IMG/VR virus record: IMGVR_UViG_2724679538_000007
Coordinates: 1-38,703 of that record
Length of the DNA stretch: 38,703 nt
Source of the DNA: a virus
Lineage: Duplodnaviria > Heunggongvirae > Uroviricota > Caudoviricetes
Strand: one strand, 5' to 3'
Part shown: positions 1-38,703 of the stretch, one piece after another
Layout of the letters: each line of letters starts with the position of its first letter
How positions within the stretch are numbered: the stretch's first letter is position 1
Translations under genes and position numbers: made by a program
Notes under the pieces: model-generated
The model's input: the letters and a program-made list of their open reading frames with translations, nothing else
The model's database searches: none
What the model was told of the DNA's origin: nothing

Positions 1-1071
1 TTATTTGATTTCAATTTTGTCCCACTCCCTGCCTCTGTCATCACGATACTGTGATGCCATGGTGTCCGACTTATGCCCGAGAAGATGTTGAGCAAATTTA
101 TCGCTTATCTGCTTCTCATAGAGTCTTGCAGACAAACTGCGCAACTCGTGAAAGGTAGGCGGATCCCCTTCGAAGGAAAGACCTGATGCTTTTCGTGCGC
201 GCATAAAATACCTTGATACTGTGCCGGATGAAAGCGGTTCACGACGAGTAGATGCAATTATGGTTTCTCCGCCAAGAATCTCTTTGCATTTATCAAGTGT
301 TTCCTTCATTGATATCCCGAGGGCATCAACATGCAATGCTGTTGGGATGGCAATTTTTACGCCTGTTTTGCTTTGCTCGACATAAAGATATCCATCTACG
401 ATATCAGACCACTTCATTTCGCATAAATCACCAACTCGCTGCCCGGTAACAACAGCCAGTTCCATTGCAAGTCTGAGCCAACATGGTGATGATTCTGCTG
501 CTTGATAAATTTTCAGGTATTCGTCAGCCGTAAGTCTTGATCTCCTTACCTCTGATTTTGCTGCGCGAGTGGCAGCGACCGGGTTTGTTGTTATATGGCC
601 TTCAGCTATTGCCTCTCGGAATGCATCGCTCAGTGTTGATCTGATTAACTTGGCTGACGCCGCCTTGCCCTCGTCTATGTATCCATTGAGCATTGCCGCA
701 ATTTCTTTTGTGGTGATGTTTTCAAGTGGAGCATCAGGCAGACCCCTCCTTATTGCTTTAATTTTGCTCATGTAATTTATGAGTGTCTTCTGCTTGATTC
801 CTCTGCTGGCGAGGATTTTTTCGTAGCGATCAAGCCATGAATGTAACGTAACAGAATTATCACTGTTGATTCTTGCTGTCAGAGGCTTGTGTTTGTGTCC
901 TGAAAATAACTCAATGTTGGCCTGTATAGCTTCAGTGATTGCTATCCTCCTGTCTCGGCCTAATCCAAACTCTTTACCCGTCCTTGGGTCCCTGTAGCAG
1001 TAATATCCATTGTTTCTTATATAAAGGTTAGGGGGTAAATCCCGGCGCTCATGACTTCGCCTTCTTCCCAT
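1..1071 (-). CDS. int: Tyrosine integrase, lambda Int type (356 aa)
   Basis: Translation matches phage lambda Int over its full length as I recall it (MGRRRSHERRDLPPNLYIRNNGYYCYRDPRTGKEFGLG ... HELRSLSARLYEKQ ... GHKSDTMASQYRDD). Confidence 0.97.
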   Translation of the reverse strand: MGRRRSHERRDLPPNLYIRNNGYYCYRDPRTGKEFGLGRDRRIAITEAIQANIELFSGHKHKPLTARINSDNSVTLHSWLDRYEKILASRGIKQKTLINYMSKIKAIRRGLPDAPLENITTKEIAAMLNGYIDEGKAASAKLIRSTLSDAFREAIAEGHITTNPVAATRAAKSEVRRSRLTADEYLKIYQAAESSPCWLRLAMELAVVTGQRVGDLCEMKWSDIVDGYLYVEQSKTGVKIAIPTALHVDALGISMKETLDKCKEILGGETIIASTRREPLSSGTVSRYFMRARKASGLSFEGDPPTFHELRSLSARLYEKQISDKFAQHLLGHKSDTMASQYRDDRGREWDKIEIK

Positions 1072-1267
1072 TTCTGATCCTCTTCAAAAGGCTACCTGTT
1101 ACTGGTCGATTTAAGTCAACCTTTACCGCTGATTCGTGGAACAGATACTCTCTTCCATCCTTAACCGGAGGAGGGAATATCCTGCATTCGCGCACCCATC
1201 GACGAACTGTTTCAAGGCTTCTTGGGCGTCGCTGGCGAGCGTTCCACTCCTGAAGTGTCAAGTACAT
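1049..1267 (-). CDS. xis: Excisionase (72 aa); the 102-aa track ORF carries a spurious N-terminal extension
   Basis: MYLTLQEWNARQRRPRSLETVRRWVRECRIFPPPVKDGREYLFHESAVKVDLNRP matches lambda Xis; overlaps the int start as in lambda. Confidence 0.9.
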   Translation of the reverse strand: MYLTLQEWNARQRRPRSLETVRRWVRECRIFPPPVKDGREYLFHESAVKVDLNRPVTGSLLKRIRNGKKAKS

Positions 1268-1459
1268 CGCAAAGTCTCCGCAATTACACGCAAGAAAAAG
1301 CCGCATTGATGCGGCGATGGTAGGTCTGGATATCATTGAGCAATGAACAGGCCTCATCGAGTGTGAGGCGGGTTAGTCCTTGCGTAGCTCGCTAATTCTT
1401 CTGTAAGTCTCTGGTGCTTTGCTATCTCACGCAGTGCCTGATAGTCAATCTTGCTCATG

Positions 1460-1759
1460 TCACATCACCCTGAATCCGTTGCATTTACGTAAGAAATCGC
1501 AGATATAGCCCTTCATTTTTTCATGCCAATCTCGATCATTCCCATTGCACCAACCATCAGGTGGAGTCCAGTTTTCTATCAGAGCAGCCATTTTCTTTGC
1601 TTTCGCCGGAGTAGCTGTTGCGGTATCGCAGTAATGACGAGTGTCAACCAACGCATCCATACCATCGATATCAAGTACGCAAAACCATGTGTGATTCGGC
1701 ATTCCAACAGATGGTATTTGTTGCCCACGTCGGCGTTTATCAATGAGATATACACTCAC
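1460..1759 (-). CDS. Hypothetical protein (99 aa), int-proximal early-left accessory gene
   Basis: GTG start preceded by AGGAGG at 7 nt; start overlaps the stop of the upstream gene (GTGA), implying translational coupling; no family recognised. Confidence 0.55.
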   Translation of the reverse strand: MSVYLIDKRRRGQQIPSVGMPNHTWFCVLDIDGMDALVDTRHYCDTATATPAKAKKMAALIENWTPPDGWCNGNDRDWHEKMKGYICDFLRKCNGFRVM

Positions 1760-2205
1760 TGGTTACCTCCTTTGCGAAGCTCTGCGGCGAACTCGTTAAG
1801 TGATATGTAGCAATCTCCAAATGTTAACGAACCGCTCGACTGCATATGCTCCATAGCCATATCCACGCCCTGCGCCCGTACTTCAGCCAGGAAAGCATCG
1901 GTGGCTGGGGTTTCAGTAACATCATCTTCCCATTCGCTAAACTCCTCACGACAAAAGTCATTAAATTCCTTCTCAGATTGCTTAAGCGAGGTATTTTCAG
2001 CAGCCATCTTCGCGCATTTAGCCTCAAGGTTATCAATCGTGATTCCAGCAGAACGACACTCCCGCAACGCCGTTTCTAGTTTTGATTCAAGTTCACCGAA
2101 CTTACGCACCAGATATTCAGCGTTTGTTTCGTTAACCTTTAAATCTCGGGGGATGCATTTACCTTTCAGAAAACCATCCATCTCAATTAGTGACATTTGT
2201 TTCAT
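1756..2205 (-). CDS. Hypothetical acidic protein (about 149 aa; track ORF extends to a GTG at 2223)
   Basis: Long ORF co-oriented with the PL operon, stop overlaps the next gene start; start codon ambiguous (ATG 2205 or GTG 2223). Confidence 0.5.
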
Positions 2206-2362
2206 TTCTTCCCACTCCGCCACATCGCATTCAGATATTTGTTGTCATTAACAGAACCGAAACTATTTCTTTTAAGCAATTCCTCTCTCGATGGCATTGG
2301 CTTTACGCGTTGGCGAATAATCATTTCTGCCGGAAGAATGCCGGGATTGTATGCAAGTCCTC

Positions 2363-2653
2363 TCATGATTTACTCTCCACGAACTGGTCAACAGCCATGC
2401 TAAGTGACACACCTAAAGTCTCGATATGTTGCTGAATATCCTGTAGCGTCTGCGCCTGAGATAACAGGATTTCACGGTTGCATAACTCTTTAACCAGATG
2501 CTCAAACTTGCTGTAATAACCGATACGACTTAGTGTTTCTTTGCCTGCATTCTCGCCTTCTTTGATAATTCCTCTTTCGCTAAGAATCAGATCGTGTTTG
2601 GTTCCGGTAATAACGTATTTTCCGAGGTCGATGTTTAGCTTCATTGTTTTCAT
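2363..2653 (-). CDS. Hypothetical protein (96 aa)
   Basis: ATG at 2653 with GAGGAA RBS 7 nt upstream, immediately after the stop of the 2664..2960 gene; the longer track ORF (to 2806) would overlap that gene. Confidence 0.45.
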
Positions 2654-2663
2654 TGTTAATTCC

Positions 2664-2960
2664 TCAGTCATTACTGATAGCGCCATAGCGTGAGCGGTAA
2701 TTACGCAGGCGCGGGTCGATATATTCAGGAAAGTGGGTATATGTGGCTTTGCGGAATGGTCGGATTGATGTCTGGTAAATTCGCTCGCGTTCTTCTTTCT
2801 CTGCAAGCCATATACAGTGGCGAAATTCCTTTTCCTCTTTCGCTTCCTGCGGTAGAGACATTATCCGGTCGTAGTTTTTTCTGAATTTATCCAGCACCTC
2901 CGATACGGAATTGCCGGAACAGCGGCGCGGGTCATCCGCACCATACAGAGGCGCTGGCAT
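2664..2960 (-). CDS. Hypothetical protein (98 aa)
   Basis: ATG with AAGGA RBS; sits between the SSB-like gene and downstream unknowns in the same operon. Confidence 0.5.
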   Translation of the reverse strand: MPAPLYGADDPRRCSGNSVSEVLDKFRKNYDRIMSLPQEAKEEKEFRHCIWLAEKEERERIYQTSIRPFRKATYTHFPEYIDPRLRNYRSRYGAISND

Positions 2961-2983
2961 GATGGAATCCTTATGTTGCTACT

Positions 2984-3367
2984 TTAGAAGGGAATTGAAT
3001 CGTCGTATACAGGAGTGTTCTGCTGGTTACTACTTTGCTGCTGCGGGCCATTTCCTGAAGCTGCAAATCCAATCTTTGCATTCAGTAATTCAAGAGTGAT
3101 TGATTGACCATTTTGCCCCTGATAAACATCAACCCTGATGTTTTCTCCGGTAATTTCTACAATGCCACCTTCAACAAGAACACTACGGTAGTAATCCGCT
3201 TGCGCTCCCGGCTTGGCAAATACAACGGCGCTGTAGTTTGTCCATTCTTTCTTTTTTGTCTGGCGATCGTAATACTGAACGCCAGCACGGATGTTGAATC
3301 CGATATTTTCCCCGGCCTGAAACTCTCTTGCGGGCTTGTTTAGTCTTACAGTAATCGAATGTGCCAT
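2984..3367 (-). CDS. Single-stranded DNA-binding protein-like (127 aa)
   Basis: C-terminal acidic tail ...PVYDDSIPF resembles the SSB C-terminal protein-interaction motif (DDDIPF); Gln/Gly-rich linker; directly downstream of erf. Confidence 0.6.
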   Translation of the reverse strand: MAHSITVRLNKPAREFQAGENIGFNIRAGVQYYDRQTKKKEWTNYSAVVFAKPGAQADYYRSVLVEGGIVEITGENIRVDVYQGQNGQSITLELLNAKIGFAASGNGPQQQSSNQQNTPVYDDSIPF

Positions 3368-3972
3368 TAAGCAGCCGCTCCTTCTAATTCGTCTCGTCTG
3401 ATGTTGTAAACGTCCTGCGCTTTGTGCTGCTCAGGTGTGCCTTCGAGCATCTTCCACGCTTTGGCGAACGCCTGTTTAAGCTCTTCTAAGGTGTTTTTCT
3501 GCATTGCTGCGTCAGTGAATGCTTTTAGAACCTGTTCAGGTGTAGGTGATAGTTTTGATTGCTTTGCTGCTGCGTTCTGCTGATGTTTATGCTCGTCGGT
3601 ATCTGCATCTTTCGCATCATCAATGCCGAACAAACCATTGAGGCAATACTTGCGTGCATAAGAGCTTGTAGCTCCCGTAACTTGTGCAGAATCCATTCCT
3701 TTCTTGCTTTCTTCCTCTCGTGCAAGAGCAGTTGCCGTATGACTGTTTTCGCCATCGGTAATAGTTGCCGTGGCTTTCACGTAATACCGATCACCAATCA
3801 ACACAACTTCATCGCTGATTGATAAAAACAGGCCATTCAGTAACGGCTTAACGCCTTCAAGAATGTCTTCGCAGCTTCTGTATTTATATTTACCGAATGA
3901 GTTGTACTGATTCTTTGGCGCGTTCAGATTCTCCTGAATAGCTGCCAGTCTTGCGTAAAATTCTTTGCTCAT
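3367..3972 (-). CDS. erf: Erf family single-strand annealing recombinase (P22 Erf-like, about 201 aa)
   Basis: MSKEFYARLAAIQENLNAPKNQYNSFGKYKYRSCEDILEGVKPLL ... YYVKATATITDGENSH ... YARKYCLNGLFGIDD matches P22 Erf as I recall it; genuine ATG at 3972 (track ORF starts at an upstream TTG). Confidence 0.9.
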   Translation of the reverse strand: MSKEFYARLAAIQENLNAPKNQYNSFGKYKYRSCEDILEGVKPLLNGLFLSISDEVVLIGDRYYVKATATITDGENSHTATALAREEESKKGMDSAQVTGATSSYARKYCLNGLFGIDDAKDADTDEHKHQQNAAAKQSKLSPTPEQVLKAFTDAAMQKNTLEELKQAFAKAWKMLEGTPEQHKAQDVYNIRRDELEGAAA

Positions 3973-4073
3973 ATGATTGTTCTCAGAATGGACACGGCCC
4001 AAGGAAATAACGCTGATTTAATACTTCGACTCGGGACAAGTTAAGGCATACCCGCATTCCTTCGCGGTCACCA

Positions 4074-4232
4074 TTATGGCGATACCAGAGAGCTTTCTGC
4101 GTGTACATGCGTCTCTGTAACTTGCTCTCCTTCACTGTGGTTGCAAGTGACATGAATATCTCCTTCGTTACCGATTAATTCTTTCATCTGACGAATGAAT
4201 TCTTCGTCTGACCAGTTATCCGTAAAACTCAT
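4074..4232 (-). CDS. Hypothetical small protein (52 aa) in the kil/arf position
   Basis: ATG at 4232 with AAGG RBS, overlapping the stop of the cIII-like ORF; between cIII-like and erf where P22 carries kil/arf; no recognisable similarity. Confidence 0.4.
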   Translation of the reverse strand: MSFTDNWSDEEFIRQMKELIGNEGDIHVTCNHSEGEQVTETHVHAESSLVSP

Positions 4233-4399
4233 GGACGGCCTTGTTGTTTCAAAATATCCCAAAGCTTTTCGAGCAAACTTTTCATTCTTGGTTGTTTAAA
4301 GTCTGCTCCGGTTAAAATATTTTTTCGTGAATGCTGTACCGATAAAATCGGGTTGAAAGGGCGAACCGATGCCGCCCCTGCAATAGCGAACTGTTGCAT
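4229..4399 (-). CDS. Possible CIII-like small regulator (56 aa)
   Basis: MQQFAIAGA... resembles the lambda CIII N-terminus (MQYAIAGW...); AAGGAG RBS 6 nt upstream; right size and position for cIII; similarity is weak. Confidence 0.4.
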   Translation of the reverse strand: MQQFAIAGAASVRPFNPILSVQHSRKNILTGADFKQPRMKSLLEKLWDILKQQGRP

Positions 4400-4585
4400 A
4401 GGATGCTCCTTCTGTTTGATTGCATAACGAAAACGCCTCGAGTGAAGCGTTATTGGTATGCATATAAAAAGGCCCCCACATCGGAGGGCAAAGAAGATTT
4501 CCAATAATCAGAACAAGTCGGCTCCTGTTTAGTTACGAGCGACATTGCTCACATAGCAGACTCGTAAATCTGCTATAGGCGCTTA

Positions 4586-4741
4586 TTCGCATCGCATGAC
4601 AACATCAAATTTTTCGAGATTACTTTGTCGCAACAATCCTTCTTCTACTCGGTCAGCTTTTCTATAATTATCAAATTCGAAATGTTTAATTACTTCTTTT
4701 GTTTCTCGCTCTATAACTTCAACGATGTATCTCTTATTCAT
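4586..4741 (-). CDS. Hypothetical small protein (51 aa)
   Basis: ATG overlaps the TAA stop of the upstream gene (TAATG coupling); not in the ORF track because it is under 60 aa. Confidence 0.3.
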
Positions 4742-5010
4742 TACTCATCACCTAGGGCTTTTTTGATAGCTTCGCGAGCCTTATTAACAGCTCCATACCA
4801 TTCTGGATATGTTGTCGTTGTTCTATTTTCGGCTTGCTTAAGTAATAACTGAAGTGCTTCAAGTAAATCCGGTGCAGCCATAGCCAACCTTCCATTTGCT
4901 ACGGCCTCTTCTGTTTCTTTACCGGATAGGGCCATTCCCGGGTGTGAAAATAAAATTAAGCCTGCAAAATTGGCTTCTCGCCAATTTTTCCTAGTACCTT
5001 TAAATTCCAT
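4741..5010 (-). CDS. Hypothetical protein (89 aa)
   Basis: ATG at 5010 with GAGG RBS (track ORF begins at an upstream TTG); PL operon orientation. Confidence 0.5.
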   Translation of the reverse strand: MEFKGTRKNWREANFAGLILFSHPGMALSGKETEEAVANGRLAMAAPDLLEALQLLLKQAENRTTTTYPEWYGAVNKAREAIKKALGDE

Positions 5011-5049
5011 GTTAGCCTCTGTTGTTTGTGCCAAAAATAAAGGCCACCA

Positions 5050-5301
5050 TCAGGCAGCCTTGTTGTAAATGTTGCAGGTATCAAGTAAGTAATTAGATGG
5101 AGCGCCATAAATTATGAATTCATCGTTTGTCGGGTCCATCTCCATCTCTTGGCCTATTGCCATTCTTGCGTCAGTGTCATCAGAGGCGAAGCATAAAACA
5201 GCCCACGCACCCATTGTTTTAAAAAGAACTGCAATTGGCTGTGGTTTTACTGAATTTGCGTTAGCGCGAAAATCACAAATCGCACTTTCATGAAACTCCA
5301 T
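5050..5301 (-). CDS. Hypothetical protein (83 aa)
   Basis: ATG with GAGGT RBS; PL operon orientation. Confidence 0.55.
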   Translation of the reverse strand: MEFHESAICDFRANANSVKPQPIAVLFKTMGAWAVLCFASDDTDARMAIGQEMEMDPTNDEFIIYGAPSNYLLDTCNIYNKAA

Positions 5302-5355
5302 ATATCACCTCAAATAAGTGGTTTGCTGCGAAAGTAAATACGCTTAAGTTACCTG

Positions 5356-5493
5356 TTATTTATCCCACCAAGTTCCGTATCTATCTATCCAGTTACACCA
5401 ATCATCGACACTCCATTTTGTTGTGTCGCATTTTGGCAACTGGCATGAATATCTACCTTCTTTGTAAAGTCGGCGTTTGACTTTCTTGAGCAT
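5356..5493 (-). CDS. Hypothetical small Cys/Trp-rich protein (45 aa)
   Basis: ATG with GAGGTG RBS 4 nt upstream; MLKKVKRRLYKEGRYSCQLPKCDTTKWSVDDWCNWIDRYGTWWDK; under 60 aa so absent from the track. Confidence 0.35.
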   Translation of the reverse strand: MLKKVKRRLYKEGRYSCQLPKCDTTKWSVDDWCNWIDRYGTWWDK

Positions 5494-5679
5494 GGCTCAC
5501 CTCAATCGTAATAAGCTGGAATTGATTTTCCGCGTTGCTTCTGGCGGCCTGAGCAAGTCACACCCATTTCACTGCGTGGCTTGCGGTAGTAAAGATTGTG
5601 CCTGTCTTTTAACCACATCAGGCTCGGTGGTTCTCGTGTACCCCTACAGCGAGGAAAATAGTAAAATCCTCTCACCCCC

Positions 5680-6042
5680 TTATTTTGTCAGGGGGATATC
5701 TCCTTCAGTTCTGACCATTCGCCTTAATACTTTCCTTAAGTCGATGTAAAGTTGAAGGTCTCCATTTGCTGCGGCATCAGCCATTTTTTGCCTGACAAGC
5801 AGTAATGTTTCATACGGCTCAATAAGAATATCGTCATGAGTAATTAGGTGAAGCGTTGCCGCATCAACTATTCCTAGAGCTGCGCCAAGTATCAAAAATT
5901 CCCTGCTATTTTTGTCGCATGAGGAGATAAGCGTATTTAGCGCATACCTAATATTCTTTATAGCTGTTGTTAATGCTGCAATTTCTTCTATGGCGTCCTC
6001 TTCAATGAGCTTTTTAAGCTCATATTTTTCTTCCTGACCCAT
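5680..6042 (-). CDS. Hypothetical protein (120 aa), first gene downstream of N
   Basis: ATG at 6042 with GAGGT RBS, 2 nt after the N stop; the track ORF (148 aa) would overlap N. Confidence 0.55.
   Translation of the reverse strand: MGQEEKYELKKLIEEDAIEEIAALTTAIKNIRYALNTLISSCDKNSREFLILGAALGIVDAATLHLITHDDILIEPYETLLLVRQKMADAAANGDLQLYIDLRKVLRRMVRTEGDIPLTK
5684..5712 (-). terminator. Hairpin plus U-rich stretch after the first gene downstream of N (tL1-like)
   Basis: Minus strand reads CCCCCT-GACAAAATA-AGGGGG followed by TGAGAGGATTTTACTATTTT. Confidence 0.4.
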
Positions 6043-6044
6043 AA

Positions 6045-6317
6045 TTACCTCGCCGTCAATTGTTTTGATTTCCGGTAGCCTGCCGCGTAAACGGCTACGT
6101 TTGGCAGGCAAATACTTCCACTGCATTCATCTGCCTTCTTGTAGCGAAGGCTTCCGAGTGATGCTGCTTTATCTGCTCTGACGCAACCAGAGAGCTTTAG
6201 CGCAATTTTTCGCGCCAGTCGCTGCTCTTGCATTGCCTGTTCACGTTGAGCCTGTCTGCGTGCTCTGCGGCGATTTCTGGCGTTATCGTCAGCCAGATAT
6301 GTAATGACTACTGTCAT
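6045..6317 (-). CDS. N-type transcription antiterminator (P22 gp24-like, 90 aa)
   Basis: N-terminal arginine-rich motif NARNRRRARRQAQREQ; C-terminus LPNVAVYAAGYRKSKQLTAR resembles P22 gp24; GGAGG RBS; nutL just upstream. Confidence 0.85.
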   Translation of the reverse strand: MTVVITYLADDNARNRRRARRQAQREQAMQEQRLARKIALKLSGCVRADKAASLGSLRYKKADECSGSICLPNVAVYAAGYRKSKQLTAR

Positions 6318-6423
6318 GTTGACCTCCGATGATTGACTTTGGCGGTGACGCGCCGGGTGCTTATCTTCCGGTTGCCGTCGTGCAGCTGCACTTCACGTCA
6401 CCCCAAAGCCAATTACTCTTTGG

Positions 6424-6466
6424 TTCCCGCATTTCGGCGGGACAATCCCATCAATGTTAAAGAGCC
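6424..6466 (-). promoter_or_regulatory. nutL (boxA GGCTCTTTAA plus boxB hairpin UCCCGC-CGAAAU-GCGGGA)
   Basis: Same boxB stem-loop sequence recurs on the plus strand downstream of cro (nutR); boxA matches the CGCTCTTTA consensus. Confidence 0.7.
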
Positions 6467-6511
6467 TGCCAATCTTTTCCGTTTGGCTTCCAGCTTCCTG
6501 CTGATGGCTAA

Positions 6512-6598
6512 AGAATACTGTAGGTATTTTATTGTGTAAATACCCAAGGTATTTATTTTTGATGAAATAATGATAAGCAAATGAATACAAAGGATATT
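6512..6598 (-). promoter_or_regulatory. PL promoter with OL operator repeats
   Basis: Three 15-bp near-palindromes, AATACTGTAGGTATT (6514-6528), AATACCCAAGGTATT (6539-6553), AATACAAAGGATATT (6584-6598); minus-strand -35 TTTACA and -10 TATTCT separated by 17 nt and overlapped by the first two sites. Confidence 0.55.
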
Positions 6599-6684
6599 TA
6601 TTTTTTCGGTGTCTGCTTGTTCAGTGCTTTTTATGCGGGATATGTGAAGTGGATCCCGATAGCTATTGCTGCCGGGATTATAGG

Positions 6685-7053
6685 TTAGTCAGCGAAGGTT
6701 AAGACGAGAATTACCTTAATGATGTCTGCTACAACAGACACGGCCATAGATAAACCAAAGACGATCCAAGCCACAGTGATGTCTTCACTACCATCGTATA
6801 GAGTTCCGTAATCACTGGTGTAAGGCGTAAATGTCGCGCCTTGATACAATAGGTATAAGCTTGATCCATAGAGGATAAATGCAGATATCCCTTGTATTGC
6901 TATGATCACCAGAATCATGAAACGAGCTGATCTATGCGCCCAAGCCTGGCTTATTTTTTCTGATAGAGATTTCGCAATAAAAGCATGCGCTAAGCCGTAA
7001 ATTGTCGAGATTGCCAACATCCCAAAAAAGCTTGCTATAGCGGTTCCAACCAT
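6685..7053 (-). CDS. Small polytopic membrane protein (122 aa) co-transcribed with cI; candidate exclusion/abortive-infection factor
   Basis: ATG 18 nt after the cI stop with AAGGGGG RBS; three hydrophobic helices predicted by eye; occupies the rexA/rexB position. Confidence 0.6.
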   Translation of the reverse strand: MVGTAIASFFGMLAISTIYGLAHAFIAKSLSEKISQAWAHRSARFMILVIIAIQGISAFILYGSSLYLLYQGATFTPYTSDYGTLYDGSEDITVAWIVFGLSMAVSVVADIIKVILVLTFAD

Positions 7054-7071
7054 AAGCGCCCCCTTGCGTGA

Positions 7072-7788
7072 TCAAACCAGTCTGAGTTTTGTCTCAATTG
7101 CAACGCCTATAATCTTGCAGTTTCCATTGATTGGCACGAGAGGCCATGCAGGATTAAGTCCCTTGAGGTATTTATTTCCGCCGTCGATTATCAGCTTCTT
7201 GAATGTTGCTTCGTTAGAGTCAGAAAGTTTTGCTATGACCAAGCTGCCGTTGATCGCCTCCCTTCCGGTATCGAAAAGAACGAATGTTCCCTCTGGAATG
7301 CTTAACCCAACCGGTGCCGTCATTGAATCACCTTCCACTTTAAGCCAGAACGCATTACCTTGAATATGCGCGTCAGACTCAAGCCAAACATCTATGTCTT
7401 TAATGGTGTATGGTTCGCATGCTTCACACCACGAGCCAGCCTGGATACTGCTTAACACCGGATACCTCTTTCCTGCTCTGTATTCCCCTGCATACCTTAC
7501 GTTGGCATCGCTCTTAAGGCTTTCTGCCTGTTCTGCAACCTTGGCAGCAATTGACTGGCTAAAATCAGCAATTGAGACTTGCAACAATCGTGCAAAACCA
7601 GATGCAACCTCAACGTTTAGCGCATTTCTGCCATTAAGATAATGCCCTACCGCTCCTTGGGTGATACCCAGTTCATCAGCGATTGAGTATTGGGTTATTC
7701 CCAATTCTTTCTTTTTTGACTCATACAAAGCCTTAAGCCGCTTAGCGTCTTCCAGCTGTTCTGTCGTCAGTGATTTTTTATTTTCCAT
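7072..7788 (-). CDS. cI: CI-type prophage repressor (HTH N-domain plus LexA/S24-like autocleavage C-domain, 238 aa)
   Basis: LTTEQLEDAKRLKALYESKKKELGITQ and FWLKVEGDSMTAP ... FKKLI ... LNP parallel lambda CI ([47 protein letters not shown]). Confidence 0.93.
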   Translation of the reverse strand: MENKKSLTTEQLEDAKRLKALYESKKKELGITQYSIADELGITQGAVGHYLNGRNALNVEVASGFARLLQVSIADFSQSIAAKVAEQAESLKSDANVRYAGEYRAGKRYPVLSSIQAGSWCEACEPYTIKDIDVWLESDAHIQGNAFWLKVEGDSMTAPVGLSIPEGTFVLFDTGREAINGSLVIAKLSDSNEATFKKLIIDGGNKYLKGLNPAWPLVPINGNCKIIGVAIETKLRLV

Positions 7789-7823
7789 AGCTTAATTCTA
7801 ATAGCTAAGGTACTTAAACTAAA

Positions 7824-7865
7824 AATACCCTAAGTATTGATTGCTTTGAATACCTGTAGTATTCT
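7824..7865 (+). promoter_or_regulatory. OR operators and PR promoter
   Basis: AATACCCTAAGTATT (7824-7838) and AATACCTGTAGTATT (7849-7863) share the OL consensus; candidate PR -35 TTGATT (7837-7842) and -10 TATTCT (7860-7865) with 17-bp spacer. Confidence 0.5.
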
Positions 7866-7894
7866 TTGTTCATGGTTAATAACGGAGAGTGCAT

Positions 7895-8089
7895 ATGATT
7901 CGAATGACACTTGCCGATTACGCCAAAATCCATGGACAGGCTAAAGCAGCCAGTGACTTTGGTGTAATCCAGTGCGCTATCAGCAAGGCCATTCTGGCAG
8001 GCCGTAACATTATGGTTACGGTAAAGCCTGATGGCAGTGTGATTGGAGAGGAAGTTCGTCCTTTCCCAAGCAACAAGAAAAACAAATAG
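7895..8089 (+). CDS. cro: Cro repressor (64 aa)
   Basis: [62 protein letters not shown] parallels lambda Cro; GGAGAG RBS; track ORF starts at an upstream GTG. Confidence 0.9.
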
Positions 8090-8095
8090 TAACAC

Positions 8096-8140
8096 CGCTC
8101 TTTAACAGTCATGGTCCTCATTCCCGCCGAAATGCGGGAA
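8096..8140 (+). promoter_or_regulatory. nutR (boxA CGCTCTTTA plus boxB hairpin TTCCCGC-CGAAAT-GCGGGAA)
   Basis: BoxB stem-loop identical in sequence to the nutL copy; located between cro and cII. Confidence 0.7.
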
Positions 8141-8197
8141 TACAACGCGCATAAGTTGATGCGCATAACTTCTTATTAGTTAAGGAAATACTTACAT

Positions 8198-8476
8198 ATG
8201 CAACTTACAAGTACTCGCAAGAAAGCGAATGCAATTACAAGCAACATCCTGAATCGAATTGCTGTACGTGGTCAGCGAAAGGTTGCCGACGCGTTAGGGA
8301 TTAATGAATCGCAAATTTCGCGATGGAAAGACAGCTTCATCCCAAAAATGGGAATGCTTCTGGCTGTTCTTGAATGGGGTGTTGAAGACGAGGAGTTGGC
8401 GGAACTGGCTAAGAAAGTAGCAAGAATGCTGACAAAAGAAAAAGCCCCGAAGAACGGCGAATTCTTCGAGGCCTGA
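8198..8476 (+). CDS. cII: CII transcriptional activator (92 aa)
   Basis: [57 protein letters not shown] parallels lambda CII ([49 protein letters not shown]). Confidence 0.9.
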
Positions 8477-8510
8477 TGTAGAAAGACTGGATCAATCCAC
8501 AGGAGTAATT

Positions 8511-8657
8511 ATGACAAAACAACTCAGTCCTTACCAGGACAAAATTCACAAACACATACTACGTGATCGCTTCCTGTCCAGCTTCAAGCAGCCTGGTCGA
8601 TTCCGGGCTGAGTTGGAAAAAGTGAAGCTGATGCAGAAGGAGAAAGGTCATGAGTAA
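8511..8657 (+). CDS. Hypothetical small ORF (48 aa) between cII and O
   Basis: ATG with AGGAG RBS; its stop overlaps the O start; not in track (under 60 aa). Confidence 0.3.
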
Positions 8658-9510
8658 TCTTGCAACCGTAACACATTTAAGGCCTTCACAACGGCCTGTG
8701 GAGCGTCGTGTGGCAGAAGTTGAAGATGGTTATACCCGTCTTGCAAATGCCCTGTATGAAGAGCTTATCGGCGCAGATTTAACGAAAAATCAGAGCAAGG
8801 TTGCCCACGCCATATGCCGTAAAACATACGGCTACGGTAAAAAGATGGATCGCATCTCTGATAGTCAGTTAGCTCAAATTACCAGGCTGCCAAGACAGAA
8901 GGTAAACAAGGCCAAGAATGAGCTTATCGCGATGAAGGTTATCCTTCGCGAAGGCCAGCAAATCGGGCCTAACAAGAACATCGAGGAATGGCAAATCGAA
9001 GGGTGTCACTACTCTGGTGATAATGTCACTGCATTGGTGACAAAAAGTGTCACCAAAACGGTGACAGCGCTGTCACCAAAACAGGGACACACAAAAGAAA
9101 CTATTACAAAAGAAAAAAGAAATAATAAAAACACTATGTCCGAAAGTGTTCGGACGGAGTGTGAAAAATCACCTGACCGTCACGAAGAAACCGACAAGGC
9201 ATTCGAGGAAATATTCTGGTGTGCAGGCATGCGGAAAGCCGGGAAGAAAAACGCAGCTTCGGCATTCAGAACACAGTTCAGGGAATGGCGTAAAACTACC
9301 AGGGGTACGGCAAGCGAGTTTGCCACGATGTTGGCAGAAGACATCGCATGCAGGAATGGTAAGCAGTTCGGATTCGACAGGTTGTTACCATCGAGCTACC
9401 TGAACGGTCAACGCTGGAACGACGAAAAGCCAGAAACCATTCAACCACAATCCAAACCATCATCCGCAATCACCGTATCGAAAACTGGCTACGTGTTTTT
9501 CGACAGGTGA
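8650..9510 (+). CDS. Replication initiator, lambda O family (286 aa)
   Basis: N-terminal domain parallels lambda O (DGY.RL...GADLTK.Q.KV...RKTYG..K.MDRI.DSQL..IT.LP ... GPNKNI.EW); contains the ori iterons internally. Confidence 0.9.
9003..9135 (+). repeat. Origin of replication: inverted/direct iterons (GTGACA/TGTCACC units) followed by an AT-rich tract
   Basis: ggtgacaaaaagtgtcaccaaaacggtgacagcgctgtcaccaaaacagggacac followed by acaaaagaaactattacaaaagaaaaaagaaataataaaaacac; same layout as ori-lambda inside O. Confidence 0.6.
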
Positions 9511-9513
9511 ACC

Positions 9514-9621
9514 ATGAAATCAAAAATCAAATCGCTACTGGTCGCTGGTTATAACCACGGCTGGTTAAGTATTTCATTTGTCGATTTCTGGTTTAAAAAT
9601 CTCAATCTGAGGGAATCATGA
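9514..9621 (+). CDS. Hypothetical small ORF (35 aa) between O and the helicase gene
   Basis: ATG 4 nt after the O stop; TGA overlaps the helicase ATG (ATGA); no clear RBS. Confidence 0.25.
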   Translation: MKSKIKSLLVAGYNHGWLSISFVDFWFKNLNLRES

Positions 9622-11498
9622 CGCCAAGTGAACTTAGCGACCTGCTTTGGGCGCAGGTTGACAGGGTGGCTCCGCACCTGTTGCCAAACGGCAAGAAAGA
9701 GGGGCATGAGTGGGTTGCCGGTAACGTCAACGGCGACAAGGGAAACAGCCTTAAGGTCAACCTTAGCGGCAAGAAAAAATGGGCTGATTTCGCCGAGGGA
9801 GACGGCGGTGACATGCTTGATTTGTGGATGGCATGTCGTGGAATTAACCTGCATCAGGCTATGCAGGAAGCGAAAGCATTTCTCGGTATCAAGGATGACG
9901 ATCACCATTTCGATGCCAAACGTGAGAAAAAATTCTCCAGACCTGATCGCAAGAAAATCGCCCGCTACGTTACCAGAACAGAATCCCATCTTGAGTACCT
10001 GCAATCGCGTGGCATATCGCCAGAAATCGTAAAGCGCTACGAGGTTGTCAGCGGCAAGGTGTGGAATGGAGAGCGGGAACTGGATGCTCTGGTGATTCCG
10101 TACAAACGCGATGGTGAGTTGTTGCAGGTCAAGCGAATCAGCACTGAGCGCCCGGACGGGAAGAAAGTCATTATGGCAGAAGGTGATTGCGAACCTTGTC
10201 TGTTCGGATGGCAGGCTCTGGACGCTGGCGTGAGGGCGGTTGTACTTTGCGAAGGCGAAATTGATTGTATGAGCTATGCGCAATACGGCATCTCGGCGTT
10301 ATCCGTGCCGTTTGGTGGCGGGAAAGGCGCTAAGCAACAGTGGATTGAGTTTGAGTATCACAACCTCGACAGGTTTGAGGAAATATTCATCTCGATGGAT
10401 GTTGATGATGTTGGTCGTGAAGCCGCAAGGGAAATCGCAAGCCGACTCGGTGAACATCGTTGCCGTCTTGTTACTCTGCCGTACAAAGACATCAACGAAT
10501 GCCTGATGAACGGTGTTACCGAGGATGAAATCTGGCAGTACATCGGCACGGCATCCTACTTCGATCCTGAAGAACTCTACAGCGCGCGAGAGTTTTACCA
10601 GGACACTATCAACGCTTTCTACGGCAAGCAGCAGTATCTGTTTAATCCACCGTGGGAATCTCTGGCAGATAAATTCCAGTTCCGTGAGGCCGAGTTGACG
10701 CTGGTCAATGGTGTGAACGGTCACGGAAAAACGGAGGTTGTCGGGCATATGGCACTTGAGGCAATGCGTCAGGGTGTGAAGACGTGCATCGCGTCACTTG
10801 AGCTGAAGCCAGGCATTCTCCTTAAGCGACTTACCCGTCAGGCGACGTGCTGCAAGATGCCGCCAGTGCTGGAAATTGACTCTGCATTTAAATTTTATGA
10901 CGAAAGACTTTGGGTGTTTGGCCTGACCGGAACGGCGAAAGCCGACAGGCTGATCGAAATATTCGACTACGCTCGCCGCCGATACGGCATCCAGTTATTC
11001 ATCATCGACAGCCTGATGAAATGTGGCATAGGCGACGATGACTATAACGGGCAGAAGGCGTTTGTTGACTCGATTTGCGATTTCAAAAACAAAACAAACT
11101 CCCACGTCATTCTCGTTACTCACTCGCGAAAAGGTGACAGCGAAGAAAAACCAACCGGGAAAATGGACGTAAAAGGCTCTGGAGCGATAACAGACCTGAC
11201 AGACAACCTTTTCATCATCTGGCGTAACAAGGCTCGCGAGAGAGCGTTACAGAGAGTTCAGAGTGGTGAAAAGATGTCAGAGAAGGACGAACAGCTACTG
11301 GCATCTCCGGCATCTGTTTTGATGCTTGAAAAACAACGTAACGGCGAAGGTTGGGAAGGTGGTGTCCCGTTGTTCCTTGACGAGCAATCGCACCAGTTCC
11401 TGCAACTTGAATCAGGATCGCCATATAGCTACATCGCCAATATGCCGAAATCGGAATATGACGAGGCGTGGCGACAGGAAAACGTGACGGAGTATTAA
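9618..11498 (+). CDS. Replicative primase-helicase-like protein (626 aa) in the lambda P position
   Basis: Walker A TLVNGVNGHGKTEVV and Walker B-like LFIIDSLMK in the C-terminal half; N-terminal half with primase/TOPRIM-like acidic motifs (VVLCEGEIDCMSY, ISMDVDDVG); GAGGG RBS. Confidence 0.8.
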   Translation: MTPSELSDLLWAQVDRVAPHLLPNGKKEGHEWVAGNVNGDKGNSLKVNLSGKKKWADFAEGDGGDMLDLWMACRGINLHQAMQEAKAFLGIKDDDHHFDAKREKKFSRPDRKKIARYVTRTESHLEYLQSRGISPEIVKRYEVVSGKVWNGERELDALVIPYKRDGELLQVKRISTERPDGKKVIMAEGDCEPCLFGWQALDAGVRAVVLCEGEIDCMSYAQYGISALSVPFGGGKGAKQQWIEFEYHNLDRFEEIFISMDVDDVGREAAREIASRLGEHRCRLVTLPYKDINECLMNGVTEDEIWQYIGTASYFDPEELYSAREFYQDTINAFYGKQQYLFNPPWESLADKFQFREAELTLVNGVNGHGKTEVVGHMALEAMRQGVKTCIASLELKPGILLKRLTRQATCCKMPPVLEIDSAFKFYDERLWVFGLTGTAKADRLIEIFDYARRRYGIQLFIIDSLMKCGIGDDDYNGQKAFVDSICDFKNKTNSHVILVTHSRKGDSEEKPTGKMDVKGSGAITDLTDNLFIIWRNKARERALQRVQSGEKMSEKDEQLLASPASVLMLEKQRNGEGWEGGVPLFLDEQSHQFLQLESGSPYSYIANMPKSEYDEAWRQENVTEY

Positions 11499-11526
11499 AT
11501 GACCATCTACATCACTGAGCTAATAA

Positions 11527-11559
11527 CAGGCCTGCTGGTAATCGCAGGCCTTTTTATTT
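11527..11559 (+). terminator. Rho-independent terminator (tR2-like) after the replication genes
   Basis: CAGGCCTGC-tggtaatc-GCAGGCCT followed by TTTTTATTT. Confidence 0.65.
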
Positions 11560-11575
11560 GGGGGAGAGGGAAGTC

Positions 11576-12016
11576 ATGAAAAAACTAACCTTTGAAATTC
11601 GATCTCCAGCACATCAGCAAAACGCTATTCACGCGGTACAGCAAATTCTTCCAGACCCAACCAAACCAATCGTAGTAACCATTCAGGAACGCAACCGCAG
11701 CTTAGACCAGAATCGAAAGCTTTGGGCTTGCCTTGGTGACGTCTCTCGTCAGGTTGAATGGCATGGTCGCTGGCTGGATGCAGAAAGCTGGAAGTGTGTG
11801 TTTACCGCAGCATTAAAGCAGCAGGACGTTGTTCCTAACCTTGCCGGGAATGGCTTTGTGGTAATAGGCCAGTCAACCAGCAGGATGCGTGTAGGCGAAT
11901 TTGCGGAGCTATTAGAGCTTATACAGGCATTCGGTACAGAGCGTGGCGTTAAGTGGTCAGACGAAGCGCGACTGGCTCTGGAGTGGAAAGCAAGATGGGG
12001 AGACAGGGCGGCATGA
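11576..12016 (+). CDS. ninB: NinB (Orf-family recombination mediator, 146 aa)
   Basis: [76 protein letters not shown] matches lambda NinB as I recall it. Confidence 0.9.
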
Positions 12017-12195
12017 GGCGACAGCGACGAAGTATCACCGACATCATCTGCGAAAACTGCAAATACCTTCCAACGAAGCGCTCCAGAAATAAACGCAAGC
12101 CAATCCCAAAAGAATCTGACGTAAAAACATTCAACTACACGGATCACCTGTGGGATATCCGGTGGCTAAGACATCGTGCGAGGAATACAAGGTGA
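12013..12195 (+). CDS. Nin-region small protein (lambda NinD/NinE-type, CxxC-containing, about 60 aa)
   Basis: [51 protein letters not shown] resembles a lambda nin-region protein; ATG overlaps the ninB stop (ATGA); which nin letter is uncertain. Confidence 0.7.
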
Positions 12196-12362
12196 TTGAC
12201 CCAAATCGAAGTTACGAACAAGAAAGCGTCGAGCGGGCTTTAACGTGCGCTAACTGCGGTCAGAAGCTGCATGTGCTGGAAGTTCACGTGTGTGAGCACT
12301 GCTGCGCAGAGCTGATGAGCGATCCGAATAGCTCAATGTACGAGGAAGAAGACGATGAGTGA
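12192..12362 (+). CDS. Nin-region small Cys-rich protein (lambda NinE/NinF-type, about 56 aa; track ORF starts further upstream at 12150)
   Basis: [47 protein letters not shown] resembles a lambda nin-region protein; GTG overlapping the previous stop with an AGGA RBS is the most parsimonious start. Confidence 0.6.
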
Positions 12363-13077
12363 GTTAATAAATGGCAATGCCATCAAAATGACAAGCATTG
12401 AAATCGCTGAGTTGGTTGGTAAGCGTCATGACAATGTGAAACGTACCATCGAAACGCTGGCTAAAAATGGTGTTATCCGGCTTCCTCAAATTGAGGTTTC
12501 CGAAAGAATCAATAACTTAGGGTTCAATGTTCAGTACGAGCATTACGTCTTCGAAGGCGAACAAGGTAAGCGAGACAGTATTGTCGTTGTTGCCCAGTTG
12601 TCGCCAGAGTTCACCGCTCGCCTTGTTGACCGTTGGCGAGAGCTTGAAGAATCTGCGGTTAATATCCCAAAAACACTACCGGAAGCGTTGCGCCTTGCTG
12701 CTGATCTTGCTGAGCAGAAAATTCAACTGGAAAACCAGCTCGCAATTGCCGCACCTAAAGTTGAGTTTGCCGATCGCGTTGGCGAGGCCAGCGGAATTTT
12801 GATTGGAAACTTTGCAAAGGTTGTCGGTATTGGTCCGAACAAACTGTTTGCGTGGATGCGTGATCACAAAATCCTTATTGCTTCAGGTTCCCGGCGAAAT
12901 GTGCCAATGCAGGAATATATGGATCGCGGCTATTTCACCGTAAAAGAAACAGCGGTCAACACAAATCACGGAATACAGATATCGTTCACCACAAAAATCA
13001 CCGGGCGTGGTCAACAGTGGCTGACCAGAAAGCTGCTCGATAACGGAATGCTGAAAGTAACAGGGGAGGCTGCTTAA
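12355..13077 (+). CDS. Rha-family regulator / antirepressor (N-terminal Rha-like domain, C-terminal KilA-C/Ant-like domain, 240 aa)
   Basis: N-terminus (MTSIEIAELVGKRHDNVKRTIETL) looks like a Rha-type phage regulator; C-terminal half resembles antirepressor KilAC domains; family assignment from memory. Confidence 0.65.
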   Translation: MSELINGNAIKMTSIEIAELVGKRHDNVKRTIETLAKNGVIRLPQIEVSERINNLGFNVQYEHYVFEGEQGKRDSIVVVAQLSPEFTARLVDRWRELEESAVNIPKTLPEALRLAADLAEQKIQLENQLAIAAPKVEFADRVGEASGILIGNFAKVVGIGPNKLFAWMRDHKILIASGSRRNVPMQEYMDRGYFTVKETAVNTNHGIQISFTTKITGRGQQWLTRKLLDNGMLKVTGEAA

Positions 13078-13367
13078 TGGCTAACCTACGCAAAGAAGCG
13101 CGCGGCAGAGAATGCCAGGTACGTATTTACGGCGTATGCAATGGTAATCCTGAAACCACAGTTCTGGCACATTACCGGATGGCTGGAATTTGCGGAACGG
13201 GAATGAAGCCTGACGACCTGATCGGCGCATGGGCTTGTAGCGCGTGTCACGATGAAATCGACCGACGCACCCATAACCTCGACAACAAAGACGCCAGACT
13301 TTACCACCTCGAAGGCGTAATCAGGACGCAGGCGATACTGCTGAAGGAGGGGAAGATTAAGCCATGA
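13077..13367 (+). CDS. Nin-region Cys-rich protein (putative zinc-binding, 96 aa)
   Basis: CQVRIYGVC ... CSACHDE; GGGGAGG RBS; between the antirepressor and rusA. Confidence 0.55.
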   Translation: MANLRKEARGRECQVRIYGVCNGNPETTVLAHYRMAGICGTGMKPDDLIGAWACSACHDEIDRRTHNLDNKDARLYHLEGVIRTQAILLKEGKIKP

Positions 13368-13726
13368 ACGAATATCAGTTTGTACTTCCATACCCGCCGT
13401 CGGTGAATACCTACTGGCGAAGACGGGGAAGCCAATACTACATCAGCGATAAAGGCCAGAAATACCGAAAAGACGTTCAGCAAATCATCCGCCAACTTAA
13501 GTTAGACATTTTCACCAAATCACGACTCCGCATCAAAGTCATCGCAGACGTTCCAGACTCCCGCCGCCGCGACCTCGACAACATCCTGAAAGGTTTACTC
13601 GACTCCCTTATCCACGCCGGATTTGCGGAAGACGACGAGCAATTCGATGACATTCGCGTAATTCGTGGCGTGAAAGTACCAGGCGGAAGGCTTGGAATAA
13701 AAATCACCGAACTGGAGAACGCATGA
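13364..13726 (+). CDS. rusA: RusA-type Holliday junction resolvase (120 aa)
   Basis: YPPSVNTYWRRRG ... VPDSRRRDLDNILKGLLDSLIHAGFAEDDEQFDDIRV ... GGRLGIKITEL parallels E. coli RusA (PWPPSNNRYYR ... MPDRRRRDLDNLQKA ... GGRLELTITEM). Confidence 0.9.
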   Translation: MNEYQFVLPYPPSVNTYWRRRGSQYYISDKGQKYRKDVQQIIRQLKLDIFTKSRLRIKVIADVPDSRRRDLDNILKGLLDSLIHAGFAEDDEQFDDIRVIRGVKVPGGRLGIKITELENA

Positions 13727-13911
13727 ACGCCACAATTCAAACGATACCAGAGCTTCTTATCCAGACACGAGGCAATCAGACCGAAGTGGCAAGGATGCTT
13801 TCCTGCGCAAGAGGAACAGTGCTCAAGTACAACCGAGACAGCAAAGGCGAGCGTCACGTAATAGTTAACGGCGTCCTGATGGTCAAACAGGGCAAAAGGG
13901 GAAGGCCATGA
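13723..13911 (+). CDS. ninH: NinH-like small DNA-binding protein (62 aa)
   Basis: GNQTEVARMLSCARGTVLKYNRDSKGERHVIVNGVLMV parallels lambda NinH (GNQTEVARRLKCSRGTVRKY...). Confidence 0.7.
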   Translation: MNATIQTIPELLIQTRGNQTEVARMLSCARGTVLKYNRDSKGERHVIVNGVLMVKQGKRGRP

Positions 13912-14531
13912 GACTCGAAAGCGTAGCTAAATTTCATTCGCCAAAAAGCCCGATGATGAGCGACTCACCACGGGCCACGGCTTCTGACTCTCTTTCCGGT
14001 ACTGATGTGATGGCTGCTATGGGGATGGCGCAATCACAAGCCGGATTCGGAATGGCTGCATTCTGTGGTAAGCACGAACTCAGCCAGAATGACAAACAAA
14101 AGGCTATCAACTATCTGATGCAATTTGCACACAAGGTATCGGGGAAATACCGTGGCGTTGCAAAGCTTGAAGGAAATACTAAGGCAAAGGTACTGCAAGT
14201 GCTCGCAACATTCGCTTATGCGGATTATTGCCGTAGTGCCGCGACGCCGGGCGCAAGATGCAGAGATTGCCACGGTACAGGCCGTGCGGTTGATATAGCC
14301 AAAACAGAGCAGTGGGGGAGAGTTGTTGAGAAAGAGTGCGGAAGATGCAAAGGTGTCGGCTATTCAAGAATGCCAGCAAGCGCCGCATATCGCGCTGTAA
14401 CGATGCTAATCCCAAACCTTACTCAACCCACCTGGTCACGCACTGTTAAGCCGCTGTATGACGCTCTGGTGGTGCAATGCCACAAAGAAGAGTCAATCGC
14501 AGACAACATTTTGAATGCGGTCACACGTTAG
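13908..14531 (+). CDS. Q: Late-gene antiterminator Q, lambda type (207 aa)
   Basis: MRLESVAKFHSPKSPMMSDSPRATASDSLSGTDVMAAMGMAQSQAGFGMAAFCGKHELSQNDKQKAINYLMQF... matches lambda Q essentially throughout as I recall it. Confidence 0.95.
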   Translation: MRLESVAKFHSPKSPMMSDSPRATASDSLSGTDVMAAMGMAQSQAGFGMAAFCGKHELSQNDKQKAINYLMQFAHKVSGKYRGVAKLEGNTKAKVLQVLATFAYADYCRSAATPGARCRDCHGTGRAVDIAKTEQWGRVVEKECGRCKGVGYSRMPASAAYRAVTMLIPNLTQPTWSRTVKPLYDALVVQCHKEESIADNILNAVTR

Positions 14532-14574
14532 CAGCATGATTGCCACGGATGGCAACATATTAACGGCATGATAT

Positions 14575-14610
14575 TGACTTATTGAATAAAATTGGGTAAA
14601 TTTGACTCAA
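14575..14610 (+). promoter_or_regulatory. Late promoter PR' with overlapping qut site
   Basis: TTGACTtattgaataaaattgggTAAATTtgactc is the lambda PR' sequence (-35 TTGACT, -10 TAAATT) as I recall it, directly downstream of Q. Confidence 0.75.
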
Positions 14611-14637
14611 CGATGGATAAATGCACTCGTTAAATAA

Positions 14638-14673
14638 AGCCCTGAGTTAATAGCTCGGGGCTTTTTGCGTTTT
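14638..14673 (+). terminator. Short hairpin plus T-tract about 30-65 nt downstream of the PR' start (possible early terminator of a short leader RNA)
   Basis: AGCCCTGAG-ttaatag-CTCGGGGCT followed by TTTTTGCGTTTT. Confidence 0.4.
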
Positions 14674-14809
14674 AAGCACGGCCTTTCTGAAAGCACATCA
14701 AACCAAATACCAGACAGACAAAAATAATCACCTTATCCGCTGTGGCTACGGTGCGGTGTGCTTTGCATAAAAGAAAACCAGCTCAATGGCTGGCTTCGTG
14801 AAAGCGGGT

Positions 14810-14845
14810 GGCAAGAGGTTGCGCTAACAACCTCCTGCCGTTTTG
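14810..14845 (+). terminator. tR'-like terminator of the 6S-type late leader transcript
   Basis: GGCAAGAGGTTG-cgctaa-CAACCTCCTGCC followed by GTTTT; near-identical to the lambda tR' hairpin as I recall it. Confidence 0.6.
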
Positions 14846-14966
14846 CCCGTGCATATCGGTCACGAACAAATCTGATTACTAAACACAGTAGCCTGGATTT
14901 GTTCTATCAGTAATCGACCTTATTCCTAATTAAATAGAGCAAATCCCCTCAATGAAGGGGTAGAGC

Positions 14967-15170
14967 ATGTACCGTATGGACAAAATCAGAGAATGGTTCA
15001 GTTACAGCTTCGGAGGACTGACTGCGATGGGTGGCATTCTCTCCCTGAATGACTGGGCTGTCATCATTGGTATTCTTTGTACTGTCGGCACATTTGGCAT
15101 CAACTGGTACTACAAGCGCAAAGAGCGCGAGGACAGATTGAATGGCAATGTCACCGGCACTACGAAATAG
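14967..15170 (+). CDS. Holin, small two-TMD class (pinholin-like, 67 aa) with dual-start motif
   Basis: MYRMDK... has Met1 and Met4 separated by a basic residue (holin/antiholin dual start); Gly/Ala-rich TMD1, second TMD, charged C-terminus KRKEREDR; RBS overlaps a hairpin (cccctcaatgaagggg); first gene after tR'. Confidence 0.75.
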
Positions 15171-15645
15171 CGTAATAGCGGCGATAAGTGGCGGGGCTAT
15201 TGCTATAGCATCTGTGTTAATCACTGGACCAAGTGGTAACGATGGTCTGGAAGGTGTGAGACATAATCCTTACAAAGACATAGTTGGTGTATGGACTGTA
15301 TGTTACGGGCATACAGGAAAAGACATCATTCCCGGTAAAACGTATACCGAAGCAGAATGCAAAGCCCTCCTGAATAAAGACCTTGCCACGGTAGCCAGAC
15401 AAATTAACCCGTACATCAAAGTCGATATACCGGAAACAACGCGCGGCGCTCTTTACTCGTTCGTCTACAACGTGGGTGCTGGCAATTTCAGAACATCGAC
15501 GCTTCTTCGCAAAATAAACCAGGGCGATATCAAAGGCGCATGTGACCAGCTACGTCGTTGGACATATGCTGGCGGTAAGCAATGGAAAGGGCTGATGACT
15601 CGCCGTGAGATTGAGCGTGAAGTCTGTTTGTGGGGGCAACAATGA
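15142..15645 (+). CDS. SAR endolysin (T4-lysozyme-like muramidase with N-terminal signal-anchor-release domain, 167 aa)
   Basis: N-terminal Gly/Ala-rich weakly hydrophobic segment [20 protein letters not shown] followed by a lysozyme catalytic region ([22 protein letters not shown]) as in phage 21/P1 SAR endolysins. Confidence 0.9.
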
Positions 15646-16079
15646 ACAGAGTAACCGCGATTATCTCCGCTCTGGTTATCTGCATCATCGTCTGCCTGTC
15701 ATGGGCTGTTAATCATTACCGTGATAACGCCATTACCTACAAAGAGCAGCGTGATAAAGCCACATCCATCATCGCTGATATGCATAAGCGTCAACGTGAT
15801 GTAGCAGAACTTGATGCCAGATATACAAAGGAGCTTGCTGATGCTAACGCGACTATCGAAAGTCTCCGTGCTGATGTTTCTGCTGGTCGTAAGCGCCTGC
15901 AAGTCGCCGCCACCTGTGCAAAGTCAACGACCGGAGCCAGCAGCATGGGCGATGGAGAAGGCCCAAGACTTACAGCAGATGCTGAACTCAATTATTACCG
16001 TCTCCGAAGTGGAATCGACAGGATAACCGCGCAGGTTAACTACCTGCAGGAATACATCAGGACGCAATGCCTGAAATGA
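15642..16079 (+). CDS. Rz: i-spanin Rz (145 aa)
   Basis: [34 protein letters not shown] matches the lambda Rz N-terminus; coiled-coil remainder. Confidence 0.9.
15841..16026 (+). CDS. Rz1: o-spanin Rz1 (lipoprotein, about 61 aa) embedded in the +1 frame of Rz
   Basis: [20 protein letters not shown] lipobox followed by a proline-rich segment; AAGGAG RBS 7 nt upstream; embedded architecture as in lambda. Confidence 0.75.
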
Positions 16080-16115
16080 TCGGGCGATGAAAACCAAAAA
16101 AAACAGGAGCAATAC

Positions 16116-16391
16116 ATGACTAAGCTTTATCACCGCATCTCAACTTTTCTCTCTGGTTGCTGGGCGTTTATCACGTCTATTTCGTTCGCCATCTTTAGTT
16201 TCGGTAGCACAGCGTGCTCGCTTAGTCGGGGTCTGTGGCGTGCTATTTCAGCACTAGCGCCGAAATTTTTACCTGAAAAGGCTGTTTGGCGAATTGTAGA
16301 GCGAATGTGTAGTGAGAGCGTTCGCGAGAAGATTAACGTATTTGGACGTCATCCTCGAAATACAGGCGCATTGTGCAGTCCGTTACTGTAG
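16116..16391 (+). CDS. Hypothetical protein (91 aa) with one hydrophobic segment, in the lysis-terminase gap
   Basis: AGGAG RBS; region where lambdoid phages carry morons; no family recognised. Confidence 0.45.
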   Translation: MTKLYHRISTFLSGCWAFITSISFAIFSFGSTACSLSRGLWRAISALAPKFLPEKAVWRIVERMCSESVREKINVFGRHPRNTGALCSPLL

Positions 16392-16399
16392 TCATTACA

Positions 16400-16421
16400 A
16401 AGCCCATCTACGGGTGGGCTT
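16400..16421 (+). repeat. Stem-loop element 1 (AAGCCCA-tctacggg-TGGGCTT, followed by GATAATG)
   Basis: Perfect 7-bp stem immediately after the stop of the 16116..16391 ORF; paralogous to the element at 16697..16722. Confidence 0.45.
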
Positions 16422-16696
16422 GATAATGAAACCAGAATTTATTCTGGGAAACCAGTTACGGCAGTACAGCGAAACAACCCAAGCCAGTAAGTGGGGAAAT
16501 AACACTGGCAGCCACTGAAAGATGAACCTCCTGCCTTATGGCAAAAAAGATTCTTTGTGGTGGCGGACTGATGGAAAGACATCCTAATTTCAGCCAAACA
16601 TTGAAGGAGTTGTTATGTCAGCAGAAGGTTTCAATAACCCATCAAAATTCCGGGATGAGTGGGATAGCAGCGTAAAGAGTAAGTGATGCCATCACA

Positions 16697-16722
16697 AAAG
16701 CCATTCCCTACAGAGTGGCTTT
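16697..16722 (+). repeat. Stem-loop element 2 (AAAGCCA-ttccctacagag-TGGCTTT, followed by GATAATG)
   Basis: Same stem sequence class, related loop core (CTACAG vs CTACGG) and identical 3' GATAATG as element 1. Confidence 0.45.
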
Positions 16723-16791
16723 GATAATGGCTTATACCCTACACGGGATAACTTAACTGATATCCCTTTTAACGGATAAACGGAGCCAACA

Positions 16792-17034
16792 ATGGCAGAG
16801 ATTATTCCCATGACTGAAGAACAGAAATTCCAGCTAGAGATTTACAAACTGGTCATGAACCAGAACGCAGCCGCAGAGGAAGCATTTCAGTTCATTGGCA
16901 CTGACGAGCTGAAGCTTGAGCTATTCAAAATTCACTTCCAGTCAGGCGGCGCTAATTCGGATATCACGACCCGAACTATCGAAGCGGTGCGTAAATCGAA
17001 GGAAGCGTTAGACCTGTTCACCACCGGAGCATGA
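16792..17034 (+). CDS. Hypothetical protein (80 aa) upstream of the terminase genes
   Basis: ORF with a plausible RBS, co-oriented and tightly packed with terS. Confidence 0.5.
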   Translation: MAEIIPMTEEQKFQLEIYKLVMNQNAAAEEAFQFIGTDELKLELFKIHFQSGGANSDITTRTIEAVRKSKEALDLFTTGA

Positions 17035-17035
17035 T

Positions 17036-17230
17036 GTGAGCCGCGTAATCAATTTGGGTAAGGAGAAGAAATTCCCAATTACTCAAGAGCTATACGAGAG
17101 GCTGGAAAGCGTCATCCATGATTACGATGGCGAAATCAGTTTATGCGAGGCGATTGGCACACTCGAATTGCTGAAGCAGTCATTGATTGAAAGCATGAAG
17201 AGCCAACGACCTGAAATAACAAATAAGTGA
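17036..17230 (+). CDS. Hypothetical protein (64 aa)
   Basis: Starts 2 nt after the previous stop; tightly packed upstream of terS. Confidence 0.5.
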
Positions 17231-17231
17231 G

Positions 17232-17726
17232 ATGAATATGGCAGCACCAAAGGGCAACCGATTTTGGGAGGCCCGCAGTAGTCATGGGCGAAATCCTAAA
17301 TTCGAATCGCCTGAGGCGCTGTGGGCTGCTTGTTGTGAATACTTCGAGTGGGTAGAAGCTAACCCGCTATGGGAGATGAAGGCGTTCTCGTATCAGGGGG
17401 AAGTGATACAAGAGCCTATCGCCAAGATGCGAGCGATGACCATTACCGGCCTCACTCTGTTCATTGATGTGACGCTTGAAACATGGCGCACATATCGCCT
17501 GCGAGAAGATTTATCTGAAGTCGTTACGCGAGCAGAGCAGGTCATCTACGACCAGAAATTCTCTGGCGCAGCCGCTGACCTTCTCAACGCTAACATCATC
17601 GCCCGTGATTTGGGCCTCAAAGAGCAGTCGCAAGTTGAAGACGTGACACCTGATAAGGGAGATCGCGATAAGCGGCGCTCTCGTATCAAGGAGCTATTCA
17701 ACCGTGGAACTGGACGCGATTCTTGA
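17232..17726 (+). CDS. Terminase small subunit, P22 gp3-like (164 aa)
   Basis: [38 protein letters not shown] resembles P22 gp3 as I recall it; precedes and overlaps terL. Confidence 0.8.
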
Positions 17727-19203
17727 TAACCTGAGCGACGAAGAGCAAATAGAATTGCTCGAGCTACTCGAAGAAGAAGAGAACTACCGTAACACACACC
17801 TGCTATATGAATTTACGCCATACAGCAAACAGCGTGAGTTCATCGACGCCGGACATGACTATCCAGAGCGATGTTTTATGGCTGGTAACCAGCTTGGTAA
17901 GTCATTTACTGGTGCTGCTGAAGTCGCGTTTCACCTTACAGGGCGTTATCCGGGAACAAAAGGCTATCCGGCTGATGGTAAATATGGGGGAGAGTGGAAA
18001 GGTAAGCGTTTCTATGAGCCGGTTGTCTTCTGGATTGGCGGCGAGACAAACGAGACGGTAACCAAAACGACTCAACGCATCCTGTGCGGTCGTATTGAAG
18101 AGAATGATGAACCGGGCTACGGTTCAATACCGAAAGAAGACATCATTAGCTGGAAGAAGTCTCCTTTCTTTCCGAATCTTGTTGATCATCTTCTGGTTAA
18201 GCATCACACGGCTGATGGCGTTGAAGATGGCATTTCAATCTGCTACTTCAAGCCATACTCGCAAGGCCGCGCTCGCTGGCAGGGTGACACAATCCACGGT
18301 GTGTGGTTTGACGAAGAGCCACCATACAGCATTTATGGCGAAGGTCTTACCCGTACCAACAAATACGGGCAATTCTCAATTCTGACGTTTACCCCTCTGA
18401 TGGGGATGTCTGACGTTGTTACCAAGTTCCTGAAGAACCCCAGCAAGTCGCAGAAAGTGGTCAACATGACCATCTATGACGCTGAGCACTATACCGACGA
18501 GCAGAAAGAGCAAATCATCGCATCCTATCCCGAACATGAGAGAGAGGCGCGTGCTCGCGGTATTCCTACGATGGGTAGTGGTCGAATCTTCCAGATACCG
18601 GAAGAGACGATTAAGTGTCAGCCGTTCGAGTGTCCTGATCACTTCTACGTAATTGGCGGGATGGATTTCGGATGGGATCACCCACAGGCGCAGGTTCAGC
18701 TTTGGTGGGATAAGGACGCAGACACAATCTACGTTTCACGCGTGTGGAAGGCGAAAGAAAAAACAGCGGTTCAGGCATGGGGAGCCGTTAAATCTTGGGC
18801 GCATAAAGTGCCAACCGCATGGCCTCATGACGGAAACCAGCACGAGAAGGGCGGCGGTGAGCAGCTTAAAGGGCAGTACGCGGACGCTGGTTTTATGATG
18901 TTGCAGGAGCATGCGACATGGCCTGATGGCGGTAATGCTGTTGAGCCTGGAATCACTGAATTGCGCGACATGATGCTTGATGGTCGCTTCAAAGTATTCA
19001 ACACCTGTGAGCCATTCTTTGAGGAGTTTCGCCTCTATCACCGTGATGAAAACGGGAAGATCGTCAAGCTTAACGACGACGTTCTCTCAGCCGTTCGCTA
19101 TGCATACATGATGCGCCGCTTCGCCAAAATGATGCGCGACATCAAAAAACCAAAAGAGAAGAAGATACCAGCCCCAATCAGGCCCATCGCACGGAGAACT
19201 TAA
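17704..19203 (+). CDS. Terminase large subunit, P22 gp2-like (499 aa)
   Basis: Same length as P22 gp2; ATPase motif region ([13 protein letters not shown]) and a C-terminal nuclease-like region. Confidence 0.92.
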
Positions 19204-21369
19204 ATGGCCGACGAAAACAGACTCAATTCCATTCTGTGTAAGTTTGACGCGGACTGGATGGCGAGCGATGAAGCCAGAACCGAGGCGACAAATGACCTGT
19301 ATTTTAGCCGAGTGTCGCAATGGGATGACTGGCTATCAAACTACACCACCCTGCAATATCGCGGACAATTCGATGTTGTTCGCCCGGTGGTCAGGAAACT
19401 GGTCGCAGAGATGCGCCGGAACCCTATCGACGTTCTCTTCCGACCCAAAGACGGCGCTAATCCTGATGCAGCCGATGTGTTGATGGGGATGTATCGTACT
19501 GATATGCGCCATAACACGGCAAAGATTGCCGTTAACGTTGGCGTTCGTGAGCAGATAGAGTCCGGCGTTGGTGCATGGCGTTTGGTCACACAGTACGAAG
19601 ACAACGATCCAACAAGCAATAATCAGGTAATCAGACGCCTGCCAATCCATGAAGCCTGCTCACACGTCATATGGGACGCCAACAGCAAGCAGATGGATAA
19701 GAGCGACGCTAAGCACTGCACGGTGATTAACGCTTTGTCACGCAATGGCTGGAAAGAGTTCGCAGAGGATTACGGTATTGATCCTGACACCTTGCCATCT
19801 TTCCAGAATCCTAACGATACATGGCTATTCCCGTGGGTGTCGAATGATGTCGTCTACGTCGCTGAGTATTACGAGGTAGAAGAGAAGAAGGAGAGAGTCT
19901 TCATCTACCGCGACCCGCTTACAGGTGAGCCGGTCAGCTATTACCAGCAGGATATCAAAGACGTCATCGACGACCTGGCTAATCGTGGATTCATTAAGGT
20001 AGCAGAGCGCAAGGTGAAGCGGCGGCGTGTGTATAAGTCGATCATCACCTGCACGCAGATACTGAAAGACCGCGAGAAGATAGCCGGAGAGCATATTCCA
20101 ATCGTTCCAGTGTATGGTGAATGGTCATTCGCTGGTGACAAGGAGTGCTACGAAGGAGTGGTAAGGCTGACGAAGGACGGTCAGCGCCTTCGTAACATGA
20201 TCATGTCATTCAACGCCGATATTGTTGCTCGTTCACCGAAGAAGAAACCGACCTTCTTCCCTGAGCAAATCGAAGGCTACGAATACATGTACGGTGGAAA
20301 TGATGACTATCCGTACTATCTGCAGAACAAGACCGATGAAAACGGTAACGACCTGCCGATTGGTCCAATCTCCTACATGGAAAACCCTGAAGTGCCGCAA
20401 GCCAACGCTTACATGCTTGAGGCTGCCACCAACGCAGTGAAAGAGGTGGCTAGTCTTGGCGTGGATGCGCAGGCGGCAAATGGTCAGGTCGCTTTCGATA
20501 CCGTCAATCAACTGAACATGCGGGCAGACCTTGAGACATACGTGTTTCAGGATAACCTGGCTACCGCAATGCGACGTGATGGCGAGATTTATGCCTCAAT
20601 GGTCAACGATATTTATGACGTTCCTCGTCATGTAACGCTGACACTTGAAGATGGTAGCGAGAAAGACGTTCAACTCTACGCGCAAGTTGTCGATTATCAG
20701 TCCGGCAATGTGGTCACACTCAACGACATTCGCGGTCGCTATGAGTGCTATACAGACGTTGGGCCATCCTTCCAGAGCATGAAGGAACAGAACCGCGCAG
20801 AGATTCAGGAATTGCTCACTAAGGTTCCGCAAGGTACTCCAGAGTTCCAGATGCTGATGCTGCAATACTTCACGCTGCTTGACGGTAAAGGCGTCGAGAT
20901 GATGCGAGAGTACGCGAACAAGCAACTGGTGATGATGGGGCTGAAGAAACCAGAAACACCTGAAGAGATGGAGATGGTACAGCAGGCACAACAACAGCCG
21001 CAGCAGCCATCAGCAGAGCAAATTCAGGCGCAGGGTATCCTTCTGCAAGGTCAGGCTGAATTGCTCAAGGCAGAGAACCAACAGGCGCAGATTCAGGTTG
21101 AAGCCGCCAAGGTTGAAGCCCAAAACCAACTCAACGCCGCGAAGATTGCAGAAATCTTCAACAATATGGACCTCGACAAGCAGGCAGAACTGCGTGAGTA
21201 CCTCAAGCTCGTAGGTCAATTCCAGCAACAGCGCAGTAAAGATGCTCGTGCTAACGCTGAGCTGCTTCTTAAAGATGCAGACCAGACTCATTCACAACGC
21301 ATGGATTTCGCGAATCTTATGCGTCAAGTTCAAATCCCCTCCGGCGGAGTAGCCGAGACACCTCAATAA
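19204..21369 (+). CDS. Portal protein, P22 gp1-like (721 aa)
   Basis: Long stretches match P22 portal as I recall it ([32 protein letters not shown] ... [26 protein letters not shown] ... [16 protein letters not shown]). Confidence 0.93.
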
Positions 21370-21382
21370 GAGAGAGTTAATC

Positions 21383-22294
21383 ATGGACCAAACCACCGAC
21401 ATTCAGGCTTCTGAAGAATTAACCCTGCCCGGCAATCATGCAGCGGCATCTGCTGATGGCTTAGTTGTCGATAATGCCAACGACAACGCAGGTCAGGAAG
21501 AAGGCTTCGAGATTGTCCTGAAAGACGATGAGAAACCAAAACAAGACCCGGCAACTAATGCTGAATTTGCCCGTCGCCGCATCGAACGCAAACGCCAGCG
21601 TGAGCTTGAGCAGCAGATGGAAGCGGTTAAGCGTGGAGAGTTGCCGGAGCACCTGCGGGTGAACCCTGAGTTACCAAAACAACCAGACCCTAACGATTAT
21701 CTTTCCGAAGACGCACTGGCTAAGTACGACTATGACCAGAGCCGCGCACTGGCTGCCTTCCAGCAGGCAAACAGTGAATGGCAGATCAAGGCTATGGACG
21801 CACGAAGCCAGGCTGTAGCCGAGCAGGGCCGCAAAACTCAGGAGTTCACCCAGCAATCAGCGCAATACGTCGAGGCAGCCCGTAAGCACTACGACGCAGC
21901 GGAAAAGCTCAATATCCCTGACTATCAGGAGAAAGAGGATGCATTCATGCAACTGGTGCCGCCAGCAGTCGGTGCCGACATCATGCGCCTCTTCCCGGAG
22001 AAATCCGCTGCTCTCATGTATCACCTTGGTGCTAATCCTGAGAAAACACGCCAGTTGCTGGCGATGGACGGGCAATCCGCGCTGATTGAACTCACTCGAC
22101 TGTCAGAACGTTTAACTCTCAAGCCTCGAGCCAAGCCTGTTTCAGAAGCCCCGTTACCTGATGAACCCATTCAGGGACACGCTGTTGCTGCAAATATCTC
22201 TGCGATTGAAAAGCAGATGGAAGCGGCAGCAAACAAAGGGGATGTAGAGACATACCGCAAGCTCAAGGCGCAACTGAATAAAGGAATTCGATAA
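21383..22294 (+). CDS. Scaffolding protein, P22 gp8-like (303 aa)
   Basis: Same length as P22 gp8 with conserved blocks ([31 protein letters not shown] ... [33 protein letters not shown]). Confidence 0.9.
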
Positions 22295-23589
22295 TGGCAT
22301 TAAATGAAGGTCAACTGGTCACGTATGCTCTGGATGAAATCATCGAAACCGTCCAGAACCTGACGCCAATGGCGTCTAAAGTGACAAAATACACCCCTCC
22401 GGCAGAATCCATGCAGCGTTCAAGCAACACCGTGTGGATGCCTGTCGAGCAGGAAGCGCCAACCCAGACTGGCTGGGATTTAACTGGCAACGCAACCGGG
22501 ATTCTGGAACTCTCCGTGAAATGCAACATGGGCGATCCGGATAACGATTTCTTCGAGCTTCGTGCAGATGACCTGCGTGATGAGCGTTCTTACCGTCGCC
22601 GCATCCAGGCATCCGCTAAAAAACTGGCGAATAACATTGAGTCAGCAATTGCCAAACAGGCAACTGAAATGGGCTCACTTGTTGTTCACGATACCAGAGC
22701 AATTGGTCCATCTACTGGCCTGTCTGGCTGGGATTTTGTGTCTGATGCAGAGCGCCTGATGTTCTCCCGTGAGCTAAACCGCGATATGGGCATCAGTTAC
22801 TTCCTGAACCCTGACGATTACCGCAAAGCAGGCCGCAACCTGGTAGATGGTGACATCTTCGGGCGCGTTCCTGAAGAAGCGTATCGCAACGGTACTATTC
22901 AGCGTCAGATTGCTGGCTTTGATGAAATTCTTCGCTCACCGAAACTTCCGGCAGTTACCAAGTCAACCGCTACTGGTGTAACTGTTTCTGGTGCGCAGAA
23001 GTTTAAGCCGCAGGCATACACTCTTGATACCGATGGTAACAAAGAGAACGTCGACAACCGTGTTGCAACGGTGACCGTATCCTCCACCACCGGATTTAAG
23101 CGCGGCGACAAAATCAGCTTCACTGGCGTGAAATTCCTGTCTCAGATGGCGAAGAACGTGCTGACTGATGACGCGACTTTCTCAATCACCCGTGTGATCG
23201 ATGGTACTCACATCGAAATCACGCCGAAGCCGATTGCACTGGATGACGCGTCACTGACAAAAGAAGAGAAGGCTTACGCTAACGTAAACACCTCTCTTGC
23301 TGATACCACTCCGGTAAACGTTCTGAACGTGGCAACAACCACCGCTAACGTGTTCTGGGCTGATGACTCAATCCGTCTGCTGTCTCAGCCGATCCCGGTA
23401 ACCCATGAGCTGTTTGCTGGCATGAAAACGTCTTCCTTCAGCATTCCTGGTATTGGTGTTAACGGCATCTTCGCAACGCAGGGTGATATCAACACTCTGT
23501 CTGGTAAGTGCCGTATTGCTGTGTGGTATTCAGCATGTGCTGTACGACCAGAGGCAATTGGTGTTGGTCTGCCTAACCAGACCGCGTGA
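22294..23589 (+). CDS. Major capsid (coat) protein, P22 gp5-like (431 aa)
   Basis: [20 protein letters not shown] ... [29 protein letters not shown] ... [16 protein letters not shown] parallels P22 coat. Confidence 0.93.
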
Positions 23590-23596
23590 TAACCAG

Positions 23597-23620
23597 AGGG
23601 AGCTTCGGCTCCCTTTTTTA
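23597..23620 (+). terminator. Hairpin plus T-tract after the coat gene
   Basis: AGGGAGC-ttcg-GCTCCCT followed by TTTTTTA. Confidence 0.5.
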
Positions 23621-23633
23621 TCTGGAGACAAGC

Positions 23634-23876
23634 ATGACACACATGATCTTTCGTCATGGCGACATGAAGAAGTGGAAAGGCGTTGGCTACGACTTTGAAA
23701 TCGTGAAAGCCGAAGAGCTTCAGGAATATCTGGATGCTGGCTGGTTTTCACATCCTGATGACCTTTTGAAGGATGTTGCAGAGCCAGAGCCAGAGCCAGA
23801 GCCAGAAGAAAAACAGCGTAAAAAGCCTGGTCGAAAACCTAAGGCGGCAGCAGATGAACCTGACAACGAAGGGTGA
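23634..23876 (+). CDS. Hypothetical protein (80 aa) with an EPEPEPEPE acidic repeat and a basic C-terminus
   Basis: ATG with GGAG RBS after the coat terminator; (GAGCCA)x4 coding repeat at 23781-23804; its stop overlaps the gp4 start. Confidence 0.5.
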
Positions 23877-24354
23877 TTTAGTCCTTGCAGCATTACGTAA
23901 GCTCGGTGTTGCATCAAATGCCACGTTAACCGATGTCGAACCGCAGTCTATGGAAGACGGGGTCAACGACCTTGAAATGATGATGGCTGAATGGCTTGGC
24001 GGTGATGTGTCACCTGGTATCAACGTTGGCTACATTTTTGCTGATGCAGATGTTGCTCCGGATCCTGGCGATGAGCACGGCTTATCAAATAACGCTATAA
24101 ATGCCGTCATTTTCAACCTTGCCTGCCGCATTGCTCCAGATTATGCGCTGGAAGCGCCAGCAAAACTTATAACCACTGCCAGATACGGGAAAGAGCGACT
24201 CGTCAAACTGTCTGCAATGGACAGAGCAAAAGCCGCTAAATGTAAGTCCGGTTATCCAAACCGTATGCCTGTTGGTAGCGGTAACCAGTTGGCGAAGTGG
24301 AACGGTTGGAATTACTTCCAGCGAAAGGAACCTTGCGATAACGGGAGCGAATAA
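23854..24354 (+). CDS. Head-tail adaptor (tail accessory factor), P22 gp4-like (166 aa)
   Basis: [43 protein letters not shown] ... [13 protein letters not shown] parallels P22 gp4; track ORF carries an upstream extension in this frame. Confidence 0.85.
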
Positions 24355-24450
24355 TGCCGATTCAGCAACTTCCGCTTATGAAAGGTGTCGGCAAAGACTT
24401 TAGAAACGCTGACTATATCGACTATCTGCCAGTGAATATGCTGGCAATTT
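24355..24450 (+). pseudogene. Remnant 5' fragment of gene 10 (31 gp10-like codons, then a premature stop)
   Basis: [31 protein letters not shown] matches the P22 gp10 N-terminus and starts directly after the gp4 stop; reading frame ends with ...ILI-stop; the intact gene 10 resumes about 670 bp downstream. Confidence 0.65.
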
Positions 24451-24494
24451 TGATATAATAAGTACATGAAAAATCGAAACTTTAAGGAGTAGAT

Positions 24495-25079
24495 ATGCTT
24501 TCTGAGAATGCTAAAGATATACCTGGATTTGAAGGTGTTTATGCCGTAACAGAAGATGGCAGGGTGTATTCTCACTCACGTGTTGTTAAGGCTGCGCATG
24601 GCAGCACGCAACTCAGAAAGGGGCGCTGGTTAAAGCCTAAAATAAATCAGGGAAGGGTGCTTTATAATATCGGAGCAAAATGGACTTTTGCCCATCGAAT
24701 CGTTGCAATGACATTCCTGCCAAATCCTGAAAACAAGCCTCAGGTAAATCATATTGATGGCAATCCACTCAATAATAACGTCAATAATCTTGAGTGGTGC
24801 ACTCAAAGCGAAAACATCAAACATGCATACGCCACAGGATTAAAGAAACCAATCAAGTTTTTCGGAACCAAGCACCCAAAACACAAGTTGAGTGATGACG
24901 ATGTTCTTGCAATCAAGTCATCAAAAGAAAGCTTGTCAGTAATTGCGGCTAAGTACGGGATATCTAAGACTTGGGCAAGTAGGCTAAAGCGTGATGCTAA
25001 CTGGGTTCATATAAAGGTTGATTCCAATGGCAATACAACAACTACCACTAATGAAGGGATTAGGGAAAAGTGCGGTTAA
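24495..25079 (+). CDS. HNH homing endonuclease (NUMOD4-like N-terminus, HNH core, C-terminal DNA-binding motif; 194 aa)
   Basis: GFEGVYAVTEDGRVYS (NUMOD4-like) and HRIVAMTFLPNPENKPQVNHIDGNPLNNNVNNLEWCTQSENIKHA (HNH); AAGGAG RBS; local AT-rich composition; splits gene 10. Confidence 0.85.
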   Translation: MLSENAKDIPGFEGVYAVTEDGRVYSHSRVVKAAHGSTQLRKGRWLKPKINQGRVLYNIGAKWTFAHRIVAMTFLPNPENKPQVNHIDGNPLNNNVNNLEWCTQSENIKHAYATGLKKPIKFFGTKHPKHKLSDDDVLAIKSSKESLSVIAAKYGISKTWASRLKRDANWVHIKVDSNGNTTTTTNEGIREKCG

Positions 25080-26445
25080 TGCTGATTATATAGACCAACT
25101 TCCAGTCAATCTTTTAGCTACGCCCAAGGAGGTGTTGAATTCATCGGGATATCTTCGCTCATTCCCGGGCATTGCCAAACGCTCTGATGTAAACGGCGTA
25201 TCTCGCGGCGTCGAGTACAACATGGCGCAGAATGCTGTTTATCGTGTGTGTGGTGGCAAGCTGTACAAAGGAGAAAGTGAAGTCGGTGACGTTGCCGGAA
25301 GTGGTCGCGTATCAATGGCACATGGTCGTATATCACAGGCGGTAGGGGTTAACGGGAAACTGGTCGAGTATCGCTATGATGGCACGATTAAAACCGTCTC
25401 AAACTGGCCTACAGACAGCGGATTCACGCAGTATGAGTTAGGCTCAGTCCGCGACATTACGCGCTTACGTGGGCGTTATGCGTGGTCAAAAGACGGCACT
25501 GATTCATGGTTTATCACTGATCTTGAAGACGAATCGCATCCTGACCGTTACAGCGCACAATATCGTGCCGAGTCTCAGCCGGACGGCATCATCGGTATCG
25601 GGACATGGCGAGACTTCATCGTCTGCTTTGGTTCATCGACTATTGAATATTTCTCCCTGACTGGCGCAACCACCGTTGGTGCTGCTTTGTATGTCGCACA
25701 GCCATCACTGATGGTGCAAAAAGGCATTGCCGGGACTTACTGCAAAACGCCATTCGCTGATTCTTATGCGTTCATCAGCAATCCTGCAACAGGTGCTCCG
25801 TCTGTATACATCATCGGCTCCGGTCAGGTATCACCAATCGCCAGCGCGAGCATTGAGAAAATACTACGCTCCTACACTGCTGATGAACTGGCTGATGGCG
25901 TGATGGAATCGTTGCGGTTTGATGCTCATGAGTTGCTGATTATTCACCTGCCGCGCCATGTTCTCGTGTACGACGCATCTTCAAGCGCCAATGGTCCGCA
26001 ATGGTGTGTGTTGAAAACTGGCTTGTATGACGATGTGTACCGCGCTATCGACTTCATTTACGAAGGCAATCAGATAACGTGCGGCGATAAGCTGGAGTCC
26101 ATGACCGGGAAATTGCAGTTCGACATCAGCAGCCAGTATGGGCTACAGCAAGAACACCTGCTGTTTACTCCACTCTTCAAAGCAGATAACGCCAGAGTTT
26201 TCGACCTTGAAGTTGAATCTTCAACTGGCGTAGCTCAGTACGCCGACCGCCTGTTCCTCTCTGCAACCACTGACGGCATAAATTATGGGCGTGAGCAGAT
26301 GATTGAGCAGAATGAACCGTTCGTTTACGACAAACGCGTTTTGTGGAAACGAGTAGGGCGCATCAGGAAAAACATTGGTTTCAAATTGCGCGTTATCACG
26401 AAGTCACCTGTCACTCTGTCTGGCTGCCAGATAAGGATTGAGTAA
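25027..26445 (+). CDS. Tail accessory/head completion protein, P22 gp10-like (about 473 aa; track ORF begins at a TTG at 25018)
   Basis: [49 protein letters not shown] ... parallels P22 gp10 through to the C-terminus; start overlaps the 3' end of the HNH gene. Confidence 0.9.
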
Positions 26446-27293
26446 TGGCGGATTCGAATCTCAATGTGCCGGTAATCATTCAGGCTACACGGCTAGACAC
26501 ATCAGTCCTTCCACGCAATATCTTCTCGCAGTCGTATCTGCTTTACGTTATCGCACAGGGCACTGATGTTGGTAACGTGGCTAACAAAGCCAACGAGGCC
26601 GGACAGGGCGCTTATGACGCACAAGTCAGGAACGATGAGCAGGATGTGATTCTGGTCGATCACGAAATTCGACTGGCATCGGCTGAATCGAAGATACAGG
26701 ACCACGAAACAAGGATCACTAACGCAGAAGCGGCGATAGTCGGCCTTGATTCTCGATTAACGACAGCAGAAAACGATATTGATTATCTGACGAATGAAGT
26801 TATCGCCATTCAAAACACGCTTTCAGACCATGAAACTCGCATTGATGCTCTGGAGTATGCAACCACGCGCAAGAAGTCAGAGGTTGTTTACTCTGGCATA
26901 TCAGTAACCATTCCGACAGCGCCGACCAACCTTGTTAGCCTGCTGAAAACGCTCACGCCGTCATCCGGCACGTTAGCACCATTCTTCGACACCGTTAACA
27001 ACAAGATGGTTGTGTTCAACGAGAACAAAACCTTGTTCTTCAAGCTGTCGATCGTCGGGACGTGGCCCAGCGGAACCGCCAACAGGTCAATGCAGCTAAC
27101 CTTTTCCGGCTCTGTTCCTGACACACTGGTAAGCAGTCGCAACTCGGCGACAACAACCGATAACATCTTGTTAGCTACGTTCTTCAGCGTGGATAAAGAC
27201 GGCTTTCTTGCCACAAATGGCAGTACGTTAACCATTCAGTCGAATGGTGCGGCGTTTACCGCCACAACCATCAAAATCATTGCGGAGCAGTGA
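26445..27293 (+). CDS. Tail needle protein (gp26 family) with an extended C-terminal knob-like domain (282 aa)
   Basis: N-terminus [43 protein letters not shown] matches the P22 gp26 N-terminal domain; about 50 aa longer than P22 gp26, with a different C-terminus, as in Sf6-type needles. Confidence 0.85.
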
Positions 27294-27760
27294 TGGAAAT
27301 AAAGCTCATCGATAATCCGGTGAAGCTTGCAGAATTCCTCAACAACCCGGCAAACACGGGGAATATCGTAGACAGTGGAGATAAATACTACATCAAGCCT
27401 GATGCGGTATATCTCGGCATCTACGAAGGATTAGTGCTGGCTGGAGTTCATGAAGTGCGTAACTTCTGGCATAGCGTTGTTGAATGCCATGCGGTGTATG
27501 ACCCCGGATTCCGTGGTGAATATGCACTGCAAGGGCATCGATTATTCTGCAAATGGCTTCTCGAAAACTCACCATTCCTTAACAGCATCACCATGGTTCC
27601 TGACACAACGAAATACGGACGGTCAATTATCCGTTTGCTTGGCGCTACCCGTGTTGGTCACCTTGATGATGCGTACATGAGTAACGGAAAACCGGTTGGA
27701 ATCACCCTCTATCAATTACCTCGTTCGAAATATGAGGAGCTATTAAATGTTAGTACTTAG
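27290..27760 (+). CDS. Virion assembly/ejection-associated protein in the P22 gene 14 position (156 aa)
   Basis: Synteny only (between the needle gene and the first ejection protein); similarity to P22 gp14 not verified. Confidence 0.6.
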
Positions 27761-28427
27761 CGAAAGCTTCAAGAATAAATTGCTTCCCATGAATGGGTAT
27801 ATGAAAGGCGGCAGCGACTCCGGCTCTAAAGCCCAGGCACGCGCAACTGAAAAGGGTATCGAATTGCAGCGCGAAATGTGGCAGACGAACATGCAGAACC
27901 TTGCACCGTTCACACCACTCGCTCAGCAGTACGTATCACAGTTGCAGAATCTTTCCTCTCTTCAGGGGCAAGGTCAGGCTCTTAACCAGTATTACAACTC
28001 TCAGCAGTACAAAGACCTTGCAGGTCAGGCGCGCTATCAGAGTCTGGCAGCAGCAGAGGCAACGGGTGGATTAGGCTCTACAGCAACAGGAAACCAGTTA
28101 GCAGCAATCGCACCTACACTCGGTCAAAACTGGCTGTCAGGTCAGATGAACAACTACAACAATCTGGCAAACATTGGCCTTGGTGCTCTTACAGGTCAGG
28201 CAAACGCCGGGCAGAACTACGCTAACAACGTCAGCCAATTGTATCAACAGCAGGCGGCAGCATCTGCGGCGAATGCTAACCGACCATCAGGATTGCAATC
28301 AGCTTTGGGCGGTGCCATGAGCGGTGCGGCATCAGGGGCGATGATTGGCTCTGTGGTGCCTGGAATAGGTACAGCTGTTGGCGCTATTGGTGGCGGCATT
28401 ATCGGTGGTCTTGGATCATTGTTTTAA
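27747..28427 (+). CDS. Ejection (internal virion) protein, P22 gp7-like (226 aa)
   Basis: Gln/Ala/Gly-rich low-complexity protein with a Gly-rich hydrophobic C-terminus; GAGGAG RBS; synteny with P22 gene 7. Confidence 0.7.
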   Translation: MLVLSESFKNKLLPMNGYMKGGSDSGSKAQARATEKGIELQREMWQTNMQNLAPFTPLAQQYVSQLQNLSSLQGQGQALNQYYNSQQYKDLAGQARYQSLAAAEATGGLGSTATGNQLAAIAPTLGQNWLSGQMNNYNNLANIGLGALTGQANAGQNYANNVSQLYQQQAAASAANANRPSGLQSALGGAMSGAASGAMIGSVVPGIGTAVGAIGGGIIGGLGSLF

Positions 28428-28436
28428 GGTGGGAAT

Positions 28437-29909
28437 ATGGCTACTTGGCAACAAGGAATCAACTCAGGCGGTTTTCTTGCTGGTATCGGTGGGCAAAACT
28501 CAAATGCGCCAAAGGCAAGTGATGTAAGTGAGGCGTTGGCCTATATTCGCCAGAACAACGAAATGGAGCGTTCAGGGCGCAATAACATCGGCCTTCAGGC
28601 ATTGCAGGGACTTGGTAGTGTCGCTCAAACATATCAAGCCGCAAAGCAACAGGAAGCGGATGCTGCATTCCAAAAAGAATATGCGGCAGCCATCCAGTCC
28701 GGTGATCGACAGCAGGTTCGAGATCTGATGACCAAATATCCTGGTCAATTAGAGAAGATTCAGTCTGGTATGAAGTGGGCAGACGAAGACCAGCGCAATT
28801 CTATCGGCACCTTAGCGGCAGGCGCACGCCTTGCGGCCTCGTCTCCAGAAGCAATGCAATCATGGCTGCAAAACAACGCCAAGGAACTGGCGCGCGTCGG
28901 TGTTGACCCTAACAACGTTGCTCAGATGTATCAGCAGAATCCTTCAGGATTTGGTGAGTTTGTTGATCACCTTGGAATGGCTGCTCTTGGTCCGATTGAC
29001 TACTTCAATGTTCAGGACAAGATGGCAGGTCGTGAGATTGACCGAGGCAGGCTGGCAGAGACAATCCGCAGCAATCAGGCTGGCGAGGCACTTCAGGCGA
29101 GAGGGCAGGATATTAGCAGAGCAAATGCGTTAACGTCAGCATATGCACCAACAGCCGCAATGCAGAATTACAATCAGTACGCGCAAATGTTAAAGGCGGA
29201 TCCAGATGGTGCAGCGGCATTTGCGGCAGCGGCGGGAATTAATCCCAATGCTAAGAAATTACTTAAGGTTGAAACCAATCCTGATGGCTCGGTAACTAAG
29301 TATTACACCGATGGCAGCGAGGAAGCCGGAAAACTAAACCAACCTATATCTGGTGATGGCATTAAACCAATTAGTTTGCCACAAGCGCAAAGCATCATAG
29401 ATAAGGCTAATGAGGGTTCCAAGAAGGCGGCAGGATTTGCTTTGCGATTAAAAGATTCAATGGACTCAATGAATCAGCTTAGTAAAAGCATTGACCCTAA
29501 GCGAGTTGCATTAATAAATCGCTCTCTTGGTGATGGGACTATTGCAAATTTAAGCCTATCACCAGCGGAGCAGCAATATATGGTAAATGCGAGAGACGCC
29601 TTGTATGCAATTTTGCGCCCAGAAACAGGTGCAGCAATTACTCTGCCAGAGATGCAGGAGTATTCCAAAATGTACCTGCCTCAGCCTGGTGATTCCAAGG
29701 CTGCTACTGAAACAAAAATGCGAAAAATGCAGGGCCAATATAACTCATTACGTGGTCAGTCTGGTCGCGTTTATGATGCTTTGGTGGTTTCAAGTGCTGC
29801 AAATAGTCAACAACAGAGCAATAGCCAACAACCGACAAATACCCAACAGCAGCAGAGTCAATCCGGATCATATACCTCAAAATCAGGCATTCAATTTACG
29901 GTGGAATGA
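28437..29909 (+). CDS. Ejection protein, P22 gp20-like (490 aa)
   Basis: Synteny and size; AAGGTGG RBS. Confidence 0.75.
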
Positions 29910-31753
29910 TGAAAGTAACTGCAAACGGTAAGACATTTACCTTCCCTGATGGTACGAGCACGGAAGATATTGGCACCGCCATTGATGAGTATTTTGCTGG
30001 TCAGGCTGTTCAGCAACAAACAGTTAATCAGGTCAATAATGAACCAGCACGTGAAGAACCATCATTGATGCAACAAGCTGGCGATTGGCTCACAGGTGGT
30101 CAAAGTGCAGGGCAAATTGCAGAGCAGGCTGGTCGTGGTCTGGTAAACATACCATTTGACGTATTGCAGGGTGGCGCAAGTCTGATTAATGCAATCAGCC
30201 AGGGGCTTGGTGGCCCCAAGGTTTTGGACGATGTCTATCGTCCAGTAGATCGACCAACAGACCCTTATGCGCAAGCTGGAGAAACAATTGGCGGGTATTT
30301 AGTTCCAGGAGTTGGAACGGCAGGAAGCATGGCTATTGGATCACTGGCAGAGGCCGCAAATCAGAAAGGCGATTTCGCACAAAATGCAGCTAAAAATGCC
30401 GGAGTTAACCTTGCCGCTCAGGGTGTTCTTTCCGCAGCAGCAAAGGGAATAGGGCGTGGAATAACGGCTATAAAAGGTGATATTGCGCCAGAAGTGGCGA
30501 AGAAAATTGCCACATCAGAATCGATGGGCGTGACACCAATGACATCTGATGTTATCCCGCCGAAAAATGCTTTCACTCGCGGACTTACTCAGGATGCTGA
30601 GGGGGCTTTGCTCGGGACAGGCTCAAAGCGAGCGGAGCAATATGCAACGCGTAGTAAGCTGGTAAGCAATTATTTTGACCGTTTTGGTGAGTACAACCCT
30701 GATGATGTGGTGAAATCTCTTACCACCACGTTAAGGGGGCGGAAGGATGCCGCTGGCGCTGTTATCAATGACGTCACCAATAAAATGGGTAATGCCGCAG
30801 TTGATACCACAAATACCATGAATGCTCTGAATACAGCGATCGCAAGACAGGAACGGCTTGGGACGTCTGCCAATCAAAGCCTGCTTACATCCTTGCGTAA
30901 CCTACGTGAAGAATTAGCAAACCCTGCAACTGATTTGGATGTTACGTTTGATCTCTTGCGTCAGCACAGAACAGCATTTAGATCTAATGTTCAGGGAGAT
31001 GCTATGGTCTTCCCCAACCAGGCAAAAGCAGCTACCAATATGGTAGAGAATGCAATGTCAAAAGACCTTCGTAACGCAGTTGCTAAAAACCTCGGTGCAT
31101 CAGACGCAGCAAAATACCTTAAAGCAAATTCCGATTATGCAAACGTTTATAATAAGGTGCTTAATAAAAACATTGCCAACAAGCTCAACAAGGCAAGCAG
31201 TGAAGCCAGTCCTGAACTTATAAATACCGTTGTATTAAGCAGAAAACCATCTGACGTGAAACGAATCTGGAGCGCACTGGATGATAAGGGGAAAGATGCT
31301 ATGCGTGCAGCTTACGTCAGCAAAATAGCGGAAAAGGCCGGGGACTCTCCAGCCAAGTTCATCACTGAAGTTAATAAGCTGAAATCTCAGTCAGGCGGTG
31401 AAATTTACAACACTATTTTTTCTGGAAAGCACATGAAAGAGCTTGATGCTCTTCATGAAGTTCTACAGCAAACAGCAAGGTCAGACACCGCAAATGTAGT
31501 AACTCAGACGGGGCAATCGCAAGCCAACAGGATAAGGACGATTGGCGCAACTGCGACCCTTGGCGTATCAATGGGGCTTGAGGCTGGTTTTGGTGCAATG
31601 ATGCGCTTGTATGAGTCCAAAGCAGCAAGGAATGCTCTCTTACGTCTGGCAAACACTAAAACTGGAACGCCAGCTTATGAAAGAGCGCTAAATAATGCTG
31701 CAAATGCGATACGCCCTATACTTTCAAGCCAAATTACAGCAGAACAGCAATAA
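29906..31753 (+). CDS. Ejection protein, P22 gp16-like (615 aa)
   Basis: Synteny and size (P22 gp16 is about 609 aa); start overlaps the gp20 stop. Confidence 0.75.
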
Positions 31754-31767
31754 AAGATAAGATATAA

Positions 31768-32253
31768 CTACCTGATATTACTGCTACTGTTGCATGTTAC
31801 CGTGTTTCCAAATCCTGAATTGCAGTTTGTATATGTGTCAACGCGTGTTGGGTAAGGTTGAGTTATAACAGGCTGGCGCGCTTTTTGCTCGATCGCTTGC
31901 ATTGTGTTTACAGCCTGATAATTCAATAAAGCCTGCTGGAATGCTTGGCTTTGTGCTATTTGTTGGGCTTGTTCTTGGCTTTGTAATTGAACATAAAGAT
32001 TCTGAAGCTCAAGTCTTGCCTGTGCGTCACTTATCTTGCCTTCATCGACACCTTGCCCGAGCATCTTTGCAGCAAGGACATACAGCTTAGGTGTTGGTGC
32101 TGATGCCATGCGTGAGTCGTTCTTCACACTGGCATCAAGGCAATTAGCCATATCGCTAAGCTTTTGATAGCGTTGTTCGCAACTTGCTTGATAGTCACTT
32201 ACTTTTGCGCATCCAACCAGAAGAAGCGGGATAATTAACAGTGATTTTTTCAT
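31768..32253 (-). CDS. Lipoprotein (161 aa), antisense to the late operon; candidate superinfection-exclusion factor
   Basis: Signal peptide plus lipobox MKKSLLIIPLLLVGC; AAGGAG RBS; occupies the P22 sieA/immI position between gene 16 and the tailspike. Confidence 0.7.
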   Translation of the reverse strand: MKKSLLIIPLLLVGCAKVSDYQASCEQRYQKLSDMANCLDASVKNDSRMASAPTPKLYVLAAKMLGQGVDEGKISDAQARLELQNLYVQLQSQEQAQQIAQSQAFQQALLNYQAVNTMQAIEQKARQPVITQPYPTRVDTYTNCNSGFGNTVTCNSSSNIR

Positions 32254-32287
32254 ATAATTAACTCTCCTTAGTTTTTAGCAGGATACC

Positions 32288-32653
32288 ATGAAAAAAGTTA
32301 ACATTGGAAACGTACCAAAGATGCTCGTTCCGCTCTTTGAGAGCGGTACAATTGTGTTTTGTAGAGACTTTCCAGAATGGCAACGCCTGCATCAAAAACT
32401 TGGTGTGGACGTGCATGACTCGGACGCCAACGGAGCGTCTCATACAATGAGTAGCGAGAATGGTGTTTTGCATGTGATAGGCGTGTTCAATGGCAAACTA
32501 TCTACCATTGCCCATGAGTGCGCTCACATGGCATTCGATATCTGCTCAAGGGTAGGTGTTGATGTTGAACCAGGAAGAGCCAACGAGACTTACTGCTACT
32601 TAATGAGCAGGCTTGTTGAGTTCTGCGAGCGACATATCAAAAAGCCGGAGTGA
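32288..32653 (+). CDS. Small HExxH-motif protein (121 aa), possible zinc metallopeptidase-like regulator
   Basis: Motif IAHECAHMAFD (HExxH); ATG with AGGA RBS; diverges from the lipoprotein gene with only 34 bp between start codons. Confidence 0.5.
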   Translation: MKKVNIGNVPKMLVPLFESGTIVFCRDFPEWQRLHQKLGVDVHDSDANGASHTMSSENGVLHVIGVFNGKLSTIAHECAHMAFDICSRVGVDVEPGRANETYCYLMSRLVEFCERHIKKPE

Positions 32654-32666
32654 CCCGGCTTGATTA

Positions 32667-32846
32667 TTACTTTTTGCTGTCTGGAGTTCGCTTATCCAAT
32701 ACCCAGCCATGACCTGGCTTTGTTGTTGGTGGAAGCCTTTCGTTGTCCTTGACGGTTGCAAAATTGTCTTTCTTACCGCCGCGTGGGCCAACTTCTTGGT
32801 ATATTCCGCCGTTTTTTCCAGTGTTTTCACCTGGTTTTTTCGCCAT
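32667..32846 (-). CDS. YjzC-like small protein (59 aa)
   Basis: MAKKPGENTGKNGGIYQEVGPRGG resembles the YjzC-family motif (PGE..NG.Y.E.G..G) from memory; GAGGT RBS; track ORF is longer (32667..32861). Confidence 0.5.
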   Translation of the reverse strand: MAKKPGENTGKNGGIYQEVGPRGGKKDNFATVKDNERLPPTTKPGHGWVLDKRTPDSKK

Positions 32847-33007
32847 GATATACCTCAACATACACCCGTTATTGGGCGATTAAATATTGATCTCATTTTA
32901 TAAGTAGTCAATATGGTCTTGGTAATGTCAAAAATTAACCAATCGTCATCTGGGGTATCCGTAAAAACTCTTCAGTACATAACTACTGACAGATAACCAA
33001 CGCAAAG

Positions 33008-33032
33008 ACCCAGCTTCGGCTGGGTTTTTTTA
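33008..33032 (+). terminator. Hairpin plus T-tract upstream of the tailspike gene
   Basis: ACCCAGC-ttcg-GCTGGGT followed by TTTTTTTAT. Confidence 0.5.
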
Positions 33033-33089
33033 TGCCCAAAATTCACCGTAGCCATGCTGCGGCGATTCCTTGTATCTGGAGCAAATTAA

Positions 33090-34991
33090 ATGACAGATTC
33101 AATAAATGCCAATGTTGTAGTGAGTATGCCTTCGCAACTCTTCACTATGGCTCGTTCTTTTAAAGCCGTAGCCAATGGCAAAATTTATATCGGGAAAATT
33201 GACACTGATCCGGTAAATCCTGAAAACCGGATTCAGGTTTATGTAGAGAACGAAGACGGCTCTCACGTTCCTGTTTCTCAACCAATCATCATTAACGCTG
33301 CTGGTTATCCGGTATATAACGGACAGATTGCTAAATTCGTAACTGTGCAAGGCCATTCCATGGCTGTTTATGATGCGTATGGTGCACAGCAATTCTATTT
33401 TCCTAATGTGCTGAAGTATGACCCTGACCAGTTCAAACCTGAACTACAAGGTGCCAATGGAGCAAGCTTAATTGGTACTAATCATCGCGGCACCTTAAAG
33501 GCTGACTTAGATCGCATTGACAATAGAACGTCGGGACAGTCCATCGCAGATTTAAAGTCTAATACTGGTGATATTGTTATCGACTCCTCTGTTACGGACG
33601 CAATCACCCCAATTTCAGGCAGCGAGATATCTGGGGCGAGTAACGGGGAACATGTCACCGCTAAGGGTACTGTCGGGATTACTATAAATGATAGCAGGGT
33701 TAAGGTTGATAACTTGCTAATGCGCGGCGACGGCACTGTAGACTACACGGACACCTCACCGACATATAATGCCATTATCTATGGCTCGGACGTTGTTGTG
33801 TCCCGTTCATACGCTAAAGACACGACAATGGGGTACGACTTGGCCGCCGGTGCTTCCAACGTTAAGCTAATTGGTAATACAAGTGAAAATATGACGTCGC
33901 ACCCCGCCGTTGGTACACCACCTGTTTCAGCCGGTGGCTATGGTGTGCTTCTGGGAACTAACGAGGACGTATTAATCCTGGGCCATTCTGCTAAGGGCAC
34001 AAACCCTGCTGACCGCCACGCAGTATACCTATCAAATACGAACAACACTGACCAGAACAAAGATGTTCGGGTAATCGGCTTACGTGCGGATTACAGCGCA
34101 GGTCCATCCGCGGGGGATAAGCCGGAGCGGTCATCACCTATGATATTCGCCCGCGGCAACAACGGCGTCATTATCAGTTCTTCCCAACTCCGTGGCGGCG
34201 GAGCCGGTATAAATTTCACAGATGAGCGCGTAGGATACAGTTCAATAACCTTGAGTGATTTGCAATTACTGGATATTCGTAAGAATACCGCGGATGAGTC
34301 ATGGGGTATCGCACTCAACCACGCGTCTGCTAACGCTTCCAATGTCAACACCCAGAATATTATTAACGGCGTTAATATAGTAATGGCGCCCGGGAGCACA
34401 TCTGCCGACAGGTCGAATCAGTACCCTATACACCTTAATTCACAGCGGTATGTAAATATTGATAATGCCATCATAGCATCGTCGGGGTTGGCGTACGGAA
34501 TACGCCTGATAGCTACAAGTTACTGTAATATCAGTAATGTAGTAGGGTTTACTAACGATGGGACATCTGCCGCGGCGGCCGTGGCGTTCTTCCAGTTTCA
34601 GAACGGAAGCAGTAATATTAAATTAAGCAATATAAACGTCCAATCAAGAAATACAATGTTCGCAGGGCTGGATAATGTAACCGACTTGCAAGTGGATTGG
34701 GTGCGTAAAGTTCGCATTAACGTTGTATCTGGAGCGGCTACAGTATCAGGGGATATATGGGAACTAGTTAGCGGCGTAACCGTCACTGGGGCGAGTATAG
34801 CTGTTCAACTTAAGGGCCATGTAACACAAACCGCTGCTGATGGCGCTATCGTAAGGCCGGCTAGTGCTAATCAATTTATTGTTGCTGGCACTGACTCTAA
34901 AAGGATTACAATTTCTGTATATAACGTTAATGGCACTGGTGTTGTGCCAAACACTGGTACTTATTCGTTCGATATTGTGCTATATAAATAG
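33090..34991 (+). CDS. Tailspike protein (P22 gp9-like N-terminal head-binding domain, divergent receptor-binding domain; 633 aa)
   Basis: N-terminal about 120 aa parallel P22 tailspike (ANVVVS ... [22 protein letters not shown] ... [12 protein letters not shown] ... NVLKYDPDQ); the rest is unrelated by eye and Gly/Asn/Ser-rich, consistent with a beta-helix. Confidence 0.88.
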
Positions 34992-35015
34992 GGCATCATT
35001 GCCCTATTTATTGTT
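34991..35015. terminator. Hairpin between the convergent tailspike and gtrC-like genes
   Basis: AGGGCA-tcat-TGCCCT followed by ATTTATTGTT. Confidence 0.4.
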
Positions 35016-35050
35016 ATCCATGGATCACTTCTTGGTAAGGTGGTCTTTAA

Positions 35051-36499
35051 CTATCGACATTTGTTGAAGTCAAATATCATTGTGTCATTATGAATAAGTG
35101 TGGTGTAGATACTATTACTTCTGTATGGTTTTTTGCACGATGATGCCAATGCAGATGGTAAGTTTATCTTAGAATCATAATCTACTTTTATTCCCATGCT
35201 GTTAAAAATAAATGCCCCAAACATCCAGTCTGATCTGATATATGATGGAGTAATCATGCCAATGATTCCGATTTTTTCATTAGCGTTTTGTACTGGTTGA
35301 GGAAATGAAGTTAACCCATTAAATCTTATTTTAGTTATATTTTGGCTTGATGTTATGTCCTTAGCCATAGAATAAAATAAAAATTCCTCTTTGCTCTTCT
35401 GTGCTTGTAAGGAATTCCCATACATGTAACTAACAATAAAGCACGAGAAAATTAAAGGGATAGGTGTGAAAAACGTCCATCTATTGGCGCTTGAAGATAT
35501 AATATAAACTGAAAAAAACATGAGACCAGAAAATCCTACTAATACCCTGGGATATACAACAGGTTCATCTAGAATAAAAAGAACGCCAATAACAGATAAT
35601 AATACGCCAAATATGCATATTAATGTAGCTATTGTCGTGTTAATTGTTTTTCTTTGAAATGCATTTGTGAATGACATTGCTATTGCTATTGATAATGTTA
35701 TAGCAAATATACCCCCCAGAAATCCCGAAAGAGCCTTTAATATCATACTTGTGTAAATTTTGTAATTTTCTGATACATTAAATGCAAGACCTTTTACATT
35801 TAATGCTAATTGAGCATGGTTTGTGCTATATGCGCCAGAAACATAAATGCTAGCAATTAGTAGTTTATAAATAATAAGTGCGGCAGTTAATGCCAGTATA
35901 TATACTGAAATATTCTTAAGAAGTGTTGTTATATTATCTGTTGATTTTAAAATAATACAATTCAAACAAGTGAGAGCAATAAATATGTTTACTGATGATT
36001 GATACAGGCTTAAAGTAAAAACCAACAGAATGATCGATGTCGCGAAATTTATAAAACTTTTGTTTTTTAAAAGAAGTGCGGCGGACACAACAGATAATGA
36101 CACAGAGAGTGACATTGTAAATACGTCAAATTTGTAAGACAAATTTTGAAGATAAAAAGGTGATACAATCAAAGATAGTGAAATTAATACTACCCTAAAT
36201 TTTCCTTCGAGTTTGGTTATGAAACAATAATAATAACAAGAGGTTATCATTGTTAACATTGATAGCAAAAGAGGCATTGGTGATATGTTGATAACCTTAC
36301 CACCAAATGACATACCTTTAATTATCCATTCTGCAAGCGGTCTACCATTGTCTGCCCATCTTGCATATCCAGCAATATTTCTTGATATGTCGTCAATGTA
36401 GAAAACATTGCCAATAATCAATGGTAATGAGTATAGAATAGCAAGTGTAATGGCATAGGTATATCCATTACGTTTTAAATACATTATAAATGAGTTCAT
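35051..36499 (-). CDS. Serotype-specific O-antigen glucosyltransferase, GtrC-type polytopic membrane protein (482 aa)
   Basis: Third gene of a gtrA-gtrB-X operon; many predicted TM helices; strongly AT-rich relative to the rest of the prophage; GtrC-type proteins are typically this divergent. Confidence 0.7.
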
Positions 36500-37416
36500 T
36501 GTGTTTTACCTTTTATTATATAACGAGGTCTCATCTTTGTTTCTGTGTAAATTCTTCCAATGTATTCACCTAGCACACCAATACCTATCAATTGGACGCC
36601 GCCAAGGAACAGAATAGACACGAGCAATGAAGGATAACCACGAACAGGGTTTCCAAACACCAGTGTGTCAAGAATCATCAACGCACCGTAAATAAATGCC
36701 ATACTGGCAACAAAAAGCCCGATATAAGTCCACATGCGTAGTGGGAATGTTGAGAAACTTGTTATTCCCTCAAGGGCTAAATTCCACAACTTCCATCCGT
36801 TAAATTTCGTGCTCCCTGCTACACGTTCGGCGCGAACATATTCTACAACATCAGTCTTTCCGCCAACCCAACTCAGTATACCCTTCATGAATAGGTTGCG
36901 TTCTTGCATGAGCTTAATATTTTCTACAACTTCACGGCTCATTAACCGGAAATCACCAACATTTTCCTCAATCTTTGGATTACTTATTTTGTTGTGTAGC
37001 TTATAGAACCACTCAGCAGTTTTGCGCTTCAGACGACCATCAGTAGATCGATCTGATCGTTTGGCAAGAACCATATCAGCGCCTGCCTGCCACTTTTCTA
37101 TAAGATGAGGAATAACCTCAATCGGGTCTTGCAGGTCAACATCAATTGGAATCACGGCATCGCCAGTTGCATGGTCTAACCCTGCAAACAATGCTGGTTC
37201 TTTACCAAAGTTGCGTGTAAATGACAGCGGAACAACTAGCGGATCAGAAACAGCCAGAGCGTTAATGATTGACTCCGTAGCGTCTTTGCTTCCGTCATTT
37301 ATGAAAACAATTTCTACTTCATATGACTTCAACTCTTCGAATTCACGTACCGTTTTATAGAAAATTGGTATCGCTTCTTCTTCATTGAAGACAGGAACGA
37401 CCAGAGATATCTTCAT
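36496..37416 (-). CDS. gtrB: Bactoprenol glucosyltransferase GtrB (GT2 family, 306 aa)
   Basis: [19 protein letters not shown] ... INDGSKD ... two C-terminal TM helices; typical GtrB organisation. Confidence 0.92.
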
Positions 37417-37775
37417 TTCGCATCCCTAAAGACAATGAACTTTGAATAGACGAAACCGCACACCAGGCTGATGGCGGAGAAAGTGATAAGGGTGACCATC
37501 GGGGGAAGTGCGCATCTATCAGCAGCCCACCCGACGACAACACTCAAGGTTCCCATGAATCCCACGTATAACAAGTAACGCATCGTTGTAGTCGATGCTT
37601 TGAATGTGAATCTTGCATTCGCGAAGAAGCTAAAGCTCACAGCTACTATGAAACCTGCGAAGTTTGCCATAGCTTGATTTGTATGCGCTGCATAGATACA
37701 TACACCAAAAACCACCCAGTGTATAAGTGTGTTCAGCACACCAATTGAGGTGTACTTTGCAAATAGCTTTAACAT
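37413..37775 (-). CDS. gtrA: GtrA-type flippase (small four-TM protein, 120 aa)
   Basis: Size, hydrophobicity and position as the first gene of the gtr operon, overlapping the gtrB start. Confidence 0.88.
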
Positions 37776-37929
37776 TTATTTAATCAATGAGTTCTGAAGG
37801 GCATGAAGTCTATCATCCAAGTCTCAATCGATCGATACTTGGTGTGGTTGATGGGGCAAAACTGAGACACAAAAAGCTTTGCACTGAATTGCAAGGCTTA
37901 GTGCATTCTCTGGAGTGCGATATGTTCTG

Positions 37930-37975
37930 ATGACAAAAAATTAGCGCAAGAAGACAAAAAATCACCTTGCGCTAA
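37930..37975 (-). terminator. Perfect 10-bp inverted repeat plus U-tract between host ybhB and the gtr operon (minus strand)
   Basis: Plus strand TTAGCGCAAG-aagacaaaaaatcac-CTTGCGCTAA; on the minus strand the hairpin is followed by ATTTTTTGT. Confidence 0.5.
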
Positions 37976-37977
37976 TG

Positions 37978-38136
37978 CTCTGTCTCAGGTCACTAATACT
38001 ATCTAAGTAGTTGATTCATAGTGACTGCACATGCTGTGTTTTGCAGTATTATGTAGTCTATTATTTAGACAAAAATCTTCATAACGCATTGATATTAATG
38101 TTTTTTACTGTTTCTTGTTCAGCTTTTTTATACTAA
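37978..38136 (+). other. attR: lambda-type P arm with Int arm-type sites, ending in the 15-bp core GCTTTTTTATACTAA (38122-38136)
   Basis: caggtcactaatactatctaagtagttgattcatagtgactgca...cagcttttttatactaacttgagcgaaacggg parallels the lambda attP P arm and the core/attB B' junction as I recall them. Confidence 0.8.
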
Positions 38137-38226
38137 CTTGAGCGAAACGGGAAGGTAAAAAGACAAAAAGTTGTTTTTAATACCTTTAAGTGATACCAGA
38201 TGGCATTGCGCCATCTGGTTGAGCAA

Positions 38227-38703
38227 TTAACTAAACATCGCAGTAATCGAGGCGCTTGCCAGAGAGTGGAAATGGACGTTAAACCCGACCATCGCGCCAC
38301 TGGCACCTTCATCGACATCAATACGTTCTACATCCAGCGCGTGAACGGTAAAAATGTAGCGATGAGTTTCGCCCTTCGGCGGCGCTGCGCCATCGTACCC
38401 AGTTTTACCAAAGTCAGTTCGCGTCTGCAAAACGCCGTCTGGCATTGCTACCAGACCAGAGCCAAACCCTTGCGGTAATACGCGGGTATCAGCGGGTAAG
38501 TTAACAACTACCCAGTGCCACCAGCCAGAGCCAGTTGGCGCATCCGGGTCGTAGCAGGTGACGACAAAACTTTTGGTTCCCGCAGGAACATCATCCCATG
38601 CCAGATGCGGCGAAATATTATCGCCATCGTAACCCATGCCGTTAAAGACATGGCGATGCGGCAGCTTATCGCCATCGCGCAGATCATTACTAATGAGTTT
38701 CAT
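38227..38703 (-). CDS. ybhB: Host PEBP-family protein YbhB (158 aa), adjacent to lambda attB
   Basis: MKLISNDLRDGDKLPHRHVFNGMGYDGDNISPHLAWDDVPAGTKSFVVTCYDPDAP matches E. coli YbhB as I recall it; its start codon is at the window edge. Confidence 0.9.
   Translation of the reverse strand: MKLISNDLRDGDKLPHRHVFNGMGYDGDNISPHLAWDDVPAGTKSFVVTCYDPDAPTGSGWWHWVVVNLPADTRVLPQGFGSGLVAMPDGVLQTRTDFGKTGYDGAAPPKGETHRYIFTVHALDVERIDVDEGASGAMVGFNVHFHSLASASITAMFS

Follow-up and report, generated by a model that had tools for sequence, protein, structure and literature searches.

The DNA analysed here (the window, all 38,703 nucleotides of IMG/VR record IMGVR_UViG_2724679538_000007, from a virus of the Caudoviricetes) has five short open reading frames between its N gene and a cIII-like gene, raising the question of whether these are genuine genes and, if so, whether they are new and what roles they may have. 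A preliminary description, made from the sequence alone, had listed five unknown small genes in this position. The five are real and all lie on the minus strand, although the last encodes 52 rather than the stated 51 residues. Both flanks were correctly named, N by its PF25694 match and the cIII-like gene by its membership of phrog_550. The genes, termed A to E, and the N gene that precedes them are as follows.

6045-6317, minus strand: N, antiterminator of the HK620/H-19B type (PF25694, E 8e-15; HK620 annotation)
5680-6042, minus strand: gene A, 120 aa, pI 5.0, HkaQ of HK620, phrog_7374
5356-5493, minus strand: gene B, 45 aa, pI 9.4, Trp-rich, DUF5484 (PF17583)
5050-5301, minus strand: gene C, 83 aa, pI 4.2, phrog_2471
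4741-5010, minus strand: gene D, 89 aa, probable member of the PF27050 Phage_P22_Y8K6 family (P22 ORF78)
4583-4741, minus strand: gene E, 52 aa, phrog_6949

The order of the region (cI, PL, N, A-B-C-D-E, tL2/PreS, cIII, kil, erf) is collinear with the annotated maps of HK620, lambda, P22 and Sf6. The gaps are 2 nt (N-A), 186 nt (A-B), 54 nt (B-C), 39 nt (C-D), -1 nt (D-E) and 183 nt (E-cIII). The start of A is an ATG 2 nt past the N stop codon, an alternative 148-aa reading from position 6126 overlapping N out of frame; D has 89 residues counted from its ATG, or 97 if an upstream TTG is used. The earlier statement that most of the genes have good ribosome-binding sites or translational coupling is borne out, in that all five have an ATG start preceded by a Shine-Dalgarno motif (GAGGTAATT-ATG for A, GAGGTGAGCC-ATG for B, GAGGTGATAT-ATG for C, AGAGGCTAAC-ATG for D and AGGTGATGAGTA-ATG for E), and the ATG of E shares 1 nt with the TAA of D in the junction TAATG. 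The exact A to E proteins are all present in a collection of 15 billion proteins, in clusters of 74-497 members from up to about 1000 contigs, and hundreds of E. coli contigs encode them unchanged; each matches one PHROG family over almost its full length (E 1e-17 to 1e-79). The GC content of the five genes is 0.32-0.42, compared with 0.467 for the whole window.

We conclude that A to E are more than chance ORFs. That B (45 aa) and E (52 aa) might be untranslated chance ORFs in spacer DNA is suggested by the skipping of B by PGAP, which leaves it unannotated in two complete genomes that contain it, and by E being known solely from near-identical copies. This proposal is, however, very improbable: B passes the DUF5484 gathering score and has protein homologs of about 50% identity, encoded by unrelated DNA, in more than 1000 T-even-type genomes (a tblastn search with B gave 1037 phage records), both B and E have strong Shine-Dalgarno motifs at the correct spacing, E is coupled to D, and the few nucleotide differences among copies of E are mostly synonymous (4:1 and 2:1).

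The term "unknown" is appropriate to the extent that a characterised function cannot be assigned to any of the five, but they are not new, all being identical to catalogued proteins. Likeness to Ral, SieB, Gam or Abc was found for none of A to E by Pfam, NCBIfam or BLASTP, as the preliminary description had anticipated for ral, sieB and gam. The sole accepted match among the Pfam, NCBIfam and PADLOC profiles is that of B to DUF5484; the PADLOC models gave no match to A to E at E 0.1, and searches of PDB sequences, run with single queries as well as with profiles, gave nothing below E 0.09. These profile and PDB searches, together with fold searches, gave no functional lead. We found no functional study in the literature on hkaQ, DUF5484, the PHROG families, gp55.4 or XkdD/Y8K6, and an Rfam search of 4000-7200 gave no credible match. 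A to E are ordinary, already-known accessory genes and do not constitute a new kind of element.

The sequences between and beyond the genes are informative with respect to their arrangement. Four segments, three linkers and an sRNA/terminator region, have counterparts in lambda.

5576-5656: linker, matching lambda 34373-34453 (immediately before the sieB start of lambda) at 97.5% identity
5297-5333: linker that supplies the ral slot with its ribosome-binding site and start codon; its lambda homolog, 34353-34381, precedes orf28
5018-5066, minus strand: linker that follows the ral slot, matching lambda 34055-34103 at 92% identity
4462-4550, minus strand: homolog of the PreS/LPR1 sRNA with terminator tL2a, 93% identical to lambda 33923-34011

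All four segments, the second of them over 5297-5326, match lambda intergenic sequence at 90-97.5% identity, whereas the genes in between are unrelated. The linker at 5576-5656, beside which sieB itself is absent, is present in 48 of 80 contigs that share the N allele of the window; in strain CFSAN064035 a "regulator" pseudogene is called there by PGAP. The linker at 5297-5333 precedes a different gene in mEp213; in that at 5018-5066, a U-run comes after a hairpin resembling a terminator (5061-5040, dG -13.9 kcal/mol). PreS has no Rfam family and was located by alignment to lambda; its location agrees with published work (bioRxiv 10.1101/2024.10.31.621285), and its core does not vary between the window, lambda and HK620. 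The PreS homolog, just upstream of which lie D and E, forms the distal boundary of the cassette block, and N the proximal one.

Variability was analysed in 75 loci, comprising the window and 74 viral contigs that share its N allele. The N-to-PreS interval has about 25 ORF families in 37 arrangements, that of the window being unique among the 75, and the presence or absence of B, C, D and E is independent of any core gene. At least 80% of 4500-6100 is covered in only one of 5426 complete E. coli genomes, while pieces of it occur in 2302. Other occupants of the N-cIII slots include Ral, SieB, Nmad5 and orf184. In one related locus (L013) Gad1 (anti-Gabija, PF25705, 230 bits), a 324-aa protein, is encoded downstream of the D pair, before cIII; Sf6 gp33 and mEp213_044 were also considered as Gad1, but have no Pfam match. 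The view that the N-cIII segment is a hypervariable accessory region is thus upheld, its occupants including Ral, SieB, Nmad5, the abortive infection (Abi) trigger orf184 and Gad1, and A to E are interchangeable cassettes in this known hypervariable stretch of lambda-like phages.

The block has the same PL operon position as N-sieB-orf28-ral-tL2a in lambda, 24-sieB-ral-ORF78-ORF67 in P22 and gp37(N)-gp36-ral-gp34 in Sf6. The ral regions of lambdoid and P22-like phages and that of the window share the same flanks, N and tL2a/PreS, and the same short linkers. By contrast, the window has neither ral nor sieB; the unrelated C occupies the ral slot, and A is located where most other loci have sieB or a 74-aa gene. 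The occurrence of sieB at the post-N position in 35 of the 75 loci, together with the remnant of sieB-upstream sequence at 5576-5656, might be taken to indicate that A to E serve the lysogen in superinfection exclusion or abortive infection, like SieB. However, they are encoded on the PL strand beyond the operators, and no convincing internal promoter was found (shuffled sequence has more promoter-like sites), so they should be silent in a lysogen. Further, they have no PADLOC match and, unlike SieB, no predicted membrane segment. We consider a role of this type to be quite improbable.

Our preferred reading, to which we assign a probability of roughly three in four, is that A to E are real accessory genes within the N-dependent PL operon of an E. 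coli phage of the P22 type, and that the phage can do without them, as is suggested by their presence and absence among related phages. By homology with lambda and HK620, PL would fire upon infection or induction, and N, produced from the first gene, would enable RNA polymerase to pass the hairpin at about 5640-5680 after A, the C-D hairpin and tL2a. Each ORF would likewise be translated from its own Shine-Dalgarno site, with E being coupled to D. The genes are separate cassettes (morons) in fixed slots, and they are swapped by homologous recombination at linkers that contain a ribosome-binding site or a terminator and are common to lambda, HK620, mEp213 and others. Within this arrangement B, as in Sf6, is inserted before the ral slot, and D with a variable overlapping partner, here E, follows, as ORF78-ORF67 follow ral in P22. 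Like Ral, SieB and orf184, which share their slots, A to E most probably target the host or rival elements, by takeover, counter-defence or the triggering of Abi, rather than serving core development.

Gene A is nearly the same as HK620 hkaQ (99% nucleotide identity over the 363-nt gene) and lies within a 734-nt block that is 98.5% identical in the two phages, with the spacing to N likewise 2 nt; in HK620, hkaQ is followed by a convergent sieB-like gene, hkaP, which is precisely absent from the window. A is a narrow ORFan: a word-indexed search gave 5 clusters, and phmmer, run exhaustively on 1.84 billion representatives, gave only variants at 64% and 52% identity. Three weak matches of A to long repetitive proteins are compositional. 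A has no Pfam match to SieB (PF14163) and is acidic and soluble-looking, whereas the SieB proteins at the post-N position of other loci do match PF14163. Of 10 genomic contexts, 9 have A directly after a 90-aa N; in the tenth, A follows a 102-aa N-family ORF with the same end position. That A is always attached to N in this manner could mean an N-linked role rather than an independent cassette.

In this regard it might be proposed that A to E tune phage development or host physiology, like Kil and cIII, with A, for example, acting together with N. The early-left neighbours cIII and kil are such modulators, A is only seen 2 nt behind an N-family gene (10 of 10 contexts, in several different immunity regions), and it is named an "antitermination N domain protein" by NCBI. 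However, neither the 120-aa nor the 148-aa reading of A has a Pfam or NCBIfam match, including to PF25694 (N_peptide), and BLASTP of A against N gave no alignment, so the NCBI name has no sequence support. Moreover, N of the same allele lacks A in 59 of the 75 loci, and B to E come and go independently of core genes. A tuning role for the five is unlikely, and that A is a translationally coupled partner of the antiterminator N is a long shot.

For B, a family assignment can be made: by sequence, it is a member of DUF5484, the family of T4 gp55.4. B is identical to Sf6 gp36, whose GenBank annotation already records likeness to T4 orf55.4, and scores 46.7 bits against PF17583 (cut-off 27) over residues 5-42 of 45, RB32 gp55.4 scoring 123.5 bits on the same model. 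The pattern DT..W....W...ID..G.W is conserved between B and its homologs from RB32, KM2, KMI11, SonariX and phiEt88, and B and gp55.4 have in common the longer pattern K..LFK.G.Y....P.GDT..W....W...ID..G.W, in proteins of 43-48 aa. B thus resembles T4 gp55.4 in passing the gathering score, in length class and in aromatic pattern. The contexts differ, B being in the PL operon of a temperate phage and T4 gp55.4 in the 55-nrdG cluster. By contrast, Sf6 gp36 precedes the ral slot, as does B.

B was earlier described as Cys/Trp-rich and possibly metal-binding. It is basic with three cysteines, but T/G/I or similar residues stand in place of Cys17, Cys22 and Cys33 in the homologs from T-even and Klebsiella phages; the four homologs from Straboviridae have no cysteine, that of phiEt88 retains only the first, and B has no histidine. 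It is the aromatic pattern that is conserved, and metal binding by B is unsupported, because the cysteines are not. Host-directed accessory genes are often common to virulent and temperate phages, and the occurrence of the B family in both virulent T-even and temperate lambdoid phages is in line with a counter-defence function.

C is located exactly in the orf28-ral slot of lambda, i.e. where ral stands in lambda, Sf6 and many prophages. The two linkers of the ral slot enclose C in 4 loci, ral in 4, an orf184-like gene in 2, Nmad5 in 1, and others; this pair of linkers also encloses mEp213_045. The C-terminal codons of C (..NKAA) derive from the linker that is common to ral. Thus C resembles Ral and orf184 in slot, linkers, linker-encoded C-terminal ..KAA and small size, but has no sequence similarity to either: BLASTP gave no match of C to lambda Ral, and E 9.7 against P22 Ral, and none of A to E has a Pfam match to Ral PF11058. 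It is possible that one or more of A to E, most plausibly the acidic C or A, is a dedicated counter-defence protein that binds and so blocks a restriction-modification system or another form of immunity, like Ral, Ocr and Gad1. The small size and acidity of C and A (pI 4.2 and 5.0, respectively) are consistent with this proposal, as are the sharing of slots with Ral and the presence of Gad1 at another position between N and cIII in one related locus. By contrast, A to E resemble neither Ral nor any known anti-defence family, and the AF2 model of C (pLDDT 56) is unusable, being too poor for a comparison with DNA mimics.

D is predicted to have a three-strand beta meander and two long helices. 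Its family is named "XkdD/Y8K6 family" by NCBI, and precomputed tables place PF27050.1 on all 81 D homologs, including a cluster representative 98% identical to D, whereas our local Pfam copy, which probably does not include the PF27050 model, gave no match for either D or P22 ORF78. D and P22 ORF78 align by BLASTP at E 4.5e-8 (residues 41-89). The family has the core AAP(D/E)LLEAL, with invariant columns L42, A45, A46, P47, L49, L50 and A52, and a C-terminal ..AI.KALG.E motif, and is mosaic in the N-terminal beta-meander segment and in the helix-2 region. In all 12 loci with D-family genes the next ORF overlaps by 1 or 4 nt, these partners coming from three unrelated families; in P22, where ORF78 follows ral, the overlapping partner ORF67 is of the DUF551 type, while in the window D follows the ral slot and is partnered by E. 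E is not an obligate partner of D, since at least four unrelated downstream ORFs serve as partners of D-family genes and 3 loci have E but no D. Matches of E to FlaG or ACP are weak and below threshold, and were rejected.

A published screen of 200 accessory genes on the ECOR strains (Silas et al., bioRxiv 10.1101/2023.04.06.535777) bears on the proposed counter-defence role. Its library includes homologs of C (UDP0060) and E (UDP0149), each differing by one residue, and a D-family member; A and B are absent from it. The C, E and D-family homologs are not in the list of genes causing lethality or host sensitisation, while Ral, Ocr and ArdA were recovered and orf184 scored too. According to that study, orf184 and ral are located in the same accessory region. 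orf184 is a trigger of the abortive-infection system gop-beta-cII. A peptide search of the supplements of a Nat Commun 2025 study gave no match. Known counter-defence genes co-occur in the region in relatives. The anti-defence role suggested in the preliminary description is weakened, though not eliminated, by the lack of a listed phenotype for C, E and the D type; a host-interaction role for these three is accordingly only putative and could be absent in common hosts. Overall, we regard counter-defence by binding as doubtful, though more probable than a tuning role.

With respect to the accessory cassettes that we consider A to E to be, the segment is a classic case of lambdoid mosaicism at conserved boundary sequences, and each of the five proteins already has entries in public databases and family libraries. 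The slot map, by showing alleles of Ral, SieB and orf184, indicates candidates for side-by-side testing. It may be, and we propose this only tentatively, that at least one of A to E acts on a host system unsampled by existing screens, as a new counter-defence protein or Abi trigger, C and the pair of D with its variable partner being the best candidates. A defined target for any of A to E, if one exists, would be an addition to the catalogue of phage counter-defence and host-takeover functions.

Judged from its sequence, the window represents a P22-like (Lederbergvirus-type) phage or prophage of E. coli whose genome is mosaic; it is best matched by HZ41, APC_JM3.2 and IME10. The minus-strand order is cI, a 122-aa ORF, the PL region, N, five ORFs (genes A-E), two terminators, the cIII homolog, kil-region ORFs, Erf and SSB.

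Early-left features of the window
7072-7788, minus, cI repressor
6685-7053, minus, 122-aa hydrophobic ORF, placed between cI and PL where HK620 has hkaS and lambda has its rex genes
6045-6317, minus, N (PF25694, E 8e-15)
5680-6042, minus, gene A, 120 aa, phrog_7374
5356-5493, minus, gene B, 45 aa, phrog_1871
5050-5301, minus, gene C, 83 aa, phrog_2471
4741-5010, minus, gene D, 89 aa, phrog_1273
4583-4741, minus, gene E, 52 aa, phrog_6949
4229-4399, minus, cIII homolog

These coordinates confirm the five ORFs after N in the preliminary description, the length of gene E being corrected from 51 to 52 aa. All start with ATG, 5-9 nt downstream of a GAGG or AGGTGA motif; only 2 nt separate the N stop from the gene A start, and the gene E ATG overlaps the gene D TAA. 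Their GC content (0.32-0.42) is below that of the window (0.467). Each has an essentially end-to-end match to one PHROG family, and all five exact sequences are present in a 15-billion-protein collection, where their clusters have 74-497 members, on up to ~1000 contigs; there was no match in NCBIfam, PADLOC or any PDB sequence. Compared with its copies in mEp213 and APC_JM3.2, gene E has 4 and 2 synonymous codon changes, respectively, and one non-synonymous change each time. Given the conservation observed, all five are considered, on sequence grounds, to be real coding genes.

Alignment of the segment to lambda reveals four short conserved pieces (linkers), with unrelated genes between them.

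Linkers (window; lambda; identity; lambda context)
5576-5656; 34373-34453; 97.5%; immediately upstream of the sieB start
5297-5326; 34353-34381; 90%; orf28 RBS and start
5018-5066; 34055-34103; 92%; final ral codons and the hairpin after them
4462-4550; 33923-34011; 93%; PreS region and tL2a

Thus gene C occupies exactly the orf28-ral slot, down to the C-terminal ..NKAA, which the linker encodes and which is also the tail of Ral (..NNKAA); the two linkers that flank gene C surround another gene, mEp213_045, in mEp213. Gene B is an insertion ahead of the ral slot, where Sf6 has gp36 ahead of ral, and an insertion with D and E separates the ral-downstream linker from tL2a, P22 having ORF78-ORF67 after ral. 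Gene A is placed between N and a remnant of sieB-upstream sequence, and the sieB-like hkaP of HK620 is precisely missing, this clean loss being marked by an 11-nt overlap at 5668-5678. The 81-nt linker 5576-5656 is retained although sieB is absent; in E. coli CFSAN064035, PGAP places a truncated 'regulator' pseudogene on the matching stretch. If this linker is still a promoter, its transcript would run antisense to N and gene A.

A terminator-like hairpin (5040-5061, minus; 9 bp, dG -13.9 kcal/mol, followed by UUUAUUUUU) lies between C and D, within the linker homologous to the lambda sequence that directly follows ral, and shares bases with the final codons of gene C. The homolog of PreS/LPR1 (4462-4550, minus, core ~4468-4550; 93% identical to lambda 33923-34011), an Hfq-dependent lambda sRNA that ends in tL2a and up-regulates host dnaN (bioRxiv 10.1101/2024.10.31.621285), has a ~65-nt core unchanged in the window, lambda and HK620, with a few substitutions in the terminator hairpin.

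The variability of this region among relatives was observed in 80 IMG/VR contigs encoding the same N allele (94-99% identity), 74 of which have a PreS homolog. In the 75 loci compared (74 contigs with both landmarks, plus the window), the N-to-PreS interval ranges from 470 to 2100 bp and holds ~25 ORF families in 37 arrangements, that of the window being unique. The post-N position is occupied by sieB (35 loci), a 74-aa phrog_5305 gene (20) or gene A (16). The counts are 16 loci for ral, 12 for the D family, nine for E, five for C and three for B. Both ral-slot linkers are present in 19 contigs, between which lie C (four), ral (four), the orf184 family (two), Nmad5 (one), two other families (one each) or no called ORF (six). 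Among 5426 complete E. coli genomes, coverage of 4500-6100 reaches 80% or more only in CFSAN064035, whose fifth gene is another one; fragments of this stretch occur in 2302 genomes. The N-to-PreS block shows the classical lambdoid pattern, in which cassettes are swapped at boundary sequences that are conserved; over tL2A, a 'boundary sequence' is even annotated in the Sf6 record.

Among the slot-mates, a role is known or has been proposed for SieB (PF14163), Nmad5 (PF18757), Ral and orf184, the last being the trigger of the gop-beta-cII abortive-infection system (bioRxiv 10.1101/2023.04.06.535777). In one related locus, an E. coli CP146665.1 prophage, the 324-aa anti-Gabija protein Gad1 (PF25705, 230 bits; L013:3133-4107) is encoded after a D-family pair and before cIII; the similarly placed 322-aa Sf6 gp33/mEp213_044 is not Gad1 by Pfam. 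Silas et al. treated the ral-containing stretch as an accessory region, and their 200-gene library, screened in ECOR strains for conditional lethality and host sensitisation, includes C with one substitution (UDP0060), a D-family member (UDP0123), E with R4K (UDP0149) and mEp213_045, an allele of the C slot (UDP0184); neither A nor B was found there (bioRxiv 10.1101/2023.04.06.535777). The paper's list of 'all AGs that produced phenotypes' lacks orf60, orf123 and orf149, so that for three of the five families this screen was run with no effect listed.

The five genes differ in distribution. Gene A is HK620 HkaQ (the genes are 99% identical in nucleotide sequence, within a 734-nt block 98.5% identical to HK620) and is a very narrow ORFan: a word-indexed search gave five clusters, and exhaustive phmmer against 1.84 billion representatives yielded, beyond these, only variants with identities of 64% and 52%. 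It lies 2 nt behind N in all 10 genomic contexts, whose immunity regions differ, and is missing beside the same N allele in 59 of the 75 loci. Its NCBI label, 'antitermination N domain protein', is without sequence support.

Gene B is identical to Sf6 gp36, whose likeness to the T4 gp55.4 family is mentioned in the Sf6 record, and passes the Pfam cut-off for that family, DUF5484 (46.7 bits, cut-off 27; RB32 gp55.4 scores 123.5 bits). Homologs of ~50% identity occur in 1037 phage records; most of these are T-even-type Straboviridae, with unrelated DNA around the gene. The family conserves K..LFK.G.Y....P.GDT..W....W...ID..G.W, but not the three cysteines of gene B, the T-even and Klebsiella phage homologs having no cysteine; the earlier proposal of metal binding is thus unsupported.

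Gene C, which is acidic (pI 4.2; AF2 model unusable, pLDDT 56), is confined to Enterobacteriaceae (16 clusters, identity ≥70%) and occurs in 56 phage records, including VT2-Sakai (H0090), the Stx1 phage, HK633 and mEp234. All 81 gene D homologs have PF27050 (Phage_P22_Y8K6; NCBI name 'XkdD/Y8K6 family'), with an invariant AAP(D/E)LLEAL core and mosaic flanks, and P22 ORF78 belongs to the family (BLASTP E 4.5e-8). In 12 of 12 loci the D-family gene shares 1 or 4 nt with the start of the next ORF, the partners coming from three unrelated families, with a fourth type and the P22 DUF551 ORF67 elsewhere. Gene E, found without D in three loci, is limited to seven phage records (mEp043, mEp213, APC_JM3.2) and a tight E. 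coli/Salmonella cluster. The PL region of mEp213 carries a tandem of two N-type antiterminator genes that differ from each other (2274-2546 and 3699-4031 of locus L002) with a D-E pair copy between them, which suggests that its early-left segment was duplicated or recombined.

Elsewhere in the region, the 122-aa ORF, without a Pfam or NCBIfam match, probably shares a transcript with the repressor in the lysogen and is thus a candidate prophage exclusion or defence gene. Two small conserved ORFs (3983-4153 and 4074-4262, both minus; PHROG label 'recombinase'), with homologs in Sf6 gp29/gp30 and HK97 gp42/42.1, overlap by 80 nt in different frames, an overlap that the Sf6 and mEp213 annotations also have.

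The proteins, families, accessory region and mosaic mechanism are already on record, and no new kind of element is involved. Genes A-E are best explained as N-dependent delayed-early accessory cassettes, most likely dispensable one by one and aimed at the host or at competitors. The ORFs with their conservation, the slots between linkers and the diversity of related loci are observed directly. The genes would be transcribed from PL, with N-dependent read-through of three hairpins, i.e. that after A, that at 5061-5040 (dG -13.9) and tL2a; their dispensability and any host-directed role are likewise predicted. It is possible, if rather unlikely, that at least one of them acts on an unsampled system, as a counter-defence factor or a trigger of Abi.

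Follow-up and report, generated by a model that had tools for sequence, protein, structure and literature searches.

Putative nutL and nutR sites of an HK620-like phage share a boxB hairpin that, together with the arginine-rich motif of N, probably defines a separate specificity class in the phage 21 lineage

The 38.7-kb stretch of DNA analysed here (the window) represents an HK620-like phage and has the same gene order as HK620 (AF335538 / NC_002730) in its early region, PL-nutL-N and PR-cro-nutR-cII (Table 1). The N gene (6045-6317, minus strand, 90 aa) is the first gene of the PL operon and lies 107 nt downstream of the nutL boxB, such that nutL is situated between PL and the N start codon (6315-6317). 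On the opposite strand, cro ends with a TAG stop codon at 8087-8089 and nutR begins 7 nt beyond it. PR fell below the threshold of a simple promoter scan and its position rests on the HK620 annotation. The HK620 tR1 annotation falls at the equivalent of 8141-8147, and the HK620 record places tL2A-C in the PL operon, upstream of cIII/kil. The window differs from HK620 in lacking the hkaP segment and in keeping an older N 3' end as a fossil at 5502-5593, where HK620 homology stops.

Table 1. Positions of the early regulatory features in the window
Feature	Coordinates	Strand	Sequence and evidence
Intrinsic-terminator-like hairpins	4432..5061	-	5061-5040, 4489-4472 and 4451-4432; terminator scan; PL operon 3' of N
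N codons 65-90 and stop	6045..6125	-	933W/HK97/P22-type C-terminus (...CLPNVAVYAAGYRKSKQLTAR)
N codons 34-64 (centre)	6126..6218	-	Near-identical to phage 21 N (BLASTP)
N codons 8-33 (ARM)	6219..6296	-	LADDNARNRRRARRQAQREQAMQEQR; predicted boxB-binding helix; translation
nutL boxB	6425..6442	-	UCCCGC-CGAAAU-GCGGGA, 6-bp stem and hexaloop; exact repeat, fold, identity with annotated HK620 nutL
nutL spacer	6443..6456	-	CAUUGAUGGGAUUG, boxA to boxB; kept in about 150 loci
nutL boxA	6457..6466	-	GGCUCUUUAA, core GCUCUUUAA at 6457-6465; inside mapped HK620 nutL
PL promoter	6512..6540	-	TTTACA-17-TATTCT, overlaps OL operators; promoter scan and HK620 pL/OL1-OL2 annotation
PR promoter	7837..7872	+	TTGATT-17-TATTCT; homology with HK620 pR
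cro	7895..8089	+	Pfam Cro, E = 3.6e-26, and HK620 annotation; directly upstream of nutR
nutR boxA	8096..8105	+	CGCUCUUUAA; inside mapped HK620 nutR
nutR spacer	8106..8121	+	CAGUCAUGGUCCUCAU; kept behind six or more different cro 3' ends
nutR boxB	8122..8139	+	18-mer identical to nutL boxB; 8-bp stem over 8120-8141
Candidate tR1-region hairpin	8147..8164	+	GCGCAU-AAGUUG-AUGCGC; fold; weakly U-rich tail; conserved in relatives

The window contains exactly two copies of the 18-mer TCCCGCCGAAATGCGGGA, at the two boxB positions, and each copy is oriented in the sense of its own transcript (PL or PR). No additional site was found in the window when up to three mismatches were tolerated, while shuffled sequences averaged 0.02 matches, with no shuffle out of 100 giving two. 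The initial annotation had reported an identical boxB in the PL and PR transcripts, which this exact duplication bears out, and had proposed RNA folding as a check: in 28-nt contexts, both copies fold with a CGAAAU hexaloop, on a 6-bp stem in nutL (-10.5 kcal/mol, z = -2.8) and on an 8-bp stem in nutR (-12.5 kcal/mol, z = -4.1). An Rfam search of 5000-10000 (E up to 10) returned weak chance matches and no nut or boxB family. The boxA sequence GCTCTTTAA is also present exactly twice, at 6457-6465 (minus strand) and 8097-8105 (plus strand), each time on the same strand as a boxB and 5' of it, with gaps of 14 nt (nutL) and 16 nt (nutR); the boxA-like strings reported earlier, GGCTCTTTAA and CGCTCTTTA(A), were correct. 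In both PL and PR, boxA is thus followed by boxB in transcript sense and close to the promoter, in positions that agree with the pL, pR and nut annotation of HK620.

Alignment showed that both nut sites are base-identical in boxA, spacer and boxB to nutL and nutR of HK620 (AF335538), features that the HK620 record labels "putative", and the N proteins of the two phages differ at a few residues only. This identity supports the earlier assignment of the sites as nutL and nutR and, since both match annotated HK620 features, means that the feature was already known; the implied novelty of the boxB is lost, as it is identical to that of an annotated phage whose nut sites are putative. The HK620 genome paper is Clark et al. 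2001, as cited in PMC2629481. Searches of the accessible literature for HK620 nutL, boxB and N protein retrieved no experimental characterisation of this N/boxB specificity. For the window itself, the analysis identifies the circuit that regulates the early genes of an HK620-like phage, and nothing unusual is hidden there.

The N protein matches Pfam PF25694 N_peptide (E = 8e-15, above the curated cut-off) and phrog_271 (E = 3e-32), while a PDB sequence search with N gave no relevant match because the peptides there are too short or divergent. Translation confirmed the arginine-rich motif (ARM) reported for its N-terminus, with seven Arg in the 14 residues of aa 12-25 (NARNRRRARRQAQR). Phage 21 N aligns with the window N at 55% identity over 64 residues, within which aa 34-64 are near-identical and the first 33 residues share only six identities. 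A junction at 6126/6125 separates this centre from a C-terminus of another origin: 933W N is 91% identical over the last 22 aa (aa 69-90), and P22 gp24, at 36% identity overall, has its matches concentrated in the last ~22 residues. Judged by these alignments, the window N is a mosaic of its own ARM (aa 1-33), a phage 21 segment (34-64) and a 933W/HK97-type, also P22-like, segment (65-90). The previous description of N as gp24-type therefore fits its P22-like C-terminus but not the protein as a whole, whose closest relatives are phage 21 N and 933W/HK97-type N. By analogy with lambda N, the centre would occupy the position of the NusA-binding region and the C-terminus that of the RNA-polymerase-binding region.

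The boxB sequences of lambda, P22, 933W/HK106 and phage 21 were taken from deposited records. The window boxB differs from all of these, which upholds the earlier distinction from lambda and P22 and extends it to 933W/HK106 and phage 21. Lambda shares the overall architecture, an N-terminal ARM and boxA-spacer-boxB in the PL and PR transcripts, but has a non-consensus boxA (GCUCUUA), a boxB of the form GCCCU-GAAGA/GAAAA-AGGGC with a GAAAA or GAAGA pentaloop, and an ARM with no recognisable sequence similarity to that of the window beyond arginine richness. P22 shares the consensus boxA GCUCUUUAA with the window and resembles it in the nutL spacer (AACUUCGAUG) and at the C-terminus of N (LPGVALYAAGHRKSKQITAR), but its boxB (GCGCU-GACAA-AGCGC, a GACAA pentaloop on a 5-bp stem) and the gp24 ARM GNAKTRRHERRRKLAIERD are unlike those of the window, which lies outside the P22 gp24/boxB class of GACAA pentaloop and GNAKTRRHERRRK ARM. 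The boxB of 933W/HK106 is the same GACAA type as P22 nutL, and the 933W/HK97/H-19B-type N, as read from 933W and HK106, is 127 aa long and has another ARM (GNSRSRRRERLKAKA).

The closest relationship is with phage 21 (imm21 region of DE3), whose boxA, upstream flanks at both nut sites, nutL spacer (CAUCGACGGAC) and nutR spacer (CAGUUCUGGCCUU) are all homologous to those of the window. The ARM of the window (NARNRRRARRQAQREQAM) matches that of phage 21 (TAKSRYKARRAELIAERR) in length and frame and can be aligned with it, and both boxB loops are hexaloops, on a stem of 6-7 bp in phage 21. However, the loop CGAAAU of the window equals CUAACC of phage 21 at only three of six positions: the four bases inside it form a true GNRA sequence (GAAA) in the window versus UAAC in phage 21, and the flanking pair is C·U versus C·C. 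The N C-termini also differ, being 933W/P22-type in the window and lambda-N-like in phage 21. Between the two phages, the nut flanks and N aa 34-64 are therefore shared while ARM and boxB are both different. By sequence, the nut flanks and ARM frame are those of the phage 21 lineage and not of P22. The common hexaloop format and ARM frame suggest that the window pair probably works like that of phage 21, although with neither a CUAACC hexaloop nor a TAKSRYKARRAELIAERR ARM it does not fall in the same class.

The association between ARM and boxB was followed across 142 loci that were retrieved by protein similarity, and hence without bias for boxB. In these, boxB was called by selecting the lowest-energy hairpin after boxA; a rule taking the nearest hairpin after boxA was rejected, as it picked an alternative pairing between spacer and boxB arm (UGGGG-UUUGU-CUCCG) instead of boxB. 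An [A/T][R/K]NRRR ARM was accompanied by an x-GNRA-x hexaloop, mostly CGAAAU, at 120/120 loci (22 haplotypes), and other ARMs by other loops, such as GACAA, GAUGC, CUGACA and CCAAUG, at 21/21 loci (15 haplotypes), a perfect association that is inflated by shared descent because many loci are close relatives. The one remaining locus encodes an R-to-H variant of the NRRR-class ARM with the loop CGAAAU. Loop variants within the NRRR class (CGAAAU, AGAGAU, AGGAAU, CGCAAU and CGAAAG) show GNRA-compatible changes only. Of the segments of N, the ARM alone is always found with this boxB; the remainder is exchanged, with at least five different C-terminal modules found behind the same ARM and nutL. The nutR module as a whole likewise follows six or more different cro 3' ends. 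The association does not reduce to a simple "NRRR" code at the residue level, given that one locus (L382) pairs an ARM of similar core, DNSRNRRRERRKQ, with a P22-type GACAA loop.

Several loci appeared to break the rule that this ARM implies both nut sites. L045, L057 and L190 were dismissed as exceptions, as they represent a prophage with a deletion in which cro is fused and Q lies adjacent. In L175, the nutR boxB is interrupted by an IS element, and other apparent exceptions were truncated contigs. This leaves mEp213 alone, where this N is present beside a second N gene and without a cognate nut site, indicating that the N protein can persist without its sites.

These comparative sequence data, namely the association of ARM with loop and the exchange of both relative to phage 21, support the earlier suggestion of a distinct N/nut specificity pair. 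The sites might instead be functional nut sites without a separate specificity, with the HK620-type and phage 21 ARMs interchangeable and their N proteins cross-reacting because both ARMs recognise a GNRA-like hexaloop fold. The two ARMs are indeed equal in length and align as A(K/R)(S/N)R(Y/R)(K/R)ARR, and both boxBs have hexaloops on 6-8-bp stems with C1, A3 and A4 in common; moreover, according to the account of PDB 1NYB in PMC12550061, UAAC in the phage 21 CUAACC hexaloop takes on a GNRA-like fold, with a C-C pair on its flanks. We nevertheless regard cross-reactivity as unlikely, since ARM and loop are always swapped jointly in otherwise near-identical N/nut backbones. Among the 142 loci, there was no NRRR ARM with a CUAAC-type loop and no reverse pairing. 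In near relatives, Tyr-containing ARMs (..SRYRARR or ..NRYRARR, as in phage 21) have phage-21-like loops with U2 (CUGACA, CUAACA and CUAAUC), whereas the Arg-containing ARMs have G2 loops.

Stem variation bears on whether the repeats act as RNA at all. In a set of 24 distinct hairpins, preselected for at least 6/8 pairs and with the loop fixed by the search pattern, seven of eight pairs vary on both sides and 0/500 shuffles reached the covariation score. Covarying stems around a conserved loop are the signature of an RNA hairpin and argue against the 18-bp inverted repeats functioning as DNA, either as a protein-binding palindrome or as a recombination or module-boundary sequence. Some features would suit such a role, in that the two arms of the stem are perfectly palindromic as DNA and mosaic junctions adjoin the sites: mEp213 homology stops exactly 3' of boxB, and cro types switch just upstream of boxA. 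However, the loop is not palindromic and retains its transcript sense on each of the divergent transcripts, the position relative to boxA is fixed, and nutL and nutR stems within one phage may differ while the loop stays the same, which makes a DNA-level function highly improbable. We attach equally little weight to a role for the hairpins in transcription termination or RNase III processing instead of N binding. They are stable, GC-rich and located in early leaders, but neither is followed by a U-tract (GCGGGAACCAAAG and GCGGGAAUACAAC), the terminator scan made no call at either, RNase III needs stems longer than these 6-8 bp, and a long leader stem elsewhere, downstream of nutL, could fill that role. 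A Nun-like exclusion factor was rejected because a phage that aimed a Nun-type arrest factor at its own nut sites would defeat itself, and because N has the C-terminus of the 933W-type N proteins, whose records annotate them as antitermination proteins.

Collectively, the 18-nt hairpins are very probably the nutL and nutR boxB elements of an HK620-like lambdoid phage, in which ARM and loop would constitute a specificity class of their own within the phage 21 lineage. Extending the lambda, P22 and phage 21 paradigm to binding, Nus dependence and antitermination, we infer that the PL and PR RNAs would each present boxA GCUCUUUAA, a 14-16-nt spacer and boxB UCCCGC-CGAAAU-GCGGGA. In N, the N-terminal arginine-rich helix at aa ~8-33, with NARNRRRARR as its core, would bind the boxB loop. 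NusB/NusE would be recruited by boxA, NusA may be contacted by the phage-21-like centre of N and RNA polymerase by its 933W/P22-like C-terminus, and the resulting termination-resistant elongation complex would read through tR1 and the tL terminators. The terminator-like hairpins downstream of N in the PL operon are likely substrates of this antitermination. We also infer that the pair is orthogonal to those of phage 21, lambda and P22.

Most likely, the boxB loop forms a genuine GNRA tetraloop (GAAA) with a non-canonical C·U closing pair, a geometry suggested by sequence variation and the phage 21 analogy; if so, it would be the GNRA counterpart of the C[UAAC]C hexaloop of phage 21. A broader proposal, to which we give about even weight, is that ARMs of the form …DNA[R/K]NRRR[A/x][K/R]R… read a GNRA-capped boxB (C·U, A-U or C-G closed) in a fourth mode, structurally distinct and orthogonal to those of lambda, P22 and phage 21. 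Such a mode would fill a gap between the UMAC hexaloop of phage 21 and the GNRA-mimicking pentaloops. Pairs of N peptide and boxB serve as textbook models for RNA recognition and as common tethering tools, and a fourth mode could provide an additional orthogonal peptide-RNA tethering pair beside lambda-N/boxB. The natural series of NRRR with C-GNRA-U and (S/N)RYR with C-U(A/G)AC-(A/C) in a shared phage-21 backbone also offers a guide for specificity swaps. The ARM/boxB pair forms a coherent, widespread class. Its taxonomic breadth is only sketched by a GTDB genome scan with 8 confirmed loci, 2 of them in mislabelled or contaminated MAGs; about 10% of complete E. coli genomes carry the module, which also occurs in prophages of Pantoea and Cedecea and in many phages from metagenomes.

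Across 5600-8500 the window is 98.4% identical to coliphage HK620, whose GenBank features run pL/OL1-3, "nutL; putative N-utilization leftward" and N, followed by pR/OR1-3, cro, "nutR; putative N-utilization rightward", tR1 and cII. Alignment showed that boxA, spacer and boxB of both window sites are identical to the HK620 nutL and nutR features, and searches with the N protein hit Pfam N_peptide (E = 8e-15) and phrog_271. What lies here is therefore the nut/N system of an HK620-type phage; it is real, the initial annotation was correct in outline, and HK620 already carries this annotation. Between PL and cI, a 122-aa ORF at 6685-7053 (-) matches HK620 hkaS (phrog_6534, function unknown) and occupies the position of lambda rexB; from its very hydrophobic sequence, the product was judged to be a membrane protein.

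Early-region features of the window
Feature	Coordinates	Strand	Basis
PL	~6512-6540	-	HK620 mapping; promoter scan agrees
nutL	6425-6466	-	HK620 mapping
N	6045-6317	-	HK620 mapping
PR	~7837-7872	+	HK620 mapping
cro	7895-8089	+	HK620 mapping
nutR	8096-8141	+	HK620 mapping

Exactly two copies of the 18-mer TCCCGCCGAAATGCGGGA are present in the window, one at 6425-6442 (-) and one at 8122-8139 (+), with no near-matches at up to 3 mismatches elsewhere in it, and two matches arose in 0 of 100 dinucleotide-preserving shuffles. Each strand holds one copy, so both early transcripts, leftward and rightward, carry the same RNA sequence, including the non-palindromic loop CGAAAU. In a 28-nt context, the nutL boxB folds into a 6-bp hairpin (-10.5 kcal/mol, z = -2.8) and the nutR boxB into an 8-bp hairpin (-12.5 kcal/mol, z = -4.1). 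The boxA core GCTCTTTAA also has exactly two copies in the window, at 6457-6465 (-) and 8097-8105 (+), each 5' of its boxB on the same strand, with a boxA-to-boxB distance of 14-16 nt. An identical boxB hairpin in the PL and PR transcripts, each preceded by a boxA-like element, was thus found exactly where the initial annotation had placed it, and RNA folding supported both sites.

For comparison, nut sites of characterised phages were read from deposited sequence. The window boxB is distinct from those of lambda and P22, as had been suggested, and is also unlike all others compared.

boxB hairpins of the window and of characterised phages
Phage	Site	boxB
Window	nutL, nutR	UCCCGC-CGAAAU-GCGGGA
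Lambda	nutL	GCCCU-GAAGA-AGGGC
Lambda	nutR	GCCCU-GAAAA-AGGGC
P22	nutL	GCGCU-GACAA-AGCGC
P22	nutR	CCGCC-GACAA-CGCGG
933W / HK106		GCGCU-GACAA-AGCGC
Phage 21 (imm21 of DE3)	nutL	UCUCAAC-CUAACC-GUUGAGA
Phage 21 (imm21 of DE3)	nutR	UCACCU-CUAACC-GGGUGA

Phage 21 has the nutL upstream flank, boxA and spacer (GCCAAACGGAA.AGATTGGCAGGCTCTTTAACAT.GA.GG) and the nutR boxA and spacer (GCTCTTTAACAGT..TGG.CCT) in common with the window, whereas boxB, alone within the nut sites, is exchanged. The arginine-rich motif (ARM) near the N-terminus of N, a predicted boxB-binding helix, is TAKSRYKARRAELIAERR in phage 21 and NARNRRRARRQAQREQAM in the window, of equal length and in an alignable frame, and in our reading of the backbone the ARM is the only part of N replaced. 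Judged by sequence, the window nut context is of phage 21 lineage, and the joint exchange of the ARM with boxB, the backbone being otherwise common to both phages, is what a change of specificity classically looks like.

N was compared by BLASTP with reference proteins taken from their own records. Phage 21 N is 55% identical to window N over residues 1-64 and near-identical across 34-64, 933W N is 91% identical in the last 22 residues (HK106 N is of the same type), and P22 gp24 has 36% overall identity, concentrated at the C-terminus. N thus reads as a three-part mosaic, in which aa 1-33 hold an ARM of its own, aa 34-64 a centre from phage 21 and aa 65-90 a C-terminus of 933W/HK97/P22 type. 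Therefore, the earlier label "gp24-type" is only partly apt, as it suits the C-terminus but neither the centre nor the ARM. The phage-21-like N is uninterrupted in relatives such as L104 (L-numbers denote related loci retrieved for comparison). Relative to L104-type N genes, the window carries a 532-bp cassette at 5594-6125 (-), comprising a new 933W/HK97-type N C-terminus and an hkaQ-like gene (5680-6042, phrog_7374), and at 5502-5593 (-) the displaced original N 3' end remains as a fossil reading frame (...YYRKPRSEMGVTCSGRQKQRGKSIPAYYD). The junction at 6126/6125 in the N gene is a true recombination scar. Homology with HK620 ends at 5599; from there HK620 carries another segment, which contains hkaP.

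Among loci found via N or via exact boxB, the same ARM and nutL occur with at least 5 alternative N C-terminal modules, and the nutR boxA-spacer-boxB module lies 3' of at least 6 different cro 3' ends. A pattern search with a forced stem change turned up phages in which the nutL and nutR stems differ and the loop is the same, for example UCUCCGC-CGAAAU-GCGGGGA at nutL and GCUCCCAC-CGAAAU-GUCGGAGC at nutR; only the ARM core (…SDNARNRRRAKRAA…) of their N proteins is common with window N. Across 24 distinct hairpins, a set chosen beforehand to form 6 or more of 8 pairs and with its loop dictated by the search pattern, both-side changes were seen in 7/8 stem pairs, and the covariation score was reached by 0/500 shuffles and collapsed in slid registers.

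In a boxB-unbiased test, loci were collected by protein similarity only, and the hairpin of lowest energy downstream of boxA was called as boxB. All 120 loci (22 haplotypes) with an [A/T][R/K]NRRR ARM (NRRR class) had an x-GNRA-x hexaloop, with GNRA as its inner four bases, and all 21 loci (15 haplotypes) with other ARMs had other loops, an association that represents consistency and not a P-value because many loci share descent. The one remaining locus has an R-to-H point variant of the NRRR-class ARM and the loop CGAAAU. The ARMs of intermediate relatives, Pantoea and Phytobacter prophages (NAKSRYRARRA and NSKNRYRARRA), have phage 21's Tyr and pair with CUGACA, CUAACA or CUAAUC loops. An exception-like case is L382, where an ARM with a similar core (DNSRNRRRERRKQ) is paired with a GACAA loop, so that the code at the level of single residues would be more than NRRR. 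The distinct N/nut specificity proposed initially is favoured by this co-occurrence of ARM and loop types and by the joint swap relative to phage 21, but cross-reactivity with phage 21, which would mean no separate specificity, retains a small probability. In divergent NRRR-class phages (L211, L213, L216, L299-L350 and others), pairing is also possible between the nutL spacer GAUGGGG and the 5' arm of boxB (UGGGG-UUUGU-CUCCG), an alternative structure that competes with boxB.

NRRR-class loops at nutL or nutR are CGAAAU in the great majority, with AGAGAU, AGGAAU, CGCAAU and CGAAAG also found. G at position 2 and A at position 5 are invariant; A, G or C occurs at position 3 and A or G at position 4, and the outer bases (positions 1 and 6) are C·U, A-U or C-G, a variation that appears to fit exactly a GNRA tetraloop whose closing pair varies. 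In a published structural analysis, the hexaloop CUAACC of phage 21 boxB is described as a UAAC (UMAC) GNRA-like fold with a flanking C-C pair, and the P22 GACAA pentaloop as GNRA-like with a single base looped out (PMC12550061). Going by the sequence variation and this analogy, the HK620-class boxB is probably the genuine GNRA version, flanked by C·U.

On this analysis, the best explanation for the nut sites and N of the window is standard N/nut antitermination, in which boxA would recruit NusB/NusE, the ARM would bind boxB, the remainder of N would contact NusA and RNA polymerase, and the assembled complex would read through the tR1 and tL terminators. Terminator-like hairpins are present on the minus strand at 5061-5040, 4489-4472 and 4451-4432, and a hairpin follows nutR at 8147-8164 (+). 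Readings of the boxB repeats as a DNA-level palindrome, or of the hairpins as a terminator or an RNase III site, are disfavoured because the loop is strand-specific, the stems covary and a U-tract is absent. Between the nutL boxB and the N start codon, the N leader (~6320-6400, -) contains a long stem of ~20 bp (GGCUUUGGGGUGACGUG...CGCGUCACCGCCAAAGUC), which we take to be probably the counterpart of the lambda N-leader RNase III hairpin; the 149-nt leader fold has z = -3.1, and the 933W/HK106 leaders show compensatory differences in that stem (GUGUGGUG...CACACCAC). Several relatives have ORF insertions between nutL and N, and that of L168 looks by eye like an HNH-type endonuclease.

The N/nut module is present in 525 of 5,426 complete E. 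coli genomes. No experimental study of the HK620-type N/boxB pair was found in the literature searched, a scope outside which the HK620 genome paper fell. The value added here is modest and lies in the descent from phage 21, the association of ARM and loop types in the boxB-unbiased test, and the reading of the loop as x-GNRA-x, which together define a testable and possibly orthogonal N-peptide/boxB class.

Some loci depart from this arrangement. The PL operon of phage mEp213 (L035 / L384, JQ182733) contains two N genes (L384 4001-4273 and 5426-5758), a PL-adjacent N of a different type and an "orphan" HK620-type N 1.5 kb downstream; no cognate CGAAAU-type boxA/boxB for the latter was found in the mEp213 immunity region, and homology to the window stops exactly 3' of the expected boxB position. 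The decayed prophage L175 has an IS element within the nutR boxB. In the deletion prophage L045/L057/L190, cro is fused to downstream sequence with the Q gene directly next, so nutR has been lost while nutL and N are kept. A GTDB genome scan placed HK620-type N/nut loci on Segatella copri MAG, Bacillales MAG and Martelella alba contigs (L291, L295/L296), almost certainly artefacts that arose when enterobacterial prophage DNA was misbinned or present as a contaminant.

Follow-up and report, generated by a model that had tools for sequence, protein, structure and literature searches.

Do the repeats of the form AATAC-N5-GTATT that flank the cI gene in this DNA constitute the operators of a separate immunity specificity, and how many of them are there? 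The original prediction proposed five such sites (three at OL and two at OR) serving a prophage with its own immunity. We examined this within the window, which is the whole stretch of DNA analysed here (38,703 bp, to which all positions refer) and which represents, over its full length, a P22-like phage of mosaic make-up. The sites turn out to be real and almost certainly operators, but ordinary ones: the architecture does not depart from the known lambda-type kind, and only for the third OL site is there a conflict with an existing annotation.

The genes and antitermination sites of the region are as follows:

6045-6317, minus strand: N antitermination protein of 90 aa (Pfam N_peptide, E=8e-15; N in HK620).
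6425-6466, minus strand: nutL, consisting of a boxB hairpin and a boxA-like GCTCTTTAACA (exact match to HK620 nutL).
6685-7053, minus strand: hkaS, a hydrophobic ORF of 122 aa (PHROG 6534, unknown function, E=2e-79; hkaS in HK620).
7072-7788, minus strand: cI repressor of 238 aa (Pfam HTH_3 and Peptidase_S24).
7895-8089, plus strand: cro, starting at the ATG at 7895 and encoding 64 aa (Cro family PF09048 of Pfam, E=4e-26).
8096-8141, plus strand: nutR, with boxA CGCTCTTTAACA and boxB TTCCCGCCGAAATGCGGGAA (exact match to HK620 nutR).
8198-8476, plus strand: cII, 92 aa (Pfam Phage_CII, E=2e-42).

The description of cI, cro and cII as recognisably lambda-like is borne out by these Pfam domains and by alignments to the lambda proteins: the cI product matches lambda repressor 3bdn over its full length (E=3e-52), with conservation of the Ala-Gly site (QAG), G(D/N)SMT and FKKLI, and Cro, which belongs to the lambda fold family, aligns to lambda Cro 1cop (E=5e-19). 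The start codons of cI (7788, minus strand) and cro (7895, plus strand) are divergent and 106 bp apart, with three operator repeats between them. A second operator set is arranged as in lambdoid immC regions, OL1 and OL2 overlapping PL with nutL and the N gene beyond, and the boxB sequence is identical in nutL and nutR. Judged by its sequence, then, the region is a lambda-type CI/Cro switch in gene layout, in its repressor with HTH and S24 domains, in the presence of OL and in the overlap of operators with promoters. Downstream of cI, the single small hkaS occupies the place of rexA and rexB in lambda; function searches for hkaS gave only a sub-threshold hit in Pfam and a family of unknown function in PHROGs.

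The immunity type itself is already known. With megablast, region 6300-8500 (2.2 kb) is 99.3% identical to mEpX2 and 98.4% identical to HK620, and the same immunity region is found in HK630, HK140, HZ41, HF4s, phi296, phi367 and some Stx phages, as well as in 146 of 5,426 complete E. coli genomes (2.7%). In the N-terminal domain, CI shares 99-100% identity with its counterparts in HK630, HK140 and mEpX2, and the gene order N, nutL, PL/OL, hkaS, cI, OR, cro, nutR, cII is shared with HK620. Outside this region the genome is mosaic: left of N it carries genes other than those of HK620, and the late region is P22-like, with about 95% identity to Louie, APC_JM3.2 and IME10 and not to HK620 itself. 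The GenBank record of HK620 (AF335538) annotates OL1-3, OR1-3, pL, pR, nutL, nutR and tIMM. On sequence identity the immC region is hence of the HK620/mEpX2/HK140/HK630 immunity type, with a public annotation since 2001; the claim of a separate specificity holds to the extent that the type is distinct from lambda, 434 and P22 (see below), but it is not new. The HK620 record goes with the paper of Clark, Inwood, Cloutier and Dhillon (J Mol Biol, 2001). Searches of the accessible literature by phage names, immunity terms and operator sequences returned no footprint, EMSA or operator-mutation study of HK620-type immunity.

A scan of the whole window for AATACNNNNNGTATT (AATAC-N5-GTATT) yields exactly four matches, at 6514-6528, 6539-6553, 7824-7838 and 7849-7863, against 0.04 expected by chance; none of 100 dinucleotide-preserving shuffles contained four or more. 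No further exact match exists anywhere in the 38.7 kb, so the motif is confined to OL and OR and does not occur at similar density elsewhere. The fifth of the proposed sites (6584-6598, AATACAAAGGATATT) carries one mismatch. Allowing at most one mismatch gives six sites in the window against 0.97 expected, the sixth being 33561-33575, which we rejected as a chance match given its location inside the tailspike gene and the expectation of about one such site per window. As the count of one-mismatch sites is close to chance, any significance of the 6584 site comes solely from its location. At two mismatches the 16 sites found equal the expectation (16.5); one of them is 7800-7814, discussed below, whereas those at 6843, 6884 and 8139 were rejected, given that the total is at expectation and that none is found among the 25 best weight-matrix scores. 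The proposal that AATAC-N5-GTATT repeats flank cI is thereby confirmed, with four exact sites and one single-mismatch site.

Placing the HK620 features on the window by exact string match, together with a promoter scan and reading of the sequence, gives the following operators and promoters (the operators as 17-mers):

6512-6540, minus strand: PL, TTTACA-17-TATTCT, from the promoter scan, within HK620 pL (window 6505-6540, identical).
6513-6529: OL1 (core 6514-6528), GAATACTGTAGGTATTT, exact motif, identical to HK620 OL1, overlapping the PL -10.
6538-6554: OL2 (core 6539-6553), AAATACCCAAGGTATTT, exact motif, identical to HK620 OL2, overlapping the PL -35.
7795-7800, minus strand: putative PRM -10, TAGAAT, by alignment with the lambda OR region (lambda TAGATT).
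7799-7815: OR3 (core 7800-7814, AATAGCTAAGGTACT), TAATAGCTAAGGTACTT, two mismatches, identical to HK620 OR3.
7823-7839: OR2 (core 7824-7838), AAATACCCTAAGTATTG, exact motif, counterpart of HK620 OR2 with a single substitution in the central spacer (7832, A here and G in HK620).
7837-7865, plus strand: PR, TTGATT (7837-7842)-17-TATTCT (7860-7865), read from the sequence, within HK620 pR (window 7837-7872, identical).
7848-7864: OR1 (core 7849-7863), GAATACCTGTAGTATTC, exact motif, identical to HK620 OR1, overlapping the PR -10.

Four of the five well-defined operators are thus identical to those of HK620, and OR2 differs at a central, non-consensus base. By position, the operators overlap the -10 and -35 hexamers of PR and PL, and OR3 overlaps the putative PRM -10. 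This agrees with the predicted overlap of the sites with candidate PL and PR hexamers, both with a TATTCT -10, although the PR hexamers (8 of 12 consensus matches in total) were not flagged by the consensus scan and were read from the sequence. The end of the putative PRM -10 is 6 nt from the cI ATG, an arrangement that by analogy would imply a leaderless cI mRNA, as in lambda.

Contrary to the original prediction, which found no convincing third OR site near the cI start, OR3 is present at 7799-7815, where it is annotated in HK620. Its core is 24 bp from that of OR2. Set against a Markov null that reproduces the AT-rich local composition, an equally good site turns up in 0.2% of stretches of 100 bp, and for the predicted position the figure is 0.01% (P=1e-4); moreover, 15 of 17 motif-bearing relatives (described below) have a site at this position, usually with one mismatch. 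OR is therefore tripartite (OR3 7799-7815, OR2 7823-7839, OR1 7848-7864). Its geometry closely follows lambda: the distance from operator centre to cI ATG is 19 bp for OR3 in both, 43 bp against 42 bp in lambda for OR2, and 68 bp against 66 bp for OR1. Also in common are operators 17 bp long that have a central base pair and, as predicted from the sequence here, a homologous PRM -10 and a leaderless cI; the DNA between the cI ATG and OR3 can be aligned between the two systems. The distance between OR and OL is shorter here (1.29 kb against 2.36 kb in lambda).

We scanned one genome per species and obtained 18 enterobacterial prophages with a CI N-terminal domain 64-84% identical to that of the window. 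They represent 11 genera (Serratia, Pectobacterium, Yersinia, Pantoea, Siccibacter, Lonsdalea, Proteus, Tatumella, Enterobacter, Photorhabdus and Morganella). The recognition helix region (T/S)QGAVGHYLNGRNALN is kept in all 18, and in 17 the motif is found upstream of cI at the same offsets, with spacings of 24-25 and 23-24 bp; in the eighteenth (L021) the threshold is reached only at OR2. A second motif cluster lies downstream of cI and the accessory genes. The half-sites are conserved among the relatives whereas the central bases vary. In five Pseudomonas relatives, in which the helix reads NQGSFSHYLN, the motif is absent upstream of cI.

Deriving a weight matrix from the relatives' sites alone refines the consensus to AATACY-N3-RGTATT. 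The training sites of this matrix were picked by likeness to the originally predicted pattern, which makes the core columns circular; positional recurrence and an alignment of the entire cI-cro intergenic region are independent of this choice. In that pattern-blind alignment of the window with 16 relatives (17 sequences), conservation clusters in TAATACC, AAATACc..a.gTATTG and tAATAc...t.GTATT.TT. Among the approximately 38,700 positions of the window the matrix ranks OR2 first (core 7824, 24.0 bits), followed by OL2 (6539, 22.3 bits), OL1 (6514, 20.7 bits), OR1 (7849, 18.3 bits), the site in the interior of the tailspike gene (33561, 16.9 bits), OR3 (7800, 13.1 bits) and, in seventh place, the third OL site of the original prediction (6584, 12.3 bits).

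It is on this last site that the prediction and the HK620 annotation conflict. Of the three sites proposed at OL, the first two are exact and annotated as OL1 and OL2, and the third can be retained as a candidate only; likewise, four of the five sites proposed in total were already annotated as operators in HK620, the fifth being the exception. Three features overlap here:

6560-6576: OL3 as annotated in HK620, TGATGAAATAATGATAA, 22 bp from OL2.
6573-6603: tIMM as annotated in HK620.
6583-6599: candidate OL3 (core 6584-6598), 45 bp from OL2 and inside tIMM.

In the annotated OL3 no half-site can be recognised, and its score is -27 bits, compared with +12.3 bits for the 6584 site; since the family weight matrix gives -27 to -37 bits in three registers, we discarded it as a match to the motif. 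Its placement seems to go back to the lambda-like distance from OL2. The candidate, on the other hand, has a local P of 0.003 (a site as good is found in 0.3% of 100-bp stretches under a Markov null with local composition, using the relatives-only matrix), and motif pairs 45-47 bp apart are also seen in four Morganella prophages. A degenerate site at exactly 45 bp from OL2 is present in Serratia L003 and Pantoea L006 as well, but these also share homologous flanks (AAAAAATAAATA... and ...ATTCATTT) that are as conserved as the site itself.

It might be argued that OL has only two functional operators, or has its third at 6560-6576, and that 6584-6598 is a chance AT-rich near-palindrome or belongs to the stretch where the cI-hkaS transcript ends (tIMM). 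Several observations lend this weight. The site breaks the refined consensus twice (A for Y at position 6 and A for G at position 11), and a single-mismatch site is expected about once per window by chance, as the one in the tailspike gene illustrates. Its 45-bp gap to OL2 is unlike the 20-25 bp between adjacent lambda-type operators (OL3 of lambda is 20 bp from OL2), and the other relatives have their third OL site at 21 or 30 bp (a spacing of 21/25 or 30/25 bp), Photorhabdus L015 having two OL sites only. Finally, the depositors of HK620 named the stretch around 6584 a terminator. As an intrinsic terminator tIMM is nevertheless not supported: a consensus scan detects none on this part of the minus strand, and the 6584 palindrome is implausible in that role, since as RNA it would form only about five A-U or G-U pairs and is absent from the predicted minimum-energy fold. 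The fold does contain a stable hairpin directly after the hkaS stop, without a U-tract. Weighing the score of the annotated OL3, the rank of the 6584 site and the Morganella pairs against these points, the explanation without an operator at 6584 is a serious one that nonetheless falls somewhat short of being probable. We consider it rather probable from the sequence comparisons that 6583-6599 is a genuine weak CI site, and it is a better candidate for OL3 than the annotated 6560-6576. The further step, that the third OL operator is displaced to 45 bp from OL2 inside tIMM as a variant 45/25-bp OL architecture, can be proposed tentatively and is not the outcome we would count on.

What, then, sets this specificity apart? 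The consensus sequences used for comparison were TATCACC-N3-GGTGATA (lambda), ACAA-N6-TTGT (434) and ATTTAAG-N4-CTTAAAT (P22); the lambda operator sites were checked against a lambda record. Neither the lambda and P22 consensus (up to three mismatches) nor the 434 consensus (up to one) is found in OL or OR. The predicted difference from all three operator sets is consequently upheld, and the sequence supports a heteroimmune specificity with respect to lambda, 434 and P22.

Between half-site TATCACC of lambda and aAATACY here, the bases agree at positions 2, 5, 6 and 7 (A, A, C, C/Y), and the difference is confined to positions 1, 3 and 4. The CI helix changes from QSGVGALFN in lambda to QGAVGHYLN (Ser45 to Gly, Gly46 to Ala and Ala49 to His), while Gln44, Gln33, Asn55 and an N-terminal arm rich in Lys are retained. 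In the lambda co-crystals (1LMB, 6CRO), Gln44, Gln33, Asn55 and the N-terminal arm read A2 and G6', and Ser45 reads position 4. The CI changes at Ser45, Gly46 and Ala49 thus match the operator difference at positions 3-4. The Cro helix changes from QSAINKAIH to QCAISKAIL, with Ser28 to Cys and with Gln-H1, Ala-H3 and Lys-H6 retained. From these comparisons we infer that positions 3-4, together with the matching residue changes in CI and Cro, form the basis of the specificity. According to the evolutionary code of Cro, Gln-H1, Ala-H3 and Lys-H6 pair with A +2, A +5 and G -6 (PMC6649833). Half-site xAATACY, with A2, A5 and C6, satisfies all three pairings. The code is imperfectly obeyed across the family, as the Proteus relatives have Gln at H6 of Cro yet keep C6.

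That the repeats are instead AT-rich symmetry elements associated with promoters, or sites of another host or phage protein, is very improbable: the sites are AT-rich and do overlap promoter hexamers, which constrain sequence by themselves, and their role as operators is deduced from sequence, but the motif follows the CI helix variant across genera and is gone where the helix changes, fills the same three positions as OR1-3 of lambda, recurs with the same half-sites at OL although PL and PR differ outside the half-sites, and obeys the Cro recognition code.

Overall, the region is in all likelihood an immC of the HK620/mEpX2 type, in which the AATACY-N3-RGTATT 17-mers would act as operators shared by CI and Cro. 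By analogy with lambda we infer that CI and Cro bind, that the sites follow an order of affinities, and that cooperativity, DNA looping and PRM activation occur. In such a switch, CI dimers on OR1 and OR2 would occlude the -10 and -35 of PR, and CI on OL1 and OL2 would likewise block PL. CI at OR2 would abut the weak -35 of PRM and probably activate the leaderless cI mRNA, whereas OR3, predicted to be the weakest OR site, overlaps the putative PRM -10, so that high levels of CI, or Cro, would shut PRM off. Upon SOS induction, RecA-stimulated self-cleavage at Ala-Gly would be predicted to inactivate CI; RecA-dependent induction is expected because the cleavage-site and catalytic motifs of CI are conserved.

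Sequence and annotation of this immunity type date back to 2001, and it is common in E. coli, so the discovery value of the locus is small. What the analysis adds is a refined operator consensus, comparative support from 18 diverged prophages for operators that had earlier been predicted only from position and repeat structure, and another natural pair of recognition helix and half-site that is consistent with the Cro recognition code. In addition, OL3 and tIMM have probably been put in the wrong place in the HK620 reference record, which is of relevance to models of OL-OR looping and to engineering of the imm-HK620 switch. If the displaced OL3 is real, it could alter the geometry of OL-OR looping, and it could serve as a CI roadblock where the cI-hkaS transcript ends.

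Relatives that share the CI recognition-helix type (diverged prophages, L-numbered below) differ in how the operator motif AATAC-N5-GTATT is arranged at OL: at least three different spacings of the third OL site are seen among prophages of the same repressor specificity. Spacing within OR is nearly invariant across relatives (24-25 and 23-24 bp). OL spacings are listed below as third site to OL2 / OL2 to OL1; in L005 and L014 the sequence is cut at the locus end.

21/25 bp: L004, L007, L008, L010, L011
45/25 bp: the window, L003, L006
30/25 bp: L009
Motif pairs 45-47 bp apart: L017-L019, L021

For the reference phage HK620 (AF335538) the annotated operators were mapped onto the window.

6560-6603: OL3 and tIMM features of HK620, mapped from AF335538

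The sequence labelled OL3 in that record does not resemble the operator motif, scoring -27 bits under the weight matrix built from the relatives' operator sites, and the best third copy of the motif in OL is part of what is labelled the terminator tIMM. The HK620 record seems to have assigned both features wrongly. Over the entire OR region, the sole difference from HK620 and mEpX2 is found at the centre of OR2 (A in place of G at 7832), a position that is unconstrained in the family consensus.

One operator-like site lies within the tailspike gene (33090-34991).

33561-33575: AATACTGGTGATATT, one mismatch, 16.9 bits

It outscores OR3 under the same matrix; about one such one-mismatch site is expected by chance.

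Directly downstream of cI, in the slot that rexA/rexB occupy in lambda, the window carries hkaS, followed directly past its stop codon by a stable GC-rich hairpin.

6685-7053, minus strand: hkaS, a hydrophobic ORF of 122 aa
6653-6678, minus strand: hairpin UCCCGGCAGCAAUAGCUAUCGGGA

hkaS matches PHROG 6534 (annotated "unknown function") and has a sub-threshold Pfam match only; it could be a membrane moron or exclusion gene expressed in lysogens. The 135-nt region of the hairpin has a folding z-score of -2.45 and no U-tract is present at 6653-6678; the hairpin could act as an RNA-stability element or mark a Rho-dependent transcript end.

The genome (1-38703) is mosaic: its immunity region is 99.3% identical to that of mEpX2, an HK97-like siphovirus; its P22-like (Lederbergvirus-type) virion and late genes are about 95% identical to those of phages Louie, APC_JM3.2 and IME10. 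The early-left genes differ from those of HK620, which carries hkaQ and hkaP at this position.

5680-6126, minus strand: 148-aa ORF just downstream of N, matching PHROG 7374 (annotated "unknown function")

Recognition-helix variants were seen in some relatives. The L020 CI helix reads QSAVGHYLN, with Ser replacing Gly after Gln, and its repeated half-sites (2420-2490 and 3269-3330) are mostly AGTAC, not AATAC, perhaps a naturally occurring change of specificity at operator position 3. The record is titled Chryseobacterium sp. 18061, yet the prophage is of enterobacterial type, which suggests contamination or mislabelling. In the Proteus loci L012 and L016, Cro (encoded upstream of position 2405) has Gln at recognition-helix position H6 (HQTAISQALR), and the operators nevertheless retain C at position 6. 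This case seems not to follow the published Cro code, in which Lys-H6 is paired with the position-6 base pair.

Follow-up and report, generated by a model that had tools for sequence, protein, structure and literature searches.

HkaS, a predicted inner-membrane protein of an orphan family encoded in the cI operon of HK620-type phages, is a candidate for superinfection exclusion

The P22-like phage genome studied here (IMG/VR virus record IMGVR_UViG_2724679538_000007; hereafter the window, a stretch of 38,703 nucleotides with an integrase at 1-1071 and gtrABC at 35051-37775) carries a single small gene, hkaS, directly behind its cI repressor gene. We find that the cI operon has hkaS as its second gene, enclosed in the immunity block that runs from OL to OR, and that the hkaS product belongs to an orphan, narrow family with no detectable sequence or fold relatives outside the family. 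HkaS fits best among the accessory membrane proteins of repressor operons, as a member of this orphan family, and is distinct from SieA, SieB, holins and every PADLOC family. Considering its genomic position and the lack of any domain that could sense infection, we tentatively propose that HkaS may protect the lysogen by excluding superinfecting phages at the inner membrane, and we weigh this proposal against other possible roles below.

Results

hkaS is the second gene of the cI operon

The hkaS coding sequence occupies positions 6685..7053 on the minus strand (ATG at 7053-7051, stop codon at 6687-6685; 122 codons). It follows cI (7072..7788, minus strand), the first gene of the operon, which encodes a repressor of 238 aa with HTH_3 and Peptidase_S24 domains according to Pfam and the HK620 annotation; this repressor is 40% identical overall to P22 c2. 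The initial annotation had placed the small gene 18 nt past the cI stop codon and behind a strong ribosome-binding site, and the junction sequence agrees. Exactly 18 nt separate the cI stop codon TGA (7074-7072) from the hkaS ATG, and the minus strand of the junction reads TGA-TCACGC-AAGGGGG-CGCTT-ATG, with the Shine-Dalgarno sequence AAGGGGG (7059..7065, minus strand) located five nt 5' of the start codon within the cI-hkaS spacer (7054-7071). cI and hkaS share one reading frame, interrupted by the cI stop codon. In diverged hkaS homologs a Shine-Dalgarno sequence (AAGGA or AGGGA) is retained at the same place, while the spacer is otherwise different. A consensus scan detected neither a promoter-like nor a terminator-like site in the cI-hkaS interval, and a second promoter inside cI resembling lambda PLIT was not found using a crude consensus scan.

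The operators OR1-OR3 at 7795..7864 are of the AATAC-N5-GTATT type and match the positions of OR1-3 and pR in the HK620 record. By analogy with lambda, PRM would be expected in the same interval, and a candidate -10 hexamer, TAGAAT, is present at 7800-7795 in the direction of cI (minus strand). Only 6 nt lie between this hexamer and the cI ATG, so that the cI message probably has no leader or hardly any, as in lambda; if this is right, hkaS, having a strong Shine-Dalgarno sequence, may be translated better than cI itself. The HK620 record also annotates pRE, and we infer two sources of hkaS transcripts, PRE when lysogeny is first set up and PRM once the lysogen exists.

On the other side of hkaS, a stem-loop lacking a U-tract (6653..6678, minus strand; RNA fold z = -2.3) begins 7 nt 3' of the stop codon and probably represents the 3' end or a stabiliser of the cI-hkaS transcript. 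Diverged hkaS homologs are followed at the same place by hairpins of unrelated sequence, and in an uncultured Buttiauxella contig (L050) the hkaS homolog is followed by a canonical intrinsic terminator, CCCGGA-loop-TCCGGG and then TTTTTT. The HK620 record places tIMM slightly downstream of the position of the stem-loop, overlapping OL3. The immunity block around hkaS is closed by OL1-OL3 and PL (6512..6600, minus strand), which were assigned by promoter scan and HK620 annotation; PL itself (TTTACA-17-TATTCT, 6540-6512) is the only leftward promoter-like site that the consensus scan detected nearby. The operators are invariant across diverged hkaS loci and the 90 nt 3' of hkaS are not conserved. 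Both our ORF list and the HK620 record contain cI and hkaS as the sole genes of the immunity block. By position, hkaS thus belongs to the class of repressor-operon accessory genes: it lies on the cI strand, directly downstream of cI, with no promoter or terminator in between and with the end of the transcript before OL.

HkaS belongs to an orphan family

This ORF is already known from the record of phage HK620, which lists it as hkaS, product 'unknown', between cI and a set of elements comprising tIMM, OL3-OL1 and pL; the window copy is 99.2% identical to HK620 hkaS. HkaS is 99-100% identical in HK620, mEpX2, HK630 and other phages. Over the entire 1.5 kb that span N to cI, identity to the immunity regions of mEpX2, HK620, HK630, HK140, HZ41, HF4s and vB_EcoP_phi296/phi367 amounts to 98.5-99.3%. 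Phage 611R6 and two Stx2c-converting phages match the N-cI block too, with an insertion downstream of nutL.

In searches of profile libraries, HkaS matched phrog_6534, a family of 'unknown function', over its full length (E 2.4e-79, residues 1-122 to profile 1-122), but no annotated PHROG, no NCBIfam model and no Pfam model above threshold. Cation_ATPase_C (E 0.0035, 17.6 bits compared with a cut-off of 27.3) and TssN (E 0.071, likewise sub-threshold) came up in Pfam and were rejected as matches between hydrophobic helices. None of the 5027 defence-protein models of PADLOC-DB 2.0 (2023 library) recognised HkaS at E <= 1. The exact protein is present on at least 1000 contigs, where every database name for it is 'hypothetical' or 'uncharacterized', and the literature, including the DefensePredictor supplements, yielded nothing on the function of HkaS (WP_000233126, AAK28867).

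A word-indexed search of 5.8 billion proteins yielded 12 clusters. When 1.84 billion representatives were searched exhaustively with an HMM, nothing came up apart from the cluster of the family itself and one fragment of 44 aa. The members are encoded by prophages of E. coli, Salmonella, Enterobacter, Hafnia and Buttiauxella; all homologs are exactly 122 aa long, share identities down to 52% and have 43 invariant positions in common. The initial annotation had also suggested profile and fold comparison together with topology prediction. Comparison with solved and predicted viral structures gave no specific match, in line with the profile searches, and the topology analysis is described in the following section.

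HkaS is predicted to span the inner membrane three times

The earlier description of a 122-aa protein with about three hydrophobic helices is borne out by two analyses. The Kyte-Doolittle profile (19-residue window) contains three peaks above 1.6, and an AF2 model computed from a seven-sequence alignment (pLDDT 92, pTM 0.79) consists of helices at residues 2-29, 31-38, 41-73 and 89-121, with a small hairpin at 78-86. The loop comprising residues 28-44 contains four K/R, whereas the loop at 71-92 contains no K/R and four D/E; applying the positive-inside rule to these charges leads to a predicted N-out/C-in topology. HkaS is hence predicted to be a three-TM inner-membrane protein with a periplasmic N-terminus and a cytoplasmic C-terminus. 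The two loops are 17 and 22 residues long and there is no soluble domain.

Conservation is unevenly distributed over this predicted layout. Nine of the 17 positions of the cytoplasmic loop are invariant (53%), compared with four of 22 (18%), the lowest conservation, in the periplasmic loop, and the last ten residues of the protein, KxILVLTFAD, are almost fully conserved. Within the membrane, invariant residues line one face of TM1 (G3, S8, G11, I15, Y19) and one face of TM3 (W96, F99, S106, D110, K113), Q54 in TM2 is also invariant, and TM1 carries a small-residue face, G3-(A/G)7-G11. This combination of a small-residue face with a buried Asp/Lys pair, spaced by one helix turn, may reflect helix packing, oligomerisation or a polar path.

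hkaS is under purifying selection but is far less constrained than cI

Pairwise dN/dS of hkaS ranges from 0.13 to 0.22 at unsaturated dS, and the ratio of mean dN to mean dS among E. coli alleles is 0.23. At the same dS, the corresponding values for cI are 0.03 (pairwise) and 0.02 (ratio of means). Polymorphism was analysed in 80 IMG/VR contigs, the closest 80 of 113, a sample biased to close relatives. Here, 17 synonymous and 23 non-synonymous sites segregate in hkaS, which is represented by 24 protein alleles; for cI the corresponding counts are 33 synonymous and 5 non-synonymous sites and 6 protein alleles (Fisher p = 5e-5). Amino-acid polymorphism is about nine times as high in HkaS as in cI. 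The substitutions in HkaS are conservative (I/V, I/L, T/S, V/M, F/L) and mostly located in TM segments. With dN/dS well below 1, there is no sign of positive selection on hkaS, and the polymorphism pattern looks like relaxed constraint rather than an arms race. These data place hkaS clearly under purifying selection, with far less constraint than on cI.

An intact hkaS gene is present in all 80 of these closest contigs, and an intact cI lies directly upstream of it in 79 of the 79 IMG/VR loci with sequence available. In E. coli ET151, hkaS and cI both contain frameshifts, as expected of a decaying prophage. Taken together, the match to phrog_6534, the length kept at 122 aa, the retained Shine-Dalgarno sequence, the dN/dS values and the intactness of the gene establish that the hkaS ORF is more than a chance occurrence.

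hkaS tracks the C-terminal domain of the repressor

Among complete E. coli genomes, hkaS is found in 146 of 5426 (about 2.7%) at 147 places, and the counts for cI are identical. The carriers are human, animal and environmental isolates and include STEC lineages. The module is equally diverse in its phage background: it occurs in a Lederbergvirus podovirus, in Hendrixvirinae siphoviruses, in the 47-kb lambda-like phage HK630, in 57-59-kb 'vB_EcoP' phages isolated on an EHEC strain and in Stx2c-converting phages. Since P22-like podoviruses, HK97-like and lambda-like siphoviruses and Stx phages all carry the cI-hkaS module, its role is independent of the virion of the carrier.

Every locus examined, whether from Salmonella, the Hafnia type, metagenomes, Buttiauxella or IMG/VR, has the same cI-hkaS layout. 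In part, this linkage is architectural, as hkaS lies between cI and OL and hence inside a block whose operators must match the repressor. The Buttiauxella contig shows that the linkage exceeds immunity specificity. There, a 56%-identical HkaS is encoded 20 nt downstream of a hybrid cI, of which the N-terminal DNA-binding domain, like the operators, is P22-like, while the C-terminal domain from about residue 104 is highly similar to that of the window cI (60% identity over the whole alignment). Wherever hkaS was found, it went together with this cI C-terminal domain. On the other hand, one identical cI protein (WP_000428318) pairs with at least four HkaS protein alleles.

The slot behind cI relatives holds diverse cargo

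The initial annotation had pointed out that hkaS lies in the position of lambda rexA-rexB, which the lambda annotation corroborates, and that this slot holds diverse defence cargo in related prophages. We surveyed the slot in 80 loci from species-representative genomes encoding cI relatives that are 40-76% identical to the window cI, taking the first downstream ORF in each case. An ORF that begins within 250 nt and has 45 aa or more is present in approximately two thirds of the loci, with great diversity among such ORFs. A homolog of HkaS occupies the slot in just one of the 80 loci, the Buttiauxella contig.

Out of 18 distinct cargo proteins tested, seven matched PADLOC models. RexA (E 1.7e-109) is encoded beside a 76%-identical cI in locus L026, and BstA (E 1.2e-115; 314 aa and no predicted TM helix) downstream of a 69%-identical cI. 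Further matches were obtained for PDC-S42, PDC-M03A (HipA-like) and PDC-M63A, all three of which are candidate defence families in PADLOC, for an ImmA/CapP-like peptidase and, weakly, for a NYN protein. Homologs of phage 434 Hex, which are soluble and have a signal peptide, are present in three loci, and the slot also contains an MscS-like channel, a DUF1275 four-TM protein and a GHKL ATPase. In lambda the slot is occupied by rexA-rexB, and in P22 it contains no gene.

RexA, BstA, the PDC families and the Hex homologs behind cI relatives thus substantiate the view that the slot holds diverse defence cargo. The interval between cI and N has been described as a mosaic hotspot with the abortive-infection systems RexAB and BstA (PMC8585504), and genes of the PRM operon, such as the 933W kinase and Hex, exclude other phages (PMC3564112). 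Our survey together with this published view directly supports the positional argument for assigning hkaS a role in exclusion or abortive infection. The assignment made on first reading holds in part only: position speaks for it, but HkaS matches no defence family, and for the HK620-type cI C-terminal domain the cargo is fixed, not variable.

Discussion

A tentative model for exclusion at the inner membrane

Taking all modes together, we consider the chance that HkaS protects against superinfecting phages to be a little better than even, by analogy with the known slot genes. Its most plausible form, which we put forward tentatively and at less than even confidence, is that HkaS may be a constitutive superinfection-exclusion protein at the inner membrane, of the same kind as SieA, Imm and HK97 gp15. 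In this model, HkaS would be made from PRM in the lysogen and from PRE at establishment, with its own strong ribosome-binding site directing translation. Located in the inner membrane and probably oligomeric, it would act constitutively and interfere with a membrane-embedded step of the superinfecting phage. The step most likely to be blocked would be the passage of the incoming genome across the inner membrane or the assembly of the ejection or tape-measure channel there. This functional part of our proposal rests on the position of hkaS and on the missing sensor domain: as HkaS has no soluble domain for sensing infection, we propose a constitutive action within the membrane, and since its loops comprise just 17 and 22 residues, a passive block is favoured over a triggered response. 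The invariant intramembrane residues, which fit packing, oligomerisation or a polar path, can be counted in favour of such a block.

T4 Imm and HK97 gp15 are small constitutive inner-membrane proteins that prevent genome entry. HkaS would share this mode of action with them, although the genomic contexts differ, and scans of Pfam and PHROG, which presumably include models for Imm/gp15-type proteins, returned no match of this type, giving only phrog_6534 and sub-threshold noise. SieA and HK97 gp15 are encoded near virion genes. Like HkaS, P22 SieA is a single small polytopic inner-membrane protein that is expressed from the prophage and has no soluble domain, and it blocks DNA delivery by P22-like phages (PMC10883804). 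However, hhalign gave a probability of 0.3% for a relationship with HkaS (this comparison covers the P22 type, one of the three SieA types described in PMC10883804). In P22, sieA follows the ejection-protein gene 16, and the corresponding position in the window is occupied by an unrelated lipoprotein gene.

Several observations argue against an entry block. Anti-phage activity of HkaS finds no support from homology in PADLOC, Pfam, NCBIfam or fold comparison. Known entry blockers, among them P22 SieA, are specific to one injection machinery (PMC10883804), whereas hkaS travels with a repressor across unrelated virion types. The best-conserved parts of HkaS are predicted to be cytoplasmic, and periplasmic contact with an incoming phage would predict the reverse. 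hkaS shows no sign of diversifying selection, and the slot genes Hex and RexA have other roles. As the slot is known to house genes that tune the lysogenic switch (Hex, RexA/B), exclusion or abortive infection is the leading hypothesis for HkaS and not the sole one.

Abortive infection as a possible alternative

HkaS could instead act as a latent pore or ion channel that is opened by infection, depolarises the membrane and causes the cell to die or stall before phage release, in the manner of a RexB without RexA or of a SieB- or holin-like protein. We regard this as the main rival explanation, though an unlikely one. In its favour, hkaS shares its slot with lambda rexA-rexB and a RexA homolog is found there beside a 76%-identical cI. 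Invariant polar or charged residues inside TM2 and TM3 (Q54, S106, D110 and K113) and the small-residue face of TM1 would suit a channel, and the conserved cytoplasmic loop and C-terminal tail could serve as a gate or as the contact for a trigger. The resemblance to lambda RexB extends to its location after cI and before tIMM/OL on the cI strand, to its nature as a small polytopic inner-membrane protein and to its presumed expression from PRM/PRE. RexB, however, is a protein of 144 aa that has RexA as its partner, while HkaS has 122 aa, three TM segments and no RexA-like gene; RexB has four TM helices. The hhalign probability for this pair is 0.7%, and no RexB model of Pfam or PADLOC matched HkaS at E <= 1. 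For P22 SieB the hhalign probability is 0.1%, and sieB of P22 and lambda is located between N and cIII on the opposite strand, whereas hkaS lies upstream of PL on the strand of cI. The hhalign values below 1% for both proteins, together with the Pfam, PHROG and PADLOC results, uphold the initial impression that HkaS resembles neither RexB nor SieB.

Class I holins have three TM helices in an N-out/C-in arrangement, which is the layout predicted for HkaS. HkaS differs from them in ending with ...LTFAD directly after TM3, without the charged C-terminal tail of holins, in having a single Met start instead of a dual start, and in being encoded in the immunity region instead of a lysis cassette; no holin family in PHROGs or Pfam matched it. 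A triggered mechanism is further disfavoured by the immunity block containing no partner gene for a sensor and by the lack of a soluble detection domain in HkaS. BstA also occupies the slot downstream of cI, but it shows no similarity to HkaS, which was not matched by the PADLOC model for BstA. In BTP1-like prophages, BstA is encoded downstream of cI, mediates abortive infection and localises to sites of phage DNA replication (PMC8585504).

Possible roles in host benefit and in control of the lysogenic switch

Pore-forming colicin immunity proteins are typically small polytopic inner-membrane proteins of 110-180 aa that are almost loop-less, and members such as ImmE1 and Cai meet the incoming pore-former inside the membrane. 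HkaS resembles ImmE1 and Cai in size and in its near loop-less build of three or four helices, which offers a mechanistic analogy. It is therefore conceivable, though rather improbable in our view, that HkaS confers a benefit on the host that is unrelated to phage, for example immunity to bacteriocins or contact-dependent toxins, stress tolerance or modulation of a transporter. Retention of hkaS in E. coli of diverse human, animal and environmental origin would suit such lysogenic conversion, as would the membrane cargo in the same slot that does not look like defence, namely the DUF1275 protein and the MscS-like channel. Yet HkaS has no Pfam or NCBIfam match to immunity or transporter families, there is no toxin gene adjacent to hkaS or nearby, and the repressor-operon context shifts the positional prior towards phage defence.

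A role as a modulator of the lysogenic switch or of prophage stability appears, by analogy, marginally less probable still. According to this explanation, HkaS might adjust how often the prophage is induced, spontaneously or via SOS, or how readily lysogeny is established, perhaps from its place in the membrane, for example via proteolysis by FtsH/Clp or by contacting the cI C-terminal domain. The precedents come from the slot itself. Phage 434 Hex, like HkaS, is encoded by the second gene of a PRM operon behind a repressor of the same broad family, and it excludes the heterologous phage P22, stabilises the lysogen and lowers RecA-dependent induction 30-fold (PMC3564112). The two proteins are nevertheless unrelated, Hex homologs being soluble with a signal peptide and HkaS an integral membrane protein. 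Moreover, lambda RexA binds CI and RexB modulates this interaction (bioRxiv 10.1101/2021.04.19.439022). In favour of a similar role, hkaS follows the same cI C-terminal domain even in the hybrid repressor locus, cI and hkaS occur in equal numbers and cI is always upstream, PRE would transcribe hkaS during establishment too, and the cytoplasmic face of HkaS is the best conserved. Simple adjacency, however, with hkaS 18 nt from cI and inside the OL-OR block, explains the linkage as well, and the near-invariance of cI, one identical form of which is found with four HkaS alleles, gives no hint of two partners co-evolving in tight contact. For a DNA-bound repressor, a partner entirely embedded in the membrane would also be unusual, and P22, the c2 of which is 40% identical to the window cI, has an empty slot.

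We consider a more novel reading just as improbable, in which HkaS works alone and without a sensor, its three membrane helices forming a fold family in their own right. As a single-gene equivalent of RexAB, it would then either protect broadly against unrelated phages by a new intramembrane mechanism or couple the cI switch to inner-membrane state via the cI C-terminal domain.

Significance

Repressor operons are among the most strongly expressed genes of prophages, and their second genes have repeatedly proved to be defence genes, as in the case of RexAB, the 933W kinase, Hex and BstA. To a specialist the exclusion hypothesis for HkaS will not come as a surprise, but the candidate is clean and widespread in E. 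coli, including Stx phages. It is also a compact example, comprising one gene of 122 aa with a confident model that is carried by the culturable phages HK620, mEpX2, HK140 and HK630, and our slot survey yields several further uncharacterised cargo genes. If HkaS excludes phages, it would represent a new single-protein family of membrane defence that affects phage susceptibility and the spread of Stx phages. If it tunes induction instead, it would bear on the silencing of Stx prophages with an HK620-type immunity region. Should the stand-alone mechanism turn out to be true, HkaS would be a tractable model for the small membrane ORFs behind prophage repressors.

Other genes in the window

Besides an integrase gene (1-1071, minus strand), the window carries a gtrA-gtrB-gtrC O-antigen glucosylation operon (35051-37775, minus strand), and the phage therefore already has at least one other lysogenic-conversion function, one that blocks adsorption of O-antigen-dependent phages. 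Immediately after the homolog of the ejection-protein gene 16, in the place that sieA occupies in P22, the window has instead a gene for a Q-rich lipoprotein of 161 aa (31768-32253, minus strand; signal MKKSLLIIPLLLVG↓C). The protein matches phrog_6067, a family of unknown function, and we found relatives in five phage records only, among them a Proteus phage 'putative lipoprotein' with 55% identity. Cor, Llp and Ltp are lysogen-expressed exclusion or conversion factors, and by analogy the window lipoprotein could be a second factor of this kind.

The ORF after N (5680-6126, minus strand) is a homolog of HK620 hkaQ and matches phrog_7374, likewise of unknown function, with an E-value of 3e-79. 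When counted from its first ATG, this ORF overlaps the end of N (6045-6317); translation probably begins inside it, at the Met near residue 29, in agreement with the 120-aa profile.

hkaS next to recombined and decayed repressor genes

In an uncultured Buttiauxella contig (L050, 2507-3543, plus strand), a hybrid repressor gene is followed by hkaS and then by a canonical terminator. The N-terminal DNA-binding domain of this repressor is P22 c2-like, with P22-like operators downstream; the C-terminal domain is of the HK620 type, and the junction lies at approximately residue 104. The locus is a clear case of recombination inside the repressor gene, between its two domains.

Damaged copies of hkaS were also found. 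In E. coli ET151 (L021, 1201-2301), the annotation lists cI as a pseudogene with a frameshift, and hkaS is shortened to 111 aa; damage to both genes is as expected for a decaying prophage. The hkaS alignment is broken in phage HF4s, too.

Cargo directly downstream of cI relatives

Among the loci with relatives of the window cI, we found slot proteins of 131-372 aa in L032 (3406-4176), L036 (3277-4395), L089 (3159-3959), L027 (3416-3811) and L051 (3193-3726), all encoded on the plus strand. None of the five had a match in a PADLOC scan, and a Pfam scan of two of them, those of L032 and L036, gave no match. Because RexA, BstA and PDC families are found in the same slot, we regard all five as further candidates for uncharacterised prophage defence genes. 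The ORFs directly 3' of cI in L030 (50 aa), L062 (52 aa), L047, L068, L077, L083 and L095 are small and unrelated to HkaS; each has a lipoprotein signal or between one and three predicted TM helices. It seems that repressor operons repeatedly carry small membrane proteins as cargo.

Homologs of 434 Hex lie directly 3' of the cI relative in L078 (3109-3516), L079 (3133-3540) and L087 (3109-3516), all on the plus strand, and their N-terminus is a typical signal peptide. For 434 Hex, 'processing' has been reported without explanation, and the 'sHex' fragment starts ECWIV... (PMC3564112). When compared with the L079 homolog, 'sHex' aligns from residue 19, just past the cleavage predicted at ...AASA↓QCW. 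The reported 'processing' may be signal-peptide removal, and mature Hex may be periplasmic; if true, a periplasmic location would fit poorly with the idea that Hex directly inhibits, in vivo, the cleavage of repressor mediated by RecA.

Follow-up and report, generated by a model that had tools for sequence, protein, structure and literature searches.

Positions 8511–11498 of the window, the 38,703-nucleotide stretch of IMG/VR virus record IMGVR_UViG_2724679538_000007 analysed here, carry four tightly packed genes on one strand, and the second of them contains a replication origin. The features are the following, those of the origin being given without strand:

8511–8657, + strand: orf48, 48 aa, Pfam family DUF2740 (PF10872)
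8650–9510, + strand: O-type replication initiator, 286 aa, consisting of an N-terminal winged-helix origin-binding domain, an origin-encoded linker and a C-terminal domain unrelated to that of lambda O
9004–9022, 9024–9042, 9048–9066 and 9071–9089, no strand: four 19-bp palindromic iterons, TGTCAC-N6-GGTGACA
9090–9135, no strand: AT-rich, A-skewed tract of 17.5–30% GC, the presumed DNA-unwinding element
9131–9162, no strand: inverted repeat I6 with 14-bp arms, 86% complementary, directly to the right of the AT-rich tract
9166–9507, + strand: C-terminal domain of the initiator, aa ~173–286
9514–9621, + strand: orf35, 35 aa, phrog_21848
9618–11498, + strand: primase-helicase of the T7 gp4/Twinkle family, 626 aa, predicted to be bifunctional
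9618–9902, + strand: N-terminal zinc-ribbon-like domain of the primase-helicase, without zinc ligands, aa 1–95
10242–10505, + strand: TOPRIM domain, aa 209–296
10680–11399, + strand: SF4 (DnaB/RecA-like) helicase domain, aa 355–594
10710–10733, + strand: Walker A motif GVNGHGKT (G365-VNGHGK-T372) within the SF4 domain

Both short ORFs reach into the start of the gene that follows, as the initial annotation had observed: orf48 overlaps O by 8 nt, and the orf35 stop shares an ATGA with the start of the 626-aa gene. The orf35 start in turn lies 3 nt beyond the O stop. Shine-Dalgarno-like purine runs can be read in the sequence 4–8 nt upstream of all four ORFs, a terminator-like hairpin follows the set, and the four genes are probably translationally coupled. 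In a promoter scan, sigma-70-like sites are rarer than in shuffled sequence and no internal promoter is claimed, while Rfam gives no family at the gathering threshold anywhere in the window.

The same gene order, with a small ORF, O with its internal origin, a 35-aa ORF, a 626-aa primase-helicase and then ninA/ninB, is found in genes 58–61 of the Salmonella phage ES18 (GenBank AY736146; Casjens et al. 2005), in genes 49–53 of epsilon34, in coliphage mEp043 and in Shigella phage Sf101. DNA identity of the region to mEp043 and Sf101 is 98.7–98.9% across 99% of its length, against 88% to ES18; the modules of mEp043 and Sf101 do not differ meaningfully from that in the window. By annotation, the module has been known since 2005. 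In the ES18 record, gp59 is labelled lambda-gpO-like and is accompanied by a 'rep_origin similar to lambda ori', gp60 is entered as unknown, and gp61 appears as 'putative primase/helicase; similar to phage T7 gene 4'; the same module is described in the papers on epsilon34 and on the Anderson typing phages. Our literature searches returned genome descriptions only, with no experimental study of the module among them. As a whole, positions 8511–11498 are best explained, with fairly high confidence, as a replication module of the ES18 kind from the early-right region of a temperate lambdoid phage that is P22-like (Lederbergvirus-type).

The initiator and the origin within its gene

The N-terminal domain of O, which had initially been described as lambda-like, clearly belongs to that family. 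The Phage_rep_O model (PF04492) matches aa 20–114 with an E-value of 1.2e-37 (128.8 bits against a cut-off of 28.7), TIGR01610 matches with 1.7e-30 (105.3 bits against 45.5), and BLASTP gives 49% identity to lambda O that is confined to aa 1–157. The corresponding domains of ES18 and epsilon34 are of another type. The N-terminal half of ES18 gp59 is only about 50% identical to that of the window protein, whereas after aa 165 no more than five residues differ, and the C-terminal domains are 96.7% (about 96–97%) identical.

The reading of an origin inside the O gene likewise holds, and its layout is that of lambda. The four iterons, which start 20, 24 and 23 bp apart, deviate from the consensus by 0–2 mismatches each, and the whole window holds just one further site at up to two mismatches; at up to three mismatches the count rises to 24, compared with 8.7 ± 3.8 in shuffled sequence, and none of 100 shuffles reaches 24. 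The iterons are followed by the AT-rich tract, with a GC minimum of 17.5% and a strong A-skew at 9100–9139. Both elements stand in register with ori-lambda, where the four annotated iterons occupy the same alignment columns and the AT-rich tract is nearly identical, whereas the inverted repeat at 9131–9162 is shared with ES18 and is absent from lambda. What sets the window apart is the iteron sequence, and hence the specificity: lambda and ES18 both have ATCCCTC...GAGGGA, a lambda-like form which is also that of epsilon34. A third kind of origin is known from the 'Eru5' class of Stx phages, in which the N-terminal domain is HTH_36 (PF13730) and a 21-bp palindromic iteron, which reads GGAGAA[RL] in translation, is present 1–5 times. 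Each of the three N-domain types thus has an iteron sequence of its own, and this covariation provides indirect support for a putative iteron-specific binding by O.

The C-terminal domain had been described as divergent from lambda O and suited to a different partner. The first part of that description proves too mild, since BLASTP finds no match to lambda O past aa 157 and the hhalign probability between the family of this domain and aa 151–299 of lambda O is 0.07%; the idea of a diverged version of the lambda domain is rejected on these grounds. The domain is built around a conserved core, FEEIFW..GMRK..K..A.SAF followed by a further 16-letter segment, and ends in a 13-residue tail. It matches no Pfam family, and its sole PHROG match is phrog_33384, of 'unknown function'. 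A word-indexed protein search with the domain returned almost only partial fragments of near-identical proteins. Searching the phage collection by tblastn proved more informative, revealing distant homologues of the core at 37–44% identity in initiators of Vibrio and Pseudomonas phages. In Pseudomonas phage Skulduggery the neighboring gene encodes a DnaC-like loader, in Vibrio PVA1 and D59 a protein of about 170 aa, for which a Pfam scan gives a non-significant hint of lambda P in PVA1 (E 0.063) and nothing in D59. Conversely, the relatives of the primase-helicase in L087, L091 and vB_Pae_U7 follow initiators that lack the core. The core is therefore not specific to the primase-helicase, as it is present next to a DnaC-like loader and missing from some with primase-helicases. 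An AlphaFold2 model of O from a 14-sequence alignment reached a pLDDT of 42 and lends no structural support to an interface between the C-terminal domain and the helicase.

The primase-helicase

The gene after O was initially read as something other than lambda P, and the searches agree. Across Pfam, PHROG and NCBIfam, none of the four proteins matches Phage_lambda_P or a DnaC-type loader family, and the module has no homologue of lambda P; its place is taken by the 626-aa protein, which is 93.9% (about 94%) identical to the primase-helicase of ES18. This protein matches phrog_239, 'DNA primase/helicase', with an E-value of 1.5e-171, T7 gp4 with 2.7e-23 and Twinkle with 6.5e-14 in a phmmer search of the PDB, and T7 gp4A with 2e-25 at 26% identity over 371 aa in BLASTP. 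Its AlphaFold2 model (pLDDT 90.3) retrieves T7 gp4 (5ikn) first among PDB structures in Foldseek, with an E-value of 6e-27 and a TM-score of 0.74 normalised to T7 gp4, and Twinkle (7t8c) with 2e-25. The domain order is also that of T7 gp4 and Twinkle, with an N-terminal ribbon, an RNA-polymerase/TOPRIM region, a linker and the SF4 helicase, and despite the low identity the catalytic residues align with those of T7 gp4.

In the helicase half, which is covered by AAA_25 and DnaB_C matches at aa 355–594, the Walker motifs that had been noticed earlier are found as G365–T372 (A) and D464 (B). Conservation was assessed in 41 representatives, 33–60% identical overall, sampled from the 8368 that make up the family at E≤1e-3. 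The residues G365, K371, E395, D464, H502 and K505 are invariant in all of them, R574 is kept in 40, and T372 is invariant or nearly so. Some GenBank records (Min27, vB_EcoP_24B) label the gene 'P', as would befit a lambda-P-like or DnaC-like loader of host DnaB, but with Walker A, Walker B, H502 and the arginine finger all intact, and with T7 gp4, Twinkle and DnaB all matched significantly in sequence and in fold, the domain and fold searches refute that assignment, to which we give hardly any credence.

The resemblance to primase and TOPRIM proposed earlier is also borne out, although not at the N-terminus where it had been placed. Toprim_2 (E 3.1e-12) maps to the center of the protein, where the motifs E212-G-E214-x-D216, D261-x-D263 and D291 align with EGEID, DMDEAG and KDAN of T7 gp4. 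The first ~95 residues instead form a ribbon-like domain, modeled as five short strands followed by two helices, and Foldseek aligns the model with the zinc-binding and RNA-polymerase domains of Aquifex DnaG (2au3). This domain has no counterpart of the four zinc-binding cysteines of T7: residues 1–75 contain a single cysteine, C73, no column of the N-domain conserves Cys or His among the 41 family members, and neither zf-CHC2 nor Prim_Zn_Ribbon of Pfam matches the protein.

In T7 gp4, the Cys4 zinc site is required for template-directed priming. As such ligands are conserved nowhere in the family, and as Twinkle is among the nearest solved relatives, the protein could be a helicase only, with a primase half that is a relic as in metazoan Twinkle and with host DnaG supplying the primers. 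We regard this as improbable, since the acidic residues E212, E214, D216, D261, D263 and D291 are kept in 37–40 of the 41 representatives in spite of the low overall identity, and conservation also reaches 90% or more at eight residues of the zinc-less domain itself (G35, G39, G42, S44, G51, D57, G64 and D65). Such conservation in the TOPRIM and N-terminal domains points to selection on an active site and not to decay, and primase activity would be retained despite the zinc-less N-domain. From its sequence and predicted fold, the 626-aa protein is assigned to the gp4/Twinkle-type primase-helicases, with its catalytic motifs intact, and not to the loaders.

Co-inheritance, the small genes and a model of initiation

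The association of the C-terminal domain of O with the downstream genes was followed in IMG/VR, at 80 loci that match the window at 97–99% DNA identity in the primase-helicase gene. Leftward, the similarity ends at 9126, at 8486, at 8353/8354 or further left, and in 25 of the 80 loci it is lost exactly at 9126, making the right end of the AT-rich tract a recurrent recombination joint. Between 9126 and the stop at 11498 no joint is found in any of the 80 loci, apart from a homing-endonuclease insertion at 9621–9630 in three, so the C-terminal domain of O, orf35 and the primase-helicase travel as one block. The C-terminal domain is fused to at least four types of N-domain (window-type, lambda-type, HTH_36-type and Fraca-type), and in Pantoea, Proteus and Xenorhabdus prophages it co-diverges, together with orf35, with the helicase. 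The co-inheritance supports the remaining part of the initial proposal, namely that the C-terminal domain probably pairs with a partner other than lambda P.

The block extends to Stx phages. The Eru5 reference Stx2a_F403 (PMC8951638, Fagerlund et al. 2022) shares it, with 98.3% identity in the C-terminal domain of O, about 97% DNA identity in the primase-helicase region and an orf35 homologue of 71% identity upstream of the primase-helicase; some alleles, such as that of Stx2a_F451, have a 342-aa intein in the P-loop.

Lambda has no equivalent of either small ORF, and it had been suggested that both could merely be coupling devices. For orf35, the evidence is strongly in favor of a conserved protein-coding gene. 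It matches phrog_21848 with an E-value of 4.4e-26, and homologues of equal length and position exist in ES18 (97% identical), Pantoea, Proteus, Xenorhabdus, Fraca and SaltyDalty. In divergent comparisons, pN is 0.20–0.29 against a pS of 0.58–0.85, which shows purifying selection and a constraint equal to that of the neighboring genes, and the motif MK..IK..L..GY.HG.LS...V..WF..L.L[RK]E and the exact 35 codons are kept where synonymous sites are saturated, while the two other frames of the stretch are full of stops. It is found in 44 phage records, and by organism these break down exactly as the records of the enteric primase-helicase do. Several deposited records, including Sf101 (KJ832078) and Stx phage records, leave it unannotated.

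For orf48, the case for a conserved protein-coding gene is moderate. The ORF covers the full DUF2740 model (1–43 of 43; E 8.9e-29, 99.4 bits against a cut-off of 27), matches phrog_1913, and has homologues with the motif HK(N/H)xLRD upstream of initiator genes, both in prophages of Proteus, Xenorhabdus and Pantoea and at Stx-type loci; no literature on DUF2740 was found. Purifying selection on it appears weak (pN 0.33–0.60 against pS 0.61–0.88), and ES18 has the unrelated gp58 in its place. This fast evolution and the unrelated gene in ES18, together with the overlap of both ORFs with the next start codon and the absence of orf35 from Vibrio and Pseudomonas relatives, where the initiator and helicase genes overlap directly, would be expected if neither ORF made a functional protein and both served translation coupling or arose by chance. 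Given the constancy of orf35 in length and motif, its stop-rich alternative frames and the score of orf48 far above the curated Pfam threshold, such an explanation seems quite unlikely, and the two ORFs are better regarded as genes.

A model of initiation can be outlined from these features. The N-terminal winged-helix domain of O would bind the four palindromic iterons within its own gene, and the bound protein would distort the adjoining AT-rich tract in the manner of lambda O at ori-lambda. In lambda, the C-terminal domain of O receives the P:DnaB complex. Here, the C-terminal domain unrelated to that of lambda, probably together with the orf35 product, would instead recruit the hexameric gp4/Twinkle-type primase-helicase of the phage to the opened origin, possibly by direct contact among the three proteins. 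The enzyme would then unwind the DNA and prime it for the host polymerase, so that host DnaB, DnaC and DnaG might not be needed for initiation.

A bolder version, which we consider speculative and rather doubtful, is that the orf35 product is a previously unrecognised, dedicated assembly factor that, with the conserved 13-residue tail of O, docks or opens the primase-helicase ring at the O-bound origin. If so, orf35 would represent a minimal 'loader' for a class of helicases thought to load themselves, and this role would explain why, among enteric phages of the lambdoid and the Stx (Eru5) kind, recombination never separates the C-terminal domain of O, orf35 and the helicase.

Replication of T7 starts from transcription-dependent origins. 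In contrast, the primase-helicase of the window is encoded beside a putatively sequence-specific origin-binding initiator, and in a temperate phage. Genes 18 and 12 of P22 share the principle, with an O-like initiator and then a replicative helicase encoded by the phage in place of a loader. The P22 helicase, gp12, is however DnaB-like and has no primase domain, and the primase-helicase of this module has been described as 'nonhomologous' to it (PMC10307801).

The module is not new in kind, and what is gained is a confirmed annotation, the recognition of orf35 as a real gene and the definition of an exchange joint at the origin. The block is widespread: clustering of the helicase at 90% protein identity gives 5632 member sequences, and 428 phage records share DNA with the region. 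It also constitutes the Eru5 replication unit of Stx2a phages in strains from severe EHEC outbreaks. Should the phage indeed supply both helicase and primase, neither its replication nor the dosage of the toxin gene after induction would be coupled to host DnaB, DnaC and DnaG, which would be of relevance for host range, for host toxicity of the lambda P type and for anti-phage systems that sense replication proteins.

Operon setting and the lambda-like origin

The four-ORF replication module lies downstream of cI-like, cro and cII genes and upstream of ninB, and the Pfam assignments of Cro, Phage_CII and NinB together with the gene order therefore place it in the early-right operon of a lambdoid phage. 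The first 25 kb of the window form a mosaic whose nearest counterparts are P22-like coliphages, HZ41, IME10 and APC_JM3.2 among them. Translational coupling is tight across the four ORFs.

Features of the replication module and its surroundings
7072-7788, minus strand: cI-like gene, upstream of the module
7889-8089: cro (Pfam Cro), upstream
8198-8476: cII (Pfam Phage_CII), upstream
8511-8657, plus strand: orf48, 48 aa
8650-9510, plus strand: O-type initiator, 286 aa
starts at 9004, 9024, 9048 and 9071: iterons, four 19-bp palindromes TGTCAC-N6-GGTGACA inside the O gene
3′ of the iterons: AT-rich tract, 17.5-30% GC and strongly A-skewed (GC scan)
after the iterons, with the AT-rich tract: inverted repeat with 14-bp arms
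9514-9621, plus strand: orf35, 35 aa
9618-11498, plus strand: primase-helicase, 626 aa
11499-11579, plus strand: 'ninA' ORF, 26 aa (phrog_5907), downstream
after 'ninA': ninB (Pfam NinB), downstream

The N-terminal half of the initiator is clearly of the lambda O type, as it matches Phage_rep_O over residues 20-114 (Pfam, E 1.2e-37) as well as TIGR01610 and shares 49% identity with lambda O over residues 1-157, after which no similarity to lambda O is found. The gene contains a lambda-like origin, which the initial annotation had correctly located at 9003-9135, where the four iterons, from 9004 onwards, and the AT-rich tract are found. The iterons have 0-2 mismatches, just one site elsewhere in the 38.7 kb is equally good, and the number of sites counted at 3 mismatches was reached by none of 100 shuffles. 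In an alignment of the window with lambda and ES18, the annotated lambda iterons share alignment columns with those of the window but differ in sequence. The AT-rich tract of the lambda ori is nearly base-for-base the same.

Two hairpins flank the module. The first (8442-8474, minus strand; 14 pairs, then a T-run) is antisense to the 3′ end of cII, in the place and orientation of the lambda oop RNA terminator; Rfam gave no match at this hairpin, and the promoter to go with it would be expected at the orf48 start or just within the gene. The second, GC-rich with 8 pairs and TTTTTATTT (11528-11551, plus strand), is situated inside the 'ninA' ORF directly after the primase-helicase stop and looks like a tR2-type terminator, which may partly account for the conservation of the 'NinA' ORF.

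A primase-helicase of the T7 gp4 type

The 626-aa protein had been proposed to be a helicase-primase and not a counterpart of lambda P, and the domain search bears this out, returning Toprim_2 (residues 209-296) and AAA_25/DnaB_C (residues 355-594) in Pfam and no loader. PHROGs assigns it to 'DNA primase/helicase' (E 1.5e-171). Among proteins of solved structure its sequence comes nearest to T7 gp4 (E 2.7e-23) and Twinkle (E 6.5e-14), and BLASTP gives 26% identity to T7 gp4A over 371 residues. A loader identity is rejected by the Pfam, PHROGs and T7 gp4/Twinkle matches. A search of 1.84 billion cluster representatives gave 8368 relatives at E<=1e-3, 854 of them at E<=1e-30, the typical size being ~600 aa among the 150 listed. 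The PDB entries that the confident AF2 model (pLDDT 90.3) resembles most are T7 gp4, Twinkle, DnaB and the zinc-binding and polymerase domains of Aquifex DnaG.

Across 41 aligned relatives that share 33-60% identity with the window protein, the acidic TOPRIM residues E212, E214, D216, D261, D263 and D291 and the helicase residues G365, K371, E395, D464, H502, K505 and R574 are invariant or nearly so, and the sequence marks the protein as a catalytically intact gp4-type enzyme, adjoining an O-type gene. It departs from gp4 in the first ~95 residues, modelled as a ribbon and two helices, where conservation reaches 90% or more at several Gly, Ser and Asp positions and the alignment reveals no conserved Cys or His anywhere in the family. 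Primase activity is thus probable rather than assured. The main alternative, a primase half reduced to a vestige as in Twinkle, appears unlikely in view of the conserved TOPRIM ligands.

The allele of this primase-helicase in Stx2a_F451 (L097:1501-4404) has 968 aa and contains a 342-aa intein (Hom_end_hint and LAGLIDADG_3), which interrupts the P-loop between residues K371 and T372. The window carries the intein-free allele, its insertion site intact at 10728-10733. Matches in several pieces over a longer span occur in Min27, phiXuzhou21, phiKp_30, Stx2a_F403 and vB_EcoP_24B.

Exchange joints, the O C-domain and the small ORFs

O residues ~173-286 correspond to no Pfam family and in profile comparison show no similarity to the lambda O C-terminus. 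Joints were mapped as the ends of DNA similarity to the window in 80 IMG/VR loci whose primase-helicase is 99-100% identical in protein. The left ends fall at 9126 in the AT-rich tract, at 8486 just before orf48, at 8353/8354 in cII or further left, the right ends at 11502, 11530, 11568 or 12016, and none between 9126 and 11498. Only three loci (L053, L066 and L084, at ~3510-4000) are interrupted there, by a homing-endonuclease insertion at 9621-9630; its HNH-type ORF of ~165 aa sits exactly at the ATGA overlap of orf35 and the primase-helicase and replaces the first helicase residues (MEAPLSPSELS...). The O C-domain is kept in 79 of the 80 loci, the remaining one being truncated by the contig end.

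The same C-domain is joined to N-domains of the window type, of lambda specificity (ES18, epsilon34) and of the HTH_36 type, and phage Fraca has a fourth type on a related C-domain (55% identical). HTH_36-type initiators contain a 21-bp palindromic iteron in 1-5 copies, translated as GGAGAA[RL]. Its unit is GGGGCAGGAGCTGCCCC (L005:3363-3468, and the O frames of ~20 IMG/VR loci); copy number differs among otherwise near-identical phages, which extends the protein by GGAGAA[RL] heptads. Prophages of Pantoea, Proteus and Xenorhabdus, with helicases 69-76% identical, have both the O C-domain and orf35, and these have diverged together with the helicase. The O C-domain, orf35 and the primase-helicase are co-inherited, which supports the earlier idea that the divergent C-domain fits a different partner. 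In classical lambdoid phages the origin-recognition and partner-recognition halves of O are separately exchangeable, a pattern that the module, judged by its sequences, follows.

The two micro-ORFs had been regarded as possible regulators or mere coupling devices; for orf35 the latter does not hold, as it is a real gene under constraint. It matches a PHROG family (E 4.4e-26), its ES18 counterpart is annotated as gp60 in the GenBank record, and its 35-codon length, position and a clear motif are kept in ES18, Pantoea, Proteus, Xenorhabdus, Fraca and SaltyDalty. In divergent comparisons its non-synonymous divergence is 0.20-0.29 versus 0.58-0.85 for synonymous sites, near saturation, comparable to the non-synonymous values of the O C-domain (0.21-0.36) and the helicase (0.16-0.21). 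By tblastn it occurs in 44 phage records, which are distributed over organisms exactly as are the records with the helicase once Vibrio and Pseudomonas are set aside; the relatives in those two genera lack orf35, and there the helicase start is overlapped directly by the initiator gene. Elizabethkingia phage EKP1 (OM284015.1, ~30271-32246) encodes an orf35 homologue (49% identical) and a primase-helicase (59%), its Bacteroidota host assignment being unexpected for an enteric module. The faster-evolving orf48 matches Pfam DUF2740, a family of which the literature search found no mention, far above threshold; homologues precede window-type and HTH_36-type initiators, and the gene in this slot of ES18 is unrelated.

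The case for a dedicated partner goes only so far. A core of the O C-domain, 37-44% identical, is also conserved in initiators preceding other partners, namely a DnaC-like loader in Pseudomonas phage Skulduggery and a ~170-aa protein in Vibrio PVA1 and D59, and some primase-helicase relatives sit behind initiators without it. The core is therefore a general initiator module, and partner specificity, if it exists, must reside in the variable O tail or in orf35. In an E. coli contig (JACYIN020000002; L087:2845-3963), a primase-helicase 73% identical to the window's is preceded by a 372-aa protein that has an HTH-like segment in its N-terminal part and motifs like those of metallophosphatases (GDLLHSDG, GNHD, HHGH). 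That locus contains neither an O homologue nor orf35, has an integrase nearby, and may represent another type of mobile element with the same helicase.

Proposed mechanism and relation to known modules

In the proposed mechanism, O would melt the AT-rich tract, and its C-domain, possibly with orf35, would bring the phage-encoded ring helicase-primase onto the DNA, so that the lambda-style P:DnaB hand-off and host DnaG would be bypassed. The initial observation is confirmed and its interpretation supported.

The module is already known from annotation and comparative genomics, and the literature search found no experimental study of it. Its region is 98.7-98.9% identical in DNA to mEp043 and Sf101 and 88% to Salmonella phage ES18, whose GenBank record describes gp59 as lambda-gpO-like with an internal 'rep_origin similar to lambda ori' and gp61 as a 'putative primase/helicase; similar to phage T7 gene 4', an annotation repeated in the epsilon34 paper (PMC2629481). 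The 'Eru5' type of Stx phages (reference Stx2a_F403; PMC8951638) has the same block but with an HTH_36 N-domain. The present analysis makes small additions to this picture, namely the exact exchange joint at 9126 and an orf35 that is constrained and tied to the helicase, and further a zinc-less N-domain throughout the primase-helicase family and a wider distribution of the O C-domain core.

Follow-up and report, generated by a model that had tools for sequence, protein, structure and literature searches.

The 240-aa ORF at positions 12355–13077 of the window (the whole 38,703-nt stretch of viral DNA analyzed here) is roi, an already-named accessory regulator of lambdoid phages; the gene is already known, and an intragenic self-operator is the detail that may possibly be new. 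We consider it probable that Roi is a two-domain protein which recognizes a dyad inside its own gene, next to an IHF site, limits itself by doing so, and carries an effector domain with a conserved partner. The analysis yielded the identity of the gene, its domains and operon position, a dyad that co-varies among alleles, a constrained IHF core, and a correlation between residues of the recognition helix and bases of the dyad. Papers citing Clerget & Boccard 1996 refer to HK022 Roi as a DNA-binding protein tied to lytic growth and to IHF, and the title of that study states that lytic growth can be blocked by Roi. We found no follow-up on the mechanism of Roi in the literature since 1996.

Identity and operon context of roi

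The ORF starts with ATG on the plus strand, as the earlier note had it, and is 97.4–97.8% identical in nucleotide sequence to the annotated roi genes of HK620 (97.4%), CUS-3, HK140 and Stx2 phage 86; roi was first described in HK022, and H19B and many Stx phages also have an annotated copy. The protein shares 87% amino acid identity with HK022 Roi over 240/241 residues, and between aa 65 and 240 just 3 residues distinguish the two. HK022 and HK620 carry the same gene with the same two domains, and with an IHF core and a dyad at the same gene positions as in the window. The window allele is of the HK620 type, and its recognition helix and wing patch is unlike that of HK022, the dyad reading CTCAA.TTGAG in the window and CTGCA.TGCAG in HK022. 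Overall, roi is present in 1110 of 5426 complete E. coli genomes (about 20%), and the window protein matches PHROG 63, labeled ‘anti-repressor Ant’ (E 2.7e-98). The operon features are as follows:

11528–11551, plus strand: intrinsic terminator resembling tR2, ahead of the nin region (found by a terminator scan; stem of 8 bp with 6 GC pairs, and a T-run)
11558–12016: NinB (Pfam)
11953–12195: NinE (Pfam)
12150–12362, plus strand: ninF (Pfam NinF), its stop overlapping the roi start
12355–13077, plus strand: roi CDS, 240 aa plus stop, ATG start; a delayed-early gene of the PR operon
13077–14531, plus strand: genes downstream of roi in the same operon, listed singly below
13077–13367, plus strand: ybcO (Pfam YbcO/DUF1364)
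13364–13726, plus strand: rusA (Pfam RusA)
13723–13911, plus strand: ninH (Pfam NinH)
13908–14531, plus strand: Q (Pfam)

The gene had been placed earlier in the nin region, between small nin genes and rusA, which is correct; more precisely, its slot lies between ninF and ybcO-rusA, and rusA is not its direct neighbor. The order ninB-ninE-ninF-roi-ybcO-rusA-ninH-Q is identical in the window, HK620 and HK022, and in related phages the same slot after ninF is occupied by roi followed by ninG; the relative position of the tR2-like terminator matches that of tR2 annotated in HK620. The roi ATG overlaps the ninF stop (ATGAGTGA), with GAGGA 8 nt upstream, and roi is translationally coupled to ninF. 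No promoter-like site was detected at 11400–14573, no sigma-70-like promoter within roi, and no match to a LexA box within or near it. Because roi has neither a promoter nor a LexA box of its own, is coupled to ninF, and lies downstream of the tR2-like terminator, it would be made only once PR has been derepressed and N has acted, and therefore cannot start induction of its own prophage.

Domains, dyad and recognition helix

The Rha-like N-terminus and the antirepressor-type C-terminus proposed from the sequence were both recovered by Pfam above cut-off: Phage_pRha (PF09669) matches aa 12–99 (E 6.4e-9; 36.7 bits versus a gathering threshold of 29.9), and ANT/KilAC (PF03374) matches aa 126–228 (E 7.6e-33; 113.5 bits versus 25.3). 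Against the NCBIfam phage_pRha subfamily model TIGR02681, window Roi scores 17.9 bits versus a curated cut-off of 45.95, and it is a Rha-domain protein outside that subfamily. The antirepressor-like nature of the C-terminal half is confirmed by P1 Ant1, whose aa 178–342 are 58% identical to Roi aa 73–234 over 165 residues (E 2e-65). Within roi we distinguish the following features:

12385–12660, plus strand: N-terminal Rha-type winged-helix domain (aa 11–102)
12418–12546, plus strand: hypervariable mosaic patch (aa 22–64), recognition helix plus wing
12433–12459, plus strand: codons of the putative specificity-bearing recognition helix (N27-V-K-R-T-I-E-T-L35), from covariation with the dyad
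12484–12496, no strand: 6-1-6 dyad CCTCAAaTTGAGG, centered at 12490 (gene nt 136); proposed Roi operator within the hypervariable patch
12507–12519, plus strand: perfect match to the IHF core consensus AATCAATAACTTA (WATCAANNNNTTR), at 17 nt from the center of the dyad
12676–12780, plus strand: long linker helix (aa 108–142) in the predicted structure, pLDDT 55–70; its last part extends into the ANT/KilAC match
12730–13038, plus strand: C-terminal ANT/KilAC domain (aa 126–228), homologous to P1 Ant1

The structure was modeled from an alignment of 130 diverse sequences, as an earlier, shallow 22-sequence alignment had given a mean pLDDT of 47.5 and was unusable. In the Rha-type domain a strand (aa 11–13) and a helix (14–21) precede the recognition helix (25–37), which is followed by wing strands (45–52 and 58–67) and two further helices (68–82 and 84–102). 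As modeled, this domain is a MerR/Xis-like winged helix, the likeness being at the level of fold only (9–16% identity, Z no higher than 5.5), with no membership of Roi in the sequence families of MerR or excisionase-type domains. The linker helix is a possible dimerization element. The C-terminal domain (pLDDT 82–88 at aa 150–230) is predicted to consist of a short strand, two helices, a helix, a long beta hairpin and a helix, in this order. A sequence search of PDB returned no relative of window Roi, and Foldseek against PDB gave no match at E <= 0.001.

Divergence between the window and HK022 is confined to one patch, the recognition helix plus wing: nucleotide identity is 56.0% at gene nt 62–195, versus 98.4% before it and 96.0% after it. 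Column variability peaks at aa 41–60, with a second, smaller peak at aa 101–110, and close alleles carry at least 8 distinct versions of the patch.

It is within this patch that the dyad is found, as a perfect palindrome; CTCAANTTGAG has no second perfect copy anywhere in the window. To widen the set of alleles, viral contigs were queried with an alignment of distant homologs, an earlier scan having given only copies 98–99% identical and useless for covariation. In 16 alleles, 85.6% of cells are paired, versus 26–41% when the partners are slid; five of the six pairs change on both sides, with 14 compensatory cells, covariation is 0.415 versus 0.03–0.10 when slid, and the pairing score was reached by none of 500 shuffles. 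Among 708 centers scored in 19 alleles the dyad alone ranks at the top (5.11 of 6; background 1.51, sd 0.63), and it ranks at the top again among 651 centers in 49 held-out alleles, which were retrieved by peptide patterns outside the dyad region (4.88 of 6; background 1.55, sd 0.45). Together, 58 of 71 alleles, the 49 held-out ones included, keep the dyad through compensatory changes, and 13 score below 5 of 6. Some alleles, such as L005 and L006 of Stx phages, lack it. The outer CC...GG is partly accounted for by a conserved Pro codon and the G-initial codon next to it. The half-site centers lie close together for a classical HTH dimer. From this pattern of change we infer that 12484–12496 is a binding site for Roi within roi. 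L103, L104 and L105, relatives in which the gene has unrelated surroundings and is not followed by Q, have the same dyad within the gene.

Other candidate sites were rejected. The palindrome ATGGCAaTGCCAT (12371–12383) is taken to be due to chance, being present in E. coli alleles only and not kept elsewhere. Copies of the dyad with one mismatch (9601, 12755 and 24882) do not exceed what chance would give (4 found, 1.65 expected), and the one at 12755 lies within invariant codons and shows no covariation.

The IHF core in roi is one of five matches in the window, where 1.9 are expected (about 0.035 per 723 bp). It survives within the diverged patch in the HK022, Stx-phage, Yersinia, Pantoea and Serratia alleles, and lies 17 nt from the dyad in 12 of 14 cores, the other two being found at +20 and −27. 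Its Ile codon is ATC in 12/12 cases (41% elsewhere), its Leu codon TTA in 12/12 (5% elsewhere), and its first Asn codon AAT in 12/12; the core is held by synonymous-codon constraint. At the sequence level, roi thus contains a predicted IHF site.

In 55 distinct helix/site combinations, residues 27, 30 and 34 of Roi co-vary with half-site bases −4, −3 and −2. Residue 27 goes with base −4, Asn occurring with T in 28 of 29 cases, Lys with C in 14/14, Ser with A in 8/8 and Asp with G in 4/4; at residue 30, Arg or Gln is found with C at base −3 (49/50) and Ile or Val with G (4/4), and at residue 34, Arg is found with C at base −2 (34/36) and Thr, Ser, Asn or Asp with A (19/19). These features of helix and base assort independently, and helix and operator together define at least 6 specificities. 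The pairings are chemically sensible when read on the complementary strand, with Lys and Arg facing G, Asp facing C, and Asn facing A. The dyad thus appears to track the recognition-helix residues in a near-deterministic code, although part of the correlation could reflect linkage within one mosaic patch, because the alleles share ancestry. No description of this covariation was found in the searchable literature, which did not extend to the full text of Clerget & Boccard 1996. With somewhat less than even confidence, we suggest that Rha-KilAC regulators may be portable self-targeting cassettes with at least 6 specificities across Proteobacteria, forming a second immunity-like specificity system in temperate phages.

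Proposed self-limitation of Roi and alternative explanations

HK022 Roi reportedly binds a site within its own gene that has a closely linked IHF site, with IHF stabilizing the binding. The DNA binding of Roi in its own gene and the IHF link are both taken from the literature. We propose that the N-terminal Rha-type winged helix, probably acting as a dimer, would recognize the 13-bp dyad inside roi, so that the operator would coincide with codons of the first wing strand in the very domain that reads it. In enterobacterial nin-region alleles, bending by IHF would stabilize the Roi-DNA complex, because the IHF site is 17 nt away. The most likely result would be that Roi limits itself: it might form a roadblock or a repression complex within the gene, or be titrated onto its own gene, and in either case the C-terminal effector domain would stay at a low level. 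Loss of IHF would then undo the complex and upset the regulation of Roi, and the expected outcome, inhibition of lytic growth, is the phenotype that has been published. The C-terminal half, to judge from its sequence, is homologous to P1 Ant1, to P1 KilA and to Listeria AriS in its KilAC domain. Since this half hardly varies among heteroimmune phages, it probably acts on a conserved partner, either in the host or a general one, and not on the cognate CI. Binding as a dimer, autoregulation as the outcome and the target of the effector half are inferred, and the regulatory outcome is uncertain, because a simple roadblock predicts lower expression of Q in the presence of IHF, whereas on IHF-plus hosts the growth of the phage is good.

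The earlier note had raised the possibility of an antirepressor, and its homology stands, while the function has no direct support and some evidence speaks against it. That Roi is a true antirepressor, its Ant-like half binding and inactivating the repressor of its own phage, which would lock in lytic development, or that of a co-resident prophage, which would be induced in trans, seems to us distinctly unlikely, although an action on co-resident heteroimmune prophages is still conceivable. It would accord with the 58% identity of aa 73–234 to P1 Ant1, with the P1 record, which annotates Ant1/Ant2 as antagonizing C1 by complex formation, with curated and automatic annotation naming the family ‘anti-repressor Ant’, and with the immI-like setting of the gene in some relatives (L105), where a P22-Ant-like gene is its neighbor. 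However, the target in P1 is C1, a repressor type absent from the window phage, the CI of which is LexA-like, matches PHROG 4, and is 99.6% identical to HK620 cI; to our knowledge, P1 C1 is unrelated to this type. The Ant-like half is also near-identical in HK022 and in the window despite unrelated immunity regions (the window CI, used as a tblastn query, had no match in the immunity region of HK022), although P22 Ant is broad-spectrum, and co-variation with the repressor is thus not a strictly defining trait of antirepressors. Known antirepressor genes are expressed independently of the repressor that they antagonize, with LexA, Mnt/Arc or an antisense RNA controlling a promoter of their own, and roi has neither an independent nor an SOS-controlled promoter; the KilAC domain of AriS suppresses induction instead of promoting it; in Stx phages, roi is directly preceded by the gene of a distinct Ant that belongs to a different family; and the comparative analysis would have the N-terminal domain reading DNA in its own gene. 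We found no report in the literature of Roi binding or inactivating a phage repressor, and its HK022 ortholog is described, in papers that cite the 1996 study, as a DNA-binding protein and not as an antirepressor. Still less credible, and in our judgment highly improbable, is a role of the dyad as an RNA hairpin in roi mRNA, affecting stability, translation or processing, instead of as a DNA site. Compensatory changes would equally preserve an RNA stem, and the minimum-energy fold of 12450–12540 does contain a 5-bp stem with a 3-nt loop, but shuffled sequences fold just as stably (z −0.32), only one G-U occurs, and 14 of 15 alleles retain complementarity at the innermost pair, which a 1-nt loop would not allow to form. 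No Rfam family matched, and a hairpin leaves the tracking of recognition-helix residues by dyad bases without explanation.

The conserved effector partner in our proposal might itself be the main point: Roi could be chiefly a host-directed effector, acting on RecA/SOS or on cell division and growth, with the N-terminal domain and operator only dosing KilAC, an idea which we regard as possible but entertain only tentatively. It overlaps the explanation that we prefer and differs by naming the target. The near-invariance of the C-terminal half across heteroimmune phages fits a conserved host target, and activities of this kind are recorded for related domains: the KilAC of AriS inhibits SOS, probably via RecA, as do homologs with other N-terminal domains, including pRha, the KilA-C of phi11 Gp07 causes filamentation and growth inhibition in E. 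coli, and the P1 record says of the kilA product that it ‘can kill host’. This support, however, comes from distant Firmicutes homologs or from overexpression, and the predicted structure has no fold match to a known inhibitor of RecA or FtsZ. We think it unlikely that the main role of the Roi-IHF complex is to gate transcription from PR toward Q and so to tune the timing of late expression. Such a complex might also act in trans on co-infecting phages with the same dyad type. Q does follow the dyad and IHF core within one operon, at a distance of about 1.4 kb, the title of the 1996 paper speaks of lytic growth blocked by Roi, and the helix/operator pairs, with at least 6 specificities, are diversified in the manner of immunity specificities. 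On the other hand, the intragenic dyad of L103, L104 and L105 is kept where no Q follows, and growth is inhibited in the absence of IHF, that is, when the complex should be weaker. It also counts against a gate that N-modified transcription complexes resist many blocks.

Related systems and implications

Several known systems resemble parts of Roi. The phi80 Rha and P22 ORF201 proteins share the Phage_pRha family with its N-terminal domain and, like Roi, reportedly block lytic growth in IHF-deficient hosts, but their genes belong to late operons, unlike roi, and we know of no KilAC half in either. P1 Ant1 matches Pfam ANT/KilAC, as the C-terminal half of Roi does, and the P1 record annotates a predicted IHF site inside ant1; its N-terminal half is different, however, with no Rha domain, and it is encoded in the immI operon under control of the C4 antisense RNA and acts on C1. 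The overall architecture, a variable N-terminal regulator domain (AntA/B, Bro-N or pRha) followed by ANT/KilAC, is shared with AriS of Listeria phage phi10403S and Gp07 of S. aureus phage phi11, in which separate activities are assigned to the two halves; in AriS, the N-terminal domain regulates the phage’s own genes, and the SOS response of the host is the target of KilAC. Both proteins belong to Firmicutes phages and are distant in sequence, with N-terminal domains unlike that of Roi, and their activities are SOS inhibition and filamentation. The Ant proteins of P22 and of Stx phage phi24B carry the same annotation label as Roi, and an Ant gene stands immediately before roi in Stx phages, but their families (ORF6N plus P22_AR_C, or P22_AR_N) have no sequence relation to it.

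The name ‘anti-repressor Ant’ on roi-type genes is therefore a homology label and no evidence of a trans-acting inducer, a point that concerns about one-fifth of complete E. coli genomes and many Stx phages. Q and, in Stx phages, stx are located downstream of roi, and the way in which roi is regulated could therefore influence when toxin is produced. If Rha-KilAC regulators are indeed portable cassettes, the system would limit or enable cross-talk between co-resident prophages and would offer a predictable, re-programmable winged-helix recognition code. If the dyad is the Roi operator, it would provide a precise site with testable single-residue predictions, a simple recognition code for a large family of phage winged-helix proteins, and a rationale for the non-permissiveness of IHF-deficient hosts.

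The roi gene and its setting

The gene at 12355-13077 (plus strand) starts with an ATG that overlaps the stop codon of ninF (ATGAGTGA), with GAGGA 8 nt upstream of the start codon, and encodes a 240-aa protein. The earlier note placed a Rha/KilAC antirepressor-like gene here in the nin region, and both its domains and its location are confirmed by Pfam: Phage_pRha (PF09669) matches aa 12-99 (E 6.4e-9, 36.7 bits, cut-off 29.9), ANT/KilAC (PF03374) matches aa 126-228 (E 7.6e-33, 113.5 bits, cut-off 25.3), and the gene lies between ninF upstream and ybcO, then rusA, downstream.

Features in and around the nin region
7072-7788, minus strand: LexA-like cI, in the immunity region upstream of the nin genes
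9618-11498: primase/helicase (Pfam)
11528-11551: tR2-like terminator
11558-12016: ninB (Pfam)
11953-12195: ninE (Pfam)
12150-12362: ninF (Pfam)
12355-13077, plus strand: roi (ORF and Pfam)
13077-13367: ybcO / DUF1364 (Pfam)
13364-13726: rusA (Pfam)
13723-13911: ninH (Pfam)
13908-14531: Q (Pfam)

The product also matches PHROG 63, “anti-repressor Ant” (2.7e-98), but scores only 17.9 bits with the NCBIfam Rha subfamily model, below its cut-off of 45.95, and is not a member. Over its full length the gene is 97.4-97.8% identical in nucleotide sequence to genes of HK620, CUS-3, HK140, HK633, Stx2 phage 86 and others, labelled roi, “DNA-binding protein Roi” or “anti-repressor Ant”, and 1110 of 5426 complete E. 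coli genomes carry roi. The HK022 orthologue (L002:4656-5381) encodes a protein 87% identical to that of the window. By sequence, position, domains and an internal IHF core, the gene belongs to the Roi group. Roi was described by Clerget and Boccard (J Bacteriol 1996), so that the gene flagged earlier, with its general properties, was already known and named. Their abstract is said to present Roi as an HTH protein whose binding site, within its own gene, closely adjoins an IHF site and whose binding IHF stabilises; HK022 point mutants able to grow on IHF-minus hosts reportedly show altered binding to the site, and a resemblance of the C-terminal half to P1 Ant1 and KilA is also said to be described.

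Overall, the window is a P22-like (Lederbergvirus-type) phage of E. coli, with HZ41, APC_JM3.2 and IME10 as the nearest records. Its upstream immunity region carries an N-like gene, the LexA-like cI (99.6% identical to HK620 cI), a cro-like gene (PHROG 35), cII and an O-like gene, and the neighbours of roi are the same in HK620 (ninF, roi, HkbD, rus, ninH, Q). After the O-like gene, 9618-11498 encodes a 626-aa Toprim plus DnaB-like fusion, whereas HK620 and HK022 have a DnaB-type P protein; since the HK620 immunity region is otherwise shared, this replication gene clearly marks a mosaic joint.

An intragenic dyad next to an IHF core

A perfect IHF core, AATCAATAACTTA, is located at 12507-12519, within a hypervariable mosaic patch of roi. 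Matches to WATCAANNNNTTR number five in the window against 1.9 expected, with about 0.035 expected per 723-bp gene. The core is retained in HK022 as AATCAATGATTTA with diverged flanks, and Stx-phage, Yersinia, Pantoea and Serratia alleles likewise keep it despite divergent flanks. It encodes I-N-(N/D/G)-L-G, and in 12 alleles the codons over it are invariant (Ile ATC, Leu TTA, first Asn AAT), while elsewhere in roi ATC accounts for 41% of Ile and TTA for 5% of Leu codons; such fixed codon choice indicates that selection acts on the DNA of the core, and not on the protein alone. Three more perfect IHF cores near the window end (38004-38016, 38082-38094 on the minus strand, and 34869-34881) may be attP arm sites, adjoining the integrase gene (1-1071, minus strand) if the genome is circularly permuted.

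Upstream of the core in roi lies a perfect 6-1-6 palindrome, CCTCAAaTTGAGG (12484-12496), centred at 12490 (gene nt 136); the distance from dyad centre to core start is 17 nt in 12 of the 14 cores found, and +20 and -27 in the other two. At the equivalent codon position other alleles have different palindromes: CTGCAtTGCAG in HK022, CCTGCAtTGCAGG in a Stx2a phage, and TCCCCCAaTGGGGGA, ACTCCGcCGGAGT and CGCCAgTGGCG in further alleles. Aligned with MAFFT, 16 alleles had 85.6% of dyad cells paired, as opposed to 26-41% with the partners slid by 1-3 columns; five of the six pairs change on both sides, with 14 compensatory cells, and covariation was 0.415 versus 0.03-0.10, a score reached by none of 500 shuffles. 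When all centres were scanned in a codon alignment of 19 alleles, the dyad scored 5.11/6, against a background of 1.51 (sd 0.63, 708 centres) and a runner-up of 3.94. A held-out set of distant Rha-KilAC protein loci from IMG/VR, fetched via peptide patterns outside the dyad region (49 sequences after redundancy removal, sharing no more than 80% identity over aa 12-70), gave 4.88/6 at the dyad centre, with a background of 1.55 (sd 0.45, 651 centres) and a runner-up of 3.45. At least five of six pairs are present in 58 of the 71 alleles with a locatable helix anchor, and 12 of those 58 also have the IHF core. The dyad is kept across contexts: besides the nin region of the window, it occurs beside an S24 repressor (Pseudomonas prophage), downstream of integrase and Arc (Sinorhizobium), and behind a P22-Ant-like gene within an immI-like cluster (Klebsiella).

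In this Klebsiella prophage (L105), the Rha-KilAC gene matches the window in both helix (KRTIETL) and dyad (CTCAAaTTGAG); the immI-like region (884-3226) consists of two Arc/Mnt-like genes, a P22_AR_N antirepressor-like gene and the Rha-KilAC gene, with a tape-measure gene coming directly next. Two divergent IMG/VR relatives with helices NVLRDID.. (L169) and NVLADID.. (L170) have 6-2-6 palindromes, GCACAAttTTGTGC and GCTGAAttTTCAGC, at the equivalent place, so that the intragenic dyad may extend to subfamilies with other spacing. In a metagenomic phage (L102), a Rha-only gene (1076-1504, 142 aa, Phage_pRha E 6.5e-18) overlaps the Rha-KilAC gene (1501-2229) from just upstream, and the two are tandem Rha paralogues.

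No perfect copy of the roi dyad was found elsewhere in the window; one-mismatch copies number four against 1.65 expected, which is not above chance. One such copy, CTCAATCTGAG, lies at 9601-9611, 7 nt 5′ of the primase/helicase start codon. A second 6-1-6 palindrome near the roi 5′ end, ATGGCAaTGCCAT (12371-12383), is kept in E. coli alleles only and, being absent from other genera, is probably a chance or lineage-specific feature.

In the Stx1a phage LC645434, roi is a pseudogene (1501-2223), in which a C-to-T change in the left arm of the dyad, CCTTAAATTGAGG, yields TAA at codon 45, and some Stx2a phages carry IS629 insertions in roi (PMC4587872); judging from these, roi appears dispensable. 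In Stx phages KU238070 and LC616071, roi lacks both the dyad (3/6 pairs) and a perfect IHF core at gene nt 125-170, even though the recognition helix, NVRISIERL, resembles the CTGCA class; this may be a decayed or re-targeted allele.

Recognition helix and half-site

Helix and site were compared in 55 distinct combinations.

Helix residues and half-site bases; alleles are related, and helix and dyad are linked in one mosaic patch, so that counts are not independent events
Residue 1 (N27), base -4: N with T 28/29; K with C 14/14; S with A 8/8; D with G 4/4
Residue 4 (R30), base -3: R/Q with C 49/50; I/V with G 4/4
Residue 8 (T34), base -2: R with C 34/36; T/S/N/D with A 19/19

Helix features and half-sites
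N + T: CTCA
N + R: CTCC
S + R: CACC
K + R: CCCC
D + R: CGCC
N + I/V + R: CTGC

Features at these positions combine independently of one another. Because the helix is encoded at 12433-12459, 25-60 nt 5′ of the dyad, the correspondence is not a coding artefact, and on the complementary strand the pairings are chemically sensible: Lys and Arg with G, Asp with C, Asn with A. Even with non-independent counts, this modular assortment is what direct readout by a recognition helix predicts. The dyad could possibly act instead as an RNA hairpin, and a 5-bp stem is present in the minimum-energy fold; however, the local fold is not more stable than shuffles (z -0.32), no Rfam family matches, and the innermost pair, for which a 1-nt loop leaves no room, nevertheless stays complementary in 14 of 15 alleles, with a single G-U, while a hairpin leaves the helix-to-base correspondence unexplained. 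Taken with the reported binding of Roi inside its own gene, beside an IHF site, these observations are most economically read as making 12484-12496 the putative Roi operator and 12507-12519 the putative IHF site. Our search of the literature, in which Clerget and Boccard (1996) was outside what was searchable, did not find family-wide conservation of an intragenic dyad or a residue-to-base code; both may be new detail, some of which that paper may have anticipated for HK022.

Antirepressor homology and the proposed mechanism

Whether Roi is a classical antirepressor, as implied by the suggestion that it might modulate the lysis-lysogeny decision, is a separate matter from its domains. Over aa 73-234, Roi is 58% identical to P1 Ant1 (aa 178-342; E 2e-65), Ant1 also matches Pfam ANT, and the P1 record states that Ant1/Ant2 antagonise C1 via complex formation; on this homology the C-terminal half is truly Ant-like. 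Nevertheless, no promoter-like sites were found between 11400 and 14573 and no LexA-box match near roi, whose translation is coupled to that of ninF downstream of a terminator, so that roi would be expressed only once PR is open and N has acted; independently controlled expression, the only testable hallmark of antirepressor genes, is thus lacking in roi. Moreover, HK022 and window Roi differ by only three residues in aa 65-240 despite unrelated immunity regions (tblastn of window CI against HK022 26500-30100 gave no match), and in Stx phages a distinct Ant, from another family (ORF6N plus P22_AR_C), lies directly 5′ of roi. In Listeria AriS, the sole KilAC protein for which the searchable literature offers a functional dissection, the KilAC domain inhibits SOS and so opposes induction, while the variable N-domain regulates the phage's own genes (the authors of that study note N-domains alternating among AntA/B, Bro-N and pRha), and the KilA-C domain of phi11 Gp07 inhibits growth in E. 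coli. A classical antirepressor function is therefore unproven and on balance unlikely, and the label on roi is a homology label, although an effect on other prophages is compatible with these points. In P1 (NC_005856), a predicted IHF site is annotated at 48945-48957, inside ant1 (48688-49731) and at the start of ant2 (48937), a parallel to the IHF core within roi, which encodes the Ant1-like C-terminal half.

Roi would be a delayed-early protein made from the N-antiterminated PR transcript, whose winged helix, probably in a dimer for which the long helix 108-142 is a possible dimerisation element, would bind the dyad in its own ORF; IHF, 17 nt away, would bend the DNA and stabilise the complex. 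Beyond DNA binding, we infer the following steps. The single perfect site in the window makes roi itself the only obvious phage target, which points to self-limitation of Roi, either by an intragenic repression/roadblock complex or by titration of Roi onto phage DNA. Either could apply, though a strict roadblock is a poor match for good growth on IHF-plus hosts. If IHF were absent, the complex would fail and Roi would be mis-regulated, whereupon its Ant/KilA-like half, toxic or regulatory in every tested homologue, would block lytic growth. Because the C-terminal half does not vary among heteroimmune phages, its putative target is more likely a conserved partner, host or general, than the cognate CI. 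While roi is an ordinary known gene, its cis-regulatory anatomy is of interest, and makes its mechanism directly testable.

Follow-up and report, generated by a model that had tools for sequence, protein, structure and literature searches.

Homology and gene pairing point to a probable pinholin/SAR-endolysin lysis route in a P22-like Escherichia coli prophage

The lysis genes of the prophage analysed here raise the question of how they would act together. Does the holin form small pinholes that release a membrane-held SAR endolysin, or large holes as in other lysis systems, and from which phage lineages are the parts of the cassette drawn? The homologies and gene pairing described below make it likely, in our judgement, that the late cassette of this P22-like E. 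coli prophage works by a pinholin, a SAR endolysin and two-component spanins.

The cassette and its prophage context

The whole stretch of DNA analysed, referred to as the window, comprises 38,703 nucleotides. It is a P22-like (Lederbergvirus) prophage integrated in E. coli. Long stretches show ~96% identity to the Escherichia phages HZ41, APC_JM3.2 and IME10, and identity to P22 is ~83%. The prophage context includes two features outside the lysis region:

1-1071, minus strand: lambda-type integrase
35051-37775, minus strand: gtrA/B/C

At the right end of the window lies a PEBP-family gene that resembles host DNA. Scanned in full against Rfam with gathering thresholds, the window gave zero matches, and a tRNA scan found no tRNA in it; the leaders of BTP1, SPN9CC and phage 21 carry tRNA-Asn and tRNA-Thr.

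Four plus-strand genes make up the lysis cassette, all within 14967-16079 according to the open reading frame listing and a direct reading of 14700-16800:

14967-15170, plus strand: holin, 67 aa, beginning ATG-TAC-CGT-ATG (M-Y-R-M); PF16080 4.4e-21, phrog_20 holin
15142-15645, plus strand: endolysin, 167 aa, GH24 lysozyme of the R21/RrrD type; PF00959 3.3e-48
15642-16079, plus strand: Rz (i-spanin), 145 aa; PF03245 3.2e-36, phrog_13
15841-16026, plus strand: Rz1 (o-spanin), 61 aa, in the +1 frame inside Rz; PF06085 4.2e-20, phrog_3198

The original prediction had placed four genes in this interval, and all are present with exact coordinates. PHROGs agrees with Pfam (holin, endolysin and two Rz-like spanins), and these profile matches identify 14967-16079 as a lysis cassette far beyond chance. 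NCBIfam had no model matching the holin or Rz1, and the endolysin matched below threshold only. The genes are tightly packed: the 3' end of the holin overlaps the endolysin by 29 nt, and the endolysin stop overlaps the Rz start in ATGA fashion. An antisense reading frame (14949-15224, 91 aa, minus strand) was rejected as a gene: nothing supports it, and both genes on the opposite strand are strongly conserved.

Holin, SAR-type endolysin and their pairing

The holin is a well-known allele, 100% identical to the protein named gp13, S or "class II holin" in PS119, ST104, SE1, SPN9CC, Emek, Oslo and BTP1 and 98.5% identical to PS34 gp13. It belongs to the HP1 holin family PF16080 (Phage_holin_2_3), which it matches over residues 5-53 with 75.1 bits (cut-off 28.8); 45 of 45 database homologues carry the same domain, under the source name 'HP1 family phage holin'. 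Against the phage 21 S family PF04971 (Phage_holin_2_1), the score of 19.5 bits (E 1e-3) fell below the gathering score of 26. A profile of 15 diverse homologues was also compared by hhalign and aligned end to end with the phage 21 pinholin S21 (probability 92%, E 6.7e-7, 34% identity), including a shared MDKI after the second Met. The same profile aligned more weakly with HP1 Hol (probability 71%). By this profile comparison, the holin is a remote homologue of S21. A PDB sequence search with the holin returned chance matches only (E > 0.5).

The 67-aa protein had been predicted to carry two TMDs, and two hydrophobic segments were indeed found, assigned by a crude hydropathy calculation (KD) and not by a dedicated topology predictor. 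Residues 10-26, the candidate TMD1, are weakly hydrophobic (KD mean 0.85), with G, A, S or T at 9 of 17 positions. The second segment, around residues 30-49, is more strongly hydrophobic (KD about 1.9) and is followed by a strongly basic C-terminal tail (KRKEREDR..., net positive). This profile is comparable to those of S21 and HP1 Hol and fits a class II holin of small size whose two TMDs include a SAR-like TMD1.

The resemblance to phage 21 extends across its S21-R21-Rz-Rz1 cassette in holin size class, the two TMDs, an M-x-x-M start followed by DKI, and the basic C-terminal tail, whereas the holin studied here is only ~34-37% identical to S21 and falls in another Pfam family (PF16080 versus PF04971). 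HP1 Hol and Lys share with the window the Pfam holin family and the layout of a small two-TMD holin overlapping a downstream GH24 endolysin with an N-terminal SAR-like segment; they differ in that HP1 Hol is longer (78 aa, with a longer C-terminal tail) and HP1 is a P2-like myovirus. The model pinholin is S21, and a summary of the pinholin-SAR paradigm is available (PMC6139136). HP1 Hol has been described as a pinholin with a SAR endolysin that killed cells without lysis or beta-galactosidase leakage (PMC7312051).

The endolysin had been predicted to bear a Gly/Ala-rich N-terminal SAR domain as in phage 21, in place of the lambda R transglycosylase, and its sequence agrees with this. It begins with a Gly/Ala-rich hydrophobic segment (19 residues; hydropathy 2.43) and shares 91% identity with R21, the SAR endolysin of phage 21. 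In a phmmer search of the PDB it matched E. coli RrrD (4ZPU) and R21 (3HDE, full length; 3HDF, active form) at ~1e-102, in alignments beginning at residue 3. R21 (3HDE) shares every residue of the 23-residue block G17-V39, which takes in the catalytic Glu and the greater part of the SAR helix. Residues E37, D46 and T52 match the R21 catalytic triad in the GH24 spacing E-x8-D-x5-T. The soluble P22 gp19 is a distant relative at 32% identity, and lambda R is unrelated. Closer relatives are the Emek counterpart (96% identical) and the endolysin of SPN9CC (95% identical), in which the SAR segment is unchanged. According to a summary of Lim et al. 2014 (PMC8532960), the SPN9CC enzyme needs its N-terminal SAR helix for activity. 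On the strength of R21 and SPN9CC, the helix would stay uncleaved and be released on depolarisation.

Translation of the endolysin may start at either Met1 (15142), with GAGGA 8 nt before it, or Met3 (15148), which corresponds to R21 Met1 and is where R21 begins to align. In several database records (e.g., phiKp_30 and ST104) the SAR domain of this endolysin has been truncated by annotation, and Rz1 has been omitted in others.

A holin family that makes pinholes should pair with exported (SAR) endolysins, and we examined gene neighbourhoods on this logic. In all 72 complete IMG/VR loci with the holin, the same SAR endolysin of the R21 type adjoins it, always overlapping by 29 nt, while the Rz allele varied among P22, ST104 and lambda/21 types. 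Six divergent family members were also inspected, a small sample: Yersinia vB_YenM_06.16-1, Morganella IME1369_01, Escherichia C130_2, mEp515, Kosakonia Kc259 and APSE-7. In five of the six, as in HP1, the lysozyme next to the holin has a hydrophobic N-terminal segment rich in G and A (KD 1.8-2.5). The exception is APSE-7, whose lysozyme is soluble and resembles P22 gp19; it also has an extra lambda-like class I holin gene between holin and lysozyme. The pairing pattern is the one that the pinholin model predicts, and it is correlative.

Pairing alone is no proof of pinholes, because SAR endolysins also work with large-hole holins, as P1 Lyz does with LydA. The holin might thus be a canonical large-hole class II holin that times lysis by large holes, with SAR-endolysin release as a by-product of depolarisation. 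Such a holin would fit the fact that SAR endolysins do not require a pinholin, as well as the sub-threshold match to the S21 Pfam model. We nevertheless consider it unlikely: S21 and HP1 Hol, both experimentally studied relatives, act as pinholins; the holin has two TMDs only, one of them SAR-like; and a SAR-type endolysin adjoins the sampled family members, the lone genome with a soluble lysozyme being the one that adds a class I holin. SAR-endolysin release through pinholes, triggered by the holin, is favoured because profile homology to S21, membership of the HP1 pinholin family and strict pairing with a SAR endolysin all point to it, and we infer from this homology and pairing that it is the mechanism with the best support.

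Dual start, late leader and hairpin

A basic residue confined to the longer of two products is a hallmark of the lambda S107 and S21-71 antiholins. The M-Y-R-M dual start claimed for the holin was found at 14967, and M-x-R-M is conserved across the family. The second ATG lies at 14976 and would give a 64-aa product from Met4, compared with 67 aa from Met1; the two in-frame starts are separated by a basic residue, Arg3, present in the long form only. Among 15 diverse homologues (60-99% identity), conservation is 90% or more at M1, R3 and M4, and residue 2 varies (Y, Q, H or T). More distant relatives begin with M-K-M (Yersinia phage) or M-R-M (Morganella phage), and APSE-7 lacks a dual start. 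In phage 21 the extra basic residue of the antiholin is Lys2, versus Arg3 in the window. By homology, the dual start probably yields a pinholin/antiholin pair, in which the 67-aa long form would act as antiholin.

The holin is preceded by late-control elements in lambdoid order:

13908-14531, upstream of the cassette: lambda-type Q gene, 97% nucleotide identity to lambda Q; Pfam Antiterm 1e-57
14574..14602, plus strand: PR'-like late promoter, TTGACT-17-TAAATT, found by promoter scan downstream of Q
14636..14673, plus strand: tR'-like intrinsic terminator, which would end a short late leader transcript; 13-bp stem, then a T-rich tail
14794..14962, plus strand: lambdoid late leader, 96% identical to lambda 45015-45181 (blastn)
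14945..14960, plus strand: sdi-like hairpin CCCCU-CAAUGA-AGGGG, present in the MFE fold

The annotation of Emek, a syntenic phage, has a qut site where the window has the PR'-like promoter, and a terminator where it has the tR'-like element. Polymerase modified by Q would be expected to read through the tR'-like terminator into the lysis genes. The lambda-type leader stops 5 nt before the holin ATG, as seen by blastn and in an alignment with Emek, phiKp_30, ST104, BTP1 and lambda.

A hairpin over the holin ribosome-binding site, analogous to the lambda sdi structure, had been predicted from the sequence. Its presence stands: 14945-14949 pairs with 14956-14960 in a 5-bp stem around the loop CAAUGA, and its 3' arm forms the AAGGGG Shine-Dalgarno-like purine-rich run 6 nt before Met1 of the holin. 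Since the 96% identity of the late leader to lambda extends to within 5 nt of the ATG, the hairpin occupies a position homologous to that of the hairpin preceding lambda S, a relation of leader homology and not of mere analogy. Its folding energy is not significantly lower than that of shuffled sequence (z = -0.64, with 47 of 200 shuffles folding as well), and no covariation was found in the hairpin across 80 related loci, where the stem is invariant and the loop alone varies. Control of start choice by the hairpin is plausible by analogy only, because its energy is like that of shuffled sequence and it shows no covariation.

These observations bear on a second alternative, in which the protein is a pinholin that behaves as HP1 Hol does. 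TMD2 and the C-terminus would be externalised (N-in, C-out), a single start would be used so that Met1 and Met4 give no functional holin/antiholin pair, and the hairpin would persist as a passive remnant of the shared lambdoid leader. Pfam places the holin in the HP1 family and not in the P21 family, and the hairpin is without statistical or covariation support. Moreover, the study of HP1 Hol proposes a C-out active topology and reports a holin without a dual start (PMC7312051), so the S21 model may not transfer in detail to the present protein. Against this reading, the strongly basic C-terminal tail favours the cytoplasm; the conservation of M1, R3 and M4 beside a variable residue 2, together with the M-K-M and M-R-M relatives, is as expected for a selected dual start; and the hhalign alignment places the holin N-terminus, second Met included, on that of S21. 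We regard an HP1-like mode as improbable, somewhat more so than large holes.

On the gene identities, homologies and pairing observed at this locus, the following S21-like course of pinholin and SAR-endolysin lysis is the most probable. Lambda-type Q would let RNA polymerase starting at PR' pass tR' into the cassette. Holin mRNA would then be translated from two starts, Met4 giving a 64-aa effector and Met1 a 67-aa form with the additional basic Arg3, at a ratio that the leader hairpin may set by partly occluding the ribosome-binding site of Met1. Both forms would insert with two TMDs and keep the highly basic C-terminal tail in the cytoplasm. Meanwhile Sec would export the endolysin, whose N-terminal SAR helix, rich in Gly and Ala, would hold it inactive on the inner membrane. 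Triggering would come at a programmed time, when holin TMD1, being weakly hydrophobic, would exit the bilayer and TMD2 would oligomerise to pinholes, predicted to be small, through which the proton-motive force collapses. Depolarisation would free the SAR helix, the lysozyme would refold to its active form and degrade the murein, and the Rz-Rz1 complex would finally disrupt the outer membrane. Exit of TMD1 in S21, Lys2 of the S21 antiholin, the lambda sdi mutants and refolding of R21 are known background to this scheme.

A further idea, which we offer as tentative, is that the lambdoid leader with its sdi hairpin and Shine-Dalgarno run is a portable translational-control module. It would have been joined, within 5 nt of the start, to unrelated dual-start holins (the class I holin S in lambda, a class II holin of the HP1 family in the window), so that one RNA element would set the holin:antiholin ratio for both. 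Similarly, the invariant C-terminal tail of the holin (13 residues) may double as ribosome-binding site and start of the endolysin. If so, pinholin and SAR endolysin would be a single translationally coupled recombination unit.

Spanins, mosaic joints and spread of the cassette

The last two genes have the architecture of embedded two-component spanins. Rz has an N-terminal TMD (KD 2.88), and the Rz1 lipoprotein gene lies wholly inside Rz in the +1 frame, with GGAG 7 nt upstream of its ATG and a V-S-A-C lipobox in which Cys20 is the predicted lipidated residue. The description of these spanins as nearly lambda-like did not hold. Amino acid identity of the whole Rz is 60% to lambda, 60% to phage 21 and 90% to P22 gp15, and Rz is also 94% identical to Emek Rz; for Rz1 the values are 40%, 38% and 95% to lambda, phage 21 and P22, respectively. 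Close similarity to lambda Rz/Rz1, as expected of lambda-family spanins, is thus absent, and likeness to lambda and phage 21 is confined to the embedded architecture, the lipobox and Rz residues 1-34. Kongari et al. 2018 place the o-spanins of PS34, Emek and P22 in the HK97 family, apart from the Lambda family. On these identities the spanins are of the P22/HK97 type and not the lambda type.

Within Rz the identities change abruptly. Residues 1-34, which contain the TMD, are 97% identical to lambda, 100% to phage 21 and 79% to P22, whereas residues 35-145 are 49%, 48% and 94% identical, respectively. Judged by these values, Rz is a chimera of a phage 21/lambda-type N-terminus (residues 1-34) and a P22 gp15-type periplasmic domain. 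A nucleotide identity profile in 40-nt bins agrees: sequence of the phage 21 type (88-100%) runs from 15182 to about 15741, and that of the P22 type (92-100%) spans about 15702 to 16079. The joint in Rz lies at about 15662-15741, inside a block common to lambda, phage 21 and P22 that consists of the TMD plus 15 residues.

Comparison with the related systems confirms the mosaicism that had been claimed relative to lambda. Lambda and the window share Q, late leader and sdi-region hairpin at 96-97% nucleotide identity, and a dual-start holin and embedded +1 spanins are common to both. They part at the holin and endolysin: lambda S, a class I holin with three TMDs, is unrelated, and lambda R is a soluble transglycosylase without homology to the endolysin of the window, whereas the window combines a lambda-type leader with a class II holin of the HP1/phage 21 superfamily and an R21-type endolysin. 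Phage 21 differs in its leader, which is phage 21-type and not lambda-type, and in its spanins, since the Rz periplasmic domain and Rz1 of the window are P22-type (48% and 38% identical to phage 21). The cassette is thus a clean, textbook case of lambdoid mosaicism, with one joint 5 nt short of the holin ATG, another within the conserved block of the Rz TMD and possibly a third in the holin 3' tail.

The combination is not an unusual hybrid, as had been implied, but a standard and long-deposited P22-like allele. PS34 (AJ011580), vB_SemP_Emek and Klebsiella phiKp_30 have the same four genes in the same order, named 13/19/15 or hol/lys/Rz, with the lambda-type Q and leader; nucleotide identity is 94.6-96.6% over 98% of 14900-16100, and holin identity is 98.5-100%. 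Differences are small. In Emek and BTP1, endolysin and Rz are separated by an additional ~96-bp segment (orf30) that is absent from the window, and the gene 3' of Rz is KilA-N or Rha in phages of the PS34/Emek/phiKp_30 type versus an uncharacterised 91-aa reading frame in the window.

More widely, 11 phage records cover at least 80% of the 1.2-kb region, and in 10 of them, including PS34, Emek, BTP1 and phiKp_30, the match extends over at least 94% of the region with 92-97% identity. Among 5,426 complete E. coli genomes, 44 contain a match spanning at least 80% of the region; the RefSeq gene names there are "HP1 family phage holin", "lysozyme RrrD" and "lysis protein / i-spanin Rz". By these matches, the cassette is an already known, ordinary P22-like lysis module, nearly unchanged in many Salmonella and E. 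coli phages. Its discovery value is accordingly little; its use is in annotation and as an example of mosaic evolution. For annotation of the prophage, the pinholin/SAR-endolysin route is better supported than the large-hole route of lambda or P22. If the holin is a pinholin, the S21 paradigm would extend to the much more widespread HP1-family allele.

A mapped and a possible further mosaic joint within the lysis cassette

Within Rz, a recombination joint from phage 21-type to P22-type sequence was located at 15662-15741 of the window. The phage 21-type side of this joint comprises the endolysin and Rz codons 1-34, while the P22-type side consists of gene 15/Rz1-type sequence. Lambda, phage 21 and P22 share 95-100% identity across the block holding the joint. 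At other loci where the holin and endolysin are unchanged, the Rz allele is of ST104 type or lambda/21 type.

Comparison of the window holin with database holins delimited a shared C-terminal tail:

15105-15170, + strand: shared holin tail, holin codons ~46-67

This tail, 17 residues followed by (TGTTK), is identical in the window holin and some database holins, including P0042 and P0045, whose N-terminal and TMD sequences are quite unlike those of the window holin despite the identical tail. Moreover, the endolysin RBS (GAGGA) and start both lie inside the coding stretch of the tail. Together, these sequence comparisons suggest another mosaic joint within the 3' end of the holin gene, with the tail moving together with the SAR endolysin.

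Flanks of Rz and prophage context

Emek and BTP1 contain a ~96-bp insertion between endolysin and Rz, whereas the window and phiKp_30 do not:

Emek locus L001, 3243-3338: insertion of ~96 bp, orf30 in the annotation (31-aa hypothetical protein)
BTP1 locus L005, ~2250-2345: equivalent insertion

The slot 3' of Rz is likewise variable. In the window it is filled by a 91-aa ORF, whereas it holds KilA-N in Emek and ST104, Rha in phiKp_30 and BTP1, and ORF201 in P22. No match to the 91-aa ORF was found in Pfam or NCBIfam, its sole match being phrog_34701, a PHROG of unknown function.

16116-16391: 91-aa ORF, hydrophobic in its N-terminal half and preceded by a good RBS (AGGAG)
16392-16429 and 16688-16731: two imperfect palindromes related to each other, with 15-nt and 19-nt arms

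The palindromes have the motif (G)GGCTT(T)GATAATG in common, enclose a ~260-bp segment with tiny ORFs only, and may represent terminator-like or module-boundary elements.

Further features lie elsewhere in the window, with the two edges and the gtr operon giving the prophage context:

1-1071, - strand: lambda-type integrase with an Arm-DNA-binding domain, at the left edge
12355-13077: Rha/ANT (KilAC) antirepressor-like gene, located 5' of Q within the nin region
35051-37775, - strand: gtrA/gtrB/gtrC-like operon for O-antigen glucosylation, following the tailspike
38227-38703, - strand: PEBP-family gene (158 aa), at the right edge

The PEBP-family gene is probably a host ybhB-like gene. This arrangement places the right end of the prophage at about 37.8-38.2 kb.

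Related lysis genes in public records

The endolysin is annotated from a start downstream of the true start in phiKp_30 (rrrD, L002 2815-3246), and the same endolysin in ST104 (gene 19, L004 1776-2246) likewise has its annotated start 3' of the true one. Through these late starts, the SAR domain is partly or wholly lost from both records. Several public records also lack an Rz1 annotation.

APSE-7 (L013 1310-2241) encodes, in this order, a class II holin of the HP1 family, a class I holin resembling that of lambda and a soluble P22 gp19-like lysozyme. This two-holin layout is consistent with the class II protein being unable, on its own, to release a soluble endolysin.
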